Of a stretch of DNA of 64,000 nt, positions 1 through 64,000 are shown in pieces. Every line of letters begins with the position of its first letter. Position 1 is the stretch's first letter. The stretch is from Nitrospirota bacterium (lineage in GTDB: Bacteria > Nitrospirota > Nitrospiria > SBBL01 > JAADHI01). The notes under the pieces were generated by a model. It had not been told where the DNA came from. It saw only the letters and a program-made list of their open reading frames with translations, and searched no databases. The stretch covers positions 9,121-73,120 of the forward strand of contig JAJDBT010000118.1 of NCBI GenBank assembly GCA_029261215.1, read 5' to 3'. The translations under genes and the position numbers were made by a program.

Positions 1-293
1 TTGTGCCCGCCTATCAAGCAGTGCGGCCTGTTTATTCCGATGAAGACATTGAACGCTTTTTAAACCGGGGCGCCATCGACATGCTCACCTTTGCCAGCGC
101 CTCCACGCTCCGCCATTTTGTAGAGATTATCGGAAAGGAACGATTTGAGCACCATCTTAAAGAGAGCGACATTGCAGCCATCGGCCCGATTACGGCACAG
201 GCCGCAGAAGAACAGGGTTTGATGGTCGCGCTCACACCGAAAGACTACACCTTCTCATCGCTCACGGAAGCGATTGTAGATTATTATCAATAA
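1..293 (+). CDS. hemD: Uroporphyrinogen-III synthase domain, C-terminal fragment (5' end lies outside the window; could be a CobA/HemD fusion)
   Basis: The ORF is open to the window edge. Its HemD-like C-terminus (FASASTLRHF...AAIGPITA) lies directly upstream of hemB. Confidence 0.6.
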   Translation, partial: VPAYQAVRPVYSDEDIERFLNRGAIDMLTFASASTLRHFVEIIGKERFEHHLKESDIAAIGPITAQAAEEQGLMVALTPKDYTFSSLTEAIVDYYQ

Positions 294-320
294 TCAGGGT
301 AAACTGAATCCTGACTTTTT

Positions 321-1310
321 TTGGAGATCCTATTGGCTTTTCCGGTTCAACGTCTACGACGATTAAGACAAAGCGGCCCCATCCGAAACATGGTGAGAGA
401 AACCCGGCTTTCGGTGGATCAACTCATCCTCCCGCTCTTTGTTCAACATGGTACGGGAAAAAATGAAATCGCGTCCATGCCCGGTCAATACCGACTCAGC
501 ATTCCGGCACTACTAAAAGAAACGACTAAAGCCTTCCGGCTCGGCATTCCCGCCGTTATTCTCTTTGGCATTCCAAAAATCAAGGATGAATTCGGCTCCG
601 AAGGGCTCGACCCCAATGGCATTGTGCAGCAGGCCGTTCGCGCAATTAAAAAAGAACTCCCCGAACTTGTGGTCATCACGGACGTCTGTGTCGATGAATA
701 CACCTCGCACGGACACTGTGGCGTGGTAAAGGATGGAAAAATCCTAAACGACGAAACGCTGGATCTGCTGGTTAAAATGGCCTTGACCCATGTAGAGGCC
801 GGGGCCGATATTGTCGCGCCCTCCGATATGATGGACGGACGTGTTGGCGCGATCCGCACAGGTCTCGACAAAAATGGATATCACGACATCCCGATTCTTT
901 CTTACGCTGTGAAATATGCGTCCTGTTTCTACGCCCCTTTCCGTGACGCCGCAGGCTCTGCCCCCGAATTTGGCGACAGGAAAGCCTATCAAATGGATCC
1001 TGCCAATCGCAGGGAAGCCTTTCGCGAAGCGGCTCTTGACATCGAAGAAGGAGCCGATATCATTATGGTGAAACCTGCCCTCCCCTATCTGGATATCATT
1101 CGGGACATTAAAGATCGTTTTGATCTTCCAGTGGCCGCATATCAGGTCAGCGGCGAATATGCGATGATTAAGGCCGCAGCGGAAAAAGGATGGCTCGACG
1201 AATCCAGGGCGATTTATGAATCTCATCTTGCCATGAAACGGGCAGGGGCGGATATATTGCTCACTTATTTTGCCAAAGAGATGGCTCAAATTCTCACTGA
1301 AGGACAATAA
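321..1310 (+). CDS. hemB: Porphobilinogen synthase (delta-aminolevulinate dehydratase)
   Basis: 329-aa ORF with a TTG start. It carries ALAD blocks [16 protein letters not shown] and [12 protein letters not shown], plus the active-site Lys region [13 protein letters not shown]. Confidence 0.93.
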
Positions 1311-1312
1311 TC

Positions 1313-2266
1313 ATGAAATTGCTAATCGGCGCATCAAATATTAAACCCAATCTGGATTACCCTGTCGTCGCTATCGGAAACTTTGATGGCGTTCATCTCG
1401 GCCATCAAGCGATTATTGCCAAGGCCATCAGCCGAGCAAAAGCAAACAACGGCAATGCCGTTCTGCTTACCTTTGAGCCGCATCCGAGACGTTATTTTTT
1501 CCCCGAACAAACCTTTAAACTGCTAAACACGTTTCAGATTAAAACACGTATTATCGAAAACTTTGGCATCGATGTGACCTATTGCACCGAATTCAACAAA
1601 AAGTTTGCGGAATTGTCCCCCGAAGAATTCGCCACAGAATTTCTCCATAAAAAAATGGGTGCCAAAGAGGTAATAGTCGGCAGTAATTTCCGATTTGGAA
1701 AAGACCGCGCGGGCACCGTCGAGGACCTGATTGGTTTTGGAACAACACTCGGCTTCACCGTCATCACTCCTGACCCTGTTATTGTAGAAAACCAGATTGT
1801 CAGTTCTTCGGTCATCAGAAAACTCCTGCACGAAGGCAATGTCACCCTCGCAGCAAAAATGCTCGGACGATACTACACGCTTGAAGGCAAGGTCATTCGA
1901 GGTGATGATGTTGCGACATCCCTCGGCTTCCCGACCGCCAATCTCCGCCTCCCCAATGAACTGATTCCCAAAGACGGTATTTATGCCGCCCGCGCCGATT
2001 TTTTAAAGACCGATGGCTACGGAACGAAAGAGGGTGTGGTCTACATCGGATCAAAACCCACCTTTGATAAAAAGGTCCTCTCTGTGGAAGTGCATCTCTT
2101 TGATTTCGAAAAAGACCTTTATGACAAACGTGTCCGGGTCACTCTGATCGACTGGATTCGGGGGGATCAACAATTTGAAAACCAGGCAGACCTGATTGAC
2201 GCCATCAAAAAAGACATCCAAAAAACACGAGAAATCCTGGCGAAAGCGGGAGTGACGCCCACTTAA
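1313..2266 (+). CDS. ribF: Bifunctional riboflavin kinase / FMN adenylyltransferase
   Basis: The N-terminal nucleotidyltransferase motif GNFDGVHLGHQ is followed by a C-terminal riboflavin kinase region (GFPTANL...). Confidence 0.93.
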   Translation: MKLLIGASNIKPNLDYPVVAIGNFDGVHLGHQAIIAKAISRAKANNGNAVLLTFEPHPRRYFFPEQTFKLLNTFQIKTRIIENFGIDVTYCTEFNKKFAELSPEEFATEFLHKKMGAKEVIVGSNFRFGKDRAGTVEDLIGFGTTLGFTVITPDPVIVENQIVSSSVIRKLLHEGNVTLAAKMLGRYYTLEGKVIRGDDVATSLGFPTANLRLPNELIPKDGIYAARADFLKTDGYGTKEGVVYIGSKPTFDKKVLSVEVHLFDFEKDLYDKRVRVTLIDWIRGDQQFENQADLIDAIKKDIQKTREILAKAGVTPT

Positions 2267-2271
2267 CGCAG

Positions 2272-3729
2272 ATGTCCTCCCTTTTAGAAAAGGTTCGGCG
2301 CGCGATCATTCGTTTTGCTGTTCAACCGAATGACAAAATCGTTGTGGCCGTTTCTGGAGGGCCGGATTCTGTCTGCCTGCTCTATCTCTTAAAAAATCTG
2401 CCTGCCCCCTATCGCCTTGACCTCCATGTCGCTCATCTCAACCACCAGTTTCGCCCCGAAGCCGCCGAGGAAGCACATTTTGTCGAAAAACTTGCGGGAC
2501 AATGGCACCTGCCCGTCACCATCGCCGAGCGGCCCGTTTCTGACATTTGCAAAACACAAAAACTTTCAAAACAGGCGGGGGCACGGATGGTCCGCTACCA
2601 ATTTTGTGAAGCGCTTGCGAAAGAGGTCGATGCCCAATGGATTGCTTTCGGACATACGGCCGATGATCAGGCCGAAACCATGCTCATGCGAATACTCCGA
2701 GGGGCCGGAGGGCCTGGACTTGGCGGCATCCCCGAAAAAAGGAATCACCTTATTCTGCGGCCAATCATTGAGTGCAGCCGGAAGGACATTATTACGACGC
2801 TTCAAAAAGAAAATATTTCATATATTGAAGACCCTTCAAACAAACAACCGATTTACCTGCGCAATCGAATCCGGCATCAGCTGATACCGGCCCTCGAACA
2901 ATACAACCCGAATATAAAAAACACGCTTTGCAGGGAAGCCGAATTACTTCAGGATGAAAATGAACTGATTGATCAATGGATGTTACAGATGATTCCTGAG
3001 CTCGGAATTCAAAGTAGACAAGACTCAGTCAGCTTTCATATTTCCGCTTTACAAAAACAGCACATTGCCCTTCAACGCAGGCTCATCCGATGGGGGATCA
3101 AGGAAGTCCTGCATCACCTGGAGGGCATCACGTTTCAACATATTGAAACCATTCGAACACAAGGGCTCAACGGAAAAAATGGCATCACCCTTCAACTGCC
3201 ACACGGGATGGTCGCCATAAAACAATATTCAAAACTGATCTTACGACAAGGGATATTGTCCGGGGCAACAAGAATCAGCAATACAAAAAGACCAGAGCGC
3301 CTTCTCCCGGAAATGACCATTGTCCCTTCAAGGGCCCGTGTTGATTTTCATGAATGGAATTTGCGTTTAAAGATCTCCCTCACACAAAATCGTTCTCCGG
3401 TCTTTTCAGCTTGCATCGCTTCTTTTGACTTTGATACTCTTTCAACACCTTTATCACTGAGAACATGGCAGGCTGGAGATCGGTTTTCACCCTTTGGGAT
3501 GGGAGGCCTGCACAAAAAAATTCAGGATTTTTTTGTTGATGCTAAAATCCCAAAGGAGAACCGTCCCCATATTCCACTTTTAAGCTCTCCACAAGGCATC
3601 TTATGGGTTGTGGGCTTCCGAACCGACGAGCGATTTAGGGCAACAGAGCATACCGTCCGAATACTGACCATTGAAGTTGAACCATTAACGACCGAACCAA
3701 TACTGAATGAGAGGAACCATGGAGAATAA
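2272..3729 (+). CDS. tilS: tRNA(Ile)-lysidine synthase
   Basis: PP-loop motif SGGPDS is present. The gene sits in the conserved tilS-hpt-ftsH-folP order. Confidence 0.9.
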   Translation: MSSLLEKVRRAIIRFAVQPNDKIVVAVSGGPDSVCLLYLLKNLPAPYRLDLHVAHLNHQFRPEAAEEAHFVEKLAGQWHLPVTIAERPVSDICKTQKLSKQAGARMVRYQFCEALAKEVDAQWIAFGHTADDQAETMLMRILRGAGGPGLGGIPEKRNHLILRPIIECSRKDIITTLQKENISYIEDPSNKQPIYLRNRIRHQLIPALEQYNPNIKNTLCREAELLQDENELIDQWMLQMIPELGIQSRQDSVSFHISALQKQHIALQRRLIRWGIKEVLHHLEGITFQHIETIRTQGLNGKNGITLQLPHGMVAIKQYSKLILRQGILSGATRISNTKRPERLLPEMTIVPSRARVDFHEWNLRLKISLTQNRSPVFSACIASFDFDTLSTPLSLRTWQAGDRFSPFGMGGLHKKIQDFFVDAKIPKENRPHIPLLSSPQGILWVVGFRTDERFRATEHTVRILTIEVEPLTTEPILNERNHGE

Positions 3730-4261
3730 ACTTTTTGGAAAACCGGTGATCCATCAGGAAGCCATGCGAAAACGGATCAAGGCGCTGGGGGCAACAATCG
3801 CTAAAGATTACGAAGGAAAAGATCTCATCCTCATTGGGGTACTCAAGGGTGCCTTCGCCTTTTTTGCAGACTTGGCACGGGCGATTCCCATTCCCTTGCA
3901 AGTCGATTTCCTTGTAGTATCGCGCCTTAGAGATAAACGGCGTAAAGACGGCGGCACGGTCAGTATCACCTCAGACCTCTCCACAGAGATAAAAGGCCGT
4001 GATGTCCTCATCGTGGAAGATATTGTGGATTCCGGGTACACACTGACCTTTTTAAAAAAAGAACTATTAAAGAAAAACCCGAACTCGCTCAAGTGCTGTA
4101 CATTGCTGAATAAACCCGAAAGACGCAAAATCCAAGTCACTGTGGATTATATTTGTTTCGAAATTCCAGATCGCTATGTTGTCGGATATGGACTCGACTA
4201 CAAGGATAAATACCGAAACCTCCCCTATATCGCGTCATTAGAAAACGTGGTCGCAGAGTAA
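3707..4261 (+). CDS. hpt: Hypoxanthine-guanine phosphoribosyltransferase
   Basis: PRPP-binding motif VLIVEDIVDSGYTL is present. The ORF overlaps the tilS 3' end; ATG 3719 is an alternative start. Confidence 0.92.
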   Translation: MRGTMENKLFGKPVIHQEAMRKRIKALGATIAKDYEGKDLILIGVLKGAFAFFADLARAIPIPLQVDFLVVSRLRDKRRKDGGTVSITSDLSTEIKGRDVLIVEDIVDSGYTLTFLKKELLKKNPNSLKCCTLLNKPERRKIQVTVDYICFEIPDRYVVGYGLDYKDKYRNLPYIASLENVVAE

Positions 4262-4349
4262 ACGGATTCAGCGCACAAGATCCTTGAATTCAATAACAAC
4301 AGTGATTATATTGGTCAAACAACATTAATGTCGTGAGAGTGACTATTGA

Positions 4350-4378
4350 TTGTCAGCTGTTTTCCAGTGTGCTAGAAT
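4350..4378 (+). promoter_or_regulatory. Sigma70-like promoter for ftsH (TTGTCA-17 nt-TAGAAT, with TGc directly upstream of the -10)
   Basis: The hexamers were read directly at 4350-4355 and 4373-4378, about 55 nt upstream of the ftsH ATG. A GGAG Shine-Dalgarno lies at 4422-4425. Confidence 0.5.
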
Positions 4379-4431
4379 GCAAAGATAGTATCTCTACATT
4401 TTTTAAGCCTATGGACTTTTAGGAGAAATAG

Positions 4432-6252
4432 ATGAATCCACGCTCAAAAAATCTTGCCCTTTGGATCGTCGTGGGGCTTTTCATGATTCTGCTGTTTAAC
4501 CTTTTTAACACCGCGCCACATCAGATCGAAGATGAAATCATCTTTTCTGAATTCATGGCAAAGACTGAAAAGGGCGAGGTGTCTGAGGTAACGATAAGAG
4601 ATAATTTTATTAGCGGAACCCTAAAAGACGGCACGAATTTCAAAACCTATACCGCAAATGATCCTGACCTTGTTAAAATACTCCGTGAAAAAAACGTACG
4701 AATCACCGCGAAGCCCCCTGAAGTGCCGCCTTGGTACATCACCTTTCTTATGACATGGGGTCCATTTATCCTCTTCATCGGACTGTGGGTTTTCTTTATG
4801 CGACAAATGCAAATGGGTGGCAACAAAGCCCTTTCATTTGGAAAAAGTAAAGCCAAACTCCTTTCCGAAGAAAAAAAGAAAGTCACTTTTGCCGATGTCG
4901 CAGGCGTTGAAGAAGCCAAGGCCGAAGTCGAAGAAATTATTGAGTTTTTGAAAGATCCGCCCAAATTCCAAAAATTGGGTGGACGTATCCCAAAAGGGGT
5001 CTTGGTCATTGGACCTCCCGGTACGGGAAAAACCCTCTTGGCCAAAGCCATCGCAGGAGAAGCGGGTGTTCCCTTTTTTTCGATTTCAGGGTCTGACTTT
5101 GTCGAGATGTTTGTCGGTGTGGGAGCCTCCCGCGTCCGAGACCTTTTTGAGCAAGGGAAAAAACATGCCCCCTGTATCATCTTCATTGATGAAATAGATG
5201 CAGTAGGTCGGCATCGTGGCGCAGGACTCGGTGGAGGTCACGACGAGCGGGAGCAGACTTTGAACCAGCTTCTGGTTGAAATGGATGGTTTTGAAACAAC
5301 AGAAGGCGTTATCTTAATCGCCGCCACAAACCGTCCCGACGTGCTTGATCCGGCGCTGCTTCGCCCTGGGCGTTTTGACCGCCAAATCACCGTAGGTCGT
5401 CCCGATGTCAAGGGAAGAGCTGAGGTATTAAAAGTTCACACGAAGAAAATCCCCCTGAACAGCGATGTTGGCTTAGATCTTATCGCACGAGGCACACCCG
5501 GTTTTGCGGGGGCTGATCTTGAAAACCTTGTCAACGAAGCAGCCCTGCTTGCCGCCAGGAGAAATAAAACCTCGGTGGAGATGGAAGATTTCGAAGACGC
5601 TAAAGATAAAGTACTAATGGGTGTCGAACGAAGAAGTATGGTCTTAACCGACGAACAAAAAAGGGTGACGGCCTATCATGAGGCAGGCCATGCCCTGATG
5701 GCCAAACTATTGCCAGGTACGGACCCGATTCACAAAGTCACGATTATTCCTCGTGGACGTGCCTTGGGTGTCACCATGCAGCTTCCCACGGACGACCGAC
5801 ACAATTATCAAAAAGACTGGCTTTACAACACCATCGCCATCATGATGGGAGGCCGCGTTGCAGAAGAACTGGTGCTCAATCAAATTACCACCGGAGCGGG
5901 CAACGACATCGAACGAGCCACTGACATGGCGAGGAAAATGGTCTGTGAATGGGGGATGAGTGACAAAATGGGCCCACTCACCTTTGGGAAAAAGGAACAG
6001 GAGATCTTTCTCGGGCGTGAGATTTCACAACATCGTGACTACTCAGAGCAGACTGCCATTGAAATTGATCATGAAGTCAGGCGCTTGATTGTCGAAAACT
6101 ACGAACGTGCAAAAACCATGATTTCGGAGAACATGAAGACACTCAAAGCCCTGGCCGAGGCGCTCCTGGAAAAAGAAACCCTGAACGCCAAAGAAGTCGA
6201 AGAAATTGTTCGAGCTTTTTCCCCAGCCCCGACCGTTCCCTCACCTGCGTAA
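4432..6252 (+). CDS. ftsH: ATP-dependent zinc metalloprotease FtsH
   Basis: Two N-terminal TM helices are followed by Walker A GPPGTGKT, Walker [31 protein letters not shown] and the zinc site HEAGHAL. Confidence 0.97.
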
Positions 6253-6258
6253 ATAAAG

Positions 6259-7185
6259 TTGACGAACATGCCACAAGAGAAGGCCTCCCGGAAACGGGGG
6301 GCCTTCTCTGTATCATCCCCTAAAACACCCTCCGGGCTTTGGCGTTGTGGTCATTTTCTCCTCAACTACAACAAGGCTCCTTTAATCATGGGAGTGCTCA
6401 ATGTGACTCCTGACTCTTTTTCTGATGGCGGGTCTTTCTCTCGTCCTGAAAAGGCCATTGCCCACGCGATGCAACTGGAAGCGGAGGGGGCTGATATCAT
6501 CGATATCGGGGGAGAATCAACACGACCTGGCGCAATGCCCGTTTCTTTAGAAGAAGAAGCACGACGCGTACTCTCCATCATAGAACAACTTTCAAAAAAA
6601 ACCGCGTTACCCATTTCAATTGATACAAAAAAAGCTGAAATTGCACAAAAAGCGATTGAAGCGGGTGCCACCATTATTAATGATGTAGGCGGCATAAACG
6701 GAGACTCAAACATGATCGCTGTGGCCGCCAGAAATAAAAAAACAGGTATTATTTTTATGCACGCAAAAGGAACACCACAAAACATGCAGCAAAACCCGCA
6801 TTATAAAAATCTCTTAAAAGAAATTCGTCTCTTTTTCATCGATAAAATCGCGCTTGCCCATGAACACAAGATTTCAAACAATAGAATCGCCCTGGACCCT
6901 GGCATCGGTTTTGGAAAAACAGTTCAGCATAACCTTCGCATTCTTCATCGAGTCCATTACTTTCAAGACCTTGGCCTGCCAATCATGCTTGGGCCATCAA
7001 GAAAATCATTTATTGGACATATCCTCGGCCTCCCGGCTTCAGATCGCATCGAAGGCACCGCAGCGGCCATTGCGATTTCGGTTTTACAGGGCGCGAAGAT
7101 ATTAAGGGTTCATGACGTTAAGGAGATGAAACGGGTCGTTACGATTGCTGAAGCCATCCGGAAAGAGGCTGTTTTTCAGCTCTAA
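6259..7185 (+). CDS. folP: Dihydropteroate synthase
   Basis: Carries GVLNVTPDSFSDGG and DIGGESTRPG motifs. The start is uncertain (TTG 6259 or ATG 6268). Confidence 0.92.
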   Translation: MTNMPQEKASRKRGAFSVSSPKTPSGLWRCGHFLLNYNKAPLIMGVLNVTPDSFSDGGSFSRPEKAIAHAMQLEAEGADIIDIGGESTRPGAMPVSLEEEARRVLSIIEQLSKKTALPISIDTKKAEIAQKAIEAGATIINDVGGINGDSNMIAVAARNKKTGIIFMHAKGTPQNMQQNPHYKNLLKEIRLFFIDKIALAHEHKISNNRIALDPGIGFGKTVQHNLRILHRVHYFQDLGLPIMLGPSRKSFIGHILGLPASDRIEGTAAAIAISVLQGAKILRVHDVKEMKRVVTIAEAIRKEAVFQL

Positions 7186-7191
7186 CTCCTT

Positions 7192-9759
7192 TTAAAAATA
7201 TTTTTTCTCTTCTTTTTTTACGTTTTTTTGAAGCCAATCCGAAAGTCCGGCGCTTTGCTTTGCTTTAAATCGGATCCCCAAGCGGATAAATTCCAGGGTT
7301 TGTGCAATCGCCCGTTCACCCATGCCTGAACGCCGCTCAGCTGGGTCAAAAAAATGCCGTACATCATCATGCCATTTTTCCGACCATAAATATCGCGCGG
7401 ACTGAATAATGCGTTGCGACCCGATACTACCGCACTTTTCGCGCAGTTGCTCCCAGCGGTTTTTTACGGTATCCCACACCTCCCCTTGAACTGAAGGATT
7501 CGCGAGCAAGGTGCGCATCGGTTTCCAGGCATCTTGAGCGCGGACTTTTTCAGACAGCGTGTAATCAATTAATTGCCGCGCTAAAGCAGGTTTATTAAAG
7601 TCAGTCAACGCCAAGAGATATTGGTCTCGAATCTCCGGCGTTTTGCTTTTTTCAAATTTTTCAAGAAACTGCTCAAATCGCTTTCCGCCATCCGAACGTG
7701 CACAAAGCCGCAATAAAGGCGTGACCATGATTGGATCAATCGAGTGAGGCTTTCTAAGGTAACGCATTTGGCGTCTTGGGAGTTCTGAAAGAATTTCTTC
7801 ATCCTGTACGATCGCGCCAAGCACCCAGAGTAAATCCGCACGCATCAGCCGACGGTCCTCATCTTCGCCTGGGGCAGCATCCCAGCCAAGCTCCCGCCAA
7901 AGTGGGCCGAACAAAGCAGAGACAAACGCCGTAAAGAGTATTCGGTCGGATGGCTCAACGAGTTGACGCGACAAGAGTTCGAGATAGGCAGATATATTCG
8001 CAATCAAAACACGGGGTTTCTCTCCATCAAAACGACGCAGGGTTTCCATGAAAAAAGAAATTGGAAGATCCCCACGACGGCTTAGCGCCCAAAAATTATC
8101 CAGAACACCGATTTTTTCGACCGATGAAAAATCGCTTAAAACCGCATTCGACACATCCTGCATTAAATCCGGCGAATAAGATGTCCGATAAAAACCCGAT
8201 TCACCCCCGTTCCCATAAAGCCATTGCACGGGACCATCACTTGAAAGATCAAGTGATGATTGTCTATCTTCAAAGACAATGCTTTTTATTTGAATACCTG
8301 AATCATCACGGTATTTGATGCGTAAGGGGATCGTCCAGGGTGGTGTCTCTTTTTCGTCTCCGGCAAAAAACCGTTTTTGGATGACTTCAAATTGGCCCAA
8401 ATTTTTATCAGTGGCGGAAAAAGTCACTAGGGGAAAACCAGGGCGTGTGAACCAATCTTTTGTAATTGCTGAAACAGGCTGCCCCGAAACTTCCTCTAAA
8501 ATGCTCCAAAGGTCCGCTGCCGTGGCATTTTGGTACTGATACTGTTTCATATATCTTCGAATACCGTCACGAAAGACCGCTTCACCCAAAAATTGCTCGA
8601 TCATGCGAAGACAGGCCCCACCTTTTTCGTAGGTCAGCACGTCGAACATTTCCTCTATCTCGGCAGCATTATGAACTTCCGAGTGAATTGCACGGCTGTT
8701 TTCAAGGGCGTCCAATTCCAGTGGAATCTCTTTTTCCTGCTGAAAAGTCCACCAAAAATGCCATTTTGGCCGCCACTGATCAACAATTTTACACGCGAGC
8801 CAGGTTGCAAAAGACTCATTCAGCCAAAGATCATCCCACCACACCATTGTCACCAAATTACCAAACCACTGATGCACAATTTCATGCGTAATGACACTTG
8901 CGACCCGGCGTTGGGTTTCAGTCGAAGAAAGGGACTCATCCAGTAAAAGACATGAATCCCGAAAAAAGATTGCGCCCCAATTCTCCATCGCCCCCATCGC
9001 AAAATCAGGCACACTGACCAAATCAAGCTTGGGTGTCGGGCAAGGCAGGTCAAAATAATCATTTAAAAGGGGCAGTACCGCAGAGGTGACCTTCAGGGCA
9101 AAACCTCCCAAAGCAAGCTGGCCTGGAATTGTCCATATCGCGACCTCAGTCTCTCCGATACGGATTGATTTTTTCTCAAGGCGCGCAACGCCAAGGGCAA
9201 GCAAATAGGTGGACATCACCGGGGTTTCGCCAAAAACAAGATGCTTCAAATCGCCTTCGACCTGCTCTGAAATAACAGGCATATTCGACAGCCCTTGCAA
9301 AGCAGCAGGAATGGTGATTTTCAAGCGAAAACGCGCCTTGAAGGCAGGCTCATCAAAACACGGGAACATGCGTCTCGCATCCGTGGCCTGAAACTGTGTA
9401 AACGCGTAAGTCTCGCCTTGGGATTTTGTTTCATACAAACCGCGCATTTGACGGTTTAAAATACCTGAGAAAGAAAGAGTAAGTGAGGCAGGCCCAGCCG
9501 GGATCGGCTCATTGAAAGAAATCGTAAGGGTTTCAGCGGCAGGGTCTAAGGAAACGGCCCCTTTTTTTGAAGCAAGCGTTGCCGCTGAAATGTCTAAATC
9601 CAGCGCATGCAGGGTAACAACCCTTGCAGGGCTTTCAAAATGAAGCTCGATTAAAACAGTTCCGGAAAAGGTCTTCTCTTCCGGAGAAACCACCAGATTG
9701 ATTGCATAAGAAACAGGGCGAACAGCGCTTAAAAGACGCCCCGAATTGTTTATAGACAC
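7192..9759 (-). CDS. pepN: M1-family aminopeptidase (aminopeptidase N-like)
   Basis: Exopeptidase motif GAMENWG and zinc site HEIVHQWFGN...WLNESFA are present. 855 aa. Confidence 0.88.
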   Translation of the reverse strand: MSINNSGRLLSAVRPVSYAINLVVSPEEKTFSGTVLIELHFESPARVVTLHALDLDISAATLASKKGAVSLDPAAETLTISFNEPIPAGPASLTLSFSGILNRQMRGLYETKSQGETYAFTQFQATDARRMFPCFDEPAFKARFRLKITIPAALQGLSNMPVISEQVEGDLKHLVFGETPVMSTYLLALGVARLEKKSIRIGETEVAIWTIPGQLALGGFALKVTSAVLPLLNDYFDLPCPTPKLDLVSVPDFAMGAMENWGAIFFRDSCLLLDESLSSTETQRRVASVITHEIVHQWFGNLVTMVWWDDLWLNESFATWLACKIVDQWRPKWHFWWTFQQEKEIPLELDALENSRAIHSEVHNAAEIEEMFDVLTYEKGGACLRMIEQFLGEAVFRDGIRRYMKQYQYQNATAADLWSILEEVSGQPVSAITKDWFTRPGFPLVTFSATDKNLGQFEVIQKRFFAGDEKETPPWTIPLRIKYRDDSGIQIKSIVFEDRQSSLDLSSDGPVQWLYGNGGESGFYRTSYSPDLMQDVSNAVLSDFSSVEKIGVLDNFWALSRRGDLPISFFMETLRRFDGEKPRVLIANISAYLELLSRQLVEPSDRILFTAFVSALFGPLWRELGWDAAPGEDEDRRLMRADLLWVLGAIVQDEEILSELPRRQMRYLRKPHSIDPIMVTPLLRLCARSDGGKRFEQFLEKFEKSKTPEIRDQYLLALTDFNKPALARQLIDYTLSEKVRAQDAWKPMRTLLANPSVQGEVWDTVKNRWEQLREKCGSIGSQRIIQSARYLWSEKWHDDVRHFFDPAERRSGMGERAIAQTLEFIRLGIRFKAKQSAGLSDWLQKNVKKEEKKYF

Positions 9760-9820
9760 ACCGATTCCTTAACAATTCCACTTAGGCGGTCAGACAAGTG
9801 GCATTCGATCTCTTTGAAAG

Positions 9821-10576
9821 CTACCTCTTTTTTGCGAGAAACTCTTTACGATAGATCGAAGGAGAAAGTCCTACCTTGTTTTGGAACACCTTGCAAAAAT
9901 AGCCTTGATCTGAAAAACCAACCTCGCTGCTGACTTGCTTGATGATCCGATGAGGATCTCTCAGGAGCTGGGTTGCACGAAAGATTCGGACTTCGATGAG
10001 ATAATCATGAAAGCCGACCCGGCATTCCTCCTTAAAAGAGGCAGAAAGATACTTAGGGTGAAGCGAAACCGCCTGTCCCACACCTTCTAGGGAAAGATCA
10101 GGAGAGCTATGGTGCCGGTCAATAAATTGAACCGCTCTAAAAATCTTGATGGAAAGGGAATGTATCGGGATATTCAGGGTTTCATGAACCTGCTGAAAAG
10201 GATTTGTTCCCACCAGCCGGGCTATTTTTTGAACTAGCGCCTCATTATCCCAAGGTTTTTCAATAAAACCGTGCGGCCTCATGTTAATCATTTGCATCAA
10301 GAGCTCTTTACTTCCATACGCGCTGATAAACAGGATCGGCGTCACACGATCTTCTTTCCGAATTTGTTTAAAAAGCTCAACTCCGTCGGTCTCGGAAAGA
10401 CGATAATCTAAAACAATCAGATTGAGTTCCTTTCGCTGCTTTAAAATATGTAAGGCATCTTCGGCCTGTTCAGCACAAAGGATTTCATATTTTTCCTGAA
10501 AAAGCTGCTTGAACGCATTCAAGATCGCTGGATCATCATCCACTAGAAGAATTACTTTTTTCAATGTCTCCGTCAT
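9821..10576 (-). CDS. Response regulator with AraC-type HTH output domain
   Basis: An N-terminal receiver (ILLVDDD..., LIVLDYRLSETDG) is joined to a C-terminal AraC HTH (GFSDQGYFCKVFQNKVGLSPSIYR). Confidence 0.85.
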   Translation of the reverse strand: MTETLKKVILLVDDDPAILNAFKQLFQEKYEILCAEQAEDALHILKQRKELNLIVLDYRLSETDGVELFKQIRKEDRVTPILFISAYGSKELLMQMINMRPHGFIEKPWDNEALVQKIARLVGTNPFQQVHETLNIPIHSLSIKIFRAVQFIDRHHSSPDLSLEGVGQAVSLHPKYLSASFKEECRVGFHDYLIEVRIFRATQLLRDPHRIIKQVSSEVGFSDQGYFCKVFQNKVGLSPSIYRKEFLAKKR

Positions 10577-11058
10577 CGAATCTGCACCTCTTCTCTACAT
10601 TTTTAAAATGAATAAGAAATTCCCGTCTTCTGCAACTCCGTCGCTCAGTGCTCCAAAAAGGATCCATCCTCTTCCAAGGCAAGAATTCGCAGCCACATTC
10701 GGAGGAAATACTAACACAAAATTTCCCGTTATAAAAGGGCTTTTAACCGATCAAAGCCCTTTAGAATCAAGGCCCTTTCTGTTTAAATCTCCCCGAAACT
10801 TCGACCCAGGCATCGTGACGAAGCGTTCAAACCATCACGGCCCCCGCTGGGTAAACCGTCTAAAACACCCTCAGAACAAGAGACAGACATCACTCCCACA
10901 TGTTTATGGTATACCTGTTTCAGTCCTTCGTGGAAGCTAAAAATGAAAAAAGGCTTCAGTGCCTCGCGCTCAAAATCAGACCCCGGCCAAATTTAGAGCA
11001 GACAATGCCAGGCATTAAAGCTTAGAATAGTGTATTAAAACACGATACAAAACCAAAA

Positions 11059-13239
11059 ATGAAAGATGATGCGATGAGAACAAAACCCGGAAAACCTTAT
11101 CCACTGGGTGCCACTTGGGACGGAGAGGGAGTCAATTTCGCAATTTTTTCTCAACACGCCACGGGCGTTTCGCTTTGCCTTTTTGAATCGGTAGACGCAA
11201 CAAAAGAATTCGAAACAATTGAGCTGACCGAGCAAATCGACATGGTTTGGCATGTCTATCTGCCCGATGCACGCCCCGGTTGGCTATATGGGTATCGGGT
11301 ACATGGCCCCTATGATCCCAGGGCCGGACATCGATTTAATGCCGCAAAATTGTTAACAGACCCCTACGCAAAAGAAATTGCCCGAAACATTCGATGGCAT
11401 AAAGCCATGTTGGCCTATCCGGACGGGACGCCTCAAAACGACCTGCTCTGCGACAAGACAGATAATGCGGCTTATGCCGCCCTCTGTAAGGTGATCGACC
11501 CGGCTTATGCCTGGCAAAATGACAAAGCCCCAAAACGACCCTGGAACGAAACCATTATCTACGAAACCCATATCAAAGGATTGACCGCCCTTCACCCAGA
11601 CATTCCTGAAGCGCTTCGCGGGACATACTCCGCCCTTGCTTCCGAACCCATGCTCGAATACTTACTGAACCTGGGTATTACAGCGGTCGAGTTGATGCCA
11701 GTTCATCATCATGTGGACGACTCCTTTCTTGTCGAGAAACACCTCACAAATTACTGGGGATACAACACACTTTCCTATTTTGCCCCTGACTTACGTTACT
11801 GCTCCGGGACACTTTCCCCGGTTGATGAATTTAAAAGAATGGTCCACGCCCTTCACAGCAAAGGCATCGAAGTGATCCTGGATGTCGTGTATAACCATAC
11901 GGCTGAAGGCAACCGTTTTGGCCCGACCCTCAGCTTTCGCGGCATCGATAATCTGTCCTATTACCGGGTTTCACCCGAATCACCCGAACAATATGTGGAC
12001 TACACCGGATGCGGAAACACCCTCAATGTACAGCAGCCTCATGTCCTGCAACTCATCATGGACAGCCTGCGGTACTGGATACTGGAGATGCATGTCGATG
12101 GATTTCGTTTTGATCTCGCCAGTACGCTCGCGCGTGAACTGCACGACGTGGATCGACTCGGTTCCTTTTTTGACATCATCCACCAGGATCCCGTCATCTC
12201 ACAGGTCAAACTCATTGCAGAACCTTGGGATTTGGGAGAAGGCGGATATCAGGTCGGCAACTTCCCCATTTTATGGACAGAGTGGAACGGCAAGTATCGG
12301 GACGCCATCCGAAAATTCTGGAAAAGCGAAGAATGTCAGGTCGCGGAGCTTGCAACCCGGCTGTCAGGAAGCAGCGACCTGTATGAAGCGGGCGGACGCA
12401 GACCGCATGCCAGCATTAACTTTGTCACCTGTCACGACGGCTTCACCCTAAGAGATTTGGTTAGCTACAATAAAAAACACAACGCGGCCAATCAGGAACA
12501 AAACAGAGACGGAGAAAATGACAACCACAGCTGGAATTGTGGCGTAGAAGGCCCGACGCAAGACCCGGACATACTCAGCCTGCGTGAGCGGCAACAACGT
12601 AATTTCATGGCGACACTGCTCATTTCCCAAGGGGTGCCCATGATCAGCGGCGGAGATGAAATCGGCCGGACACAAGGTGGAAACAACAACGCCTATTGCC
12701 AGGACAACGAAACAAGCTGGCATCATTGGCAGCTCGATCCAAAACAAAAGGCATTTTTAGAATTCACAAAAGACCTCATCGCCCTTAGAAAAAACCCGGT
12801 GCTGCGGCGACGGCATTTTTTTCAAGGGCGAAAAATCAGAGGCTCCGAAATCAAGGACATTACCTGGCTCTCCCCGACTGGAGAGGAAATGACCCATGAG
12901 GAGTGGCATGATATCTGTGCTCAATGTATGGGGATGCGGCTATCCGGAGATGCCATCATCGAGGTAGACGAAGCCGGTCATCCCATTACGGGAGAAACGC
13001 TCTTGATTTTGATGAATGCCAATTTGTGGATAGTGCCTTTTCAACTGCCCAACCATCAGAAAGATCTCCGATGGGAATTGCTCATCGATACAACACAAAG
13101 CACATTTAAGAAAACAGACAGGCCACGTTTAAAGTCGGGAGACACCTTTGAACTCATGGGACACAGCCTGGCCATTTTCCAACTGGAAGCGCCCTCACCC
13201 GCAAAAAGCGCCTCCTCTCAAAACAAAACGGATCATTGA
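11059..13239 (+). CDS. glgX: Glycogen debranching enzyme (GH13)
   Basis: The N-terminus reads PYPLGATWDGEGVNFAIFS. GH13 regions DVVYNHT, DGFRFDLA, AEPWD and FVTCHDGF are present. Confidence 0.92.
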   Translation: MKDDAMRTKPGKPYPLGATWDGEGVNFAIFSQHATGVSLCLFESVDATKEFETIELTEQIDMVWHVYLPDARPGWLYGYRVHGPYDPRAGHRFNAAKLLTDPYAKEIARNIRWHKAMLAYPDGTPQNDLLCDKTDNAAYAALCKVIDPAYAWQNDKAPKRPWNETIIYETHIKGLTALHPDIPEALRGTYSALASEPMLEYLLNLGITAVELMPVHHHVDDSFLVEKHLTNYWGYNTLSYFAPDLRYCSGTLSPVDEFKRMVHALHSKGIEVILDVVYNHTAEGNRFGPTLSFRGIDNLSYYRVSPESPEQYVDYTGCGNTLNVQQPHVLQLIMDSLRYWILEMHVDGFRFDLASTLARELHDVDRLGSFFDIIHQDPVISQVKLIAEPWDLGEGGYQVGNFPILWTEWNGKYRDAIRKFWKSEECQVAELATRLSGSSDLYEAGGRRPHASINFVTCHDGFTLRDLVSYNKKHNAANQEQNRDGENDNHSWNCGVEGPTQDPDILSLRERQQRNFMATLLISQGVPMISGGDEIGRTQGGNNNAYCQDNETSWHHWQLDPKQKAFLEFTKDLIALRKNPVLRRRHFFQGRKIRGSEIKDITWLSPTGEEMTHEEWHDICAQCMGMRLSGDAIIEVDEAGHPITGETLLILMNANLWIVPFQLPNHQKDLRWELLIDTTQSTFKKTDRPRLKSGDTFELMGHSLAIFQLEAPSPAKSASSQNKTDH

Positions 13240-15153
13240 TTGGACACTCACAACCATCATCTGACAGAAACAGACATCTACTTTTTCCATGCAGGCCGGC
13301 ATGCAAGGCTTTATGAAAAAATGGGCGCGCATCACACTCAGGAAGAAGGCAGAGACGGCACACTTTTCCGCGTTTGGGCACCCAGGGCCGATGCCGTCTC
13401 GGTGATCGGAGACTTCAACGGATGGACGCCTCATCAACATCCGCTCAAAAAACGCAAGGATCAGTCCGGAATATGGGAAAGATTTCACCCAGGGCTCATA
13501 AAAAACGAACGGTACAAATATCACATCACTTCAAAACATCACCATGAAGCCCTCGAAAAAGGCGACCCCTACGCCTTGATGTGGGAAGAGCCTCCCCGAA
13601 CAGCCTCGGTGGTGACCCAGCTAGACTACGCCTGGCTGGATCAGAAATGGATGAAAGATCGCGCAAAAAAAAATGCCTTGAATGCACCCATTTCTATCTA
13701 TGAAATGCACCTGGGTTCATGGCGACGAAAACCTGCGGAAGGAAATCGATTTCTTTCCTATCGGGAAATGGCCGAACCCTTGGTCGCCTATCTTCAGGAA
13801 ACGGGTTTCACTCATGTTGAGTTTCTCCCCGTCATGGAGCATCCATTTTACGGCTCATGGGGATACCAGGTTTCGGGTTATTTTGCCCCCAGTAACCGAT
13901 TCGGCACACCGCAAGATCTGATGTATCTCATCGACCAGTTACACCAGCATGACATCGGGGTCATCCTGGATTGGGTTCCTGCGCACTTTCCGGGGGATAA
14001 ACACGGCCTATCCTATTTTGATGGCAGCCCGCTTTATGAATATACAGAACCCACCAGACGCATTCACCCGGATTGGAACAGCCACATCTTTGATTACGGC
14101 CGCCCGGAAGTCCAGTCTTTCCTGATCAGCAATGCCTGTTTCTGGCTCGATAAATATCATATCGACGGCCTTCGCATCGACGCCGTCGCGTCCATGATCT
14201 ACCTCGACTACTCCAGAAAAGCCGGGGAATGGCAGCCCAATCAATACGGTGGAAACGAAAACCTCGAAGCCATTGCCTTCCTCAAAAAAATGAATGAAAT
14301 CATCTATCAGCACTACCCGGATGTGCAAACAATGGCGGAAGAATCCACCGCATGGCCAATGGTCTCCCGCCCGACTTATCTCGGCGGTCTGGGTTTCGGC
14401 ATAAAATGGAACATGGGCTGGATGCACGACACCCTCCTGTATTTCCAGAAAGACGCCATTTATCGAAAATATCATCAGGGAGATTTGACCTTCAGTCTGC
14501 TCTATGCCTTTTCGGAAAACTTTGTCCTCCCCCTTTCACACGATGAAGTCGTCCACGGCAAAGGCTCACTGATTGACAAAATGCCCGGTGATGACTGGCA
14601 AAAATTTGCGCAATTACGCTTGCTCTTTGGTTATATGTATGGACATCCGGGCAAAAAGCTCCTCTTTATGGGAAGTGAATTTGCCCAGCGCAGGGAATGG
14701 CATCACGACCACAGTCTTGACTGGCATCTTCTGCAATATCCCGCGCATCAGGGACTCAAAAAATGGGTTACAGACCTCAATCACCTTTACCGGTCTGAAA
14801 AAGCGCTCTATCAAAAGGATTTTCAGCCATCAGGCTTTGAGTGGATTGATGCGGCCGATCAAAACCAGTGTGTGATCAGCTTCCTCAGGCGTGCTGAAAA
14901 TGAGGAGGACTGCATCATTTTTATCTGCAACTTTACGCCAGAACCCCGCCATCACTATCAGATCGGCATGCCGCAAGCGGGCATATTTGAAGAGCTTTTA
15001 AACAGCGATGCATCGGACTACGGCGGCAGCGGCTTGGGGAACCTCGGATCAATCCAGACGATAAACGAGGCGGCGCACGGCCGGCCTTTTTCGATACGGC
15101 TGCTCCTGCCTCCGCTTTCAGTGATCATCTTAAAACAAGCGAGAGACAAATGA
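13240..15153 (+). CDS. glgB: 1,4-alpha-glucan branching enzyme (GH13)
   Basis: Carries regions [27 protein letters not shown] and [10 protein letters not shown]. Its TTG start abuts the glgX stop codon. Confidence 0.92.
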
Positions 15154-16187
15154 CACGAGTCGTGATTATCGGTGGGGGAATGGGAGGAAGCTCCTTGCTG
15201 GAAATCTTCCAAAACGACCCTTTGGTTCAAATCGTTGGAATCGCCGATGTAGACAAAAATGCACCCGCCATTAAACTGGCCAGAAAATTGAAAATTCCGG
15301 TCACTCAAAATTACAAACGGCTTCTCAAACCCCAAAAAGCAGACCTCGTTATCGATGTGACCGGCAACCAGGAAATCCAAAGCGATCTACAATCGGCGCT
15401 TTCGCCCGGAATGGCGATGATCGGCGGCCCTTCGGCAAAATTCATGTGGCAATTAATCGAAGAGCGGATCAAGAGTAAAGAACAAATCGAGCAGCACCTG
15501 CTCGAATATCAGGCCCTTTACCGTCTCTACGTCAAAGAAGTCGAGCATGCCATTGCTGAAGAACGCACCCGAATCGCCTGCGACATCCATGATGGACTTA
15601 TTCAGACCCTGGCCGGCCTGAATTACCACATTGAATTCTGTATCGACCAGATTGAAAAAAATAAAGATGGAGCCTTGAAGTCTATTCAGGAAACTCAGAA
15701 ACTGCTGAAAGAAAGCATTGTCGAGGCCAGAGAAGTGGTCTTTAACCTGCGGCCCATTACACTCGGCCGCTCCGGGTTGTATCAGGCCCTGGCGAAATAT
15801 ATGACGACCTTTGAAAAACAATACAAAATCAAAACCACTCTTCAAACCACAGGCTCGGAATCAAACATCCCCGCAGAAGCCAAAGTCTTTGTTTTTCGCA
15901 TTATTCTGGAAGCCCTGGCGAATGTGCAAAAACACTCGGAGGGCGACCGGGTTCAGGTCAAAGTGCTCACGCAAAAAACGGGACTCAAAGCCTCCATTAT
16001 CGACAACGGAATTGGATACAAGGCCCACCGCTCACAACCCGAGACGGAACACCGGACTTCCTTTGGACTTGAAGCGATCTCAGAAAGGGCACGCCTTCTG
16101 GGTGGCACGGCCAAAATCACCAGCCGCATTGGTAAGGGCACAAAGGTCGCCATTGAAATCCCCCTGACAAAAGAGGTTTTGATATGA
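15150..16187 (+). CDS. Soluble sensor histidine kinase (HisKA_3/NarL-partner type) with an N-terminal Rossmann-like input domain
   Basis: No TM segment is visible. It has GxGxxG ([10 protein letters not shown]), H-box [13 protein letters not shown] and ATPase boxes [16 protein letters not shown] and [14 protein letters not shown]. An ATGA overlap joins it to glgB. Confidence 0.85.
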
Positions 16188-16861
16188 ACAAGGTAAAACT
16201 GCTCATTGTAGATGACCATCGTGTGGTTCGCGAAGGACTTGGCGCCATTCTGAAAACCAAGGAAGATATTGATCTGATTGGGGAAGCGACCAATGGCCTT
16301 GAAGCCGTGAGCATGGCCAATACACTCCAGCCCGATGTCATTCTGATGGACATCTCTATGCCAAAAATGAACGGGATTAAAGCCACCGAGATGATTAAAC
16401 AAGCGTCCCCTGAAATCGGCATCGTGGCCCTCACCATGCACGACGACGATACAACCATACTTGAGCTGGTTCAGGCTGGCGTAGACGGGTACCTTCTAAA
16501 AGACGCAGACTCGGCAGAAATTGTGAAAGCGATTCTAACCGTGCACCGGGGCGAATCCGTAATCGACCCGCTCATCACAAAAAAGATTCTCGGGGAATTG
16601 ACGCAAAAAAAACCGCTTCAGCGAGAGCCTCGTTTGGAGAACAAGTACCATCTGAGCGGCAGGGAGCTTGAGGTTTTGCAACTGGTCGCGCGAGGAGAAA
16701 CAAACAAGGAAATTGCAAATGATCTGGGCTTGAGCGAAAAAACGATCAAGAATCATCTGCGAAATATCTTTACAAAAATGAGCGTCGATGACCGGACAAA
16801 GGCGGCCATTCAGGGGATACAGGACGGCTTGATCGACCTTGAAGCCAATCCCCTGAAATAA
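16184..16861 (+). CDS. LuxR/NarL-family response regulator
   Basis: A receiver (LIVDDH, DVILMDISMPKMNG) is joined to a LuxR HTH (LSGRELEVLQLVARGETNKEIANDLGLSEKTIKNH). It overlaps the kinase gene by 4 nt. Confidence 0.92.
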   Translation: MNKVKLLIVDDHRVVREGLGAILKTKEDIDLIGEATNGLEAVSMANTLQPDVILMDISMPKMNGIKATEMIKQASPEIGIVALTMHDDDTTILELVQAGVDGYLLKDADSAEIVKAILTVHRGESVIDPLITKKILGELTQKKPLQREPRLENKYHLSGRELEVLQLVARGETNKEIANDLGLSEKTIKNHLRNIFTKMSVDDRTKAAIQGIQDGLIDLEANPLK

Positions 16862-16886
16862 TACCCGCAGTCCGCTGAAAAAAAGC

Positions 16887-17204
16887 TTAAGACGCGCCTT
16901 GAGCTGCGCGGTGCACAACAACCGCTTTTGCAAGCAGGCCTGTTTTGTGATTTTCAAATGTGACCACAATCGTATCGTTCACATTCACTTTTTTGAGCAC
17001 ATCGCCTTCACCCACAAAAGCAATTGCTTTTTGGGACTCTGCATCAATCAAGGACATTGTGCCTTTGTCAGGGTCAACAAACTTCACAACACCCATGTGC
17101 TTTTCAGGGCCAAGACTCGAGCAGGCTAGAACAGATCCGCCCGCGAAAATTACACCAGAAAACACCGCAACAACTGCCCACATGATTTTCGTCATTTTTT
17201 TCAT
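16887..17204 (-). CDS. Small putative lipoprotein, unknown function (105 aa from ATG 17204)
   Basis: ATG 17204 is preceded by GGAGGA. The signal peptide ends in lipobox VLAC. I recognise no family. Confidence 0.6.
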   Translation of the reverse strand: MKKMTKIMWAVVAVFSGVIFAGGSVLACSSLGPEKHMGVVKFVDPDKGTMSLIDAESQKAIAFVGEGDVLKKVNVNDTIVVTFENHKTGLLAKAVVVHRAAQGAS

Positions 17205-17231
17205 GTCTTCCTCCTCATTTATCTTGTACAA

Positions 17232-17260
17232 ATCCTAGGCTTTTTTGACAGACAAGTCAA
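17232..17260 (-). promoter_or_regulatory. Sigma70-like promoter for the small lipoprotein gene (TTGACT-17 nt-TAGGAT on the minus strand)
   Basis: On the plus strand the hexamers read as agtcaa (17255-17260) and atccta (17232-17237). The -10 lies about 27 nt upstream of ATG 17204. Confidence 0.45.
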
Positions 17261-17288
17261 TTCATCCAAAACATCCGCCACATAAAAA

Positions 17289-17462
17289 TCAGGATTTTAG
17301 TGGGAAGGCTTCGTCAATCAGCATAATCGGAATATCGTCTCGTATCGGATAAATCACCTGACAGACCGAACAAATCAGTCCATCCTCTTGTTCATTCAAC
17401 TGAATTTCACCTTTACACTTTGGGCAAGCGAGTATATTTAATAAATCCGGGTTAATGGGCAT
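17289..17462 (-). CDS. Trm112/YcaR (UPF0434)-like small zinc-ribbon protein, 57 aa (not in the supplied ORF track)
   Basis: My own translation gives MPINPDLLNILACPKCKGEIQLNEQEDGLICSVCQVIYPIRDDIPIMLIDEAFPLKS. It carries the CPxC...CxxC pattern and the C-terminal PIMLxDEA signature of this family. Confidence 0.75.
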   Translation of the reverse strand: MPINPDLLNILACPKCKGEIQLNEQEDGLICSVCQVIYPIRDDIPIMLIDEAFPLKS

Positions 17463-17493
17463 CTCAGCCTCCTTATCTCATTGTTCCATCTGT

Positions 17494-19116
17494 TTATTTA
17501 TGAATCACTTCCTGTTTTAAAATCCAGTCAACCGCTTCCGAAAAATCGTTCGAGACATGGGCTGAGACATCTCCAGATGCCTCCAAAAAGGAAAGCGTGG
17601 CCAGACCTTCCCCTGTTTTTACAAGAATCGCCTTCGCTTGCTGTTCCGGCAGCAGGGCCTCCACAAGCCCCAAATCAGAACGTTTATCCCCCACAACATA
17701 GGAACACGAAAAATCGATGGGATAATCCCGCAATGCCTTTTTAATCATGCCGCCCGCAGGTTTCCGGCAATCACAGGCCATCCAGTCCGGATGGTGGGGA
17801 CATGAATAAATCCCGTCAAGATACGCCCCTTCACGCGCAAGCAGCCGCTGAAGGTAAAGATGCAATTCATCCACAAATGCCGCATCAAACAAGCCGCGTG
17901 CGACACCCGACTGATTGGTCACTAAAATAACAGGCAGTCCGGCCTGATTGAGCCGGGAGATCGATTCGGCCACACCGGGAAAAAGAGAGAATCGCGCGAT
18001 CGAATCAATATATCCATCGTCTGGATTCATCGTGCCGTCCCGGTCTATAAAAACAGCGGGCACCGTCTTCTTGGGTGCATTCATCAAACGAAGTGCCGCA
18101 CCATAAACCGCATCTGGGCTGAGTCCCGTCATGCAGCGGTGATCAATCGGGCACTCCCGATGCCGACAGGGGGCACATTCCACCTGGTTCTGGACAAGGA
18201 TATCGTATGCCCCGTTTGAAAAGGAAGCAGTCGGATTCGTAGGCCCAAAGACCGCCACCTGAGGCACTTTCAATGCCGAAGCCACATGCATCGGGCCGGA
18301 ATCATTCGAGATAAAAAGTCGGCAGGCTTGAATACACGCCATCATTTGACGCACCGTCGTTTTCCCCGTCAGGATAATCGCCTGTGACTTCATGATGGTT
18401 TGAATGTCTTCGGCAACAGGCCGTTCAGAAGGTCCGCCAAAAATCAGAATCTGGGCCTGAAATTGATCCGATAAACGGTCAGCCACTTCGGCAAAACGCT
18501 CAGGGAGCCATCGTTTTGCCGTGCCGTAGGCTGCGCCCGGATTGATGCCAATCAGGGGTTTCGAAAGGTCTGCCCCCAACATCTTCAAAAAATGTCGTGC
18601 GGCGCTTCGTTCAGTCTCTGTAAGCACCAGGTAGGGATCTTTTTTCTTCGTCTCAGCTTCGTGTTTTGCCACGGGCAGCCCGATTAGAGGGATCAGCGCA
18701 AGATATGCGTCCGAGCGATGCAGCGGAGCTGACTTTTTTTTCAGGGCCGCTGTTAACAAAATTCGCCGCCCGTCCGTCGCATAGCCTAGCCGCTGGGGAA
18801 TTCCGGCAAAAAAAGCCAATAAAGCGGCTTCCAGCGCATTTTGAAGCAAGAAGGCCAGGTCAAAACGCTCCTTTCGCAACAAACGGATTAAACGAAAAAG
18901 CCCCCGTATTCCCGAATGCGGGCCGGGATCATCATAAACCATGACCCGGTCGATATCAGGATGTGCGACAAACAGGGCCGCAACCGCCGGTTTTGCCAAA
19001 AGAACAATTTCTGCATCTTTAAAGGTATGACGCAGCGCAGAAAGCGCCGGGGTAGACATGACCGCATCCCCGATCCAGTTGGGCGCCCGAACCACTATTT
19101 TTTTTACGGCCTTCAC
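17494..19116 (-). CDS. waaF/gmhB: Fusion protein: ADP-heptose:LPS heptosyltransferase (GT9) + D,D-heptose-1,7-bisphosphate phosphatase (HAD)
   Basis: The N-terminal ~345 aa are GT9-like (VRAPNWIGDAVMSTPAL). The C-terminal ~190 aa carry GmhB motifs VFIDRDGTMN, VTNQSGVARG, CDCRKPAGGM and VGDKRSD. Confidence 0.82.
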   Translation of the reverse strand: MKAVKKIVVRAPNWIGDAVMSTPALSALRHTFKDAEIVLLAKPAVAALFVAHPDIDRVMVYDDPGPHSGIRGLFRLIRLLRKERFDLAFLLQNALEAALLAFFAGIPQRLGYATDGRRILLTAALKKKSAPLHRSDAYLALIPLIGLPVAKHEAETKKKDPYLVLTETERSAARHFLKMLGADLSKPLIGINPGAAYGTAKRWLPERFAEVADRLSDQFQAQILIFGGPSERPVAEDIQTIMKSQAIILTGKTTVRQMMACIQACRLFISNDSGPMHVASALKVPQVAVFGPTNPTASFSNGAYDILVQNQVECAPCRHRECPIDHRCMTGLSPDAVYGAALRLMNAPKKTVPAVFIDRDGTMNPDDGYIDSIARFSLFPGVAESISRLNQAGLPVILVTNQSGVARGLFDAAFVDELHLYLQRLLAREGAYLDGIYSCPHHPDWMACDCRKPAGGMIKKALRDYPIDFSCSYVVGDKRSDLGLVEALLPEQQAKAILVKTGEGLATLSFLEASGDVSAHVSNDFSEAVDWILKQEVIHK

Positions 19117-20015
19117 GAGGGTTCAGCCTTTTGTGTTTCTTCAGGCTGCGTTTTCCAGCGGCGGTGCAGCCAGAGCCAGTGGTCCGGATATTGGCGGACA
19201 TAAAATTCAATTTTTTTCGTAAAAAGGGTGGTGATATCAATCATATCCTGTTTTAAATTCCCCGTGCGCGGCAGGGTCATAGGTTTTTCAATAATCAGTT
19301 GATGCCCGCCTTTTTTACGGATAATAAACATGGGCACCACGGGTGCGCCCGTTCGAAGCGCAATCGTCGCCAAAGCTTTGTTGGTCGCGGCGGGCCGCCC
19401 AAAATAATCTACAAAAATAGCTTTCGCGCGCCCCACATCCTGATCCAATAAAAACCCGATAGACTTCCCCTGCCGTAACAGCTTGATAATTTCACCCGTT
19501 TCAGAGCGTTTATTCAGAACTACATTACCAAAACGCTCACGCATTCCCTGCACCATTTGATTCAGGTAGGGGTTATCAATCGGGCGGACGATTACATGCA
19601 TCGGGGCGCCTTCGGTTCCCAGGGCCAGGGGAATCCACTCCCAACTGCCAAAGTGTGCGCCTAGCAAAATGACCCCTTTATGCTCTTTTAGAGCCGCTCG
19701 ATAATGTTCAAGACCCACAATCTCCGTTCTCGCTTTAATTTCATCGGGAGGCATTGTAGCCAGTCGAATGGCTTCTATGCCGGAGCGGCCAATATTTTGA
19801 TAGACCCCAAGCAGAATGGCATCCAACTCCGCTTCACTTTTTTCATTTTTAAAAGATGCTCGGAGGTTGTTCAAAGCAATCAGGCGATGCCGTTTGTCAA
19901 AGCGGTGCATCAGGGAACCCAGCCGGGCCCCCAACTTTAAAGCGGCATCAAAAGACAAGGTCTCGACAAATGCGCTCAAAAGGCGCATCGCCAGATAGGT
20001 CGCTTTCTCTTTCAT
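19113..20015 (-). CDS. lpxL: Lipid A late (secondary) acyltransferase, HtrB/MsbB-type LPLAT family
   Basis: 300 aa with a family-typical length and layout. It sits between lpxK and the heptosyltransferase, with 4-nt overlaps on both sides. Confidence 0.65.
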   Translation of the reverse strand: MKEKATYLAMRLLSAFVETLSFDAALKLGARLGSLMHRFDKRHRLIALNNLRASFKNEKSEAELDAILLGVYQNIGRSGIEAIRLATMPPDEIKARTEIVGLEHYRAALKEHKGVILLGAHFGSWEWIPLALGTEGAPMHVIVRPIDNPYLNQMVQGMRERFGNVVLNKRSETGEIIKLLRQGKSIGFLLDQDVGRAKAIFVDYFGRPAATNKALATIALRTGAPVVPMFIIRKKGGHQLIIEKPMTLPRTGNLKQDMIDITTLFTKKIEFYVRQYPDHWLWLHRRWKTQPEETQKAEPS

Positions 20016-21109
20016 CGTTCAAACAGCTTTGAAAGCATCGCATCCGATCCCGATTTGAATGTCAGGGCAATGCGAAGGGCAAACACATCGAAATGGTCGG
20101 GGATGAATCTTTTTATTTTAACCGCATCCTTTTCCGTCGTCACCATTCGGGTCATGCCGCGTTTTTTAGCCGCTGCGACGATTTCGAGCATGTCTGTTTC
20201 TTTATAGTCATGGTGATCTTCAAACACAAAAGGGGATTCGAGCTTTGCGCCCAGGCCCTCCAATTGCCCCAAAAAAGCATCGGGATTTCCAATGCCACAA
20301 AAGGGCATCACAGACATACCCTGCAAATCTGAAGGGTTCGATGATGCGCCCGTTTTGACATTGATCAAGTCTGTGGCCTTAAACCGGCTTTGCAGGATTT
20401 TTTTTTGAAACGGCCGAACTTTCTGCACCATTTCATCCATCGCAAGACGATCATTCGTCCGCGTAAAAATCACATAGTCAGCCCGCGTCATCGACTTAAG
20501 CGGTTCTCTCAAACACCCTCTCGGCAAGAGGTAAGCATTCCCGAAAGGGTTTGTCGCATCAATAATCAAGAGATTTAAATCCCGGTGCAGCTTTAAATGT
20601 TGAAACCCGTCATCCAACAAAATCACATCAACCCCAAAAAGGCGGATTAATGTTTCACAGCCTTTCACACGATCCGCCGAAACGGCAATCGGAATACCCG
20701 ACAAGCGCTCGGCCATTAAGTAGGGTTCATCGCCCACAATATCAGGCCCGGACAGCGGTTTTCCGCCTTCGGAAACAACCAGGACCTCTTTTTCATTTGA
20801 GCGGCGATATCCCCGGCTCACGATGCCGACCTTCGCTCCTCTTTCTTGCCATTGCTCCGCAAGGTAGATGGTCATCGGTGTTTTTCCTGTGCCCCCGGCC
20901 GTGATATTCCCGATGCTGACAACATGGCAATTCACTTTTTTTTTCGAAAGTATCCTTTTTTCGTAAAGAAAAATCCGAAGCTGGATCACTGCGCCATAAA
21001 ACACAGAGGCCACCGTGAAGGGAAAGCGGAGCAAATTCGCAAGTCCTTTTTCTTCCCGCCACATCCACGCCAGAAAGGGATTCACCCGGTTTGTCGCTGC
21101 CTGCGCCAT
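20012..21109 (-). CDS. lpxK: Tetraacyldisaccharide 4'-kinase
   Basis: P-loop GNITAGGTGKTP is present. 365 aa. Confidence 0.9.
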   Translation of the reverse strand: MAQAATNRVNPFLAWMWREEKGLANLLRFPFTVASVFYGAVIQLRIFLYEKRILSKKKVNCHVVSIGNITAGGTGKTPMTIYLAEQWQERGAKVGIVSRGYRRSNEKEVLVVSEGGKPLSGPDIVGDEPYLMAERLSGIPIAVSADRVKGCETLIRLFGVDVILLDDGFQHLKLHRDLNLLIIDATNPFGNAYLLPRGCLREPLKSMTRADYVIFTRTNDRLAMDEMVQKVRPFQKKILQSRFKATDLINVKTGASSNPSDLQGMSVMPFCGIGNPDAFLGQLEGLGAKLESPFVFEDHHDYKETDMLEIVAAAKKRGMTRMVTTEKDAVKIKRFIPDHFDVFALRIALTFKSGSDAMLSKLFER

Positions 21110-22435
21110 TTATATCTTTTCCATTAGAAGGGCAATGCGGTCAAGATTGCGCTGTACCGCACCGCGATGATTGAATACGACATCATACGCCGCCTGGGCC
21201 CGCTGCTCATATTCTTCAGGGTGTTTAGACAACCACAATATCCGCTCAGCCAGTTCATTTCCGTCAGCCACTTGAATGCCACCGCCAGAACGTGTCAGCT
21301 GTTCTGCAATTTCCTGAAAATTCTCCATATGCCCTCCAAAAAAAACGGGCTTTTTACAGGCCGCGGGCTCCAAAGGGTTATGACCGCCAAATGGCGCAAG
21401 ACTTCCCCCCACAAAGATAAAATGCGCCAGGGCATAAAACGACGCAAGTTCACCCAGGGTGTCCATTAAAATGACCTTTGGCGTATCGACATCCTCCTTT
21501 AAACTCGGGCCTGAAATCTGCCCCTTTCGGATCGATTGAAAACCTGCGGCGCTGACCAGACCTTCCACCGCATCCAAACGCCCCAAATGGCGGGGGGCGA
21601 TCATCAACCTCAGCCCCGGCATCTTTGAGTGCAAGATACGGTACGCCTTCAGCACGGCGTCCTCTTCCCCTGGCCGAGTACTGCCCGCGATCATGAGCAA
21701 CTGATCTTCGGAGAGCCCCATCGCCGCGAAACTGGCGCATGCGCCAGAGACCTGATCCTCCGCCGAGCCTGCCTGATCATACTTCATATTTCCGGTTTCT
21801 TCCACCCGATTTAAGGGGGCGCCCAGCCTGATAAGACGTTCGGCATCCTGGGCAGACTGCATTAAAAAGAGAGACACATCATTCAATACCAGAGAAATGA
21901 AGGGGCGAAGTTTTTGATATCCGGGGAAACTCCTGGTTGAAATACGGCCGTTGGCCATGATCGAAGGGATTTTTCGTTTTGAGAGTGATCTCAAACAATT
22001 GGGCCAGATTTCTGTTTCCATAAAAATAAACAATGTGGGCGAAATCCTCCGCACCACACCCCTTGCAATCCAGAAATAATCGAAGGGGAAGTAGATAAAC
22101 GAGACCACAAAATCAGAAAGATATTCCCTGGCAGCGGCCTGACCCGTGGGGGTGATCGTCGAAAAAACGATAGCCGAATCAGGATGCCGCGCCTTGAATG
22201 AGCGGACAAAAAAACGGGACATCATCACTTCACCCACTGATGCCGCATGAATCCAAACAACCTTTTTCCCCTGAAGCAGCTTAAAAAATGTAGCGGGATA
22301 CAGGCCAAATCGCTGCGCCATATTTTTTCGATAAATTGGTTTTCTGAGTAAGGTGCCTAAAATAAAGAGCAAAAAGAAGGGAAGAAGCAGGAGCGTGATG
22401 CTTTGATAAAGACCTACAAAAAACAATTTTTTCAT
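21110..22435 (-). CDS. waaA: 3-deoxy-D-manno-octulosonic acid (Kdo) transferase
   Basis: It has an N-terminal membrane anchor and the WIHAASVGE motif. It directly abuts lpxK. Confidence 0.9.
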   Translation of the reverse strand: MKKLFFVGLYQSITLLLLPFFLLFILGTLLRKPIYRKNMAQRFGLYPATFFKLLQGKKVVWIHAASVGEVMMSRFFVRSFKARHPDSAIVFSTITPTGQAAAREYLSDFVVSFIYFPFDYFWIARGVVRRISPTLFIFMETEIWPNCLRSLSKRKIPSIMANGRISTRSFPGYQKLRPFISLVLNDVSLFLMQSAQDAERLIRLGAPLNRVEETGNMKYDQAGSAEDQVSGACASFAAMGLSEDQLLMIAGSTRPGEEDAVLKAYRILHSKMPGLRLMIAPRHLGRLDAVEGLVSAAGFQSIRKGQISGPSLKEDVDTPKVILMDTLGELASFYALAHFIFVGGSLAPFGGHNPLEPAACKKPVFFGGHMENFQEIAEQLTRSGGGIQVADGNELAERILWLSKHPEEYEQRAQAAYDVVFNHRGAVQRNLDRIALLMEKI

Positions 22436-22479
22436 GTTTTATACAACAAAAAACCATCGGAAGGGTGATATCAACAGAC

Positions 22480-24243
22480 CTATTCGATCAACATTTCATC
22501 GCTCTGGGCCAGTCCTTCGATGTCTCTGAACTGCATTTGATAGACCTTTCGATAAAGACCGTCTTGCTGGATCAACGCATCGTGGCGGCCGCTTTCCGCA
22601 ATACGCCCCTTATCAATCACATAAATACAGCTTGCCTGTTGAATGGTAGAAAGCCGGTGAGCAATAACAAAAGTCGTTCTGTTTTTCATCAAACGCGTCA
22701 GGGCTTTTCGGATAATAAATTCCGATTCAGTATCCAGTGCGGAGGTGGCTTCGTCCAAAATCAGGATCGGGGGATTCTTGAGCAGGGCGCGGGCAATCGC
22801 CAGGCGTTGACGCTCGCCGCCTGAAAAGTTTGCGCCCCCCTTTTCAATCGGGGTGTCGTACCCCAAGGGCAATTTATGAATAAAGCGATCCGCATAGGCC
22901 GCTTCGGCTGCCGCCTGCACCTGCTCATCCGTCGCACCGTCGGTGCCGTAAGCAATATTCCAGCGCACCGTTTCGTCAAATAACACAATTTCCTGACTCA
23001 CAATCCCTATTTGGGCGCGTAAAGACTCAAGCGTGACATCCTGAATCACATGCCCGTCCATTAAAATACGGCCCTCTGTCACATCATAAAAACGGGGAAT
23101 GAGATTGATCAGAGTCGTTTTTCCGGCACCGCTGCTCCCGACTAACGCAATGATATCGCCGGGAGCCGCTTCAAAACTAATCCCGGAGAGCGCCCGTGAC
23201 TTTGAAGCCGTATAGGTAAACGAAACCGCATCAAAAACCACCGCGCCTTTAAGGCGTGGCAACTCCATTTTTCCGGAATCAAGCTGACGTTCATTTTTAA
23301 GATCCATGACGGCAAAAACCCGTTCGGCGGCGGACATGGCTTGCTGAAGCTGGTTATTTGAACTACTTAGACTTTTAATCGGGGCATACATCATCGATGC
23401 GGCAGTCATAAAAGAAAAAAAGGTGCCGGGCGTCATTTCACCTAAAATCACGCGGGAGCCTCCGTACCAAATAATCGCGCCAATCGCAAAACTTAAAATG
23501 GTTTCAATCAGCGGGGAGGTGATTTCGCCAATCGCGATGGCCTTTACAACGGTTTTATAATAAGCCTCATTTTTTTTAGAAAACCGCTGGGCTTCAAAGT
23601 TTTCTCGACCAAAAGCCTTTACGATGCGAATACCGGACAAAACTTCCTGTAAAATATTCGTCAAATCGCCCGCACGCTCCTGCCCCTTTCGGGCAATGCC
23701 TCTCAGCCTTTTTCCGATACGAACGATGGGGTAGGTAATCGCGGGCATCCCCAGCAAAACAAAGCAGGCCAGCCGCCAATCCTGATAAAACACAACACCG
23801 ACCAGCGCCACCAGGGTCAGGGTTTGCTGAAAAAGATCTTTAATCACTGTCGAAACGGCATTTTGCATGACTTGCACATCGTGAATAATTCTGGAAATAA
23901 GCTGGCCAGTTGATTGTTCCGTATGATAACTCACCGGTAAAAGCAGCATGTGTTGATAAAGCGCCTTGCGAATATCGGCGATAATCCAGCTTCCGGCATA
24001 TCGCATGAGATAGGCTTGCCCATAGGTAGAAAGTCCTTTGAGCAAAGACACCACGATAATGGCCATCGGCACAAAGAAGAGCATTTCCTGATCTTTTCGG
24101 ATAAAAATGTCGTCAATCACAGGTTTAATCAGCCAGGCATATGCCGCCGTCATGGTCGAAACCACCGCTGCACAGATGACAGATCCGATCAGCCATTTGT
24201 AATACGGTTTTAGATAAGAAAGTAATCTGCGGTACAATTTCAT
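22480..24243 (-). CDS. msbA: Lipid A export ABC transporter (ATP-binding/permease)
   Basis: An N-terminal 6-TM exporter domain is followed by Walker A GSSGAGKTT, signature FSGGERQRLAIARAL and Walker B ILILDEATSALD. Confidence 0.88.
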   Translation of the reverse strand: MKLYRRLLSYLKPYYKWLIGSVICAAVVSTMTAAYAWLIKPVIDDIFIRKDQEMLFFVPMAIIVVSLLKGLSTYGQAYLMRYAGSWIIADIRKALYQHMLLLPVSYHTEQSTGQLISRIIHDVQVMQNAVSTVIKDLFQQTLTLVALVGVVFYQDWRLACFVLLGMPAITYPIVRIGKRLRGIARKGQERAGDLTNILQEVLSGIRIVKAFGRENFEAQRFSKKNEAYYKTVVKAIAIGEITSPLIETILSFAIGAIIWYGGSRVILGEMTPGTFFSFMTAASMMYAPIKSLSSSNNQLQQAMSAAERVFAVMDLKNERQLDSGKMELPRLKGAVVFDAVSFTYTASKSRALSGISFEAAPGDIIALVGSSGAGKTTLINLIPRFYDVTEGRILMDGHVIQDVTLESLRAQIGIVSQEIVLFDETVRWNIAYGTDGATDEQVQAAAEAAYADRFIHKLPLGYDTPIEKGGANFSGGERQRLAIARALLKNPPILILDEATSALDTESEFIIRKALTRLMKNRTTFVIAHRLSTIQQASCIYVIDKGRIAESGRHDALIQQDGLYRKVYQMQFRDIEGLAQSDEMLIE

Positions 24244-25412
24244 GCCACAACCCGGGCATGGGCGACATTATGATGCACAGATTTTTTTTTAAGAGAACGA
24301 TTCAAAATACGTAAAATCGCCGATGCGGCCCGATCAGAAGCCCCCGGCTGCCCCAGACGATCAGCCACCTTCAATAAGCTTTTGTGCATTGCCTCACGTC
24401 CCGCATCGTCTTTTAAAAGGCGGCTGACTTCTTTTGCAATACGCTCCGAGGTGCAATCACCCTGAATGAGCTCTGGCACGAAAGGCTCCCCTGCCACAAT
24501 ATTCACAAGACTGACCGATTTTAAATGCACCAAGCATTTCGCAAGCCAGTAGCTTAGCCAAGACACCTTGTAGACCACCACCATCGGGGTCCCCGCCAAA
24601 GCGCCCTGCAAGGTCGCTGTTCCGGAAGTAACCACCGCCAGATCCGCATCCAGTAAAACATCATAGACCGAATCATTGATCAGTTTAACGGGAAAGGGGG
24701 CTGAGGCGGTAAGGCCGGGAATCAGATCTTCTGAAAGGGAAGAGGCCACGGGAATGATCACGCTTAAGTCCGGAAACGTGGCATGGAGTTTTTCCATACT
24801 CGCAAGCATCTCCGGTAAAATGGAGACCACTTCCCGGGTTCGGCTTCCGGGAAGCAGGGCAATGACCGGAGATAACCCGACTTGTTTCCGGTAATCCGGA
24901 AGCGCTCTGCCTTGAGTCGCACGGCTAAATTCGTCTAACAAGGGATTTCCGACAAACTCGCAAGGCACATGGGCGGCATCATAAATGGCTTTCTCAAAAG
25001 GTAAAATCACCAATATTTGCTCCACCCGCTCGGCAATTGTTTTGACCCGCCCTGCGCGCCAGGCCCAGACCTGCGGGCTCACATAATAAACCACGGGAAT
25101 CCCGCGTTCATTTGCCGCTTTCGCGACCCGCAGGTTAAACCCTGAAAAATCGATTAAAACCAACAGGTCCACTGACTCTTCGAGCAAGCGAACCGCCGTT
25201 CGGTAGGCCTCCAACAGCACTCTGAAATGAAAAACAATCTCAATAATACCGACAATACCGAGCCGCTTAATATCAAAACGGATCTCCACACCCGCCGCCC
25301 GCATCGCTTTTCCACCAAATCCGACGATCTCCATCTCATGATCTTTAGAAAAAAGGGCTTCCGCCAGGGCGCCGCCGTGCAAATCGCCCGAGGCTTCTCC
25401 GGAAACAATCAT
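24240..25412 (-). CDS. lpxB: Lipid-A-disaccharide synthase (GT19)
   Basis: The N-terminus reads MIVSGEASGDLHGG. I prefer ATG 25412, which has AAGGA upstream and does not overlap the preceding gene. Longer alternatives start at 25460 or 25538. Confidence 0.88.
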   Translation of the reverse strand: MIVSGEASGDLHGGALAEALFSKDHEMEIVGFGGKAMRAAGVEIRFDIKRLGIVGIIEIVFHFRVLLEAYRTAVRLLEESVDLLVLIDFSGFNLRVAKAANERGIPVVYYVSPQVWAWRAGRVKTIAERVEQILVILPFEKAIYDAAHVPCEFVGNPLLDEFSRATQGRALPDYRKQVGLSPVIALLPGSRTREVVSILPEMLASMEKLHATFPDLSVIIPVASSLSEDLIPGLTASAPFPVKLINDSVYDVLLDADLAVVTSGTATLQGALAGTPMVVVYKVSWLSYWLAKCLVHLKSVSLVNIVAGEPFVPELIQGDCTSERIAKEVSRLLKDDAGREAMHKSLLKVADRLGQPGASDRAASAILRILNRSLKKKSVHHNVAHARVVA

Positions 25413-25437
25413 GAGCCGGGGTCCTTTGTTTGCTGCT

Positions 25438-26418
25438 TTATGCTGGGGCTGTTTGACCATCTTTGATGAGATCCACGATTTGAAGCGCGACGTCGAGCGC
25501 CTTCCGTCCATCCTCTCCGGAAACCTTCGGGATTTCATCCGTTCGAATCGCCCCGATAAAAGCGGTCAATTCCCCTTTCAAGGGTTCCTCTTTTTCAGTG
25601 AACACCTTGTCTGATGTGATCGAAGGCGTCCCGTCCGCCTGGAGAACCCGGCGGCACACCCTCATTTCCTGATTGGCATAATCCAGTGAAAAATAGGCAT
25701 CGGGTTGAAAAATTCTGATTTTACGGAGTTTTTCTAGAGAGATCCGACTGGCCGTAATATTCGCGACACAGCCATTTGCAAAAGCCAGCCTCACATTGGC
25801 GATGTCAATCATCTCGGTCATCACCGAGGTGCCGGTCGCGCGAATCTCACTCAGTTCAGAGGGGACCAGAGACAAAATGATGTCAATATCGTGAATCATC
25901 AAATCCAGGATGACATGCACATCTATCCCCCGGCCCACAAAAGGCGCCACCCTGTGGCATTCAATAAAACGCGGGTTGATCAAGTACTCCTTCAACATTT
26001 TCACCCCGGTGTTGAACTGTTCAATGTGTCCGATCTGCAACATCGCTCCGGTCCGTTTTGAAATCGCAATCAAATCATCTGCTTCTTCGAGCGTTTTGGT
26101 GATGGGTTTTTCCAGCAACAAATGGATGCCTTTTCCCAACAAGATCTTTGCAACGGCATGATGCTCTGGTGTAGGGACAACAACACTCGCCGCATCAATC
26201 TTTTCTGTCACCTGGGTAAGATCCGTGTAGTATCGACACCCAAATTTTGTGGCAATTTCCTGTGCCCGGACTTCGCTCGCGTCCACGACCGCCACCAGCT
26301 CCACATCTTCCATTTCTGAATACACCCGTGCATGGTGCTGACCCAGAGAACCTACCCCGATGACTGCAACTTTCGTTTTTTGATCCATCATTATCCTATG
26401 ACCTGCGGTATCATCCAC
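25438..26418 (-). CDS. Gfo/Idh/MocA-family NAD-dependent oxidoreductase embedded in the lpx cluster (GnnA-like candidate)
   Basis: The Rossmann N-terminus reads KVAVIGVGSLGQHH. 326 aa, located between lpxI and lpxB. Confidence 0.8.
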   Translation of the reverse strand: MDDTAGHRIMMDQKTKVAVIGVGSLGQHHARVYSEMEDVELVAVVDASEVRAQEIATKFGCRYYTDLTQVTEKIDAASVVVPTPEHHAVAKILLGKGIHLLLEKPITKTLEEADDLIAISKRTGAMLQIGHIEQFNTGVKMLKEYLINPRFIECHRVAPFVGRGIDVHVILDLMIHDIDIILSLVPSELSEIRATGTSVMTEMIDIANVRLAFANGCVANITASRISLEKLRKIRIFQPDAYFSLDYANQEMRVCRRVLQADGTPSITSDKVFTEKEEPLKGELTAFIGAIRTDEIPKVSGEDGRKALDVALQIVDLIKDGQTAPA

Positions 26419-26436
26419 ATCATTTAAAGTATGATC

Positions 26437-27258
26437 CTACTCATATTCGGACTTCCCTCGATAGCCGACAACCGCAATCTTTGCGGCTTTCGCCTCCGCT
26501 ATAAATCGTTCTTTTTCGAGAACAATCGCCTTTCCCGCTTCCACCACCAATACGGAGGCTTTGACTTCTTTCATCGCTTGAATGGTTCCCGGCCCAATGG
26601 TGGGTAAATCAAAACGTAAATCCTGCTGGGGTTTGCAAATTTTAATGACAACCGATTTCTCTCTGCCCAAGATTCCGCCCCGGCGGATCGCGGCGTCTGT
26701 GCCTTCAATCGCCTCGACTGCCAAAATCACCCCTTTTCGAAGAACCACGCACTGACCGATATCGAGTGCACCCACTTTTTTGGCCAGAGGCCATCCCCAT
26801 TCGATATCGGCTTTTTCCTCTTTTTTCAGAGGACGAGTCCACTCTCCTTCTTCGGCCAGCAGAGGGTGTAAAAGAAAGGTTGATTCTTTGACCTGAATAC
26901 CCTCTTTTTCTAATGCGTCTGCAAACGCCCGGAGCAAGACATCATCTTTTTTTTCCTTAATTTTGCTTAAAATCGCCAAAGCTTTCAAATCGGGGCGAAA
27001 ATCAAAAATACGGGTCTTTTGAATTCCGCCCGCCATGACGGCTTCCTTCACACCTCTCTTTTTAAAAAAAGAGATTAGCTTTCCGAGCTGGCCGACACGT
27101 ATCCAGAGAATTTCATCGACTTGATCGGAGAGCGCGGGGTTTGTCTCGCCTTCATGAGCCGCCGCAATAACCGATAGGCCCAAGGCTTTGGCGCGCTCTG
27201 CAAAAATCAGGGGGAATTCACCGCTCCCGGCGATGAGACCAATTTTCCCCTTGTTCAC
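26437..27258 (-). CDS. lpxI: UDP-2,3-diacylglucosamine pyrophosphatase LpxI (DUF1009 family)
   Basis: The N-terminus reads IGLIAGSGEFPL. 273 aa. It occupies the lpxA-lpxB slot typical of lpxI. Confidence 0.82.
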   Translation of the reverse strand: MNKGKIGLIAGSGEFPLIFAERAKALGLSVIAAAHEGETNPALSDQVDEILWIRVGQLGKLISFFKKRGVKEAVMAGGIQKTRIFDFRPDLKALAILSKIKEKKDDVLLRAFADALEKEGIQVKESTFLLHPLLAEEGEWTRPLKKEEKADIEWGWPLAKKVGALDIGQCVVLRKGVILAVEAIEGTDAAIRRGGILGREKSVVIKICKPQQDLRFDLPTIGPGTIQAMKEVKASVLVVEAGKAIVLEKERFIAEAKAAKIAVVGYRGKSEYE

Positions 27259-28028
27259 CGGCAGATGCCTCGTTCTGACTTTTCAACAAAGGAAAGAAAA
27301 TCGTCCACTTTGGCATTGTCCGGCCATTTGTCTTTTGCTTCTTTAATGGCCTCACGCATCGTTAAACCCGACCGAAAAAGCAGTTTGTAGGTTGCTTTTA
27401 ATGTCTGAATCTCCTCGGGAGTAAAACCATGCCGCTTTAGACCAATGCTGTTTAATCCGTATAATTTGGCATGATTCCCAGCAACACGCACATAAGGCGG
27501 AACATCCTGCGCCACGGCAGAACAGCCGCCGATCATGGCATATGATCCAATCCGCACAAACTGATGCACACCGGAAAGTCCGCCAACAATGGCGTTGCTG
27601 CCGACCGTAATCGAACCCGCGAGCGTTGCGGCATTCGACATAATAATATGATCTCCCAGAATACAGTCATGCGCCACATGGACATAGGCCATCAGAACAT
27701 TGTGACTTCCGATTTGCGTTATCCCGCCGCCTGAGGCTGTGCCCCGGTGCAAAGTGACATACTCTCGAATCATATTATGATTGCCCACCTCTAGCCGGGT
27801 CTTTTCCCCCTTAAACTTCAAATCTTGCGGCTCAAGACCAATCGAGGCAAAAGGGTAAATGGTATTCGATTCACCCAGGGTCGTCCATCCGTCGATGACA
27901 ACGTGGGATCGAATGACTGTTCCTTTTCCAATACGGACATGCTCACCGATAATTGAATACGGGCCGACTTCGACAGACGAATCGAGCTCTGCTTTTTTAT
28001 GAATAATGGCTGTTGAATGAATGTTCAC
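27255..28028 (-). CDS. lpxA: Acyl-ACP:UDP-N-acetylglucosamine O-acyltransferase
   Basis: Hexapeptide-repeat left-handed beta-helix with a C-terminal helical domain. 257 aa, in the order fabZ-lpxA. Confidence 0.93.
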
Positions 28029-28474
28029 TTCTCGGGGTCCTTTTTGTCCTTTTCAAGCATGGCTTTTAATTCGGCCTCGGAAACCAATTGGTCATTCACA
28101 TAGGCCATCCCTTTGAGTTTCCAGTATGGCGGACGTTGATGTAATACTTCCACTTCAATTCTCAGTTGATCACCCGGCAGCACAGGCTTTCTGAATTTGG
28201 CTTTATCAATGCCCAAAAAATAGACCAGCTGGCCCTCTCTGCCCTTGGCTGATTTCACCGCAAGTACGCCGCCAATCTGAGCCATCGCTTCGATAATCAA
28301 GACCCCCGGCATAATCGGGTGACCTGGAAAATGCCCTTGAAAAAAAGGCTCATTCATCGACACATTCTTCAACCCGACCATCTTTTTCCCCGGCTCAAAA
28401 GAAAGTATGCGATCCACCAGTAAAAAAGGATAACGATGGGGTAAAATTGCCATGATTTCCTGGATGTCCATCAT
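28025..28474 (-). CDS. fabZ: 3-hydroxyacyl-ACP dehydratase
   Basis: Carries motifs [13 protein letters not shown] and [12 protein letters not shown]. Confidence 0.95.
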
Positions 28475-29529
28475 AATGATGTTCCCTTCTTCTTTTTGAG
28501 TGCTTCGAGTTCCTTTTTCAATTGCGCGACCTCGCCACTTAAAGATTTAAGGTGGGTTTTTAATGCCGGAAGATGCTGAAAAACCACCTGCGATTTCAAC
28601 CACTGTTTGTGCGAAAAATGGGGAAAACCCGAAATCATTTCCCCATCAGCCACATCCTTCGACACACCGGTTTTCGCTGCCGCAACCACGTTGTCCCCAA
28701 TACTCAAATGCCCGACGACACCGACTTGCCCTGCCAGGGTCACATGGTTTCCAATCGTCACGCTGCCGGAAATCCCGACCTGAGCGACCAGAATGGTATC
28801 GCTGCCCACTTTGACGTTATGCCCCACATGCACTTGATTATCAAGCTTTGTCCCGCGCCCGAGTTCTGTTTTTCCAAGCGCGCCGCGATCAATCGTCACA
28901 TTCGCCCCAATCTCCACATCATCTGCAATCACCACGCTTCCCACTTGCGGGATTTTATGGTATTTCCCCTGGTGAAAGGCGAAACCAAAACCATCACTAC
29001 CAATGACTGCGCCACAGTGGATAATGACCCGTTCGCCAATCTCCACCCCTTCGCGAATGCTGACATTGGGGTAAACCAAGCTATCTGCTCCGATACGACT
29101 GCCAGCCCCGATAAAAACGCCCGCGCCGATTTGCACCCGATTACCAATAACCACGCCTGCTTCAATTGTGGCGTTTGGGCCGATGGAAACGGCCTCGCCC
29201 AAAGTCACATTTTCTTCGACATAGGCCTTGTGATGAACACCCACGGGCATCCGTTTTGGCGGATAAAAAAAGGCCAGAAGCTGTGCAAATGAAAAATAGG
29301 GATCCTTGACGATCAAAAATGTTTTTGAAACATTTTCGAACACCTTCTGCGTAATCAGAACAGAAGCTTGCGTAAAAGCGACCTTTTTCTCGTACTTTGG
29401 GTTCGAGATAAAAGAGATCTCTCCAGGTTTGGCTTCATCAAGCGGAGCCACTCCCTCAATCAATATCGATGCTTCCCCAACAACCTGCGCACCGAGACGT
29501 TCTGCGATGTCTTTAAGCGGGATGGCCAT
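28471..29529 (-). CDS. lpxD: UDP-3-O-acylglucosamine N-acyltransferase
   Basis: An N-terminal UDP-binding domain (FISNPKY) is followed by long hexapeptide repeats and a C-terminal coiled coil. Confidence 0.93.
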
Positions 29530-29562
29530 TTAGACCTTTCTATCCAAAGAACCTTAAGAGCC

Positions 29563-30090
29563 TTATTTTTTGGTCATCGTATTCAGCTGACTGACGACTT
29601 TATCTGTGATATCGCCACTTTCTTCCGAATACAACACCGGGCCGCCTTCCTTATTTTTATCCAGCACAAGGGTATAGCCTTCTTTTTTGGCCGTTTCCTG
29701 AATCGCTTTTTCTAAAGTCTGAAAAAAAGTCCGGTTTGTTTCAACTTTTTTGTCCTGAACTTCTTTGTTCATTGCCCTTGCTTTTTGCTGATAATCCGTG
29801 AACTTCTTCTGCATTTCATCCTGCTTCATCTTCGAGGCCTCCGGAGAAAGCAGGGCCGCTTGTTTTCTGAGGTCTTCTTCCATTTGTCGAAGTTCTTTTT
29901 CTTCGATGTCGATAATTTTTTGACGGCTCTCGACATATTCCTGAACGTTCGCCTGCACGCGTTTACCTTCATCCGAGATCTCAAATACTTTTTGCGCATC
30001 CACAAATCCAACCTTGAAAGAAGCGGCCGTGACCGACGATACGAACACTAATGACACCATCAAAACAAAATAAAAACTGACTCTTTTCAT
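29563..30090 (-). CDS. skp: Periplasmic chaperone Skp (OmpH family)
   Basis: It has a signal peptide and a K/E/Q-rich coiled-coil body. It lies between bamA and lpxD. Confidence 0.88.
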   Translation of the reverse strand: MKRVSFYFVLMVSLVFVSSVTAASFKVGFVDAQKVFEISDEGKRVQANVQEYVESRQKIIDIEEKELRQMEEDLRKQAALLSPEASKMKQDEMQKKFTDYQQKARAMNKEVQDKKVETNRTFFQTLEKAIQETAKKEGYTLVLDKNKEGGPVLYSEESGDITDKVVSQLNTMTKK

Positions 30091-30129
30091 CTTTTCTCCT
30101 TCGTTGTTTATCCGATAAAATAATTTAGC

Positions 30130-32520
30130 TTAAAAGAGTGAACCAATTGAAAACTCAACCGTTCTTTTAGGTTCACCCGGTCTGGGGTTCAGATTATGCC
30201 CCCACTCCAATCGCAGCGGCCCGACGGGGGAGATCCAACGAATGCCATACCCTGCGGACTCTCGCATACCACTTAGGGTAATCTGCTCCCCTTCGTCAAA
30301 TGCTGCACCATAGTCATAAAAAAGCAACAGCTTCACTTTGGCCTCTTTAACGATCGGGATGAGGTACTCAAAGTTAAAATAGGCTTCCTTGTTTCCACCC
30401 AAAATTTCACCACGGATTGGGCCCGTAGGAGGAGTTGCCAACGGGTCTCCGGGAATATCGGGAGCCCGAGGTCCGGCTTCACCAAAATCAAAACCTCTGA
30501 CCGTATTGATTCCGCCTACAAAAAAACGTTCCCCCAATGGAATTTCTTTTCCGTCAAGGCCTTCTGCAAACCCGAAGCGGCCATGCAAAGAAAAAATATG
30601 ATCCCACCACAAGGGAAAAAAGCGGCTTGAATCCACAATGACTTTGTAATACGCATTATCACCGCCTAAAACTGTTCCAGCATACTCAAAAGAGACAGAG
30701 TCCCGGCCCCCTTCTTTCGGGTCAAAAAAGAAATCCCGCGTGTCTCGTGAAACAGAAAAACCCAAGGCACTGGTTAAGGTCTCACCTAAGGCTTCCTGTC
30801 GAATCACCTGTAATGGCACCCTGGGATCCACTGATTGTGTCAGAACACCAACAGTTTCATCCGTGGTGACTAGACCTGTAGCAGGATCAATCAAGCGAAC
30901 CAACTGATCCAAGTCTGAAATTTCGAGCGTTTCAATGGTATAGCTGATACTACCTTTCACATATTCCCCGAACGATTTTCCCAGGATCATGTCGCCACCC
31001 GTTCGTTTTTCTTCATAGACACCAAAATCACGGACTTGATTGAAAAGATTGACCGTCCCGGAAAGCTCCCGGTCAAACAAATAGGGTTCTCGAAAGGTCA
31101 GGGTATAGGTATCGCGCCGTCCACCGGTTTCGACTTTAAATTTCACCAGCTGGCCTTTTCCCAAAAAATTTCCCATCGTAATGTCAAATGTGGCTACAAA
31201 TTTATCGACCGAGCTGTACCCTCCACCAATACTGAAGGTCCCTGTGGGTTTTTCCTTCACCTCAACATCAATGTCCACCCATCCCGGCGCAATCCGTCGG
31301 GGAACAAGATTAATGTCTTCAAAATAGTTCAGGTTGTTTAAGCGCTGAAAACTGCGACGCAGGGCCTTTGTATTGACCAATTCCTGCTCATTCACACGAA
31401 TTTCCCGACGAATCACCTTATCGCGTGTTTTATTATTTCCGGCGATGTGAATTTCCCGTACCTTCACCGGCTCGCCTTCAATAATATGAAAGGTCACATC
31501 AACTGTTAGGTCATCAGGGTTTGGCCGAAGATCCGGAACGATATTGGTATAAATATAGCCTTTCTCACCATAATGATCCGTCATTTCTCCGATATCATGC
31601 CTTAATTTTTCCCGGTTAAAAATCTCACCGGGTTGACTCTCTGTTAGAGCGGAAAGCGCTGTCGTATCAAAAAGTTCACCCCCCTCAAACCCGATTTCGC
31701 CAATCTTAAACTGCTCTCCTTCGCTGATTGAAAGCGTAATGTCAAAGTTGGCTTTATCTTCACTCAGTGTGACTTTGGGTTCCCCAACCTCGATATTTAA
31801 ATAACCGTTATTCAAGTAAAGATCTTTTATTCTCTCCCGATCAAAGGCCAACTGTTCTTTTTTGTAGCGGCCAGATTCCGTCATCCATGAACTCAACCAA
31901 AAATAAGTATCTGTTTCCATCTGCTTTCGGATTTTTTTTGTCTTGAAAACCTTGTTGCCTTCAATTTCGATATTTCGAATATAGACCTGATCACCTTCTT
32001 CAATTAAAAATGTGAGTACCACCTGATTTTCGGGCAGTTTTTGAATGACTGGAATGACAGATGCGTTGTAATAGGCATCTGCTTCATAAGTGGCCTGAAC
32101 CTGTTTTACATAACTTTTAATCGCCTTTTTATCGAAAAAAGTATTTGTCTTTATTTGCAAGGCTTCATTGAGGCTGTCCTTCTCAATATTTTCATTGCCC
32201 TCAAAGACAACCTCCATGAGAAAAGGTTTTTCGTGAACAATAAAATGGAGTGCAAGACCGCCTTCAAGTCCTTCAGATTCGACTTCTACAAGATCAAAAA
32301 ATCCCATTCGATAGATATTTTTAATATTCGATTGCACCTTCTCAGGTGAGAAAAAATCACCTTCCGCAATTGAAAGATGAGACAAAATCGTCATACGGTC
32401 AATTCGGCGATTTCCTTTAATCTCAACTGATTTGATTTCAATCGCTTTATCTTCTGCATACACTGCACTGGATACGAAGAGTAGGATCAAACAAACGAAC
32501 AACTGCCAAGGTTTTGTCAA
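30130..32520 (-). CDS. bamA: Outer membrane protein assembly factor BamA (Omp85)
   Basis: A signal peptide and POTRA-type N-terminal repeats precede an Omp85 barrel ending in FSIGSLF. 796 aa with a TTG start. Confidence 0.93.
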   Translation of the reverse strand: MTKPWQLFVCLILLFVSSAVYAEDKAIEIKSVEIKGNRRIDRMTILSHLSIAEGDFFSPEKVQSNIKNIYRMGFFDLVEVESEGLEGGLALHFIVHEKPFLMEVVFEGNENIEKDSLNEALQIKTNTFFDKKAIKSYVKQVQATYEADAYYNASVIPVIQKLPENQVVLTFLIEEGDQVYIRNIEIEGNKVFKTKKIRKQMETDTYFWLSSWMTESGRYKKEQLAFDRERIKDLYLNNGYLNIEVGEPKVTLSEDKANFDITLSISEGEQFKIGEIGFEGGELFDTTALSALTESQPGEIFNREKLRHDIGEMTDHYGEKGYIYTNIVPDLRPNPDDLTVDVTFHIIEGEPVKVREIHIAGNNKTRDKVIRREIRVNEQELVNTKALRRSFQRLNNLNYFEDINLVPRRIAPGWVDIDVEVKEKPTGTFSIGGGYSSVDKFVATFDITMGNFLGKGQLVKFKVETGGRRDTYTLTFREPYLFDRELSGTVNLFNQVRDFGVYEEKRTGGDMILGKSFGEYVKGSISYTIETLEISDLDQLVRLIDPATGLVTTDETVGVLTQSVDPRVPLQVIRQEALGETLTSALGFSVSRDTRDFFFDPKEGGRDSVSFEYAGTVLGGDNAYYKVIVDSSRFFPLWWDHIFSLHGRFGFAEGLDGKEIPLGERFFVGGINTVRGFDFGEAGPRAPDIPGDPLATPPTGPIRGEILGGNKEAYFNFEYLIPIVKEAKVKLLLFYDYGAAFDEGEQITLSGMRESAGYGIRWISPVGPLRLEWGHNLNPRPGEPKRTVEFSIGSLF

Positions 32521-32555
32521 GGGACCCGCTACTCCTTCAGACTCAAAATCTGCTT

Positions 32556-32584
32556 ATGCTATCATATGCATCAGGGCCTGTAAA
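32556..32584 (-). promoter_or_regulatory. Possible sigma70-like promoter upstream of bamA (TTTACA-17 nt-TAGCAT on the minus strand)
   Basis: The hexamers lie at 32579-32584 and 32556-32561. The match is only moderate. Confidence 0.3.
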
Positions 32585-32741
32585 CAGATTGAACCCGGAG
32601 ATAAAAACCGGAATTTTCGCCCCTGTGCGTAAACATTACCCCACCGGTTTTTACACGACAAACAAGAACATTCATAAAGAACAGCTTAAGTCTCAGGAGA
32701 ACTGAGCAGGATCTGAATATCCTAATCAGGAACGATCAAGC

Positions 32742-35700
32742 CTAAGGGGATGAAGTATTTACAGTAATGGCCACAGGACTTTGTAAGCCCGTTTTATCAC
32801 CGGCAAGGGTTTTAAGGGGAGATTGCCCAGTTGCGGTACTCGCATCCGGGAAAATATAAACTGCGTTTGCATCACGATCCGCGACGTACAGGATATCTTT
32901 ACCAGCGTCCACAAAAATACCGGAAAGCTTAACCATAAAATTATTTCCGTTCCCGTCTCGACCGGTAATGACTCGCGAAGGCGAGGCATTACCACTTAAG
33001 CTGGAGGCATTTTCAAAAACAAGCACTTCGGTTTTACCCTGATTCAAGACATATAAAATGTCACGGACAGAATCAAGGGCAAGGCCAGCGGGCTCATCCA
33101 ATCCGCTCTGGACACCGCTTAAAAAAAGACTTCGGGCGGCTGCCCCTTCCACAGAAAAAACAAGGACGGCATTGTTTCCATGACTCGCAATATAAAGTCG
33201 CTTCCGAAGCCCATCCACAGCAAGTCCGCGCGGGCTGATTAAATCAGGATCAGAGATGGTTTCACTTGGCGTTTGCCCATCAAGCAAAGTACTTGCATCG
33301 TTAAACACCAATACGGCATTGCAGGGTAAGGTGCCGCAACTGATGGATTCACTATTTGATACATACAGCCGATCCAGAGCACTGTCGATCACCAGTCCTG
33401 CGGGACGATTGAGCTGAAGATTATTCAAGTCCCTTTTTCCCGTTGTGGCATCCAGTGTGACATCCACTTTATCGGCTTTTTCGAGGATCGAAAGCGTATT
33501 GCTTCCTTGATTGGCAACATACAGCACATTTTTTATCGGGTCGAGCGCGAGGGCTTCCGGCGAAACAAAACCGCCACTGCCATCAGACCAAATCTTGCTG
33601 GGCGGCACCCGGCCTTCAATGCCATACACAAGCAAGGCCCCACCCGAACAGCCCGAAACACAATTTTTTTGAGCCGACTGGGCCACATAAAGCGTGTCGT
33701 TATTTTTATGTTTTGAAAGGAAAACAGCGCCGGTATAGCGCCTGAGCGGGGTGGTTCCCGCGTCCTGCCAAAACGCCAGCCGGGTTTTATCCCCGCTGAG
33801 TTTTTTTACTTTAGTTAAATCGACATCCGCACAAACACCCGTCCGATCAAGGCAAGCACTCGTCGCATCGCCGAGGGTACTGGCTTCCTGAAAGGTGAGC
33901 ACCGCTTCCGGATACGTGACAGAACCTTCAACATGAGAAGCCGATTTAATGAGGAAAAGCCGGTTCGTCGCAAGATCCACATAGGGCGAAATAGGCGCTT
34001 TTAATTTTTTCTGAGGATCTGCAAAACCTTCCGTTGAAATAATCCGGTCCGGTAAACAAGGTGCAGCAAAACAGGCAGTCCCACCGTCTCCCTTGGTACT
34101 GGCATTTTCATAAACGTACACCGTGTTGTCGCTTGAGACTCCGGTTTCGACGCCGTTGTTTGTAACATAAAGAATGTCGCGCTGGGTATCGATAAAAACA
34201 CCATAGGGTTTTTTCAAGCCTGTAATTTCACGTTCTTTCAACCACGGACCCGCCGGCGGCGGTAATTTAAAGACCACGACACTATTGTTGTTTTTATCCG
34301 CGACATAAACTTCGCCCCTGGCCTCATCGACCGTCATTGCCGTCGGACCACCTGGACTTAAACCATCTGTACCCCGATTCAGGGCACCCGGAGCCTGGAG
34401 ATCAACCTTAGAGGTTTCTGAACCTGAAGGGCCATCCGCATTATTTATCGGAAAAGGCACAGGGGTCACACCGTTAGAAAAGCTCGTATTCAAATTGTAA
34501 GCAATCAAACCATACTTTGCCGGAGAACCAACAGAAGAACCATCCGCGACAAGCATCAAATTTCGGGTTTTATCGATATACACGCCTCTTGGCATATTGA
34601 AGGAACTGCCGCCAATCGTCCAATCCGGGGCTTTGGAAACATTAAAACTTTCGTCACTGACATGATTATAAACAGTGATTGGATATAACGAAGGAGTCAT
34701 GCCATTTCCGGCGTTTGAGATATACAGACGATCCAGCGCGAGGTCATAAAAAACACCACTGGGCACATTTAGAAGCGTTGTCGTCGCAGCCCCAAAATTT
34801 TCTTTCAAGGGTGCGGTGTTTTCCTCCACGACATAAATAAAAATATTATTCGCACCCGTATTGGCGATATAAGCAGTGTCCCGTGTTGGATCAAAAGCGA
34901 GCCCGACCGGACTTGAAAGGGTGGTGCCGGTCTCAGGGCTGACATCGCCTCCTATTCTGGAGTCTGGAGACAGCTCGCAAGAAGATGGGCTCGCAAGAAG
35001 AGGACAGACCATATCGATCTCGTTAAATACCACCACGGAAGGACTGTCCACATTATTTCCTGTTGATGAATTCACATTATTAGGACTGTTATTATTGACG
35101 ACAATCACCCTTCCCCGCGTCTCATCCACGGCAATGCCCGCAGGCACCGTCAATCCGCTATTGAGTCCGGTAATCACTCGTTCAGGAACCACGCCGCCAT
35201 TCAGTGTGCTGGCATCTTCATAAATCAAAACCGCAGGCTGATTTAGACCGGTATTCACAACGTAAAGCCGGTCATTCACACGATCGAGGGCAATACCAAA
35301 GGGCAATTCAAGCTTGCTCACACTCTTGTCGAGATCCTCATGTGGAGAAATGATCCGTGTCGGGGGGATGTTACAGCTTGTAAAATCGTTTATGCAGGAG
35401 GCGGGCGAGGCACCAAGGGCATTTGCATTGTCATACACTAAGATTGAATCGCTTCCTGCATTGGAGATGTAAAGGAGGTTCTTGCTAGGATCAATCGCAA
35501 GCGCCCGTGGAAAATCGAGCTGGGTCTGATCACCCACCAAAAGAGTACAAGGCAGAATGTCTCCATCAAGTGGAGCCGCTGAGATACAACTGGAGTGAAA
35601 GGCAGTGATGGTATTTCCGCCTCTGTTTGCGACAAAAAGACGCTCCGTGACACCATCAAAGGCCACGGCATAAGGCTCGTCCATCAACGTTTTGCTTCCC

Positions 35701-36146
35701 GATATCACACGAGTGGGCTGGGGGGAACCGGTTAGAGTGCTAGCGTTTTCATAAATTTGAATGGCATTTTGGGCTGTATTGGCCACATAAAGCGTGTCAT
35801 TGCTTCGATCCAAAAAGACCCCGGTCGGACCCGTGATCGCATTCGGGAACTGACGGTCAGGAAAGACATTTCCATCTGGTACGCGGGGAACGATTTTTGA
35901 CTGGGCCGTTTTTGAGTTGGAAGATAAAGGGTCAAAAGCAAGGAGCCGACCATCGCCCCCATTGGCCACATAGAGCGAGCCTCCAAAGGTAAAGGTCTCC
36001 TGAGCGGCTGTTTTCGGAGCAGGTCCTGCTGTTTCACCACAAGCAGAGAGAATAAAATAAAAGAGAATGAGCAAACAGAGAGGAAACCTCCGTTTGAACC
36101 CTTCGATGAGAACGTCTACTGTTTCAATCCTGCTTCTCAATATCAT
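32742..36146 (-). CDS. Giant beta-propeller-repeat lipoprotein (YVTN/NHL-like blades, about 18 repeats), unknown function
   Basis: Lipobox ILSAC is present. About 18 copies of a blade core occur, such as DTLYVAN..N.I.IY and DRLYVSN.... A linker motif (Y/F)ENAS(T/S)L...P.R.I.G recurs. Seven short Cys pairs sit in the loops. Confidence 0.8.
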   Translation of the reverse strand: MILRSRIETVDVLIEGFKRRFPLCLLILFYFILSACGETAGPAPKTAAQETFTFGGSLYVANGGDGRLLAFDPLSSNSKTAQSKIVPRVPDGNVFPDRQFPNAITGPTGVFLDRSNDTLYVANTAQNAIQIYENASTLTGSPQPTRVISGSKTLMDEPYAVAFDGVTERLFVANRGGNTITAFHSSCISAAPLDGDILPCTLLVGDQTQLDFPRALAIDPSKNLLYISNAGSDSILVYDNANALGASPASCINDFTSCNIPPTRIISPHEDLDKSVSKLELPFGIALDRVNDRLYVVNTGLNQPAVLIYEDASTLNGGVVPERVITGLNSGLTVPAGIAVDETRGRVIVVNNNSPNNVNSSTGNNVDSPSVVVFNEIDMVCPLLASPSSCELSPDSRIGGDVSPETGTTLSSPVGLAFDPTRDTAYIANTGANNIFIYVVEENTAPLKENFGAATTTLLNVPSGVFYDLALDRLYISNAGNGMTPSLYPITVYNHVSDESFNVSKAPDWTIGGSSFNMPRGVYIDKTRNLMLVADGSSVGSPAKYGLIAYNLNTSFSNGVTPVPFPINNADGPSGSETSKVDLQAPGALNRGTDGLSPGGPTAMTVDEARGEVYVADKNNNSVVVFKLPPPAGPWLKEREITGLKKPYGVFIDTQRDILYVTNNGVETGVSSDNTVYVYENASTKGDGGTACFAAPCLPDRIISTEGFADPQKKLKAPISPYVDLATNRLFLIKSASHVEGSVTYPEAVLTFQEASTLGDATSACLDRTGVCADVDLTKVKKLSGDKTRLAFWQDAGTTPLRRYTGAVFLSKHKNNDTLYVAQSAQKNCVSGCSGGALLVYGIEGRVPPSKIWSDGSGGFVSPEALALDPIKNVLYVANQGSNTLSILEKADKVDVTLDATTGKRDLNNLQLNRPAGLVIDSALDRLYVSNSESISCGTLPCNAVLVFNDASTLLDGQTPSETISDPDLISPRGLAVDGLRKRLYIASHGNNAVLVFSVEGAAARSLFLSGVQSGLDEPAGLALDSVRDILYVLNQGKTEVLVFENASSLSGNASPSRVITGRDGNGNNFMVKLSGIFVDAGKDILYVADRDANAVYIFPDASTATGQSPLKTLAGDKTGLQSPVAITVNTSSP

Positions 36147-36238
36147 CCCATCGAGAAAACCCGAGCTGGCCTATAGGAGCACACAGAACGAGCAGGTTGC
36201 ATCACCCAGAAATGTGACACCCTGTAAAGGGGAGCAAA

Positions 36239-36841
36239 TCAGGCTTCACCTTCACCCAATTGATACCGGACAAACCGTCTAACCTGAATATTCTCTCCTA
36301 CCTTTGCAACCGTTTCTGCAACAAACTCCAATACGGTAATCTCTGGATTTTTGAGATACGGTTGCTCCAGTAGACAAATAGATTGAAGAAACTTGGTGAC
36401 CTTGCCTTCTGCAATTTTTTCGATCACCGCTTCAGGTTTTTTTGATTCCATGGCTTGTGCTTTAAAAATCGCACGTTCCTTTTCGATGAGCTCTTCAGGA
36501 ACCTCTTCTTTACGAACATAAAGCGGGGGTGGGTTTGAACCGGCGATTTGCATCCCCAGATCCTTCACCAATCCCTGAAATTCAGGATTACGGGCTACAA
36601 AGTCCGTCTCACAATTTACCTCGACCATAACGCCAATTTTTCCGCCTGCATGGATGTAAGACCCGATTAGGCCCTCTTCTGTGCTTCGGCCTGATTTCTT
36701 GGACGCTGTTGCAAGACCCTTCTTTCGAAGAAAAACGATCGCCTTTTCGACATCTCCATCCGATTCCTGGAGCGCGACTTTGCAATCCATAATACCGGCT
36801 CCCGTTTTCTCTCGGAGCGACTTTATTGCATTAACTCCCAA
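36239..36841 (-). CDS. tsf: Translation elongation factor Ts
   Basis: The N-terminus reads IKSLREKTGAGIMDCKVAL. This is the short 200-aa form, located downstream of rpsB. Confidence 0.93.
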   Translation of the reverse strand: MGVNAIKSLREKTGAGIMDCKVALQESDGDVEKAIVFLRKKGLATASKKSGRSTEEGLIGSYIHAGGKIGVMVEVNCETDFVARNPEFQGLVKDLGMQIAGSNPPPLYVRKEEVPEELIEKERAIFKAQAMESKKPEAVIEKIAEGKVTKFLQSICLLEQPYLKNPEITVLEFVAETVAKVGENIQVRRFVRYQLGEGEA

Positions 36842-36900
36842 ACTCCCCTCCTTACCCTTCTAATATCCATCTGATCAACTTCACCGAGGTGTTGAGGTGT

Positions 36901-37746
36901 TCAGGATGCAGCATCCTTCGCTTCCGTCGCAGCTACAGCAACTTCCACTGGGGGCACCTCCTCGGGGACTGTTTTTTTAATCTCTTCGGCGACCTTCGTC
37001 GCGGCCTCTGACGACGTTTCGACGGGAGCTACAATCTCGGCATCGCCCTTTTCTTGCAGGCGGAAACCCTCTATCGCCGCATCCGCAATCCGGCTTGTGA
37101 TCAGTCGAATGGCGCGAATCGCATCATCATTTCCAGGGATCGGATAATCAATTTCGTCCGGGTTGCAATTCGTATCAACAATCGCGATTATTGGAATCCC
37201 CAATCGTCTGGCTTCGAGAACAGCTGTTTTTTCTTTAATCGTATCAATAATAAACAATGCTGAGGGGAGACGTTTTAGGTTTTTCATACCGCCCAACGTT
37301 TTATCCAGCTGAACCCGGGCCTTTTCAAGTTTGATCACTTCTTTTTTGGGCAAACGATCATACGTCCCGTCTTTATCGGCTTCTTCAAGCGCCTTGAGTT
37401 TCTTTATGCTTTGTTTGATCGTCGCATAGTTCGTCAGCATCCCGCCGAGCCAACGATGATTCACAAAAAACATATTACAACGACTGGCTTCTTCCCCAAT
37501 AATTTCTTGCGCCTGCCGTTTTGTCCCGACAAACAAAACCGACTCACCGGCCTCAGCCAATCCACGAACAAATGCATACGCTTTGGTAAAGGCCTTCACT
37601 GTTTTTTGAAGGTCAATAATATAGACGTTGTTGCGCTCTCCAAAGATATATTTCTCCATCTTTGGGTTCCATCGTTTTGTTTGGTGACCAAAATGGACAC
37701 CGGCTTCTAATAACTCCCCTACTTCAATAACAGGCATATCAAACAC
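36901..37746 (-). CDS. rpsB: 30S ribosomal protein S2
   Basis: Carries [15 protein letters not shown] and IDTNCNPD blocks, with an acidic C-terminal tail. Confidence 0.96.
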
Positions 37747-37979
37747 TCCTTTTTTGGTCTCATCCTCCGCTCCTTCTTAACATGACCTTAAGATATCATG
37801 AACACCGGAAACCTGCGTCTCAATCTAAGAATGAGGCAGGGACCAAACCGGATGTTAGAGCGTGTGTATTTTAGTTAACGCGCCTAAGCGCACGAAGGCG
37901 GAAGGATAGCATAAAAATAAATTAAATTACAACAGGAAAGGCAGGATTTAAGGCTACGGAAAAAGGCCTTCGTCTTTTT

Positions 37980-38588
37980 TTAATGAAGAGGCGGCGGGAT
38001 CTTCAGGCGTTTCAGCTCATACTGCTGGATTGCATCTTCCTGGGCCAGCGTTAAAGCAATATCATCCAATCCATTCAACAAGCTGGTTCGCCGAAAAGGA
38101 CTAATATCGATTTTAAACGACAGGCCGTCGTCCGAGAAGATTTTCTCTTGCTCAAGATCCACAGTCAGCATATAACCAGGGTTTTTCTGAACGGCCTTAA
38201 AAAGAGATTCGACCTCGGATTCTGTTAATCGGACAGGAAGAATTCCATTTTTAAAACAATTGTTGTAAAAAATATCGGCAAAAGAAGGGGCGATAATACA
38301 CTTAAATCCATAATCCAGTAATGCCCAGGGTGCATGCTCCCGTGAAGACCCGCATCCAAAATTGTCACGCGCAACCAAAATGGAGGCCCCTCGATAAGAA
38401 ACCGCGTTCATTTCAAAATCAGAATTTAGTTGCCCGTCTTTCGTAAACCGCCAATCATAGAACAGAAATTCACCAAAGCCGGTTCGCTCAATCCGCTTTA
38501 AAAACTGCTTGGGAATGATTTGGTCGGTGTCTACGTTGGGAAGATCAAGCGGGGCGACAACCCCCGTCATTACCTTAAAAGGTTCCAT
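37980..38588 (-). CDS. leuD: 3-isopropylmalate dehydratase small subunit
   Basis: Aconitase swivel domain with [13 protein letters not shown]. Adjacent to leuC. Confidence 0.93.
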
Positions 38589-38603
38589 AGTGATTCTCCT
38601 GCC

Positions 38604-40013
38604 TCAAACAACTTGATCCGATTGACGAATATCCACAAAATGGCCTGCTAATGCGGCCGCGGCCGCCATGACCGGACTCACCAAATGCGTCCGGCCTCCG
38701 GCCCCCTGCCGACCTTCAAAATTCCTGTTTGAAGTCGAAGCGCAGCGCTCTCCCGGCTTCAACACGTCTGGGTTCATCGCAAGACACATCGAACAGCCCG
38801 ATTCGCGCCAATCAAAGCCCGCAGCCTTTAGGATGAGGTCAATCCCCTCTTCTTCCGCAGCCTTTTTGACCGCCTGGGAACCGGGGACCACCATCGCATA
38901 CACCTTTGAGGAAACCTGCTTTCCTTTCACAAAATGGGCGACACGCCGGAGATCTTCAATCCGGGAATTGGTACAGGACCCGATAAAAACATGGTCCACT
39001 TCAATCGATTCAATCGGGGTACCCCCTCTTAAACCCATATACTCCAAAGCGCGTTCTGCAGATTTTCTATCGTTTTCGTTCATAAAGTCTTCCGGGCTCG
39101 GAACCCTTGCATCCACAGAAATCACCTGACCGGGGTTTGTCCCCCAAGTCACCTGCGGGGCAAGCGAAGCGGCGCTGATTTGAATCGTCTTGTCAAAAAC
39201 CGCGCCCGGATCCGAAGGCAGCTGACGCCACGCTTCTGCTGACGCCTTAAAATCAACAGGGGCATACATTCTGCCTTGAAGGTATTCAATCGTTTTTTCG
39301 TCCGGGGCAATCATTCCCGCACGTGCCCCAGCCTCAATGGCCATGTTGCAGACTGTCATACGCTCTTCCATACTAAGATCCCGAATCGCTTCACCCGCAA
39401 ACTCAACAACTGAGCCGGCACCGCCACTGGTACCAATTTGACCAATAATGGACAGAATTAAATCTTTCGCTTCCACGCCACGAGGACGCTTTCCCTGTAC
39501 CTCTATCAAGAATGTTTTGGGCTTTTCCTGAATCAAACACTGGGTGGCGAGCACATGCTCGACCTCACTCGTCCCAATACCAAAAGCCAATGCGCCAAAA
39601 GCGCCATGTGTCGAGGTATGACTGTCGCCGCACACCACGGTCAAGCCCGGCAAGGTCAAACCCAGCTCAGGGCTAATCACATGGATAATGCCCTGATGCG
39701 GACTGGTCAAATCAAATAAAGTCACCCCGAAGCTTCGACAGTTTTCGGAAAGCGCATCCATTTGTCGGACGGATATTCCATCCTCTATCGGCAAAGAGCG
39801 GTCTGAAGTGGGCACATTGTGATCCATTGTGGCAAAGGTCAGCTCCGGCCGCCGAACCGAGCGACCCGCCAGGCGGAGCCCTTCAAAGGCTTGGGGCGAG
39901 GTCACTTCGTGGATTAAATGCCGGTCAATATAAATCAACGAGGGTTTACCCGGCTCATCATGGACCAAGTGGGCCTGCCAGATTTTTTCAAACATGGTTT
40001 TTGGTGTATTCAT
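38604..40013 (-). CDS. leuC: 3-isopropylmalate dehydratase large subunit
   Basis: Aconitase-family Fe-S cluster Cys motifs are present ([24 protein letters not shown]). Confidence 0.95.
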
Positions 40014-40035
40014 AGTATCACTTCTACTTTCAAGA

Positions 40036-40452
40036 TTATCTCAGGTCCAGTAATTCGACTTCAAAAATCAGTGTCGCGTTTGGCGGAATCACACCTCCAG
40101 CTCCTCGCGCACCGTAGCCCAGCTTTGGAGGAATGATCAACTTCCGTTTGCCGCCCACCTTCATCGACATCACACCTTCATCCCAGCCCCGGATCACCTG
40201 GCCCACGCCAACACGAAAAGGGAAAGGCTGATTTCGATCTACAGAACTGTCAAACTTCGTTCCGTCCTGCAGCCAGCCCGTATAATGCACCAGAATATTT
40301 TGTCCTTTTTTCGGGCTTGGCCCTGTGCCTTCTTTCAAATCAACATACTTTAAACCGGAAGCCGTGGTCGTCTCCGGGGCTTCCGCAGACACTCCCGAAA
40401 TAGGCGAGATGAAGACACCCATAAAAAAAATGGTCATAAAAATTCTGGACAT
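40036..40452 (-). CDS. Secreted FKBP-type peptidyl-prolyl cis-trans isomerase
   Basis: The FKBP core reads [16 protein letters not shown]...[12 protein letters not shown]...[14 protein letters not shown]. The likely start is ATG 40452 ([10 protein letters not shown]... signal peptide); the maximal ORF extends to 40515. Confidence 0.88.
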
Positions 40453-40613
40453 CACAAACAGTTCCCCCTTCTTCCATTTTAAAAGCTCAAATACAAGCGA
40501 TAAAAATACAGGCAATTTTTTGCGCAGTATAAGTTGAATGCCTGCTGATAATCAAGCACGATGCCCAATCCAAAGAATATAAGGAAAGCCCAAAACCTTT
40601 CCCTGATTATCAG

Positions 40614-40642
40614 TTGACATTTTTTTTGAGGGATGATAGTTA
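40614..40642 (+). promoter_or_regulatory. Possible extended -10 promoter for the delta-60-repeat gene (TTGACA-17 nt-TAGTTA, with TGa before the -10)
   Basis: The hexamers lie at 40614-40619 and 40637-40642, about 95 nt upstream of the TTG 40739 start. GAGAGGGAG acts as the Shine-Dalgarno. Confidence 0.35.
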
Positions 40643-40738
40643 AAACGCTGCATTTTTACTACATAAAAAGGCTTTATCAAAACCATTTTCCTGCTTTCTT
40701 GCGGGCGCTTCTTTAAAATAATCAGAGAGGGAGCATCG

Positions 40739-43549
40739 TTGTCCAGCAATAAAACGCTACATTTCGCCGCGCTTCTGCTTGTAACCATCTTCCTTTCATC
40801 TTGCATTGACGATAAAACAGCCCCCTCGTCGGATGTCGCGGCCACAACCGTTGCGGTCTCAATCGAACCAAATCTAAGCACCACAGTGCCGAAAAGTGGA
40901 GCGATCGCATACACCGCTTCGGTCACTGGATCTGGCAATACCGCTGTAAAATGGAGTATCCAGGAAGGCGCCTCCGGCGGAAACATTACCAATAAAGGAT
41001 TGTATACGGCACCCGCAACAGTAGGCACATTTCATGTGATCGCCACCAGCCAGGCCGACCCCGGAAAAAGCGCCACGGCGACTGTGACCGTATCTTCCAT
41101 TCTAGATGCCAGCTTTGCCTCAAACGGCAGTATTTCGACGCCTTTTACAAGTATCGACATTATTAACAGCATTGCACAACAAGCCGACGGGAAAATTGTC
41201 GTCGGAGGATACTCACTCAACGGAACAGAAACGGATTTCGCACTGGCCCGTTATCTTAGCAACGGCATCCTCGATACTTCTTTCGGAACCAATGGCATTG
41301 TGGTGACTTCTCTGGGAGGAAGTACCGAAATCAAAGCAATCACCTTGCAGGATGACGGAAAAATCCTGGCGGGTGGGAACACCTCCAACACTGAAAACAG
41401 CAATTTTGTACTGGCCCGGTATTTGAAAAATGGGACACTTGATCCCGATTTTGGAAACAACCGTACTGGTTTCATTAAAACCAGCATTAATGTGGGGAAT
41501 GACAAGCTAAATGCCATCGCGCTTTTGCCAAACGGAAAGATCGTTGCAGGTGGATTTTCCGCCGTGACCACAACCAACGATATTGGCAGCGTGAGGAATA
41601 AATTTGCCCTGGTGCAATATCAATCCAACGGAACGCTTGATCCGACTTTCGACACCGACGGCATGCTCACCACCGCCATCGGAACAGGCAATGAAGAAAT
41701 TCTTGCTCTGACCATTGATTCTAACGGAAAAATTATCGCAGGAGGCTTCTCATCCAATGGCAGCAATAATGATTTTGCGCTTGCGCGCTACAACAGTGAT
41801 GGCAGCTTAGACACCAGTTTTGACGCCGATGGAAAACTCACCACGCCCATCGGAACAGGCAATGAACGCATCACCAGCTTGGCCATTGATTCTAGCGGAA
41901 AAATTGTCGCAGGAGGCTTTGCAGCAATTGGCGCAACGAACGATTTTGCGCTTGCGCGCTACGACAGTAATGGTAGCTTGGACACCACCTTTGACACCGA
42001 CGGAAAACTCACCACCGCCATCGGGACCAGCGACGAAGAAATCAGGGCTTTGGCTGTGCGTTCTAACGATAAAATCATTGCCGGGGGATTTGCTTCATTC
42101 TCAGGAAACAGAGACTTCGCACTCGTCGCATACAATGCCGATGGCAGTTTAGACACCAGCTTCGATACGGATGGCAAGCTGACCACCACAATTGGAACAG
42201 GAACCGATGAAATCAACACCCTGCTTCTCCAGCCGGATGACAAGATCGTCGTTGGCGGATTTTCCTTCGTCGGAACAAGTCCAGCCTTCGCCCTCGCAAG
42301 ATACACTGCTAACGGCAGCCTGGACACCACCTTCCACACGGACGGAAAACTAAGCACATTGATTGGGGGCGGGGCAGATGAAATTAATGCGGTGGCCCTT
42401 CAAGCCGACAATAAAATCATCGCCGCCGGATTTACCTTCGGGACCAACAATATCAGAAACAAGGATTTTGCATTGACCCGTTACAATAGCGACGGCACCC
42501 TCGACACGACCTTTGGAAACAACGGGAAAGTCACCACGGCAATCGGGAGTACCGCCAGCAATGGGCATGACATTATCAATGATATTTCCATTCAAAGCGT
42601 CGATGAAAAAATCGTCGCCGCCGGGTCTTATCGCAATGGGAGTAATGGGGACGATTTTGTTCTGGCAAGATACACCGTCAACGGCACCCTTGACACCAGC
42701 TTCGGCACAGGCGGCCTTGTCAAAACCACGATCAACACTAACGATGAAACAATCAATGCCCTTGTCCTGCAGCCAGACGGCAAAATTGTTGCGGCGGGAA
42801 CCTCCTTTACAACCGGAACCGCACCGAACCATCACGACTTTACCCTCGCACGTTACAACACCAATGGCACGCTCGACACCAGCTTTGGCGCAAGCGGCAT
42901 ACAAAAAACGCCGATTGACAATGGGAGCTTTGCGGAAGCGGTCGTACTTCAGTCCGACGGAAAAATTGTCGTGGCGGGCTCCTCAGAAAGCAATACCGGC
43001 TTTGACTTTGCGCTCGCTCGATATAACCTTGATGGCACGATTGATACGAGCTTTGGTATTGACGGAATCGTCAGAACCCCCGTCAGCACAGGGCATGATT
43101 TTGCAAACGCGATAAAAATTCAAAGCGACGGAATGATCGTCGTTTCGGGAACAAGCTTTTCAGGGGCATCGCCCGAACAATTCGCTGTCGTGCGTTATAA
43201 CAGTGATGGAAGTCTCGACAGCAGTTTTGGCACAGGCGGAATGGTCACAACAGCAATTGCCAACGGGGCACAGCCCTTTGCCCTTGTCATTCAAGATGGG
43301 AAAATTGTGCTGGGCGGCTTTTCGATCAGCATACTCAACAACCGTGATTTCACGCTCGTCCGCTATCTATCGGATGGCACATTGGACCCCGCATTTGGTG
43401 TAAATGGCATTGAGATCTCGCCCTTTAGCCCTGCGATAGACGAGATCCACGACCTTATCCTCTCGGATGGCCAGATTCTCGCCGCCGGGTTTTCCGTCAA
43501 CGGCTATGGGGAGAATACGGATTTCCATTTAGCCCGTTACGCGCCTTAA
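40739..43549 (+). CDS. Delta-60-repeat beta-propeller lipoprotein with an N-terminal Ig-like domain, unknown function
   Basis: Lipobox LSSC is present and an Ig-like segment ends ...GKSATATVTV. About 14 units of roughly 57 aa follow, of the form DFALARY..DGSLDTSFDTDGKLTT.IGTG.DEI.AL...DGKIV.GGF. Confidence 0.82.
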   Translation: MSSNKTLHFAALLLVTIFLSSCIDDKTAPSSDVAATTVAVSIEPNLSTTVPKSGAIAYTASVTGSGNTAVKWSIQEGASGGNITNKGLYTAPATVGTFHVIATSQADPGKSATATVTVSSILDASFASNGSISTPFTSIDIINSIAQQADGKIVVGGYSLNGTETDFALARYLSNGILDTSFGTNGIVVTSLGGSTEIKAITLQDDGKILAGGNTSNTENSNFVLARYLKNGTLDPDFGNNRTGFIKTSINVGNDKLNAIALLPNGKIVAGGFSAVTTTNDIGSVRNKFALVQYQSNGTLDPTFDTDGMLTTAIGTGNEEILALTIDSNGKIIAGGFSSNGSNNDFALARYNSDGSLDTSFDADGKLTTPIGTGNERITSLAIDSSGKIVAGGFAAIGATNDFALARYDSNGSLDTTFDTDGKLTTAIGTSDEEIRALAVRSNDKIIAGGFASFSGNRDFALVAYNADGSLDTSFDTDGKLTTTIGTGTDEINTLLLQPDDKIVVGGFSFVGTSPAFALARYTANGSLDTTFHTDGKLSTLIGGGADEINAVALQADNKIIAAGFTFGTNNIRNKDFALTRYNSDGTLDTTFGNNGKVTTAIGSTASNGHDIINDISIQSVDEKIVAAGSYRNGSNGDDFVLARYTVNGTLDTSFGTGGLVKTTINTNDETINALVLQPDGKIVAAGTSFTTGTAPNHHDFTLARYNTNGTLDTSFGASGIQKTPIDNGSFAEAVVLQSDGKIVVAGSSESNTGFDFALARYNLDGTIDTSFGIDGIVRTPVSTGHDFANAIKIQSDGMIVVSGTSFSGASPEQFAVVRYNSDGSLDSSFGTGGMVTTAIANGAQPFALVIQDGKIVLGGFSISILNNRDFTLVRYLSDGTLDPAFGVNGIEISPFSPAIDEIHDLILSDGQILAAGFSVNGYGENTDFHLARYAP
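41600..42370 (+). repeat. In-frame 171-nt tandem DNA repeats inside the delta-60-repeat gene (approximate bounds)
   Basis: The same phase marker (ggaacaggcaatgaa / gggaccagcgacgaa / ggaacaggaaccgat) occurs at 41681, 41852, 42023 and 42194, exactly 171 nt apart. The run gattttgcgcttgcgcgctac is identical in adjacent units. Confidence 0.8.
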
Positions 43550-43575
43550 AAAAATTGCCGCATCAGTAATCCACA

Positions 43576-43617
43576 ATGTCTCCCAAGGTCAAACCACTTA
43601 TTCTAACCTTGAGACAT
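43576..43617 (+). other. Imperfect long hairpin downstream of the delta-60-repeat gene (12-bp stem with a 2-nt bulge and a 16-nt loop, no U tract)
   Basis: ATGTCTCccAAGGT at 43576-43589 pairs with ACCTTGAGACAT at 43606-43617. It may be a terminator or processing structure. No T run follows it. Confidence 0.3.
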
Positions 43618-43650
43618 GGTGATCCACATCCTTAAAAAAGGGAGCGTTTC

Positions 43651-44157
43651 ATGCCAGATAAAAAAAATCTTCAACAAAAAAAAAGAACCGGCCCCCTCAT
43701 TGGCATTGTCGGAGGCAGCAAAAGTGATTTCCCCATTCTGGAAAATGCCGTCAAAATGCTAAAAGCACTCAAGATTCGCTCTGAACTACAAGTGGTTTCA
43801 GCTCACAGGACTCCGGACTACCTTTTCGAATATGCCGAATCGGCGGAAGCCCGCGGCATAGAGATCATCATTGCCGGTGCGGGCGGCGCAGCTCACTTAC
43901 CAGGCATGATTGCGGCAAAAACACATTTACCCGTTATCGGGGTGCCCATTCCCACGGAAAACCTCAAGGGGATAGACTCCCTGCTTTCGATTGTTCAGAT
44001 GCCGCGCGGCATTCCGGTTGCAACGATGGCCATCGGCGGGGCTCAAAATGCGGCGCTTTTTGCCGCAGCCATTTTAGCCTTAAAATACGATGCCATCCGC
44101 GAACAACTCATTGCCTATCGGACAAAACAGACCCAAGATGTGCTTTCCGGGAAATAG
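43651..44157 (+). CDS. purE: N5-carboxyaminoimidazole ribonucleotide mutase
   Basis: Carries GGSKSDFPIL and AGGAAHLPGM blocks and is followed by purK. Confidence 0.94.
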   Translation: MPDKKNLQQKKRTGPLIGIVGGSKSDFPILENAVKMLKALKIRSELQVVSAHRTPDYLFEYAESAEARGIEIIIAGAGGAAHLPGMIAAKTHLPVIGVPIPTENLKGIDSLLSIVQMPRGIPVATMAIGGAQNAALFAAAILALKYDAIREQLIAYRTKQTQDVLSGK

Positions 44158-44159
44158 GT

Positions 44160-45323
44160 ATGATTCCAGCCGGGGAACAGATTGGATTGCTGGGTGGCGG
44201 ACAGCTGGGGACCTTCTTTACCATCGCCGCGAAACGTCTGGGGTATCAGGTCATGGTTTGGGATCCCGACCCAAGGGCACCCGCCCACGCCTGGGCCGAT
44301 ACCTCGCTAAAAAGTGATTTTCAAAACCCGGCTGCACTTCAGACATTTTTAAATAAAAATGCGGTGATCACTTTTGAATGGGAAAATATCCCTGTTGATC
44401 TGGTAACCAAGATTGAAGCAAAACGCCCGGTCTATCCGGGCAGTGATATCCTCTCCCTGCTCCAAAATAGAATACAAGAAAAAACCTTTCTCTCGTCACA
44501 CGGTTTTCCCGTAACTCCCTATCGCGCCGTTTTAAAACCGGAAGACCTAAAAAAACAGGTAAAACAGATGAATCTGCCACTCATCTGCAAAACAGCAACC
44601 GCGGGATATGACGGTCAGGGGCAATGGCGGCTCACAAACACAAGTGAAGTGGGTTCACTCATGAACACGCTTGAGCCTCGCAAAACAGGTTGGGTTATAG
44701 AGCAAGTCGCTCCCTTCATTAAAGAATTATCGATCCTGGCGGCACGAAACGCCTCAGGAGAAGTCGTCACCTACCCCGTCACCGAAAACAGTCATGAAAG
44801 GGGAATTTTACGTCTTTGCCGCATTCCTGCAGAGATTGCGACAGCTCTTTCAGAAAAAATATCGACGCTCGCAGTGGACGTTTTATCAGCGCTTCAAGGG
44901 GTTGGACTCTTTTGTATTGAACTATTTTTACTAGAAAACGACGAATTGCTGATCAATGAAATCGCACCACGTCCCCACAACTCCGGACACTACACACTGG
45001 ACGTCGCCAGCCCCTCACAATACGAACAGCAGGTTCGGGCAATCTGTGGACTGCCATTACAAAAACCGGTGATTTTGAGTCCTGCGGTCATGGTCAATGT
45101 CCTTGGGTCTGAGATATCAGCCCTCAGAAAGAACCCATTGCGCCAAAAACTCCTCTCCATGACCGGGGTAAGCCTCTATGATTACCGAAAAGAAGAGATT
45201 AAGGATCGTCGAAAAATGGGACATGTCACCTTGATTGGCTCAGATCCGAATGCATTACTCGCACGGGCAGAGGAGGTGCGGGAAATACTGGAAAAGACTC
45301 AAAACCAGATAAACAGATGTTAA
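44160..45323 (+). CDS. purK: N5-carboxyaminoimidazole ribonucleotide synthase (ATP-grasp)
   Basis: The N-terminus reads IGLLGGGQLG. It has an ATP-grasp body with ...INEIAPRPHNSGH. Confidence 0.92.
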   Translation: MIPAGEQIGLLGGGQLGTFFTIAAKRLGYQVMVWDPDPRAPAHAWADTSLKSDFQNPAALQTFLNKNAVITFEWENIPVDLVTKIEAKRPVYPGSDILSLLQNRIQEKTFLSSHGFPVTPYRAVLKPEDLKKQVKQMNLPLICKTATAGYDGQGQWRLTNTSEVGSLMNTLEPRKTGWVIEQVAPFIKELSILAARNASGEVVTYPVTENSHERGILRLCRIPAEIATALSEKISTLAVDVLSALQGVGLFCIELFLLENDELLINEIAPRPHNSGHYTLDVASPSQYEQQVRAICGLPLQKPVILSPAVMVNVLGSEISALRKNPLRQKLLSMTGVSLYDYRKEEIKDRRKMGHVTLIGSDPNALLARAEEVREILEKTQNQINRC

Positions 45324-45715
45324 AAAGTCGGCGCGAGTCGGCTTTGGGAAATCACAGATAATCGCATCGGGGAGGATGTCACAAAAATAGTCACCTGGGT
45401 TTGTGGCGGGTTTGCGATGGGATAGTAGCGCCGCCCAACAGCCCAAAATGTGAGCGGGCCATAATAATCCGGCGGAACCGTAATCATCCAAGAAAAGGGC
45501 GCCAGGGAATCCAGACTCCCTTCCACTACGCCCCGCGAAGTCATCAGTAATACCCCAAAAAGCGTCGGAATATCTCCGGGATCAACCTCAACCTTTATCG
45601 TTGCGCCAGCCGCGACCACCTCTCCTTCAGACAGTGTACTAAATTGAAACGCGAAGACAGGAGAAACACTTAAAGTCATGACGAGCAACATAATCGGGGG
45701 AACTCTTTTCCACAT
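45320..45715 (-). CDS. Small secreted hypothetical protein
   Basis: The likely start is ATG 45715 (MWKRVPPIMLLVMTLSVSPVFA signal peptide). Its stop overlaps the purK stop by 4 nt in convergent orientation. I recognise no family. Confidence 0.5.
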   Translation of the reverse strand: MWKRVPPIMLLVMTLSVSPVFAFQFSTLSEGEVVAAGATIKVEVDPGDIPTLFGVLLMTSRGVVEGSLDSLAPFSWMITVPPDYYGPLTFWAVGRRYYPIANPPQTQVTIFVTSSPMRLSVISQSRLAPTF

Positions 45716-46038
45716 ATCATTGCAATCCCAAGTGCGCTGTTTAGCGGAACCTGTTCTCCAACCCATTTTCTCCGACAAATGATAAGATGTCAATCCGATC
45801 GAAAAAGGCAGGGGACTTCATTAGAAAATTTCCCAATACGTCTTTGGCTATAAAAAGACGAATCCAAAGACTTTACCCAACTGGATTCCCAACAGCCTGA
45901 GAATCACGACCTTAATGCGCGGATCGTTCTACAGGAAATTGAGACACCCCAGAAAATGAGGATTAGATCAAAACAACCATTGATATGACCTGAGAAATAG
46001 ACAAACAGCGCTTTTAAACTTTTCAGGCGGGGTTCTCT

Positions 46039-47391
46039 CTAATACTCATAAAAGCGAACCTGATTTCGACCTTCGTGCTTGGCTTGATATAAGGCTTTGT
46101 CCGCGTATTGAATAAACTCATTGGGCGTGATCGCCCCTTTTGCAGTCCCTGGCAAGGTACATACCCCAAAACTACAAGTTACTTTGGCGTGATCCGGGAG
46201 AAGTTCAAGCTCCGACACCACTTTTCTTAAACGTTCCGCCGATGCGACAGCCTCCCCTTGCCCTGTTTCAGACATCAGAATCACAAACTCTTCACCCCCG
46301 AAGCGTGATAAGACGTCATAGGGCCTTAGAATCGATTCAAAATATTTTGACAATTCCTGAAGCACATGATCACCCATCACATGTCCATAGAAGTCGTTAA
46401 CCTGCTTAAACTTATCGATATCAAATAAAATGAGGGACAAGGGGCGATTTAAACGTAAGGCCCTTTCTATTTCAGAGCCAAGAACTTTATTTAAATATCG
46501 TCGATTATAAAGCCCGGTTAATGGGTCCCGAATCGAGAGATCCTTGATTTGCTCAAAAGCCTGTTGTTTCTGGATCGCAATCACAGCCTGGGTGGCCAGC
46601 ATCCTCAAACTATCCGTCAATGTCGGCGCGAAACGACTCGGTTTAAAATCATCACTGTATAAAATACCGACAGGCCCCTTGTCCGAGATCAATGGAATCG
46701 CAATAAGCGAACGAATCCCCTCCTTTAAAATGATGGGATTGTTGAATGTCGGAAAATCAACGAGATCTGGCACAAGAATGGGGTCTTTATTGGAAAGAAT
46801 ATGTTCGGTTAAACCCCCAGGCCGGACGGGATACACTGCATTTTGATAAAATTCAGAAGAAAGCCCCTTTGTCGCCACCAAAAAAAGTTTATTATTGTGC
46901 TTGTTGTAGACAGAAAGCGACCCGGCTGGCATGCCCGTAATCCGCATGCCGCCCTCAACAATCGCTTGAAAAATTTCATCAGGCGTTTCGGAACGGGAAA
47001 GCATGAGACTAATATCGAGCAAAACCTGGTTTTCCAGCAGCTTTTTCTTTATCCCCAGTTCCCGATCTTCGAGCTCCTGAATCACATCCCACAGCACATG
47101 GGCGACTTCACCGGTCGCTACATCAAATCGATTACCTGAAATTTGAACCAGTTGACTGCGAACCTCAGGATTGTCCGTTAAATCAAAAACAAGGTCGATC
47201 TCCATTTCTCCTAAAAAAGGAATCGGGTCTTCAAGGTATACGGGGAGATTGGCCTCTCTGGCCAGAGCAATGGCCGGGGCATCAGGGTTCAAATCGGCTA
47301 CGCCGACAACCTGAAACCAGTCAAACTGTAAAAGGCGGCTTAACACCGCCTTTCCACCATTTCCTGCCCCGATAATAAAGACCTGAACCAT
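46039..47391 (-). CDS. Diguanylate cyclase with an N-terminal Rossmann-like domain and a central GAF-like domain
   Basis: It has GxGxxG (FIIGAGNGG) and a GGDEF domain. The GGDEF domain has active site GGEEF and an I-site RPYD five residues upstream. The maximal ORF reaches TTG 47436; I prefer ATG 47391 by analogy with the kinase at 15150. Confidence 0.85.
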   Translation of the reverse strand: MVQVFIIGAGNGGKAVLSRLLQFDWFQVVGVADLNPDAPAIALAREANLPVYLEDPIPFLGEMEIDLVFDLTDNPEVRSQLVQISGNRFDVATGEVAHVLWDVIQELEDRELGIKKKLLENQVLLDISLMLSRSETPDEIFQAIVEGGMRITGMPAGSLSVYNKHNNKLFLVATKGLSSEFYQNAVYPVRPGGLTEHILSNKDPILVPDLVDFPTFNNPIILKEGIRSLIAIPLISDKGPVGILYSDDFKPSRFAPTLTDSLRMLATQAVIAIQKQQAFEQIKDLSIRDPLTGLYNRRYLNKVLGSEIERALRLNRPLSLILFDIDKFKQVNDFYGHVMGDHVLQELSKYFESILRPYDVLSRFGGEEFVILMSETGQGEAVASAERLRKVVSELELLPDHAKVTCSFGVCTLPGTAKGAITPNEFIQYADKALYQAKHEGRNQVRFYEY

Positions 47392-47459
47392 AAATTTTAG
47401 TGTAACGCCATCCGATGCCTTGTCAAGTACGCGCAAAGTATCTGAATCAGCACATTGTA

Positions 47460-47489
47460 TTGACCTTCGTGGGCTTCACTCGCTATACT
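47460..47489 (+). promoter_or_regulatory. Sigma70-like promoter for the O-methyltransferase-DUF420-PilZ operon (TTGACC-18 nt-TATACT)
   Basis: The hexamers lie at 47460-47465 and 47484-47489. A GAGGA Shine-Dalgarno sits 5 nt before ATG 47532. Confidence 0.45.
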
Positions 47490-47531
47490 CGCCCACAAAA
47501 ACTTGAACTGATAGAAACAAATGAGGATCAT

Positions 47532-48515
47532 ATGCCACGCGAAATATCAGCCCCTTCCCTCTTTCAACTCGGATATTACTGGGAAGCAAAAATTTTCCTG
47601 ACCTCGGTTAAACTGGATCTTTACACGCCTTTGGCGGATGGCCCCAAAACAGCGAAACAACTCGCAGACACGATTCAATCCGACCCGGACGCGCTCAGCC
47701 GCTTACTGGATGCACTGGTTTCAATTGGCCTGCTGCGGCGTGAAGGCGAAGCGTATGTCAATATTCCTGAGCTCGCGGAATTTCTGGTCAAAACAAGCCG
47801 GTTTTACATGGGCGAACTGATGTTGCTTCAGGATGCGGAGTGGGACCATTGGGGAAAACTCGAAGAAATTGTCAAAACAGGTCAGCCTGCCGTAAAAGAC
47901 AATATCTTTATGAATCATCCTGAACTCGGGGCAACGGTCTCAAGAGTGCTTCACCGCATGGCCAAAAGAGTTGCCCCCGCATTAGCGGAAAAAATCGACC
48001 TTTCGAGTTACAAGACTTTTATCGATGTCGGCGGCGGCGGCGGGGCTTTTTCTATCGCTTTTGCCCAGCGCTATCCTCATTTAAAAATCACCTTGTTTGA
48101 CCTTGCCCAAACACTCAAGGTGAGTAAAGAAAATATCGAACACGAACAATTGCATGATCGCATTGAACTGGTTGAGGGAAATTTTAACACCGGTCCACTT
48201 CCCGCCTCTTACGATGTGGTTTTCGCATCCGACATTCTCCACTATCAAACGGACGCGGAAAACGCGGCACTCATACAACGACTTTATCATGCGACACAAC
48301 CCGGCGGTGTCGTCATCATTAAAGACATGTTTATTGGAGATGATGACAGCGAGCCGGGATGGAATGCTGTTTTTTCGATCCATATGATGGTCTATTCAGA
48401 AAAAGGCCGCTGCTTTAAAGGGGAACGTATTCGGGAGTGGATGACAAAAGCAGGCTTTGATCATATCGTGGAAATGGAAAAAAATACCATTTTAGCTGGC
48501 ACAAAAGGGATCTAG
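47532..48515 (+). CDS. SAM-dependent O-methyltransferase, family 2 (winged-helix dimerisation domain + Methyltransf_2)
   Basis: The N-terminal dimerisation/wHTH segment reads LDLYTPLADGPKTAKQLA...LLDALVSIGLL. SAM motif FIDVGGGGGAF is present. The maximal ORF starts at 47415. Confidence 0.8.
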   Translation: MPREISAPSLFQLGYYWEAKIFLTSVKLDLYTPLADGPKTAKQLADTIQSDPDALSRLLDALVSIGLLRREGEAYVNIPELAEFLVKTSRFYMGELMLLQDAEWDHWGKLEEIVKTGQPAVKDNIFMNHPELGATVSRVLHRMAKRVAPALAEKIDLSSYKTFIDVGGGGGAFSIAFAQRYPHLKITLFDLAQTLKVSKENIEHEQLHDRIELVEGNFNTGPLPASYDVVFASDILHYQTDAENAALIQRLYHATQPGGVVIIKDMFIGDDDSEPGWNAVFSIHMMVYSEKGRCFKGERIREWMTKAGFDHIVEMEKNTILAGTKGI

Positions 48516-48577
48516 ACAATGGACAGTCTAAAGGCAGTTCCGCCCTTACTTTTTATCGGGATCGGCAGGAGGTTCGC

Positions 48578-49282
48578 ATGAAAGAATTTTTAACGGCTCC
48601 TGGGTTTCTCTCTCCTTATGGAACATTCGGGGCCGATTTTTCCTCAATCATGGCCTGGTTTTTTACCGCACTTTTCATTTACGGCTGGCAGCAAGGCCGC
48701 AAACACCGAGGACAACGACACCACCTCGTGACCTTGTGGGGCATGGTGGCCATGCTTGCCTATTTCACCATTTATTATCTCGCACGGGGATTGGGTGCCC
48801 TTTCTGTGGAAGGCCGGGAAGGATTTGGTGGACCCGACTGGGTTTATAATTACATTTTTTCTCCCATTTTACTCGTTCATATTGTCGTGATTTCAGTCGG
48901 TCTCGTTCTCGCTATTTACATGATTATCCTGGGCTACCGCTCCTCCGTGCTGAAAAACAAAAACCGTCTGCTCACCACAGGCCCCCTCAAAATGCAGTCA
49001 AAAACCTTTAAGAAAGTCCTTTTAGGATCCGCGCTGGTTTTGGGCCTCATTGCCGTGATTCGCGGCGGTCCTTTGGGCCGGGTGATGGTCTGGGTCACCA
49101 GCTTTATTATCATCGCAGTCGTCCTGCTTCTTGAGCGTACGATAGAGCGGATTTTTCCGGACGGCGCAAATCGGCATCGCAAAATAGGGACACTGACAAT
49201 GGTGCTTTATGTCATCGCGCTCATTACCAGTACGGCAACCTATGTCATGCTTTATTACATCTACCCGGTCATTGACACATAG
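48578..49282 (+). CDS. Polytopic membrane protein, DUF420-like
   Basis: It has 5-6 predicted TM helices and a C-terminal HRKIGTLTMVLYVIALITSTATYVMLY segment that resembles DUF420. The family call is from memory only. Confidence 0.55.
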   Translation: MKEFLTAPGFLSPYGTFGADFSSIMAWFFTALFIYGWQQGRKHRGQRHHLVTLWGMVAMLAYFTIYYLARGLGALSVEGREGFGGPDWVYNYIFSPILLVHIVVISVGLVLAIYMIILGYRSSVLKNKNRLLTTGPLKMQSKTFKKVLLGSALVLGLIAVIRGGPLGRVMVWVTSFIIIAVVLLLERTIERIFPDGANRHRKIGTLTMVLYVIALITSTATYVMLYYIYPVIDT

Positions 49283-49294
49283 AAAAGGACGCTT

Positions 49295-49636
49295 ATGCAG
49301 GAACAGAGAGAAAACCCACGAAGTTCTTTTCATTTAAGAACAGACGTATTGCTTAATGAAGGGAAGGAACACATCAGCCTTTTGAGAGCCAATATCGGCT
49401 TTGGCGGCATCGGAGGCTATACGCGGGATTTGGTCAAGGCAGGAAGCGATGCCCTGGTTCAAATTCATTTTGTCCAGCGTGAAGGCGGGGAAAGCATTGA
49501 ATCCGCCCAGGGACAAATCATCTGGCAAAAACAGGATGGCAACTTCACTGCGCTTGGCATTGGTTTTTCAGAACTAAAATCCGAGCGGCACCCGCAACTG
49601 ATCTCCTACCTGAGATACGCAGAACAATTCGACTAA
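49295..49636 (+). CDS. Stand-alone PilZ-domain protein (putative c-di-GMP receptor)
   Basis: 113 aa. An RxxxR motif (RENPR) lies at the N-terminus and a D/NxSxxG-like motif (NIGFGG) about 30 aa later. The third position of the second motif deviates from the consensus. Confidence 0.6.
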   Translation: MQEQRENPRSSFHLRTDVLLNEGKEHISLLRANIGFGGIGGYTRDLVKAGSDALVQIHFVQREGGESIESAQGQIIWQKQDGNFTALGIGFSELKSERHPQLISYLRYAEQFD

Positions 49637-49666
49637 ACGGCTTGGAGATTTTTGAGACCCCAAACC

Positions 49667-50134
49667 TTAAGACACTTGCATATCCAAAACAGTAAAAAAG
49701 ATCACAAGCAGTCCCGCCAATAAAACCACCAAATTTAAAAGCATCGAAAAGCCATGAAACCGCCGAAAGCGCTTTGATTTTTCTGCTTCATCAGAGCAAT
49801 CCGTTGAGGCCCTGAGATCGTTCTTGAGCTGTCTCACTTTTGGCACAACAATAAATGCGGCATAAAATGTCGAGAGCATCATAAAACTTAATGTGATAAG
49901 CCGCGCCCTGTGCCATTCAAACACGACAGATGACATGGCCAATGTCCCCAAACTTAAAACACTGCACAGACATCCCACTTGATAGTATTTTGGAAATATT
50001 TTAGCCACAATTTCGCCCGCAGTTTCTTTGGGAAAGGCTTTAAAAATCGACGGTGCGGCAATCAATGAAAAAAACACCATGGACCCGACCCAAACCGAGA
50101 GAGACAGGAGATAGAGAAACTGCAGTAAAATCAT
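49667..50134 (-). CDS. DUF4149 (TMEM205-like) four-TM membrane protein
   Basis: The N-terminus reads LLSLSVWVGSMVFFSLIAAPSIFKAF...AGEIVAKIFPKYY, typical of DUF4149. It starts 15 nt downstream of the FG-GAP gene stop. Confidence 0.6.
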   Translation of the reverse strand: MILLQFLYLLSLSVWVGSMVFFSLIAAPSIFKAFPKETAGEIVAKIFPKYYQVGCLCSVLSLGTLAMSSVVFEWHRARLITLSFMMLSTFYAAFIVVPKVRQLKNDLRASTDCSDEAEKSKRFRRFHGFSMLLNLVVLLAGLLVIFFTVLDMQVS

Positions 50135-50149
50135 ACTATTATCACCTGA

Positions 50150-53100
50150 TCAAGGTCCTTCAAGTCGGCTAGAATTTGTTGGTTTCGTCAAAACGGGTTT
50201 ACCGGAAGGGATTCCATCGCAAGCGTTTCCAATACCGTCTCGATCATCATCTTCCTGTCCGAAATTTGCCACAAAAGGACAGTTATCCACATCATCGTTA
50301 AAGCCATCGCCGTCTCCATCCAAAATCGAGAGCTCACAGGCATCCCCTATGTCGTTTCCATTCACATCAACTTGATCCGGGTTTGCAATATTGGCACAAT
50401 TGTCTATTTGATCCGGAACCCCGTCCCCATCACTGTCTCCCGGTAGATCCGCATCCGGCCCCAGCATGCGCACCACATAGGTGCTGTTCGGATCAAGACG
50501 TACAGCATATTGGGCCCCAACTTCATTAGAAATACACTTAGGCCCCGGAGGACAAAACTCTTCCGCTCTTGAACCCAAAAATGAAATTTCAGCTTGTCCC
50601 ACCTTCGTACACGTTTCTCCCACCACCCGGCATGTCACTCCGACAGCCGTGACATTTCCCGGCATACCTGTATCGACATTTAAATGAGTATAAAACAGAC
50701 TGTTAAAAGCGGTAATATTCACCAGGGAATTGCCCGTGAGCGGTGTCACTGAGGGAGAAACCGCATTTCGTGTCCCTTTGAGGATGTTTAAACCAAAGGG
50801 CAGATCAAAAATAATAAAACGCCCACTATTTCCCGTTTGATTCAGCAAGGGATCCACGTCCAGTGCATCGTTCAAATACCGCACAACGCCGACCGGGTTT
50901 CCATCCAGATCACGAGGGTCAACAAGCACATCCTTGACCGAACTGCGTTGACTTAACAGAATCGAAAGGTTGTCAGAACCCGAGTTAAGCGCGATCAGGT
51001 CATTATGCCCGTCCTGATTCAAATCACTCATTAGCAACGCTTTTGGCGCACTGCCCACGGTAAAAGATTTTGAAGGGAGATCAAATCGGCCATCGCCTTT
51101 TCCTGCCACCACAGAAAGGGTGCCGCTTCCTTCATTCGCAATTACGATATCAAGGGTCCCGTCTTGCTCAAAATCAAGTACGAGCAGTGCGCGTGGCATC
51201 GTTCCGGGTGTCAGGGGACAATTTTCATTGATGGGGTCTGTCGCAGGGTTCGGGCCGGGGAAACAATCAACCTTGTCAAAACGATCATTCCCATCCCCTT
51301 TAAAAATAGACAAATCATCAGAACCCGCGTTAAGCACAACAATATCAAGAAGACCATCCGCGTTGAAGTCCCCAACCCCGATGTCGCTCGGATTGTCTCC
51401 CGCGACAAGTGCGGTATTGATTGATCCGTCCCCACTCCACAAAAGGGAGACAACTCCCGAATTGGTCGCCACCGCGAGATCCAGAATATTGTCATCATTA
51501 AAATCCCCTGTCGCAATCCCTGTCGGCGAACCCGCGACCGCACAAGGGGTCGGGCAGGGTGAGTTATTGACAGAGAATCCTCCTCTCCCGTCACCCACCA
51601 GGACCGAAAGGTTGTTTGAGCCCTCATTCGCAATCACAAGGTCAAGCCGCCCATCCCGGTTTAAATCAGCCACCTTGATATGCCCAGGCGCCGTACCCAG
51701 ACCCGCTGTGATGGGCGTAAGAGTCGAAAACGCGCCATTCCCTGTCCCCCACAAACGTGAAATAGAGTTTGATCCCCGGTTGACAACGACGAGATCCGTG
51801 AAACCATCCTGATTAAAATCTCCCGCAGCAATCGCCGCCGGATCGTTTTCAACACCAATTGAAGCGGGCGTCGCCGGAATAAACCCGCCATTCGCCTGAC
51901 CTAAAAAAATCTGCACCTGATCCGGCGCGTGCACAACGGCCACATCAGGATAAACATCCTCATTAAAAAAACCTGCCGTCATGGCCTTCACACCTGAACC
52001 TGTCGAAAGAGTACTGACCGCATCGACAATCGTCTGCGCAACCACCTCACCCGCCACAAGGCCCTTTTGTAAATCAAGACTCACGCCCGCCTGAACCGCC
52101 AGCTGAGACAACTCTGGTTCCGATGTCACATAAAATTGAGCGTCCGTCTGTGGGTTCAATCCGGTTTTGAGTTGATCATTATATGTATCGATGAACCCAT
52201 TTTTAACCACCTTGGTTAAAAATGAACCATTTGCAGGAATCGGCACCCCGGGTGAAACCGTCAAGGATTCGGATGTAAAACGACTTCGCTCTCCCAATAA
52301 TGAAAGCGCTGCACCCGAAACCGGATGATTGTGCAGATCACTCAGATTGCCTCTTACAGGCACATTCAAGGGAACATGGTTCAGCGCAATATCCACCTTG
52401 TGCACACTGTCCGGAAAAACACGGATAATTTGATTGCCAGAATCATCCGAACCGGCAGTCTTGAGCATGACCAGTCCGGGAGGAATGTTTCGGATTAAAA
52501 ACAGACCATTATCTGTTGTTTCAGTTAATGCAAAATCCAGAACCCCGGCGGCATTAAAATAGCTGATATTCCCCACAGGATTTCCGCTTGTCATCACATG
52601 ACCATTCTGATCGATCATCTGCGTCGTCAAAAGCTGTACTTCGTTGTTTCTGCCTCCCAGGCGTCGGTTAATCACGCGCCCCAGAATCGCCCCAGAGCCA
52701 TTTGTCGCACCAATGAATCCGTTTGAGACCAAGGTCAGATCGAGGTTAAGATCCTGGCCTCCGGTATTCACCGACTGATAGGTTGTCACATGTGTGCCGC
52801 CTGACTTTTCAAGGCGAATCAAAATCGTATTATTTGCGAGCAAAGGGGCGATTGCTTCCGAATCTGTTCCGGCTGCAATCGCATATGTCCCTGTCGCAGC
52901 ATCTGAATTAGCGAAGATCTCTGAAAGCCCCATCACACGCATTGAGACACCGCCCACAGGGGTCAACCCATCTTCCTCTAAAACAGTGCCTGACAGGCCA
53001 ACGGTATACCATGTCGGAGGCAATGCCGAGACGGAAGCGGGGTCTACCCGAAGCGCCGTTTCCATCCGCATGTTCAGGAGGGTCAGGCTATTCGGAAACA

Positions 53101-54382
53101 CGGAGGCAAGCGCATTACCCGTTGACTTCACCCTTAAGCCCGAGCCGTCGGTCGCATCAACCACTGCGTAAGCCTTTAAATAAACATCACCCGGAGGCAG
53201 GTTCAGAATCAGAAAGATCCCTTCCGTCGAGGTTTGCACCTGACATCCCGAAATACTCGCATTGTTGCAGACCGGAAAATCGCTGCCCGTGGGAAAATAA
53301 AAGGTCTCGCCAATGGGATTTCCTTCAGCATCCGTTGCGATGACCACAGCCCCGTCTTTTCTGCCTACATTTCCTTCAATCCCGACGGCCTCGGAAATAT
53401 TACCCAATAACATGCCCCGGCCGGAAATCAAGGAAGCTCCAGCAGCCAGAACCAACTGCTGGACATCTTGATTGGCAACACTCGAAAAATCGATTGTGAT
53501 CTCCGGAGTTACGGCGTTCGCTGTTAAGTCGGCCAGGTCGGTAAAAACAGTCTGATAGGTATCTATGTGTCCTGCCGCAGCGACCTTGGAGAGAAATACA
53601 CTTTCGGAACCCAGCCCTGAAGCACTGAAAGCACCGCGTCCCGTCGTCGTAATCGAACCCGCCAGTCCGGGAAAACTGATTTGGCTTGGGCCAACACCGG
53701 TTTCTTTATCCCTTTCCCGCACCACCCCGGCAATATTAGAGGTCGGGAGGGCGACAGGAAAAACAGACATATCGAGCAAGGAGACACTTCCCGCATAAAT
53801 GTTCACCCGTCCGTTTCCTCTGCCGCCTTGCACCGCCTTGACAAAGTGCTGTCCGGGCGGCACATTCAAAGCGGTGAAACTCCCTGAAACTGCGGTTCCC
53901 GTGGTATTAATAAATTCAGGGATGCCGTTAATCCCGTTAAACAAAATAGATGCGACCAATTCGCCATCCGCATTGGTCACTCCGCCTTTGACGGAACCAT
54001 CTATGTTCCTAATAATGCGTCCGGCTTTATCTGTTCCGCCGATTGAAACACTGGGGAGCGGGCGACCGAGGCGGTCCACAACAACCCCACTCAACACTCC
54101 CAGATCTGCCGATTGCTCAGCAGTGCCAGGAACAGCGGTGATCAGGTTTTTAACATCCGCACCGGAAACAATTCGAAGATTACTTAATGTGCCCAGTATT
54201 TCGCTGGTGCCTGTTTTAAAATTGAATGTATAGGTTGGAACCAAAGGAACTTGAAAGCGGCCACCCGTTCGCTCTCCGACGGGGAAGGGGTCTGAGTTGC
54301 ATCCCTGAAAAATAAAGAGACCCCCCAACAGCGTTAAGATAAGTCCTTTAAAAAAAAGAGGGGTTTTCAAGTACTTCAACAT
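50150..54382 (-). CDS. Giant mosaic lipoprotein: CarboxypepD_reg-like beta-sandwich modules + seven FG-GAP/VCBS repeats + C-terminal thrombospondin type-3 (Ca-binding) repeats
   Basis: Lipobox FQGC is present. At least four modules end in the motif N(V/L/I)PPG...(L/V)K. Seven GDFN.DG..D(L/I)V..N.GS..LS(V/I) repeats span aa ~798-1146 (nt 50945-51991). TSP3 motifs DSDGDGVPDQIDNC..NPDQ.D and DGDGDGFNDDVDNCP span nt 50213-50440. Confidence 0.85.
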   Translation of the reverse strand: MLKYLKTPLFFKGLILTLLGGLFIFQGCNSDPFPVGERTGGRFQVPLVPTYTFNFKTGTSEILGTLSNLRIVSGADVKNLITAVPGTAEQSADLGVLSGVVVDRLGRPLPSVSIGGTDKAGRIIRNIDGSVKGGVTNADGELVASILFNGINGIPEFINTTGTAVSGSFTALNVPPGQHFVKAVQGGRGNGRVNIYAGSVSLLDMSVFPVALPTSNIAGVVRERDKETGVGPSQISFPGLAGSITTTGRGAFSASGLGSESVFLSKVAAAGHIDTYQTVFTDLADLTANAVTPEITIDFSSVANQDVQQLVLAAGASLISGRGMLLGNISEAVGIEGNVGRKDGAVVIATDAEGNPIGETFYFPTGSDFPVCNNASISGCQVQTSTEGIFLILNLPPGDVYLKAYAVVDATDGSGLRVKSTGNALASVFPNSLTLLNMRMETALRVDPASVSALPPTWYTVGLSGTVLEEDGLTPVGGVSMRVMGLSEIFANSDAATGTYAIAAGTDSEAIAPLLANNTILIRLEKSGGTHVTTYQSVNTGGQDLNLDLTLVSNGFIGATNGSGAILGRVINRRLGGRNNEVQLLTTQMIDQNGHVMTSGNPVGNISYFNAAGVLDFALTETTDNGLFLIRNIPPGLVMLKTAGSDDSGNQIIRVFPDSVHKVDIALNHVPLNVPVRGNLSDLHNHPVSGAALSLLGERSRFTSESLTVSPGVPIPANGSFLTKVVKNGFIDTYNDQLKTGLNPQTDAQFYVTSEPELSQLAVQAGVSLDLQKGLVAGEVVAQTIVDAVSTLSTGSGVKAMTAGFFNEDVYPDVAVVHAPDQVQIFLGQANGGFIPATPASIGVENDPAAIAAGDFNQDGFTDLVVVNRGSNSISRLWGTGNGAFSTLTPITAGLGTAPGHIKVADLNRDGRLDLVIANEGSNNLSVLVGDGRGGFSVNNSPCPTPCAVAGSPTGIATGDFNDDNILDLAVATNSGVVSLLWSGDGSINTALVAGDNPSDIGVGDFNADGLLDIVVLNAGSDDLSIFKGDGNDRFDKVDCFPGPNPATDPINENCPLTPGTMPRALLVLDFEQDGTLDIVIANEGSGTLSVVAGKGDGRFDLPSKSFTVGSAPKALLMSDLNQDGHNDLIALNSGSDNLSILLSQRSSVKDVLVDPRDLDGNPVGVVRYLNDALDVDPLLNQTGNSGRFIIFDLPFGLNILKGTRNAVSPSVTPLTGNSLVNITAFNSLFYTHLNVDTGMPGNVTAVGVTCRVVGETCTKVGQAEISFLGSRAEEFCPPGPKCISNEVGAQYAVRLDPNSTYVVRMLGPDADLPGDSDGDGVPDQIDNCANIANPDQVDVNGNDIGDACELSILDGDGDGFNDDVDNCPFVANFGQEDDDRDGIGNACDGIPSGKPVLTKPTNSSRLEGP

Positions 54383-54494
54383 TTTTCACCTAAGAAATAA
54401 AATCTTACGATATTACCAACACGATTTTACAACACTGCTTTATCGAAATGCCAGTTTATCGGATAATCAGCCTCTTTATATCTCTATACGGCCC

Positions 54495-57400
54495 CTAAAA
54501 ACTGTAACTCAGTTCCAAATAAATACGGTTGCTGTCTTTAAAAAAGCCGATAAAATCAAACTGCCCAACCTCTTCCCCGCGGTCACCCACAAAAATATCA
54601 CTGCCAAAAATAGCTTTCACATTGTCGCTCAGCCTCGTCTCAAGCGCTGGCCGGAAGAGAAAATCCGCTTCGTTAATAAAATAGAGGGACAGGATTCTAA
54701 GTACGAGTTCTTCATTCATGAATGTTTTTCTCATAAAATGAGCGGCAACGGTATCAATGCGATCCTGTAATATTGTGGCGTTCCAGCCCGGAATGTACTG
54801 TTGAATAAACTGCAGGGACATATCCGCACCCAAAAGGGAAAAATCAAGACCGACGGCATATTTCATATAATCGCGCTGTAGTTCACCCAGCAGCGGGGAT
54901 TGATCTTCACTCAGATCAGCGCTGGCGGCAGCAGCCGCATCGATATCCAGTAATGTCCCAAAGAGTTTTCCAAAAACATAGGCATATTCGGCATTCAGCA
55001 CAACACGGCCAAAACTTTTTGAAAGAGTCGTGCCTACGGTGGTAATACGGTGCATCCTTGGCTCAAATTGGACTTCTGGCGGGTCAGAAAATGGATTTAG
55101 GCCCGCGCCGAGGATCGACCGGAAACTCGCAGGAAAATCATCCCATTGATAAAAAACAGTCATTCCGACTTCCCAGTCTTTTATCGTCTGAACGAGCCGT
55201 CCGGCAATTTCTGTATTTTGAAAAGCATTCACATTCAAGTTCAAGGAATCATCCAGAAAAGCTTCTGGGGCAATAAACCCCGGCAGAATCTGAAACTGCT
55301 CAAATTCTGAACCGGACGGGGCCGGTTTATGCGGGACGGCTTCGGTAATCCAAATGAGCTCCAATCGCGCATCCCCTGGGAAAAAGTCTGCCTTCAGCAT
55401 CATCAAGGGAATAAAGCGATCTTCAACTTCTCGTAAAATAAATTCACCAAAATCAAAAGGGTTAATCTCGTCCGTCACCCGCGCACCAGGGACAACCCCC
55501 CAGCGCACGATCTGCTTTCCGATACGAAGATCCATATTTTTAAAATGTGCATCAATATAAAATTCTCTCAAATCAACACTATGCCGATTCTGCTCCACCG
55601 CACGTGAATTTTCGACATCCACGCCAGCGACTTCTTCTCTTGTCGGCGATTGCGGAAGCGTCGTCAGGATTGTATTGTCAAAGCGCCTTGGACTAATCGT
55701 GTCCACATCGACAAAATCATAAATCGCATCATAAAATGTGCGCCCACGGCCGGTAATTTGATATCTTGGAGAAAATGCATACCGACCGTTTAAACGAAGT
55801 AATGTCAGCGCTTTTGTAAAAGTGACCGGACTGTTAATCCGGTAAGCCACTTCATGTTTTAGGGTACCGTCCCATTGGAAATCCTGGAGTAACAAAGGAG
55901 AGTCCTCGGTTGCAAGGTCGGCCTCATCACCCCAATTCAGCCATTTTTCGAATATAGTTTGGTCTGAACTCCCTTTCCCAAAATGAAACCGGAGCGCCAT
56001 TCGGGCTTCAAAACCATCCAGATTTATTCTCAAAATCCGAGGCCGTGTCCCCTCACGCACTTGATCATTGTCACAGGTAATGGTGGTCAGGGTTTGCCCT
56101 CTTGTCTGGTTGTCTCCTAATTGAAAACAGGGATTGACCGATACGCCAGGCTGGCCCGCCGTAGAACCCCGAAAGCCGGATGGAAATTCCCGCTCGACCC
56201 TGAGTTTTGTCACCGTTCCCCAAAGATAGTTGACGCCTAAACCCACTGAAAACCAGGGACGGATAAAAACTTCCCCTCCCAGTCCGGCCCGCGTTGTAAA
56301 ACTCCGACCTCTTGCTTCAAAAGACCCCAGAGAAACAAAAGGCCCGCCGGTTGGATTTTCTTCTGCGCGAATCAGAGCATCCGCTGTTAAATTAACAAAT
56401 GAGCCGCCCAATAGTCCGAGATCCATATAAATACGACCGATTTCAGGGTCGTTCAAGAGGGCATACCGCCATGAAAGGAAAACTTGATTGATGCTCAGGT
56501 TATATCGGGCGCTTCTTGGCAGCAGGCCAGATCGTGTGGGTGAGAATTGAAAAGGGATCAAATCAGTTCTGACGGTGTTGCTTTGCCATTCCGAAAGGCT
56601 CAATACCAGACCATTTCGCTCATTGATGCTCCACTCTGCTTCTATTCCGAGTGTTTCACTGCCTTTAATTTCTTCCATCGCCAAATTTCTTACTTCTGAT
56701 ACAAAACCTGGATTTGAAGGGAGAATATGATTTGGGTCTTGAGCAATGACTGTTTTTGGGTCACTCAACACCTGATTTAGATTTTCCAGAGAAGGTTTGT
56801 AATACCCCGTAGTGAGGCTGACGCTCAGTTGCGTCGCGCCCGACTTCCATTTGGGATAAAGAAATTCCAGATCTGTCGCCGCCGTCAATCCAAAGGTCAC
56901 GATGTCCTGATCATAGGCGCCCAAAGATTGAACTTGGCCACTATTAATATCGACTAAATCAATGTCCGAAGCCACGGGAAGGTTTGAAAGGTTTTTGTTT
57001 CGCGCAAAATTGGCAAAAAAAGTCACTCCAGGCTGAAGGTCATAAGAAAAACCTGCCGTTGCGCTGTACAGCTGATTCTGACGCTTGCGGCGAATTCCTC
57101 GGCTTAGGGCAAATGAATCGGCATTTAAATAATCGGACACGGCATAACTTGCGCCCAGTGTCAATGTTAAGTCGGGACCCAGGTCACGGATGTAATTTCC
57201 AGAGAGGGTTTGCGTGATTCTTTCCTGATCGTTCGCGAGCACATGACTCAGCCCATAGGTATATGATCCCTGAACCCGGCCTAAATCAAAGCCAAACAGA
57301 GAAAGATTCTGCGCCAGAATGCCACTGCCCGTTGCCGTTTTGGTACTAAAAATCGGGTTACTATAGATCTCGATATCCTGATAACTCAGACGGAGTGTAA

Positions 57401-59231
57401 CCGAGGAGGGGAAAACAGCCTGGCGTGATACTTCGGCCGTGTAGCCATTGATCCGAATAAACTTCCCTTTACTTAGGGTATCGCCATACATCGTCCCCAT
57501 TCTAAAATTGTAACCCAATACCACACTATAGGATGAAATAAACTGCGCATATAAAAGACTTGCGCCAGTATTGACAAAATAAAGCTGAGAATGGTGAAGC
57601 AGGCGCGTATTGAAATTAATCTGAAAAGGAATTTTGAGCAGTTCCTTTTTTTTCAAATAATAGGTTAATGCAAGATTGGATTCAGAGCTTACTTCACTGA
57701 TCGGCACCTGACTCCGCGTACTATTGCTATCAAACGAGACGGCCATGTCGGAATAGCTGACATTGAACTTTTTTTCATATAAATCAACGCGACCCTGTGC
57801 AATTTTTTTCATCCTTGCTTCTCTGTCTTTAGACAAGTCGAGTACCGCGTGATACGCATCCAATGCGTTTTGAATCTCATCTTTTTTTTCATACAGAATG
57901 CCAAGCCGCATATGTGCCCCGGCTTCCAATGGCCTTACAGTCACCGCATCTTTGTAGATTAAAATGGCCTTATCAAGGTCGTTCATCTTTTCATAAATTT
58001 CACCCAGCAGGAAATAACTGAGATAATGATTCCGATCAATTTCAATGGCCGCTTTGAGCTTTTGCTCCGATTCCTTCAAATCGCCTTCTTCCAGGGCGAT
58101 CTGGCCCAGATGGTAGTGGACAAGCACCTGTTTCGGTAAATACGTAAGCACAACAAGAAATGCTGCCCGCGCACCTTCAAAATCTTTCCTGGAAAGTAAT
58201 CGGCCTCCTTCTCTCAAAAGTGATTGAACCAGAATTCCGATTTCCGGGGTTTCCCCTATTTGGGATAGCTTTTGCCTCGCAATCATCACTTCTTGTTGCT
58301 TTGGATCGCTAACTTCCTGTAACAACCCCTGATATTCGCTAATCGCCTTGTCAATTTCACCTTTATTTTCATAGGTTTGTCCTAGAAATAATCGTGCTGA
58401 AAATAAATCGGGCTTTTGCTCAAGCGCTTTTCTTAATCTATCAACCGCTTCATCCAATTGTCCTTTCTGAATCGCAATGATCCCCAGACTAAAAAGCGCC
58501 TTTGGATTTTCGGGGTCGAGAATTAATCCTTTTTGAAACAGATCTGTTGCCTCTGCAATCAAACCTTGTTTTAAGTGCGCTGTCCCATTTTGGAAGAAAG
58601 CTTCTGCATGTTTTTTCAGAAGAGCAATTTGGGACTCTGCCTGCTTTTTTTCAGGGCCCTCACCTTTAGACGCAACGGCAGCACGATATCGCTCAATGGC
58701 TTTAAATATTTCCCCCTGACTTTGGAACAATAAGCCCAAATAATAGTGGCCCCCCGGATAGTCAGGGTTGACATCAATCGCACGTTCAAAGGCAGCGATG
58801 GCTTTTTTATTTTCTTTCGTTGCGGCATAAGCCTGCCCGAGTAAAAGGTGTCCTGCTAATAAACTCTCGTCTATTTCAACAGCCTGCCTAAGCACCTCTA
58901 TTGCCCGATCAATCTCACCTTTTCGAGTATAGATAATCCCAAGCAGAAGATAGGAGGGTGTATGCCTCGGGTTTACCAACAAAACGTCCTGAAAAGCAGA
59001 GATAGCCTGGCTCAATTTTCCCTCACCCATCAAGGCCCTTCCTTCCTCAAAGATGGCCCGCTCAGTTAGGTTAGGGCTTGTTTGGGCCTGTACAGGAGAG
59101 GGAATAAAGAAGAATAATCGTCCGACTAAAAAGAGAATACCCACGAAAGCAATGAACGCTTTCTTTGGGACAAGATCCTTAAAGATCGGTTTTTGAGGTC
59201 GCACCTTCACTAAAAAATCAAGTCTCCACAA
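54495..59231 (-). CDS. Giant outer-membrane protein: signal peptide + ~415-aa TPR array + up to three tandem beta-barrel-like modules (the C-terminal one DUF1302-like)
   Basis: TPR repeats span aa 55-470. After that, the pattern is amphipathic beta strands. Segments end ...GLTAATDLEF (aa 790), ...FEARMALRFHF (aa 1084) and ...RIYLELSYSF (aa 1578). The block LREFYIDAHFKNMDLRIGKQIVRWG resembles DUF1302. The TTG start is uncertain. Confidence 0.8.
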   Translation of the reverse strand: MWRLDFLVKVRPQKPIFKDLVPKKAFIAFVGILFLVGRLFFFIPSPVQAQTSPNLTERAIFEEGRALMGEGKLSQAISAFQDVLLVNPRHTPSYLLLGIIYTRKGEIDRAIEVLRQAVEIDESLLAGHLLLGQAYAATKENKKAIAAFERAIDVNPDYPGGHYYLGLLFQSQGEIFKAIERYRAAVASKGEGPEKKQAESQIALLKKHAEAFFQNGTAHLKQGLIAEATDLFQKGLILDPENPKALFSLGIIAIQKGQLDEAVDRLRKALEQKPDLFSARLFLGQTYENKGEIDKAISEYQGLLQEVSDPKQQEVMIARQKLSQIGETPEIGILVQSLLREGGRLLSRKDFEGARAAFLVVLTYLPKQVLVHYHLGQIALEEGDLKESEQKLKAAIEIDRNHYLSYFLLGEIYEKMNDLDKAILIYKDAVTVRPLEAGAHMRLGILYEKKDEIQNALDAYHAVLDLSKDREARMKKIAQGRVDLYEKKFNVSYSDMAVSFDSNSTRSQVPISEVSSESNLALTYYLKKKELLKIPFQINFNTRLLHHSQLYFVNTGASLLYAQFISSYSVVLGYNFRMGTMYGDTLSKGKFIRINGYTAEVSRQAVFPSSVTLRLSYQDIEIYSNPIFSTKTATGSGILAQNLSLFGFDLGRVQGSYTYGLSHVLANDQERITQTLSGNYIRDLGPDLTLTLGASYAVSDYLNADSFALSRGIRRKRQNQLYSATAGFSYDLQPGVTFFANFARNKNLSNLPVASDIDLVDINSGQVQSLGAYDQDIVTFGLTAATDLEFLYPKWKSGATQLSVSLTTGYYKPSLENLNQVLSDPKTVIAQDPNHILPSNPGFVSEVRNLAMEEIKGSETLGIEAEWSINERNGLVLSLSEWQSNTVRTDLIPFQFSPTRSGLLPRSARYNLSINQVFLSWRYALLNDPEIGRIYMDLGLLGGSFVNLTADALIRAEENPTGGPFVSLGSFEARGRSFTTRAGLGGEVFIRPWFSVGLGVNYLWGTVTKLRVEREFPSGFRGSTAGQPGVSVNPCFQLGDNQTRGQTLTTITCDNDQVREGTRPRILRINLDGFEARMALRFHFGKGSSDQTIFEKWLNWGDEADLATEDSPLLLQDFQWDGTLKHEVAYRINSPVTFTKALTLLRLNGRYAFSPRYQITGRGRTFYDAIYDFVDVDTISPRRFDNTILTTLPQSPTREEVAGVDVENSRAVEQNRHSVDLREFYIDAHFKNMDLRIGKQIVRWGVVPGARVTDEINPFDFGEFILREVEDRFIPLMMLKADFFPGDARLELIWITEAVPHKPAPSGSEFEQFQILPGFIAPEAFLDDSLNLNVNAFQNTEIAGRLVQTIKDWEVGMTVFYQWDDFPASFRSILGAGLNPFSDPPEVQFEPRMHRITTVGTTLSKSFGRVVLNAEYAYVFGKLFGTLLDIDAAAAASADLSEDQSPLLGELQRDYMKYAVGLDFSLLGADMSLQFIQQYIPGWNATILQDRIDTVAAHFMRKTFMNEELVLRILSLYFINEADFLFRPALETRLSDNVKAIFGSDIFVGDRGEEVGQFDFIGFFKDSNRIYLELSYSF

Positions 59232-59271
59232 AAAAATAGGTCATGAAGCAGTTCATGCTCGATAAACAGAT

Positions 59272-59303
59272 AAAAAAAAGGGGAAGACTTTTAAGTCTCC
59301 CCC
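59272..59303 (-). terminator. Rho-independent terminator after the 287-aa secreted-protein gene
   Basis: The minus strand reads GGGGGAGAC-TTAAAA-GTCTTCCCC followed by TTTTTTTT. This is a 9-bp stem with one G-U pair, starting 38 nt after the stop codon. Confidence 0.85.
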
Positions 59304-59340
59304 TTTAAAATAGCTTAATTTCGCTTTTTTTACGATTTTC

Positions 59341-60204
59341 TTACTGCGGAATTCTTTGCAGATCAGGATCTTGACCTGCGGACTGCCCTGGACCTGTCGG
59401 GGTACTTGCCCCAAAGGTACTGTCAAAGGCAAGAGCGGTCGTGTTGTTGTAATCAAACGACCCTTGCAATGGACCGAGCGCAAAACCGCCTTCCACAATA
59501 GACTGCTCCCAATTAATGGTGCCACCACCGTTGGCGACCGACGAACTCTGCTGACCGACAGAACTGGCTGCAATAGTGACCACTTGCAGTTCATCCCCAT
59601 TCAAGCCTTCAGTAAAGGTTGTCTGCGAGACTGCCTGATCAAAAGAAATGGTGCTGTCCGTCGCACTGTAGGTAAAGGTGTTTGAAAAATCGATCAAAAC
59701 ACCGGCTCTTCCCACAGGCGATGTGCTGGGGGGCACAGTCGTGGCGATAGGCGTCCCTTCCGACAGAAAATCCTGAGTCGGAACGGGCAAACTGAACACA
59801 AAATCCCCAGAGTCGTTACACCCTACCGTATTACACGATGTGGCAGTGGGAATCGTCATACCCTGTACAACGGGATTAAACGCTTTATCCCCTAAATCCG
59901 CATCGCTGTTAAGACGAATGACACCAAACATACTGGCCGTCAATGCGCCCGCTGTCGTTCCGCCTGCATTTGAATTCACACAAGTAAAACAGGGACCTGC
60001 TGAAGCATCTGTATTGCTTACAGCATCCATCAAACTCACGGTTGGATCAAAACCCAACTCGGTACTCCCCATTGTATTTGTTTCATTCGTACAGACAATA
60101 TTGCCAGTACCACCGCCTGTACAAACCTGAGCGGAAGCTTCAGTTCCCGGCAACAATGCATAGGACCCAACAACTAACGCTAATAAAAAGACTTTTTTTA
60201 ACAT
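59341..60204 (-). CDS. Secreted Thr/Ser/Gly-rich protein with three Cys pairs, unknown function
   Basis: The signal peptide reads MLKKVFLLALVVGSYALLPGTEASA. The mature part is almost free of Lys and Arg. Cys pairs are CTGGGTGNIVC, CFTC and CNTVGC. A strong Shine-Dalgarno (GGAGGTGG) is present. I recognise no family. Confidence 0.8.
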   Translation of the reverse strand: MLKKVFLLALVVGSYALLPGTEASAQVCTGGGTGNIVCTNETNTMGSTELGFDPTVSLMDAVSNTDASAGPCFTCVNSNAGGTTAGALTASMFGVIRLNSDADLGDKAFNPVVQGMTIPTATSCNTVGCNDSGDFVFSLPVPTQDFLSEGTPIATTVPPSTSPVGRAGVLIDFSNTFTYSATDSTISFDQAVSQTTFTEGLNGDELQVVTIAASSVGQQSSSVANGGGTINWEQSIVEGGFALGPLQGSFDYNNTTALAFDSTFGASTPTGPGQSAGQDPDLQRIPQ

Positions 60205-60277
60205 AAGCTCTCCACCTCCCTCTACTTCACTTCTTTTAAAGAATGGAATGAAGACTTCTCTTAAAAGAAGATCATTG

Positions 60278-60314
60278 TCATATGACTCTATTTAGAAAAA
60301 CTACAGTCATATGA
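60278..60314. promoter_or_regulatory. Pair of TCATATGA palindromes forming a perfect 10-bp inverted repeat (TCATATGACT / AGTCATATGA); candidate operator
   Basis: The arms lie at 60278-60287 and 60305-60314. They sit immediately downstream of the proximal -10 element of the secreted-protein gene, so they overlap the predicted transcription start and early leader. Confidence 0.45.
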
Positions 60315-60320
60315 GCTTGA

Positions 60321-60349
60321 ATACTAGTGAAATACCATCTCCCTGTCAA
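60321..60349 (-). promoter_or_regulatory. Strong sigma70-like promoter of the 287-aa gene (TTGACA-17 nt-TAGTAT on the minus strand)
   Basis: On the plus strand tgtcaa lies at 60344-60349 and atacta at 60321-60326. The -35 is consensus and the spacing is optimal. Confidence 0.6.
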
Positions 60350-60367
60350 CCCCCTCTTTTGAGGGGG
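60350..60367. other. GC-rich hairpin CCCCCTC-(4 nt)-GAGGGGG abutting the -35 element
   Basis: 7-bp perfect stem with no flanking U tract on either strand. It may mark the end of the LolA-like transcript or insulate the promoter. Confidence 0.4.
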
Positions 60368-60458
60368 AAGAACGGTTTCGATATGCCGTTTATGGGGATC
60401 AACGAAATAAGCAGAACATCCTTACGAATACGCTAACTTGCTTAACATAATCGAAAAG

Positions 60459-60488
60459 ATATTACTGCTTCAGCTTGATTAATGTCAA
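60459..60488 (-). promoter_or_regulatory. Second, distal sigma70-like promoter (TTGACA-18 nt-TAATAT on the minus strand)
   Basis: On the plus strand tgtcaa lies at 60483-60488 and atatta at 60459-60464. It would give a ~250-nt leader that contains the hairpin and the palindromes. Confidence 0.35.
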
Positions 60489-60547
60489 CAGTACTTTAAT
60501 GTATGATGAAAGACAATGCCTCGCGATACAGATTTTTTCAGCTTGTC

Positions 60548-61369
60548 TTAGCGGTTGGGTCCTCGTAATAACATCCGATCTGAAAATCGCGAATCTTCCA
60601 AACCTGTATCATTCTTTACATCGGTAATTTCGAAAATCGTCTTGTGCTTGGATTGAACATTTGTAATCTCTGATCGTTTCCAAACCAAGACATCCCCCAC
60701 TTTTTGCCAGGAGGTCAATTGCAGTTTTAAAGGCTTCATTGTTCGATCATAGAATTCTACTTTTCGGGCCACCCAGTCTTTTCTTGAAATGAAATAGCGT
60801 TTTTTTCCATAAGGGCTGTCTTGTTCCTTTGGAATACTGTCCACGACATAACACGGTTCATTCAAGCCTCTGCAGACACCCGGCTTATCGAATACCATTT
60901 GATGTTCGTCTTCATCCAGGCGGCGGGCCCCCATATCTGCAAAAGTCAGGTCTGAGCCCATAAAAGAATCATTTTGATCACGAGTGGTCATACGCCTCAC
61001 ACTTCTAAGACTGGGAAGGTATAACCATAGGTCATCCGGTTTCCCTTCAATGGAATAGTCCCAAATTAAAAACCCCGTCCCTTTTTGATCTGGCGGATGC
61101 TCTGTGTAAAATACGCTTTTACTATCCAGCCCCTCTTTTCCGGCAAAGTGCTTATGGAACCGCAAGGTGACAATTTTGCGTTCATTGCCCAGCGCATCAA
61201 TTAAAATCATTGTGACAATCGAAGTTTGATCCATCGTCATATTTGCATGGCTGACCTTTTCCATGACTTCCGCCGCAGTCAACTTCTCTTCTTGGGCCCA
61301 AGCTCGGTCAAATCCTGGGGTGAGCATCAGAATCAAAAAGAAGAGTGCCAATACCGTTTTTTTATTCAT
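60548..61369 (-). CDS. Outer-membrane lipoprotein-sorting (LolA-like / DUF1329-clan) periplasmic protein
   Basis: A signal peptide is present. The family-typical block DDLWLYLPSLRSVRRM......DSFMGSDLTFADM is present. 273 aa. Confidence 0.72.
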   Translation of the reverse strand: MNKKTVLALFFLILMLTPGFDRAWAQEEKLTAAEVMEKVSHANMTMDQTSIVTMILIDALGNERKIVTLRFHKHFAGKEGLDSKSVFYTEHPPDQKGTGFLIWDYSIEGKPDDLWLYLPSLRSVRRMTTRDQNDSFMGSDLTFADMGARRLDEDEHQMVFDKPGVCRGLNEPCYVVDSIPKEQDSPYGKKRYFISRKDWVARKVEFYDRTMKPLKLQLTSWQKVGDVLVWKRSEITNVQSKHKTIFEITDVKNDTGLEDSRFSDRMLLRGPNR

Positions 61370-61535
61370 CTTATATTCCGCTCCTGTCTCATCATAATGT
61401 ATTAGAGCTCCATCTAAAGGCAGGGGTCACCCACCTCAACAATCCTCTTTCGAGTATATGCAATTGAGGCTTAAAGCGCAAGATTGACAGACAGAACCTC
61501 ACAGGAATAACCCCTTTTCAGGGCACTTCCGTTGC

Positions 61536-61565
61536 TTTACATCCTTTCATTTTAAATGGTATAAG
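61536..61565 (+). promoter_or_regulatory. Possible extended -10 promoter for the ferredoxin gene (TTTACA-18 nt-TATAAG, preceded by TGg)
   Basis: The hexamers lie at 61536-61541 and 61560-61565. Confidence 0.35.
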
Positions 61566-61610
61566 CCTGACATGAAATCGAATGCCGCCACCATAAAGTA
61601 AGGATCTTTT

Positions 61611-61907
61611 TTGCCCTCTGAATATTACCATCTCTTTGTATGTACTGGGACCACTTGCGAACATCAGGGGGCCGAAGAGATTCTGCAAACGCTTCAAAAT
61701 GAGCTTAAACAAAACGGCTTACTAAAAAAAACCCGAACGACGCTCTGCCGATGCCTGGGACAATGCGGGAATGGCCCGAATATGGTCGTTTATCCAGAGG
61801 GTATCTGGTATGGCGGGCTCGGTGAGGGGGAGATCAAACAGATTGTTGTAGAACATTTAATCGAGGGAAAGGCGGTAAAAAAACTCATTCAAATCCCGGT
61901 GGATTAA
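61611..61907 (+). CDS. Thioredoxin-like [2Fe-2S] ferredoxin
   Basis: The Cys pattern is HLFVCTGTTCEHQG ... CRCLGQCGNGPNMVVYPEGIWYG (CxxxxC ... CxxxC). TTG start. Confidence 0.8.
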   Translation: MPSEYYHLFVCTGTTCEHQGAEEILQTLQNELKQNGLLKKTRTTLCRCLGQCGNGPNMVVYPEGIWYGGLGEGEIKQIVVEHLIEGKAVKKLIQIPVD

Positions 61908-61953
61908 CCCCTTGCCCTTTTGCCGCCTTACGCCGGCTCTCATTCATGAATCC

Positions 61954-64000
61954 TTAATTTTCAAACTGCGACTTCATCTCACGCAACAAATGATCCTTAA
62001 TCCCCTGGATGGCATCCGGCGACTCAATCTTTTTCTGATCCGCGCCCAAAACATAAAAAACATCAACCACCTGATCCAGGCGCGTTGCAATTTTTGCCGC
62101 ATGCACCACAAGACCCAGCTCCAGAATTCCTTTCGCAATAACAAAAAGTAACCCTTTTTTATCCATCGCAAATATGTCGATAATTGTAAATGTTTTGGAA
62201 CTCTCATTATCCACTTCGACGCGGGTATCCCGCGACGAAACAGGTTCCTTTTTTTGTGGAAACCGGCGGCCCTTCTCAAAAAGGGCCTCAACAGAAACCT
62301 TTCCCGCAAGAACCTTTCGAACATCTTTTCTGATTCCTGCAATACGTTCTTTTGGTGCCGCTTTTTTATGATCAGGATCGATTACCTTGAACGTATCGAT
62401 CACCATGCCATTCGGATGCGTAAACACTTGAGCGCCCAAAATCTCGAGCCCCTTTGCTGAGAGCACCCCCGCCATGGCGGCAAAAATGCCGGCAGTCAAC
62501 CAATCATAGGTGTACAGGGTGTACTCACTCACCCCCTGAGTCGGAAGATAACGGGCCTCCACCTGGATCGGCTCCGTCTGGAGCCGCGACAAAGCCCCCA
62601 GATCCAAAACCACCTGATCAAAAGGCGTCACCAGATAATAGCGCGGAATAAGCGTTTGCAAGGTTTCCTTTAACCAGGATTCGGAATATTTTCCCTTTAG
62701 GGTTTTGAACAATTGTTGTGTGATTTCCTCAACCTGGCTGGCTTCAGAATCGACTTCTTCTCCAATTAAAACCTTTGAAGCTTCTTCAAAAAAGGTTAAC
62801 AACAGTTCCTGTTTCCAGGCCGTCCACATCCCCGGCGCTGTCGCAGCCATATCGGCACAAGTCAGAATAAACAGCTTTCTCAGGGTCTTGAGATCAGCGA
62901 CGGCTTCAGTAAACTGTCTTAGAATGGGCTCATCTGCAAAGTCCCGATAGAGCGCAATTTCAGAGAGAATCAGGTGCTGATGCACCAAAAAAACCAAGAC
63001 ATCCTGCTGGGGTTTGGCATACCCCATTCGATCGGCCACAAGCCCTGCGACTTTTGCCCCCGCTTCGCTGTGATTTTCCAGTCCGCCCTTGCCGATGTCA
63101 TGTAACAAAATCGACAAATGCAGCACATCTTTCCTCTGAACCTTGCTATAAATCTCTTGAAGCGGCCCTGCCTCATTTAAAAAATGCTCTGCTGTTTCAA
63201 GCGCACGAAAACTGTGTTCATCGACCGTGAAGGCATGAGATCGACTTTCCTGAACCAGGCAATTGACCGCCTCAAACTCTGGAATAATCCGCCATAAAAA
63301 ATGGGTCCGGTGCATCATTCGGAGCGTTTTGGCGATGCCTCCGGGTTCTGTCATCAAGGTTTTAAAGAGTGCGTAGGCCCCTGGAGACAAGGGAAGCGTC
63401 TTTTTCTTTTCCGAAATCTGATAAATGGTTTCCAAAACAGCATCCTGAATCCGGAGCGAATGTGTTTTTGAAAGCAAGAACAGCCTTAAAATGTTTTCAT
63501 CCTGGTCAAAAAATTGAAAGGGCTTATCGGATTGAATGGACAACTCTTCTGAAAAGACTTCAAAGCCCGGCGAGATCTGACGTGTCCGCCACGACCGCCG
63601 CCAGCGCTGCCCTCGGCTGACAGGATAGGCCTCGCGAATAAAACGCTTCGAAATCTCCAGCACTCTCCCCGTGTGCAAATAGTAGGCATGCATGAGGCCA
63701 CGGCGATCCTCCAGCTGGAAAAACGGTGCGATTTCTTCCTGTAGCTCAATCGTTAAATGGTCGGAGGCTTTTTTGTCCAAAAAGTGGAGATGGTTTCTCA
63801 GCCGCCATAAAAAGTCCTGCGCCTGAACAAGACTCGTATATTCAATATTTGAAAGATAGCCCCATTGATGGATTTGGGGAAGGTGATGGGTGTGATAACG
63901 CGCAGACGACACCCATTTCAGATAATGAATATCCCGCAAGCCGCCGGGGCTCTGTTTTAAATTGGGCTCCAGCAGGTAGGGTGTTGCGCCATATTCCCGC
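61954..64000 (-). CDS. glnD: [Protein-PII] uridylyltransferase/uridylyl-removing enzyme (N-terminus beyond the window edge)
   Basis: My translation upstream of the ORF-track start continues in frame to nt 64000 (REYGATPYLLEPNLKQSPGGLRDIH, the nucleotidyltransferase signature). It also has the HD motif LLHDIGKG and two C-terminal ACT-like domains. Confidence 0.9.
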   Translation of the reverse strand, partial: REYGATPYLLEPNLKQSPGGLRDIHYLKWVSSARYHTHHLPQIHQWGYLSNIEYTSLVQAQDFLWRLRNHLHFLDKKASDHLTIELQEEIAPFFQLEDRRGLMHAYYLHTGRVLEISKRFIREAYPVSRGQRWRRSWRTRQISPGFEVFSEELSIQSDKPFQFFDQDENILRLFLLSKTHSLRIQDAVLETIYQISEKKKTLPLSPGAYALFKTLMTEPGGIAKTLRMMHRTHFLWRIIPEFEAVNCLVQESRSHAFTVDEHSFRALETAEHFLNEAGPLQEIYSKVQRKDVLHLSILLHDIGKGGLENHSEAGAKVAGLVADRMGYAKPQQDVLVFLVHQHLILSEIALYRDFADEPILRQFTEAVADLKTLRKLFILTCADMAATAPGMWTAWKQELLLTFFEEASKVLIGEEVDSEASQVEEITQQLFKTLKGKYSESWLKETLQTLIPRYYLVTPFDQVVLDLGALSRLQTEPIQVEARYLPTQGVSEYTLYTYDWLTAGIFAAMAGVLSAKGLEILGAQVFTHPNGMVIDTFKVIDPDHKKAAPKERIAGIRKDVRKVLAGKVSVEALFEKGRRFPQKKEPVSSRDTRVEVDNESSKTFTIIDIFAMDKKGLLFVIAKGILELGLVVHAAKIATRLDQVVDVFYVLGADQKKIESPDAIQGIKDHLLREMKSQFEN

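Follow-up and report, generated by a model that had tools for sequence, protein, structure and literature searches.

In this study, we examined a 1578-aa reading frame in a 64,000-nt stretch of DNA (the window) from a Nitrospirota bacterium, and we suggest, with a probability of roughly 70%, that it is a natural fusion of three normally separate outer-membrane (OM) components of one conserved envelope system. The frame is translated without an internal stop. It had been proposed in the first-pass annotation, made from the sequence alone, that a signal peptide and a TPR array are followed by up to three tandem OM modules, and this is borne out by our analysis: each of the modules, here called A, B and C in their order along the chain, occurs elsewhere as a protein or protein terminus of its own, with its own signal peptide and an aromatic C terminus, and the proposed boundaries were right to within about 4 residues (Table 1). 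At least 10 independent assemblies carry the same architecture in a single ORF, at 52–74% identity and with conserved neighbours (P0001–P0004, P0006, the fragments P0007 and P0142, and loci L010–L012). While metagenome assemblies do hold chimeras, nothing specific to this ORF speaks for a mis-assembly or a frameshift, and we rejected an assembly artefact on the basis of this recurrence. Furthermore, B precedes A in the split operons, which means that the fused order A-B-C cannot arise by simple read-through. An artefactual origin is therefore regarded as extremely improbable.

Table 1. Coordinates of the fusion ORF, its parts and the neighbouring genes in the window
Feature	Residues	Position	Strand	Description
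Whole ORF	1-1578	54495..59231	(-)	1578 aa + stop: signal peptide, TPR array, modules A, B, C
N-terminal leader	1-49	59085..59231	(-)	Sec-type signal-peptide-like segment, predicted cleavage between VQA and Q
TPR array	~55-470	57822..59069	(-)	TPR_2 E 1.8e-47 and many further TPR families
Module A	~473-786	56874..57815	(-)	Probable OM beta-barrel; in free-standing TPR-barrel proteins its homologue is the C-terminal domain
A-to-B linker	787-799	56835..56873	(-)	DLEFLYPKWKSGA; stands where free-standing B proteins have their signal peptide
Module B	800-1084	55980..56834	(-)	8-stranded OmpW/OmpA-like barrel, ends in invariant RFHF
B-to-C linker	1085-1116	55884..55979	(-)	Poorly conserved, length variable
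Module C	~1117-1578	54498..55883	(-)	DUF1302 barrel, ends LSYSF
FG-GAP/thrombospondin-3 repeat lipoprotein		50150..54382	(-)	1410 aa, directly downstream of the fusion
Secreted Ser/Thr/Gly-rich protein		59341..60204	(-)	287 aa, directly upstream of the fusion
LolA-like periplasmic protein		60548..61369	(-)	273 aa, signal peptide; two genes upstream of the fusion

Evidence for the split comes from the way in which homologues cover the chain. An earlier word-indexed homologue search with the whole 1109-aa region returned 5 proteins only; using a profile of aa 470–1100 in an exhaustive search against 1.84 billion proteins, 137 matches were obtained. Outside the fused family and its fragments, nearly all of these span either profile positions 4–314 or positions of about 330–616 and not both, which shows that aa 470–1100 comprise two independent modules. 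All 79 module A matches that reach the profile end stop at most 5 residues from their own C terminus, 70 of them with a terminal F, and all 19 module B matches end exactly at their own C terminus (17 with F and 2 with Y). Judged from these alignments, the three-way split is more than chance. No relationship between A and B was found with hhalign, NCBIfam has no curated family for any of the three modules, and the profiles of A and B gave nothing significant against the sequences of solved structures in the PDB. The first-pass annotation had also recommended looking for split versions, and in many genomes these are indeed found as separate genes within the same cluster.

At the N terminus, the proposed signal peptide was recovered as a signal-peptide-like segment (K23K24 followed by the hydrophobic stretch AFIAFVGILFLVGRLFFFIPSPVQA49, with Q after the predicted cut), and an equivalent hydrophobic leader is present in the fused homologues of L001, L010 and L012 and in P0003. 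Of the start candidates TTG1, GTG8 and GTG10, one of the two GTG codons is probably the true start; in the public annotation, the gene call P0001 begins at M68, so that the leader is missing from it. TPR families match aa ~56–469, in agreement with the array that had been placed at nt 57822–59069, and we infer that this part of the protein is a periplasmic scaffold.

The free-standing relatives of module A are TPR proteins of 880–1170 aa with A at the C terminus. Module A contains about 16 amphipathic beta segments, and its Pfam matches are weak and exclusively to OM barrel families, with scores below the cut-offs in all relatives but one, which exceeds the cut-off of OMP_b-brl. Because these matches, though weak, are consistent, and because the free-standing relatives carry a terminal F, module A is probably an OM beta-barrel of an unclassified family. 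The first-pass annotation placed a beta-signal at F790; the boundary holds, but the signal does not. In an ungapped alignment the C-terminal F of the free-standing A proteins falls on T786 and not on F790, and across the fused family position 786 is T/A/K/A/A and position 790, which is not conserved either, is F, F, I, T and L. The terminal aromatic of A has thus been lost in the fused family, leaving a degenerate beta-signal.

A TPR domain in front of a barrel is also found in Slam, in which it is joined to the 14-stranded SlipAM/DUF560 barrel, and the Neisseria Slam proteins handle surface lipoproteins that are encoded adjacent to the Slam gene. The likeness extends to the N-terminal position of the TPR domain, the barrel of about 300 residues that comes next and the adjoining lipoprotein gene, and it could be proposed that surface delivery of the FG-GAP lipoprotein is the task of the TPR-barrel part, with help from the LolA-like carrier. 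This lipoprotein (FG-GAP_3, E 1.5e-43; TSP_3) has a lipobox (...FQGC) and a conserved N terminus, and in 21 of 80 loci, which all belong to Nitrospirota-lineage MAGs (one labelled Leptospirillia), it is encoded after module C. The cluster does encode a LolA-like lipoprotein-carrier fold, and the TPR_Slam family (PF24575) is matched above its cut-off (46.3 vs 35.2 bits); however, the latter match is confined to one 42-residue stretch in which generic TPR families score far higher, and TPR families cross-match freely. SlipAM itself gives weak matches in 3 of 18 module A relatives (best E 0.0015) and in 1 of 10 more (E 0.011), which are no better than those to other barrel families, and aa 478–790 of the fusion do not match it even at E ≤ 10. 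As the barrel does not match SlipAM, membership in the Slam family was rejected. In addition, two extra barrels are attached in the fusion, and the MMPL pump of the related operons is foreign to Slam systems, which to our knowledge have neither LolA-like nor MMPL partners. The gammaproteobacterial operons that contain A, B, C, LolA-like and MMPL genes are without the FG-GAP lipoprotein, which is therefore not a general partner. Taken together, a Slam-like translocon appears unlikely. The FG-GAP lipoprotein is possibly a cargo or partner of the fusion.

A second comparison is with BcsC, PgaA, PelB and AlgK with AlgE, the TPR-barrel exporters of polysaccharides, in which a periplasmic TPR scaffold is likewise joined to a C-terminal OM barrel. 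That the ORF encodes an exopolysaccharide export porin of this type would be consistent with its architecture, with the resemblance of DUF1302 models to the AlgE fold (TM 0.55; PMC13499233) and with NCBIfam matches of BcsC, PgaA and PrsT to the TPR part. However, these matches all lie within the TPR region and are far under the cut-offs: in the fusion BcsC scores 44 bits against a cut-off of 858 and PrsT 135.4 against 312.2, and PgaA, which is not among the top 25 NCBIfam matches of the fusion, scores 29–62 bits in module A relatives against 366.65. The protein is thus no member of these families by sequence, synthase, glycosyltransferase and polysaccharide-modifying genes are absent from the cluster here and in related loci, and the conserved partners are instead LolA-like and MMPL proteins. 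With no synthesis genes and with matches confined to the TPR region, we rejected a polysaccharide exporter and consider it highly improbable.

For module B a structural model could be obtained. MAFFT misplaced A or B rows in mixed alignments of free-standing A, B and C sequences, AlphaFold2 on aa 470–1578 with four full-length homologues gave a mean pLDDT of 31.8, and the structure prediction used here is that of module B alone. This model (pLDDT 87.6, pTM 0.87) is a closed 8-stranded barrel with long strands of 25–29 residues by DSSP and with two long loops, at aa 814–857, which contains a conserved QDPN motif, and at aa 1017–1072. In Foldseek it matched OmpA, OprG, OmpW and Ail (E 8e-6 to 2e-4, probability 1.0), among them the structures 9fzd, 2x27, 2f1t and 3qrc (E 8e-6 to 9e-5), and all top matches are OM barrels of 8 to 10 strands. 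The model superposes on OmpW/OprG, the transmembrane domain of OmpA and Ail/OmpX with target-normalised TM scores of 0.55–0.68; it differs from these OmpW/OmpA-like barrels in having only 8–12% identity to them, much longer strands and the two long loops. No Pfam family, including OmpW, OmpA_membrane and OMP_b-brl, matched aa 791–1084 at E ≤ 10, and OMP_b-brl reaches 22.6–24.9 bits in B relatives, under its cut-off of 28.7. Module B is its own family, found beside MMPL pumps, and its free-standing members are secreted proteins of 300–340 aa that end in RFHF. The second segment had been proposed to end at this motif, and F1084, which is invariant within the fused family, corresponds in the alignment to the F at the actual C terminus of the free-standing proteins. 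The confident closure of B on its own argues against a soluble domain in this region and against a continuous giant barrel; as each module is, in addition, a complete protein elsewhere, one barrel over aa 470–1578 was rejected, and we consider it as improbable as the artefact discussed above.

The intact RFHF could serve as a true C terminus if the chain were cut, and together with the long, unstructured B-to-C linker this would be in agreement with a polyprotein precursor whose periplasmic cleavage would release TPR-A, B and C for separate insertion into the OM. Identity in this linker drops to 30–43%, compared with 59–79% in its flanks, and both its sequence and its length differ among L010–L012; these vary freely among the fused members, and there is no conserved cleavage motif. 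The A-to-B linker is merely about 13 residues long, the terminal aromatic of A has decayed, as one would expect of a module that does not have to serve as a free C terminus any more, and no protease gene was found in the cluster. We therefore think that such processing is improbable, though less so than a polysaccharide porin.

The third segment had been recognized as DUF1302-like, and it matches Pfam DUF1302 (PF06980) well above the cut-off of 23.2 bits, scoring 48.1 bits over the entire chain and 53.1 bits (E 4e-14) over aa 1085–1578. While this match spans profile positions 86–405 of 541, aa 1086–1578 are 45–50% identical over 93–97% to stand-alone Nitrospirota DUF1302 proteins of 460–550 aa, and, of 112 relatives, 107 have their last residue where the terminal F of the fusion lies in the alignment. 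By these comparisons, module C is a full-length DUF1302 member, including the C-terminal aromatic strand. Clusters of DUF1302, DUF1329 and RND genes, such as Sama_1588-1591 in Shewanella, AmeABCD in Castellaniella and PP_0765-0766 in Pseudomonas putida, are widespread, including in Pseudomonas, and have fitness phenotypes, but we know of no mechanism or solved structure for them. In several bacteria, cofitness links DUF1302 and DUF1329 to an RND exporter and a BNR protein, and the role proposed for them is the export of an envelope component (10.1101/072470); the composition of AmeABCD is the same (PMC6394551). DUF1302 has been modelled as an 18-stranded barrel, and as a complex with DUF1329 with an ipTM of 0.84 using AlphaFold-Multimer (PMC13499233). 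As in these clusters, a LolA-like/DUF1329 gene lies near module C, and MMPL/RND genes are present in related operons. In contrast to them, the DUF1302 domain here makes up the last third of a chain of 1578 aa, the window is without a pump gene, and two OM components are added, the TPR-barrel A and the 8-stranded barrel B, neither of which is mentioned in these three reports (10.1101/072470; PMC6394551; PMC13499233). A BNR/Ycf48-like beta-propeller (COG4447) did not surface among the immediate neighbours in a general scan.

The LolA-like gene product is matched by PF17131 (LolA_like, E 2.8e-46, 157.9 bits) and by DUF1329 (45.8 bits vs a cut-off of 23.1), and the gene is kept in L001 (76% identity), L008 and L012. 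In a survey of 80 loci from different genomes, it was found in 44 and an MMPL/RND pump gene in 47, and in 30 neither A nor B is further than 10 kb from C, with all three fused in only 3 of the 80. In 21 gammaproteobacterial loci the genes for C, MMPL, B and TPR-A are separate and on the same strand, mostly in the order C > MMPL > B > TPR-A, and 15 of these loci also contain the LolA-like gene. Split operons such as L034 and L056 comprise genes for all five components (LolA-like, C, MMPL, B and TPR-A), and a split paralogous locus was seen in the MAG CAYVHO01. In Nitrospirota, TPR-A is followed by C and then by the FG-GAP lipoprotein, and on contigs that extend far enough (L015 and L018, and also L006) MMPL > B is found upstream. 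No MMPL/RND pump was matched among the scanned ORFs of the window, nor in the available flanks (up to 10 kb per side) of the fused loci L001 and L010–L012, and for this reason the pump partner is only inferred for the present organism. These arrangements suggest that the A, B and C proteins work together in a widespread envelope transport system made up of a TPR protein with the C-terminal barrel A, barrel B, the DUF1302 protein C, a LolA-like protein and an MMPL-type RND pump. The co-operonic genes and the fusion also point, short of proof, to a three-barrel complex.

The first-pass annotation called multi-barrel polypeptides very unusual. This has to be tempered, as a computational survey by Solan and colleagues from 2021 already listed 34 multi-barrel architectures, mostly from Proteobacteria and Bacteroidetes (PMC8346858). 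An 8-stranded barrel is part of 27 of these, 18-8-8 is among them, and those with three or more barrels are nearly all 8-stranded repeats with at most one differently sized barrel (PMC8346858). The B model and the DUF1302 module C constitute two non-overlapping barrels with a linker of ~32 residues between them, and the two linkers of the fusion, ~13 and ~32 residues, fit the predicted range of 22 ± 13 (PMC8346858), which is consistent with a multi-barrel chain. The fusion thus resembles the surveyed proteins in its concatenated independent barrels, its short delimiting linkers and its one 8-stranded barrel; it differs in that the three modules are unrelated and two are not 8-stranded, in the TPR array in front and in its origin from Nitrospirota. 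Neither DUF1302 nor TPR was found in the main text of that survey (PMC8346858).

Based on the reading of the ORF as a fusion of three OM components, we propose that the chain would pass the inner membrane by means of its single N-terminal signal peptide, and that the BAM machinery would then place the three barrels side by side into the OM, which would be possible because the periplasmic linkers are short. The TPR array would remain in the periplasm and act as a docking platform. The fusion may thus form the OM end of a route for a hydrophobic or lipid-anchored substrate, which the pump, encoded elsewhere in the genome if at all, would hand to the LolA-like carrier and the carrier to the barrels; the giant FG-GAP lipoprotein of the adjacent gene is one candidate substrate, and a lipid of the envelope is another. 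Extending this idea further, A, B and C might constitute a hetero-multibarrel OM machine at the end of a hitherto undescribed five-component pathway that delivers a lipid or lipid-anchored protein to the surface and is distinct from Lol, Lpt and Slam, though we put this forward tentatively. It is with similar reservation that we would assign the pathway to Gammaproteobacteria and Nitrospirota; Bacteroidota and a small number of further lineages would have a reduced form, made up of MMPL, LolA-like and DUF1302 proteins only.

While multi-barrel chains, as computational predictions, and the DUF1302/DUF1329/RND system were already known, the fusion and the operon survey add two unrecognized OM partners to this system, and a heterologous, TPR-bearing three-module architecture from Nitrospirota joins the short and purely computational list of multi-barrels. 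The prediction from the fusion is that its three different barrels function as a unit or complex, which is testable on the fused or the split forms, and, if true, the fusion would be a 'Rosetta stone' for an A-B-C assembly and for a surface-delivery route apart from Lol, Lpt and Slam. As the signal is intact at one junction and lost at the other, the fusion also prompts one to ask how BAM deals with beta-signals inside a chain. Lastly, the secreted 287-aa Ser/Thr/Gly-rich protein encoded directly upstream of the fusion has no match in Pfam or NCBIfam, and a homologue of it occupies the same position in the fused loci L001, L010 and L012.

We assign the window protein, with a confidence of about 0.72, to a conserved LolA-like/MMPL/DUF1302 envelope system, of which it would unite three outer-membrane subunits in a lineage-specific fusion. 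The first-pass annotation had claimed a single 1578-codon ORF encoding a TPR array and up to three tandem barrels, the third DUF1302-like. Translation confirmed the ORF, Pfam TPR repeats span aa ~56-469, and in the third segment Pfam DUF1302 (cut-off 23.2 bits) scores 48 bits over aa 1142-1439, or 53 bits when aa 1085-1578 are scanned alone; aa 480-1084 have no curated family match in Pfam or NCBIfam. Full-length relatives are just a handful, every one from the class Nitrospiria (52-74 % identity), and the fused architecture was found again in at least ten assemblies, a recurrence which contradicts an artefact. Within residues 1 to ~49 lie a basic segment, a hydrophobic core and the site VQA|Q, with TTG1, GTG8 and GTG10 as candidate start codons, and comparable leaders are present in fused homologues, in one case with an ATG start. 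The public gene call (P0001, 1511 aa rather than 1578) takes as its start Met68, which already belongs to the first TPR, and therefore lacks the leader; the true start is probably an upstream GTG or TTG. Three further fused homologues (P0002, P0004 and P0006) are likewise called from an internal ATG in the first TPR and hence without signal peptide.

A profile built from aa 470-1100 found 137 matches among 1.84 billion representative proteins, and nearly all of those outside the fused family span one of two ranges, profile positions 4-314 (module A, aa ~473-786) or ~330-616 (module B, aa ~800-1084). By this measure the middle region comprises two modules that are independent of each other. Elsewhere, module A lies at the very C-terminal end of TPR proteins, most of them 880-1170 aa long, and occurs also in a few proteins of ~300 aa; each of the 79 matches that run to the end of the profile has its own C-terminus no more than 5 residues away, and in 70 of them the last residue is F. 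Module B elsewhere constitutes free-standing proteins of 300-340 aa with signal peptides and the terminus LELDGFEVxxxxRFHF-COOH, all 19 ending at the RFHF point (17 with F, two with Y). F1084 is invariant across the fused family and, since free-standing B proteins end there, the internal motif that the first-pass annotation had placed at this residue is homologous to a genuine C-terminal beta-signal. Its counterpart at F790, the proposed end of segment 1, is not conserved among fused proteins. The free-standing A terminus SLGDYxxxLxxxxxxxF aligns with SLGAYDQDIVTFGLTAAT786 of the window protein, and at the position of the terminal aromatic the fused proteins have T/A/K/A/A. The A-to-B linker, ~13 residues, stands where free-standing B has its signal peptide; the B-to-C linker, ~32 residues, is weakly conserved and varies in length. 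That the chain is cut into three proteins is improbable, as no conserved cleavage motif was found, which together with the decayed terminal signal of A is a mild counter-argument.

Structure prediction of aa 470-1578 from four sequences gave a pLDDT of only 31.8. A model of module B built with 33 free-standing homologues (alignment A4) reached a mean pLDDT of 87.6 and a pTM of 0.87, with eight long strands (aa 801-813, 858-868, 873-897, 900-928, 932-956, 965-991, 994-1016 and 1073-1084). Its top Foldseek matches in the PDB are exclusively outer-membrane barrels, namely the OmpA transmembrane domain, OprG, OmpW and Ail (E 8e-6 to 2e-4, probability 1.0, target-normalised TM 0.55-0.65), followed by the 10-stranded OmpT and Pla. 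The closed barrel predicted for B contradicts a single giant barrel. C1035 and C1053, in a proline-rich, low-confidence loop between the last two B strands, occur in every member of the fused family and could be disulfide-bonded; most aligned free-standing B proteins lack matching cysteines. Stand-alone Nitrospirota DUF1302 proteins (460-550 aa) align to ~94 % of module C with 45-50 % identity; DUF1302, which has no solved structure, has been modelled as an 18-stranded barrel like AlgE and OccD (2026; PMC13499233). Module A is probably a barrel of an unclassified family, judging from the aromatic last residue of its free-standing relatives, from its profile of about 16 amphipathic beta segments and from 38 scanned A domains, whose weak Pfam matches nearly all point to families of outer-membrane barrels (BBP2_2, Porin_4, OMP_b-brl, SlipAM, Omp85, DUF5777 and DUF3187). 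In one relative the OMP_b-brl match reaches 33.5 bits, above the cut-off of 28.7, and the four best, insignificant matches of A to PDB sequences are all transmembrane barrels.

Split versions encoded as separate genes, a point raised in the first-pass annotation, were indeed found in related loci. The order is MMPL, B (314 aa), two secreted proteins, TPR-A (1020 aa), DUF1302 (533 aa) and FG-GAP lipoprotein in L006; TPR-A, DUF1302 and FG-GAP in Candidatus Manganitrophus (L005); and LolA-like, DUF1302, MMPL, B and TPR-A in L008. With local HMMs, we examined the surroundings of DUF1302 relatives in 80 loci, each from a different genome. At a distance of up to 10 kb from C, both A and B were present in 30 loci, MMPL in 47 and a LolA-like protein in 44; A, B and C were fused in three. 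The usual order in Gammaproteobacteria (Chromatiales and relatives) is LolA-like, C, MMPL, B, TPR-A, and a minimal set of MMPL, LolA-like and C occurs in Bacteroidales, some Nitrospira and a few other lineages. Because split operons (L032-L063) place B ahead of TPR-A and C upstream of the pump, the A-B-C order of the fusion required rearrangement, not read-through. In the uncultured Nitrospira MAG CAYVHO01 a fused locus (L010) exists beside a split one (L024: B, then TPR-A, DUF1302 and FG-GAP lipoprotein), and the fusion is therefore a paralogue, not a replacement.

The gene order in the window recurs around the fused homologues in L001, L010 and L012; no pump gene is present in the 64-kb window. 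The profile of the 287-aa secreted protein detected homologues in fused loci only; its short motif PVVQGMTIPT is found also in L004, in a secreted protein encoded close to a free-standing B gene. The DUF4149 gene may share an operon with the lipoprotein gene. A Slam-like translocon for the adjoining giant lipoprotein would fit the pattern of a TPR-barrel beside a lipoprotein gene, and 21 of the 80 loci, all Nitrospirota-lineage MAGs (one labelled Leptospirillia), have an FG-GAP lipoprotein within 10 kb directly downstream of C; however, module A does not pass the SlipAM test and gammaproteobacterial operons lack the lipoprotein, making this explanation unlikely. Polysaccharide export is more doubtful still, as there are no synthesis genes, and the family matches are sub-cut-off and restricted to the TPR region.

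Features of the window and of related loci
Feature	Position (strand)	Length (aa)	Remarks
LolA-like protein	(-)		cluster gene 1; PF17131, plus DUF1329 match
Secreted Ser/Thr/Gly-rich protein	59341-60204 (-)	287	gene 2; no family match
Fusion	54495-59231 (-)	1578	gene 3; N-terminus at 59030-59231
FG-GAP/thrombospondin-3 (TSP3) lipoprotein	50150-54382 (-)	1410	gene 4, directly downstream of fusion; lipobox ..FQGC, conserved N-terminus C-N/G-x-D/Q-P/T-F-P
DUF4149 membrane protein	49667-50134 (-)		gene 5; starts 15 nt past lipoprotein gene
ORF in other frame	59253-59600 (-)	115	overlaps 287-aa gene; no family match; probably spurious
Beta-propeller protein	40739-43549 (+)	936	12 DUF5122 repeats
Beta-propeller protein	32742-36146 (-)	1134	NHL repeats
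BamA homologue	30130-32520 (-)		five POTRA domains, Omp85
ORF	29563-30090	175	directly downstream of BamA homologue
GlnD (PII uridylyltransferase)	61954-63939 (-)		listed start TTG
287-aa protein homologue, L001	8945-9883		directly upstream of fused gene
287-aa protein homologue, L010	~5780		directly upstream of fused gene
287-aa protein homologue, L012	~5709		directly upstream of fused gene
DUF1302-like ORF, L008	within 3311-5535	447	stretch has no called gene; E 2.9e-63 to module C profile

By analogy with a simpler, published form of the system, the fusion that we favour would place its three barrels, with the TPR array in the periplasm, at the outer-membrane end of a transport route, whose substrate may be hydrophobic or lipid-anchored and passed on by the LolA-like protein. 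The genes of that simpler form (DUF1302, DUF1329, BNR protein and RND exporter) are cofit in several bacteria, and it has been proposed to export an envelope component (10.1101/072470); Castellaniella AmeABCD has been linked to monoterpene tolerance (PMC6394551). Multi-barrel outer-membrane chains were already predicted computationally in 2021, when a survey listed 34 architectures, their linkers having a median length of 22 +/- 13 residues; those with at least three barrels, mostly in Proteobacteria and Bacteroidetes, are nearly all 8-stranded repeats with at most one other barrel (PMC8346858). In contrast, the window protein, which comes from Nitrospirota, links TPRs to a probable barrel of middle size, one with eight strands and one of the DUF1302 family, and since a term search of the main text of that survey (PMC8346858) gave neither DUF1302 nor TPR, it is this particular architecture that is new. 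The main value of our findings lies in the evidence placing three outer-membrane families, two of them unnamed, in one widespread, uncharacterised transport system.

The BamA homologue in the window indicates that the standard machinery for barrel assembly exists in this organism. The two large propeller proteins add to a region already full of large repeat proteins. The GlnD match begins at profile position ~184, and the gene is therefore probably longer than its listed start implies, possibly extending past the window end.

Follow-up and report, generated by a model that had tools for sequence, protein, structure and literature searches.

In Slam/type XI secretion systems (T11SS), a TPR-barrel protein exports cargo, lipidated as well as soluble, that is encoded next to it (PMC8406197). 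Such lipoprotein or soluble cargo includes TbpB, NilC, and hemophilin/HrpC. Structure prediction makes DUF1302 an AlgE-like barrel of 18 strands (structural TM ~0.55) that forms a complex with DUF1329 (PMC13499233); DUF1302/DUF1329 pairs share a co-fitness cluster with a BNR/Ycf48-like propeller and an RND-like exporter (Price et al.). These pairs, the canonical examples of which are found in Proteobacteria (e.g., PP_0765/PP_0766 and Sama_1588/1589), are widespread, including in Pseudomonas, and have fitness phenotypes, but no substrate is known and no structure has been solved. In fimbrial, curli, and Fap operons, the gene for the major subunit and a terminator are placed ahead of large assembly genes.

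The locus described here lies in a 64-kb window (the whole stretch of DNA that was analysed, 64,000 nucleotides) from a Nitrospirota bacterium. The gene at 59341..60204 (minus strand) is real and codes for a small acidic secreted protein of 287 aa that belongs to an orphan Nitrospirota family. Residues 1–25 form a Sec signal peptide of the ordinary SPase I type, with cleavage between ASA and Q. The mature product of 262 aa contains only 1 Lys and 3 Arg, has a pI of ~4.05, and is composed of 13.4% T, 12.2% G, 10.7% S, and 6.1% N, in agreement with its description in the initial annotation as acidic, nearly free of Lys and Arg, and rich in T, S, G, and N. The same annotation proposed three closely spaced, disulfide-stapled Cys pairs. 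All three occur in the window protein (28/38, 72/75, and 124/129), but only the C72-x-x-C75 pair is invariant in the family, the other two occurring in some members only, and always together. In 28 of 28 family sequences, gain and loss of Cys affects whole pairs only, as expected for disulfides outside the cytoplasm, which supports the view that these residues behave as disulfide pairs. The invariant motifs of the N-terminal core (residues ~45–110) are CFTC and GGTTAGALTNSMFG, and C72-F-T/S/I-C75 falls within the most conserved block together with the invariant Met92. A further conserved motif, A-P-T-G-x-G-Q-S, lies in the C-terminal tail.

On the 3′ side of this gene, a gene at 54495..59231 (minus strand; likely true start, GTG at 59210) encodes an outer-membrane protein of 1,578 aa, which consists of a signal peptide, ~450 aa of TPR, an unassigned beta-rich region of ~600 aa, and a C-terminal DUF1302 barrel. 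TPR models match residues ~50–470 with E values of 1e-47 to 1e-20 (TPR_Slam, 46.3 bits), DUF1302 (PF06980) is matched at 48.1 bits (cutoff 23.2), and the protein ends in ...LSYSF, in which YSF is an OMP beta-signal. BcsC and PilW-type TPR models were sub-threshold on this protein, its middle 631 aa scanned alone matched only Porin_4 (E 0.029), and a search for its relatives returned only six close Nitrospirota orthologs. The adjacent gene (50150..54382, minus strand) encodes an FG-GAP/VCBS lipoprotein of 1,410 aa with C-terminal thrombospondin type 3 (TSP3) calcium-binding repeats and a lipobox (IFQGC-NSDPFP) that is conserved in six orthologs. On the 5′ side, the gene at 60548..61369 (minus strand) encodes a periplasmic LolA-like protein of 273 aa that is related to DUF1329 (PF17131, 157.9 bits; PF07044, 45.8 bits, cutoff 23.1). 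TPR, DUF1302, FG-GAP, TSP3, and LolA_like were the only domains found across the locus proteins in Pfam and NCBIfam scans, which revealed no CsgG, FapF, usher, or PapD-like gene. Likewise, the locus contains no glycosyltransferase, synthase, or polysaccharide-modifying gene, and Pfam identified no RND or BNR/Ycf48-like propeller gene among the 26 window ORFs scanned. The comparative-genomics paper on Ca. Manganitrophaceae does not mention this locus.

The 287-aa gene is preceded by a sigma-70-type promoter-like site, TTGACA-17-TAGTAT (60321..60349, minus strand; -35 TTGACA at 60349..60344, -10 TAGTAT at 60326..60321, spacer 17), whose hexamers show 10/12 matches and which is located 145 nt upstream of the ATG. 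A promoter scan over 15 kb yielded 24 sites (17.3 ± 4.8 expected), and a single consensus match is by itself not significant. The window promoter is credible because the same site recurs at a similar position in about eight related loci: TTGAC(A/T)-17-TA(G/A/C)NAT is found 114–147 nt upstream of the ATG in the window locus (WIN) and in L001, L003, L004, L005, L008, L011, L016, and L021 (these labels denote related loci carrying a family gene). A GC-rich hairpin without a U-tract (CCCCCTC-AAAA-GAGGGGG; 60350..60367, minus strand) abuts the -35 element, as do equivalent hairpins in L003, L008, and L011. The LolA-like gene lies upstream of this hairpin in WIN, L003, and L011, and the window hairpin probably marks where the LolA-like transcription unit upstream ends. 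The predicted 5′ leader of ~110 nt (60205..60314, minus strand) has a hairpin near its 5′ end (CAUAUGACU...AGUCAUAUG), and such hairpins are also predicted in L001, L004, and L008; the leader folding z-scores (-0.5 to -2.6) are not significant. The leader carries a strong Shine-Dalgarno sequence (GAGGGAGGTGGAG / GAGGGAGGUGGAG; 60222..60210, minus strand) 5 nt before the ATG, and a strong ribosome-binding site recurs in orthologous loci. Both the near-consensus promoter and the strong Shine-Dalgarno sequence noted initially are thus confirmed. An Rfam search of 58800..61000 gave sub-threshold matches only, driven by the terminator.

The gene is followed by an intrinsic terminator (59272..59306, minus strand) consisting of a hairpin (59306..59277) with a 4-nt loop and 13 pairs including an A-U extension, and a T8 run (59279..59272); the core stem is 10 bp, and not 9 bp as first described. 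A hairpin with a T-run comes after the last family copy in nearly all related loci: it is found at this position in L001, L004, L005, L006, L008, L009, L011, L012, L015, L017, and L018, and in L003 it comes after a second family copy. The terminator stems across the related loci have several unrelated sequences, and promoter and terminator are kept in position, not in sequence; on such comparative grounds, the signals of the 287-aa gene are more than chance. The TPR-DUF1302 gene starts ~60 nt after the T-run of the window, and no promoter-like hexamers lie between the two, so the terminator may act as an attenuator. In several relatives, an extended -10-like element, TGnTATA(C/G)T, is present after the terminator. 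The proposed insulation of the gene therefore holds as regards its own recurring promoter, leader, ribosome-binding site, and terminator, but is doubtful as a clean separation from the barrel gene in the window. The accompanying claim that the flanking giant genes lack such signals needs correction for the FG-GAP gene, which has a fair Shine-Dalgarno sequence (AGGTGA). Codon bias was rejected as a proxy for expression: the effective number of codons (ENC) is 49.0 for the 287-aa gene and 56.9 for rpsB, and the latter value makes the measure uninformative.

All of the ~35 family members come from Nitrospirota MAGs of marine or hydrothermal origin, and the family is conserved over its full length at 36–61% identity. 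A phmmer search against 1.84 billion representatives gave eight matches, every one within the family, and a profile search across 5.8 billion proteins retrieved 30, all of them full-length family members, with no distant relatives. The 287-aa protein matched nothing in Pfam or NCBIfam, the 28 aligned members gave only scattered noise in Pfam at E <= 10, a profile search of PDB sequences gave a single match at E 1.5, and an HMM search of the six-frame ORFs of the window and loci L001–L015 found no family paralogs among the neighbours. The early statement that the protein belongs to no recognised family is consistent with these results, and remote-homology and structure prediction linked it neither to a characterised enzyme or binding-protein family nor to a fold in the PDB. 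An initial AF2 model built from 19 sequences scored poorly (pLDDT 48), and a second (28 sequences; pLDDT 64.7) is confident for residues 131–253 only, which are predicted to form an amphipathic beta-sheet of five long and two short strands. The long strands are 12–14 residues with hydrophobic/polar alternation; one face of the predicted sheet is conserved and aromatic/hydrophobic, and the other is polar with invariant Gln190, Gln194, Gln207, and Gln234. With Foldseek, both models gave only CapZ-type single-sheet noise against the PDB (best E 0.075, TM 0.17), with no match to a pilin, Ig-like, amyloid-subunit, TbpB, hemophilin, or fHbp fold; FapF appeared in the output only as noise (E 2.5).

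Alternating strands of this length in an acidic, G/T/N/F-rich protein, encoded by a monocistronic gene with a long leader like that of ompA, would suit a small integral outer-membrane beta-barrel of the porin or OmpA/OmpX-like type. This is nevertheless highly improbable: AF2 leaves the sheet open and does not close its few strands into a barrel, three disulfide pairs are unusual for an OMP, no OMP family or fold was matched, and an aromatic beta-signal is missing from the C-terminus of every family member, where Pro/Gly-rich tails are found instead (termini such as ...IPQ, ...LPGN, or ...IGGF-like after a disordered Pro/Gly stretch).

The gene layout, in which a subunit-like gene and its terminator precede large assembly genes as in fim, pap, csg, and fap loci, had led to the suggestion of a curli-, Fap-, or pilin-like subunit. 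A subunit that polymerises at the barrel into a fibre or surface layer would also agree with the acidic, T/S/G/N-rich composition low in Lys and Arg, and with the alignment of the invariant glutamines on the polar face of the modelled sheet. However, this suggestion is an analogy of layout only. No internal imperfect repeats were detected with hhalign (N- versus C-terminal half, probability 0.2%; hairpin versus hairpin, 1.4%), the locus has none of the CsgG, FapF, usher, or PapD-like genes, the signal peptide is of the SPase I type and not a prepilin leader, and Foldseek found no fibre-subunit fold, which leaves assembly of a curli/Fap/chaperone-usher style improbable.

The family gene lies immediately upstream of a TPR-DUF1302 gene of ~1,550 aa in the same orientation in 10 of 14 distinct loci (WIN, L001, L003, L004, L005, L011, L012, L015, L017, and L018), and a FG-GAP/TSP3 gene of ~1,400 aa follows the barrel gene wherever the contig continues. 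The family gene is directly preceded by the LolA-like gene in WIN, L003, L011, L014, and L021, and the DUF1302 barrel and the DUF1329/LolA-like protein are linked as a pair in WIN, L003, and L011; in the L001/L004 lineage, no LolA-like gene is present within 10 kb upstream. The gene order is kept between lineages with only 36–48% identity (L003, L011, L015), and the placement of the gene beside its machinery, as originally proposed, is supported in that machinery-like genes adjoin it in conserved order. In L015, the same slot also holds a second, unrelated secreted protein, which is G/S/T-rich with paired Cys and counts in favour of a cargo. The family gene is tandemly duplicated in L003 and probably also in L012/L014 and L021. 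In four loci (L006, L008, L009, and L013), it lies away from the machinery; the stand-alone copies in L006, L008, and L009 have their own terminators, and that in L013 has none that is obvious.

These stand-alone copies, together with the monocistronic organisation, are among the features expected if the protein were abundant in the periplasm or envelope and acted independently, its adjacency to the barrel reflecting lineage history or shared regulation. The invariant CxxC would then be a redox or soft-metal (e.g., Cu) site, in keeping with C72/C75 being the sole invariant Cys pair, next to Met92 in the most conserved block. This reading is rather improbable, as the gene order beside the barrel survives strong divergence, and the bacterium with the stand-alone copy L013 also has a linked copy (L007, in the same MAG). 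In addition, the family alignment contains neither a conserved His nor CxxCH, the residue after CF(T/S/I)C being P, V, K, R, or A and never H, and thioredoxin, Sco, CopZ, and cupredoxin were unmatched at E <= 10 among 28 members. A thioredoxin-like or c-type cytochrome CxxC protein was disfavoured as a candidate on the lack of CxxCH and of a Pfam match; the fold around CxxC is poorly predicted by AF2 (pLDDT about 45–70), which leaves some room for a thioredoxin-like fold.

Linkage to the barrel could instead mean that the 287-aa protein serves the outer-membrane complex as an accessory or structural subunit, such as a plug, cap, or periplasmic adaptor, whose open amphipathic sheet pairs with the barrel or the LolA-like protein, comparable to LptE in LptD or to the propeller partner of DUF1302/DUF1329. 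The family gene directly precedes the barrel gene wherever the two are linked, the proteins have diverged about equally (36–61% versus 42–58% identity), and the modelled long-stranded sheet, with its hydrophobic face and invariant-Gln polar face, would need a partner surface. Yet the N-terminal half, which is poorly modelled, may simply cover the hydrophobic face, the strong private promoter and terminator imply a large stoichiometric excess over the barrel, and a fixed part of a machine would not usually have tandem duplicates or stand-alone paralogs. A subunit role is accordingly doubtful, and a core machine subunit is less likely than a cargo or partner.

The presence of additional copies, tandem or stand-alone, where there is a single machinery locus suits a cargo or structural protein better than part of a machine, and we tentatively favour, at somewhat less than an even chance, the reading that the 287-aa protein is an abundant cargo or partner of the barrel system, which would be Slam/type XI-like without being a member of that class. 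The gene would be transcribed from its own sigma-70-type promoter via the ~110-nt leader with its very strong ribosome-binding site, most transcripts ending at the strong intrinsic terminator. The protein would be exported by Sec and stabilised by disulfides, and the barrel (predicted AlgE/Occ-like), which is fused to a periplasmic TPR domain, would deliver it to the outer membrane or across it. The conserved and extended APTGxGQS tail is a candidate docking peptide for this TPR domain, and the protein may be functionally grouped with the downstream barrel and FG-GAP/TSP3 lipoprotein, a LolA-like carrier often lying just upstream. High expression, dependence on the barrel, a surface or extracellular location, and docking of the tail are inferred properties. 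For the canonical DUF1302/DUF1329 pairs, movement of lipids or hydrophobic compounds has been proposed, not of protein, which counts against a cargo. The four loci off the machinery, the L001/L004 lineage with its missing LolA-like gene, and the lack of a TbpB-type barrel also speak against it, as do the absence of any Pfam or Foldseek match and an AF2 model that is confident for residues 131–253 alone.

A bolder version, which we consider unlikely, is that the TPR-DUF1302 barrel, LolA-like carrier, and FG-GAP/TSP3 lipoprotein make up a previously unrecognised Nitrospirota system for protein export or surface display, analogous to Slam/T11SS on another barrel family, with the 287-aa family as a dedicated soluble cargo or surface matrix subunit recognised via its APTGxGQS tail. 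If true, this would provide the first protein substrate, and the first concrete function, for any DUF1302/DUF1329-type machinery. The Nitrospirota locus can be regarded as an elaborated DUF1302/DUF1329 pair, with a TPR fusion, a giant lipoprotein, and a separately expressed, multi-copy secreted protein. As a cargo, the 287-aa protein would offer a testable handle on transport by the barrel and extend the logic of TPR-barrel secretion beyond DUF560; otherwise, it would be one more lineage-restricted hypothetical envelope protein of uncultured marine or hydrothermal bacteria.

Compared with known systems, the locus shares with fimA, papA, csgA, and fapC a small secreted acidic T/S/G/N-rich protein, a strong promoter and ribosome-binding site, and a terminator before large genes, but differs in having no repeats, donor-strand/usher machinery, CsgG, FapF, or fold match. 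TPR-porin exopolysaccharide exporters (AlgK-AlgE, PelB, PgaA, and BcsC) similarly combine a periplasmic TPR scaffold with an AlgE-like barrel, whereas the adjacent genes here encode proteins, not polymer synthesis. As in the DUF1302/DUF1329 systems, a DUF1302 barrel and a DUF1329-related LolA-like protein occur in one locus with a propeller-type partner (FG-GAP here, BNR there); in the present locus, however, the barrel carries fused TPR and additional domains, the propeller protein, at 1,410 aa, is a TSP3-bearing lipoprotein, an orphan secreted-protein gene is added, and the 64-kb window holds no RND or BNR gene. Slam has a DUF560 barrel in place of DUF1302, and the Nitrospirota barrel protein is ~3 times larger; its TPR part spans ~450 aa, and it has an extra beta-rich region of ~600 aa. 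The phylum here is Nitrospirota rather than the Proteobacteria of T11SS, whose cargo is marked by a C-terminal eight-stranded TbpB-type barrel, which the 287-aa protein does not have, TbpBBD being unmatched at E <= 10 among 28 members. What the locus shares with Slam/T11SS is a barrel with a periplasmic TPR domain, encoded beside a lipoprotein processed by SPase II and a soluble secreted protein processed by SPase I (PMC8406197); delivery of the lipoprotein by Lol-type carriers is expected.

The 287-codon family gene occupies 59341..60204 on the minus strand and carries the signals attributed to it in the initial annotation: a promoter-like site found by consensus scan (−35 TTGACA, 60349..60344; 17-nt spacer; −10 TAGTAT, 60326..60321), a strong, purine-rich Shine-Dalgarno sequence (GAGGGAGGTGGAG) 5 nt ahead of the ATG, and a terminator hairpin (59306..59277) followed by T8, all on the minus strand. 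The hairpin has a 4-nt loop and a core stem of 10 bp, not the 9 bp first described, or 13 pairs including A-U extensions. A GC hairpin without a U-tract (CCCCCTC/GAGGGGG; 60350..60367, minus strand) abuts the −35 hexamer. A promoter scan over 15 kb returned 24 sites, compared with 17.3 ± 4.8 in shuffled sequences; a lone consensus match is therefore weak evidence, and the case rests on conservation across loci.

Among the related loci fetched for comparison (L001–L021), TTGAC(A/T)-17-TA(G/A/C)NAT is located 114–147 nt upstream of the ATG in the window and in L001, L003, L004, L005, L008, L011, L016, and L021, and the ribosome-binding site is G-rich in all copies of the family gene. A GC-rich hairpin with a T-run is located 20–60 nt past the stop codon of the last family copy in the window and in L001, L004, L005, L017, L018, L006, L008, L009, L011, L012, L015, and L003 (counted in L003 after its second copy); only L013 has no obvious hairpin after the gene. 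These terminators have at least six different stem sequences; that position and structure are kept while the sequence is not speaks for a functional terminator. With conserved promoter, ribosome-binding site, and terminator, the family gene is therefore a separately signalled unit. The GC hairpin abutting the −35 hexamer is shared by the window, L003, and L011, each with a LolA-like gene upstream, and by L008, where the contig end truncates the upstream DNA. This hairpin probably marks where the preceding (LolA-like) transcription unit ends. The 5′ leader tends to begin with a hairpin, with folding energies not significantly better than those of shuffled sequences. High expression of the family gene is a reasonable inference from its signals. 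The effective number of codons (ENC) is 49.0, one of the lowest values in the window; that of the ribosomal protein S2 gene (rpsB), however, is 56.9, and codon bias is thus unusable as an expression proxy here.

The downstream gene encodes a 1,578-aa outer-membrane protein, TPR-DUF1302 (54495..59231, minus strand; Pfam/NCBIfam scan). Residues 5–67 of this protein are conserved in orthologs, which places its start at about GTG 59210, only ~60 nt past the T-run; the public annotation (protein record P0035, 1,511 aa) takes Met68 as the first residue and therefore lacks the signal peptide. No promoter-like hexamers are present between the T-run and this start in the window. Given this short gap, the giant genes downstream probably depend on read-through past the family-gene terminator, which would then set expression ratios by attenuation rather than insulate. 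The proposed transcriptional insulation holds for the gene's own conserved signals, but is doubtful in its strict form. An extended −10-like element, TGnTATA(C/G)T, is found just past the terminator in five close relatives (L001, ~10953; L004, ~10917; L005, ~6461; L017, ~7385; L018, ~5512) and two distant ones (L003, ~3183; L012, ~957), with longer spacers, and is absent from the window, L011, and L015. The stand-alone copy in L006 has TGGTATAAT past its terminator. In other lineages the TPR-DUF1302 gene may have a separate promoter, for which this element is a candidate.

The encoded protein begins with a typical Sec/SPase I signal, in which KK and a hydrophobic core precede the ASA|Q cleavage site. 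As originally described, the mature protein (262 residues) is acidic (pI ~4.05), rich in T, G, and S (together 36%), and nearly free of Lys (one) and Arg (three), each of which makes up ~5% of the window's other ORFs. Its six Cys residues form the three close pairs noted initially (28/38, 72/75, 124/129). Only Cys72 and Cys75 are invariant across the family alignment; the remaining pairs are present or absent, always together, and one member (P0033) has gained a new C-terminal pair. Because these residues come and go in pairs, disulfides are well supported, and with them a location outside the cytoplasm. The alignment contains an invariant block, GPCF(T/S)C-x-N-x-(N)AGGTTAGALTNSMFG-x-IR-x-N-x-DADLGDKSF, and the C-terminal half is well conserved. 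An A-P-T-G-x-G-Q-S motif is conserved within the otherwise variable, Pro/Gly-rich, predicted-disordered C-terminal tail (residues ~259–287; 59341..59430), with Thr270 and Gly271 invariant in 28/28 sequences, and may serve in sorting or docking.

An AF2 model built on the 28-sequence alignment (mean pLDDT 64.7) is confident only for residues 131–253 (80–93), which form five long antiparallel strands of 12–14 residues each and two short ones. The strands strictly alternate, presenting one conserved aromatic/hydrophobic face and one polar face with invariant Gln190, Gln194, Gln207, and Gln234. The predicted sheet is not closed and the protein has no β-signal, which makes a small outer-membrane barrel very improbable.

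Neither Pfam nor NCBIfam matches the protein, none of the 28 aligned members matches Pfam at E ≤ 10, a profile search of PDB sequences found nothing, and a Foldseek search of the model against PDB gave no fold match (best E 0.075, TM 0.17), so that the earlier failure to recognise a family is borne out. Only ~35 sequences were recovered from databases of 5.8 billion and 1.84 billion proteins, all full length (270–312 aa) with very strong scores and without a tail of distant relatives. All named sources are Nitrospirota MAGs from marine sediment or hydrothermal settings (e.g., ‘Ca. Manganitrophaceae bacterium M_MetaBat.18’, ‘Nitrospiria bacterium’, and ‘Nitrospirota bacterium OFTM244/249/308’). 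The closest homologs of each of the four locus proteins likewise point to Nitrospirota for the window. By these sequence searches, the family is undescribed.

The neighbouring genes, all on the minus strand, are glnD (61954..63939, running past the window end) and, assigned by Pfam/NCBIfam scan, those for a LolA-like/DUF1329-related periplasmic protein (60548..61369), a 1,410-aa FG-GAP/TSP3 protein (50150..54382), and DUF4149 (49667..50134). TPR-DUF1302 comprises a signal peptide, ~450 aa of TPR repeats, ~600 β-rich residues with no family match except Porin_4 at E 0.029, and a C-terminal DUF1302 ending in LSYSF. All its orthologs terminate in (Y/R)SF, the usual outer-membrane β-signal. The 1,410-aa protein has a lipobox (IFQG-C-NSDPFP) conserved in six orthologs as L/I-F-x-G/A/S-C then N/H-S-D/E-P-F-P and is therefore a giant lipoprotein; its position beside LolA-like and TPR-barrel genes suggests surface-lipoprotein export. 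The remainder of the window consists of core chromosomal genes (lpxB, lpxD, bamA, rpsB, an aconitase-family gene, purE/K). A core envelope-biogenesis block (17494..32520, minus strand; heptosyltransferase, ABC exporter with an MsbA-type domain pair, LpxB, LpxD, and BamA at 30130..32520) lies ~27 kb from the locus, and two more large β-propeller-repeat proteins are encoded at 32742..36146 (minus strand; 1,134 aa, NHL/lactonase-like) and 40739..43549 (plus strand; 936 aa, 12 DUF5122 repeats).

Synteny was assessed by tblastn, with the four locus proteins as queries against every fetched locus, counting identical DNA once (L001 = L002, L007, L019; L003 = L010; L013 = L020). The family gene is directly upstream of TPR-DUF1302 on the same strand in the window and in L001, L003, L004, L005, L011, L012, L015, L017, and L018, and the FG-GAP/TSP3 gene comes next wherever the contig continues. 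This fixed position is consistent with an accessory subunit whose open sheet pairs with the barrel, a rather unlikely reading. The LolA-like gene is directly upstream in the window, L003, L011, L014, and L021; in L001 and L004 it is missing from the 10 kb upstream. Two tandem family copies are present in L003 (1296..3073), and probably also in L012/L014 and L021 (1954..3150). Family copies lie at contig ends in L008, L009, L012, and L014, pointing to breakage of the MAG assemblies at paralogous repeats. In L015, a second secreted ORF (1828..3129, plus strand; ~350 aa, EAFA|Q cleavage site, G/S/T/N/D-rich, four close Cys pairs) separates the family gene from the barrel gene; its CCF and GLTPNLFGF motifs look like the N-terminal PCF and ALTNSMFG of the family, but the relation is not significant (hhalign probability 2.4%). 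Stand-alone copies occur in L006, L008, L009, and L013 amid unrelated genes (e.g., glutamate dehydrogenase, PLP enzyme, MacB/FtsX, OmpA-like), and L013 shares one MAG with the linked copy L007. These four loci would suit an independent CxxC redox or metal protein, which we consider unlikely.

Private strong signals, multiple copies beside a single machinery locus, and a variable slot are more easily reconciled with a cargo or partner than with a machine subunit. We therefore tentatively favour, short of an even chance, an abundant cargo or partner of the barrel system. The initial proposal of a structural subunit or cargo beside its machinery thus retains its layout and cargo-like character, but loses its analogy with curli, Fap, and pilin fibres: no internal repeats were found in the protein and no known assembly genes accompany it, which leaves a polymerising fibre or layer subunit improbable.

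In the exporters of alginate, Pel, PNAG, and cellulose, the outer-membrane component is of the TPR-plus-barrel type; the locus has no polysaccharide genes. DUF1302 is predicted to fold into a barrel of 18 strands, similar to AlgE and Occ channels, and to bind DUF1329 (ipTM 0.84) (PMC13499233). DUF1302/DUF1329 proteins have been proposed to export envelope components with BNR and RND partners (10.1101/072470) or, alternatively, to act in ester metabolism (10.1101/2020.07.04.188060). The core of Slam/type XI secretion is also a TPR-plus-barrel protein; the cargo that it transports across the outer membrane is a lipoprotein or a soluble SPase I protein encoded next to it, and lipidated cargo is expected to be delivered by Lol (PMC8406197). 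All elements of this logic (TPR-barrel, LolA-like carrier, lipoprotein, and soluble secreted protein) are present at the locus, and the 287-aa protein would be moved by the TPR-DUF1302 barrel in a similar manner.

The locus would thus work like Slam/T11SS and TPR-porin exporters. T11SS membership is ruled out, because the barrel is DUF1302 rather than DUF560 and the putative cargo is without a TbpB-type barrel. In comparison with DUF1302/DUF1329 systems, the locus qualifies as an elaborated version: the BNR and RND partners are absent from the window, whereas a TPR fusion, a giant lipoprotein, and an orphan secreted protein are added. It is doubtful that the family reveals a protein substrate for DUF1302-type barrels, but in that possible substrate lies the value of this rare orphan of uncultured bacteria.
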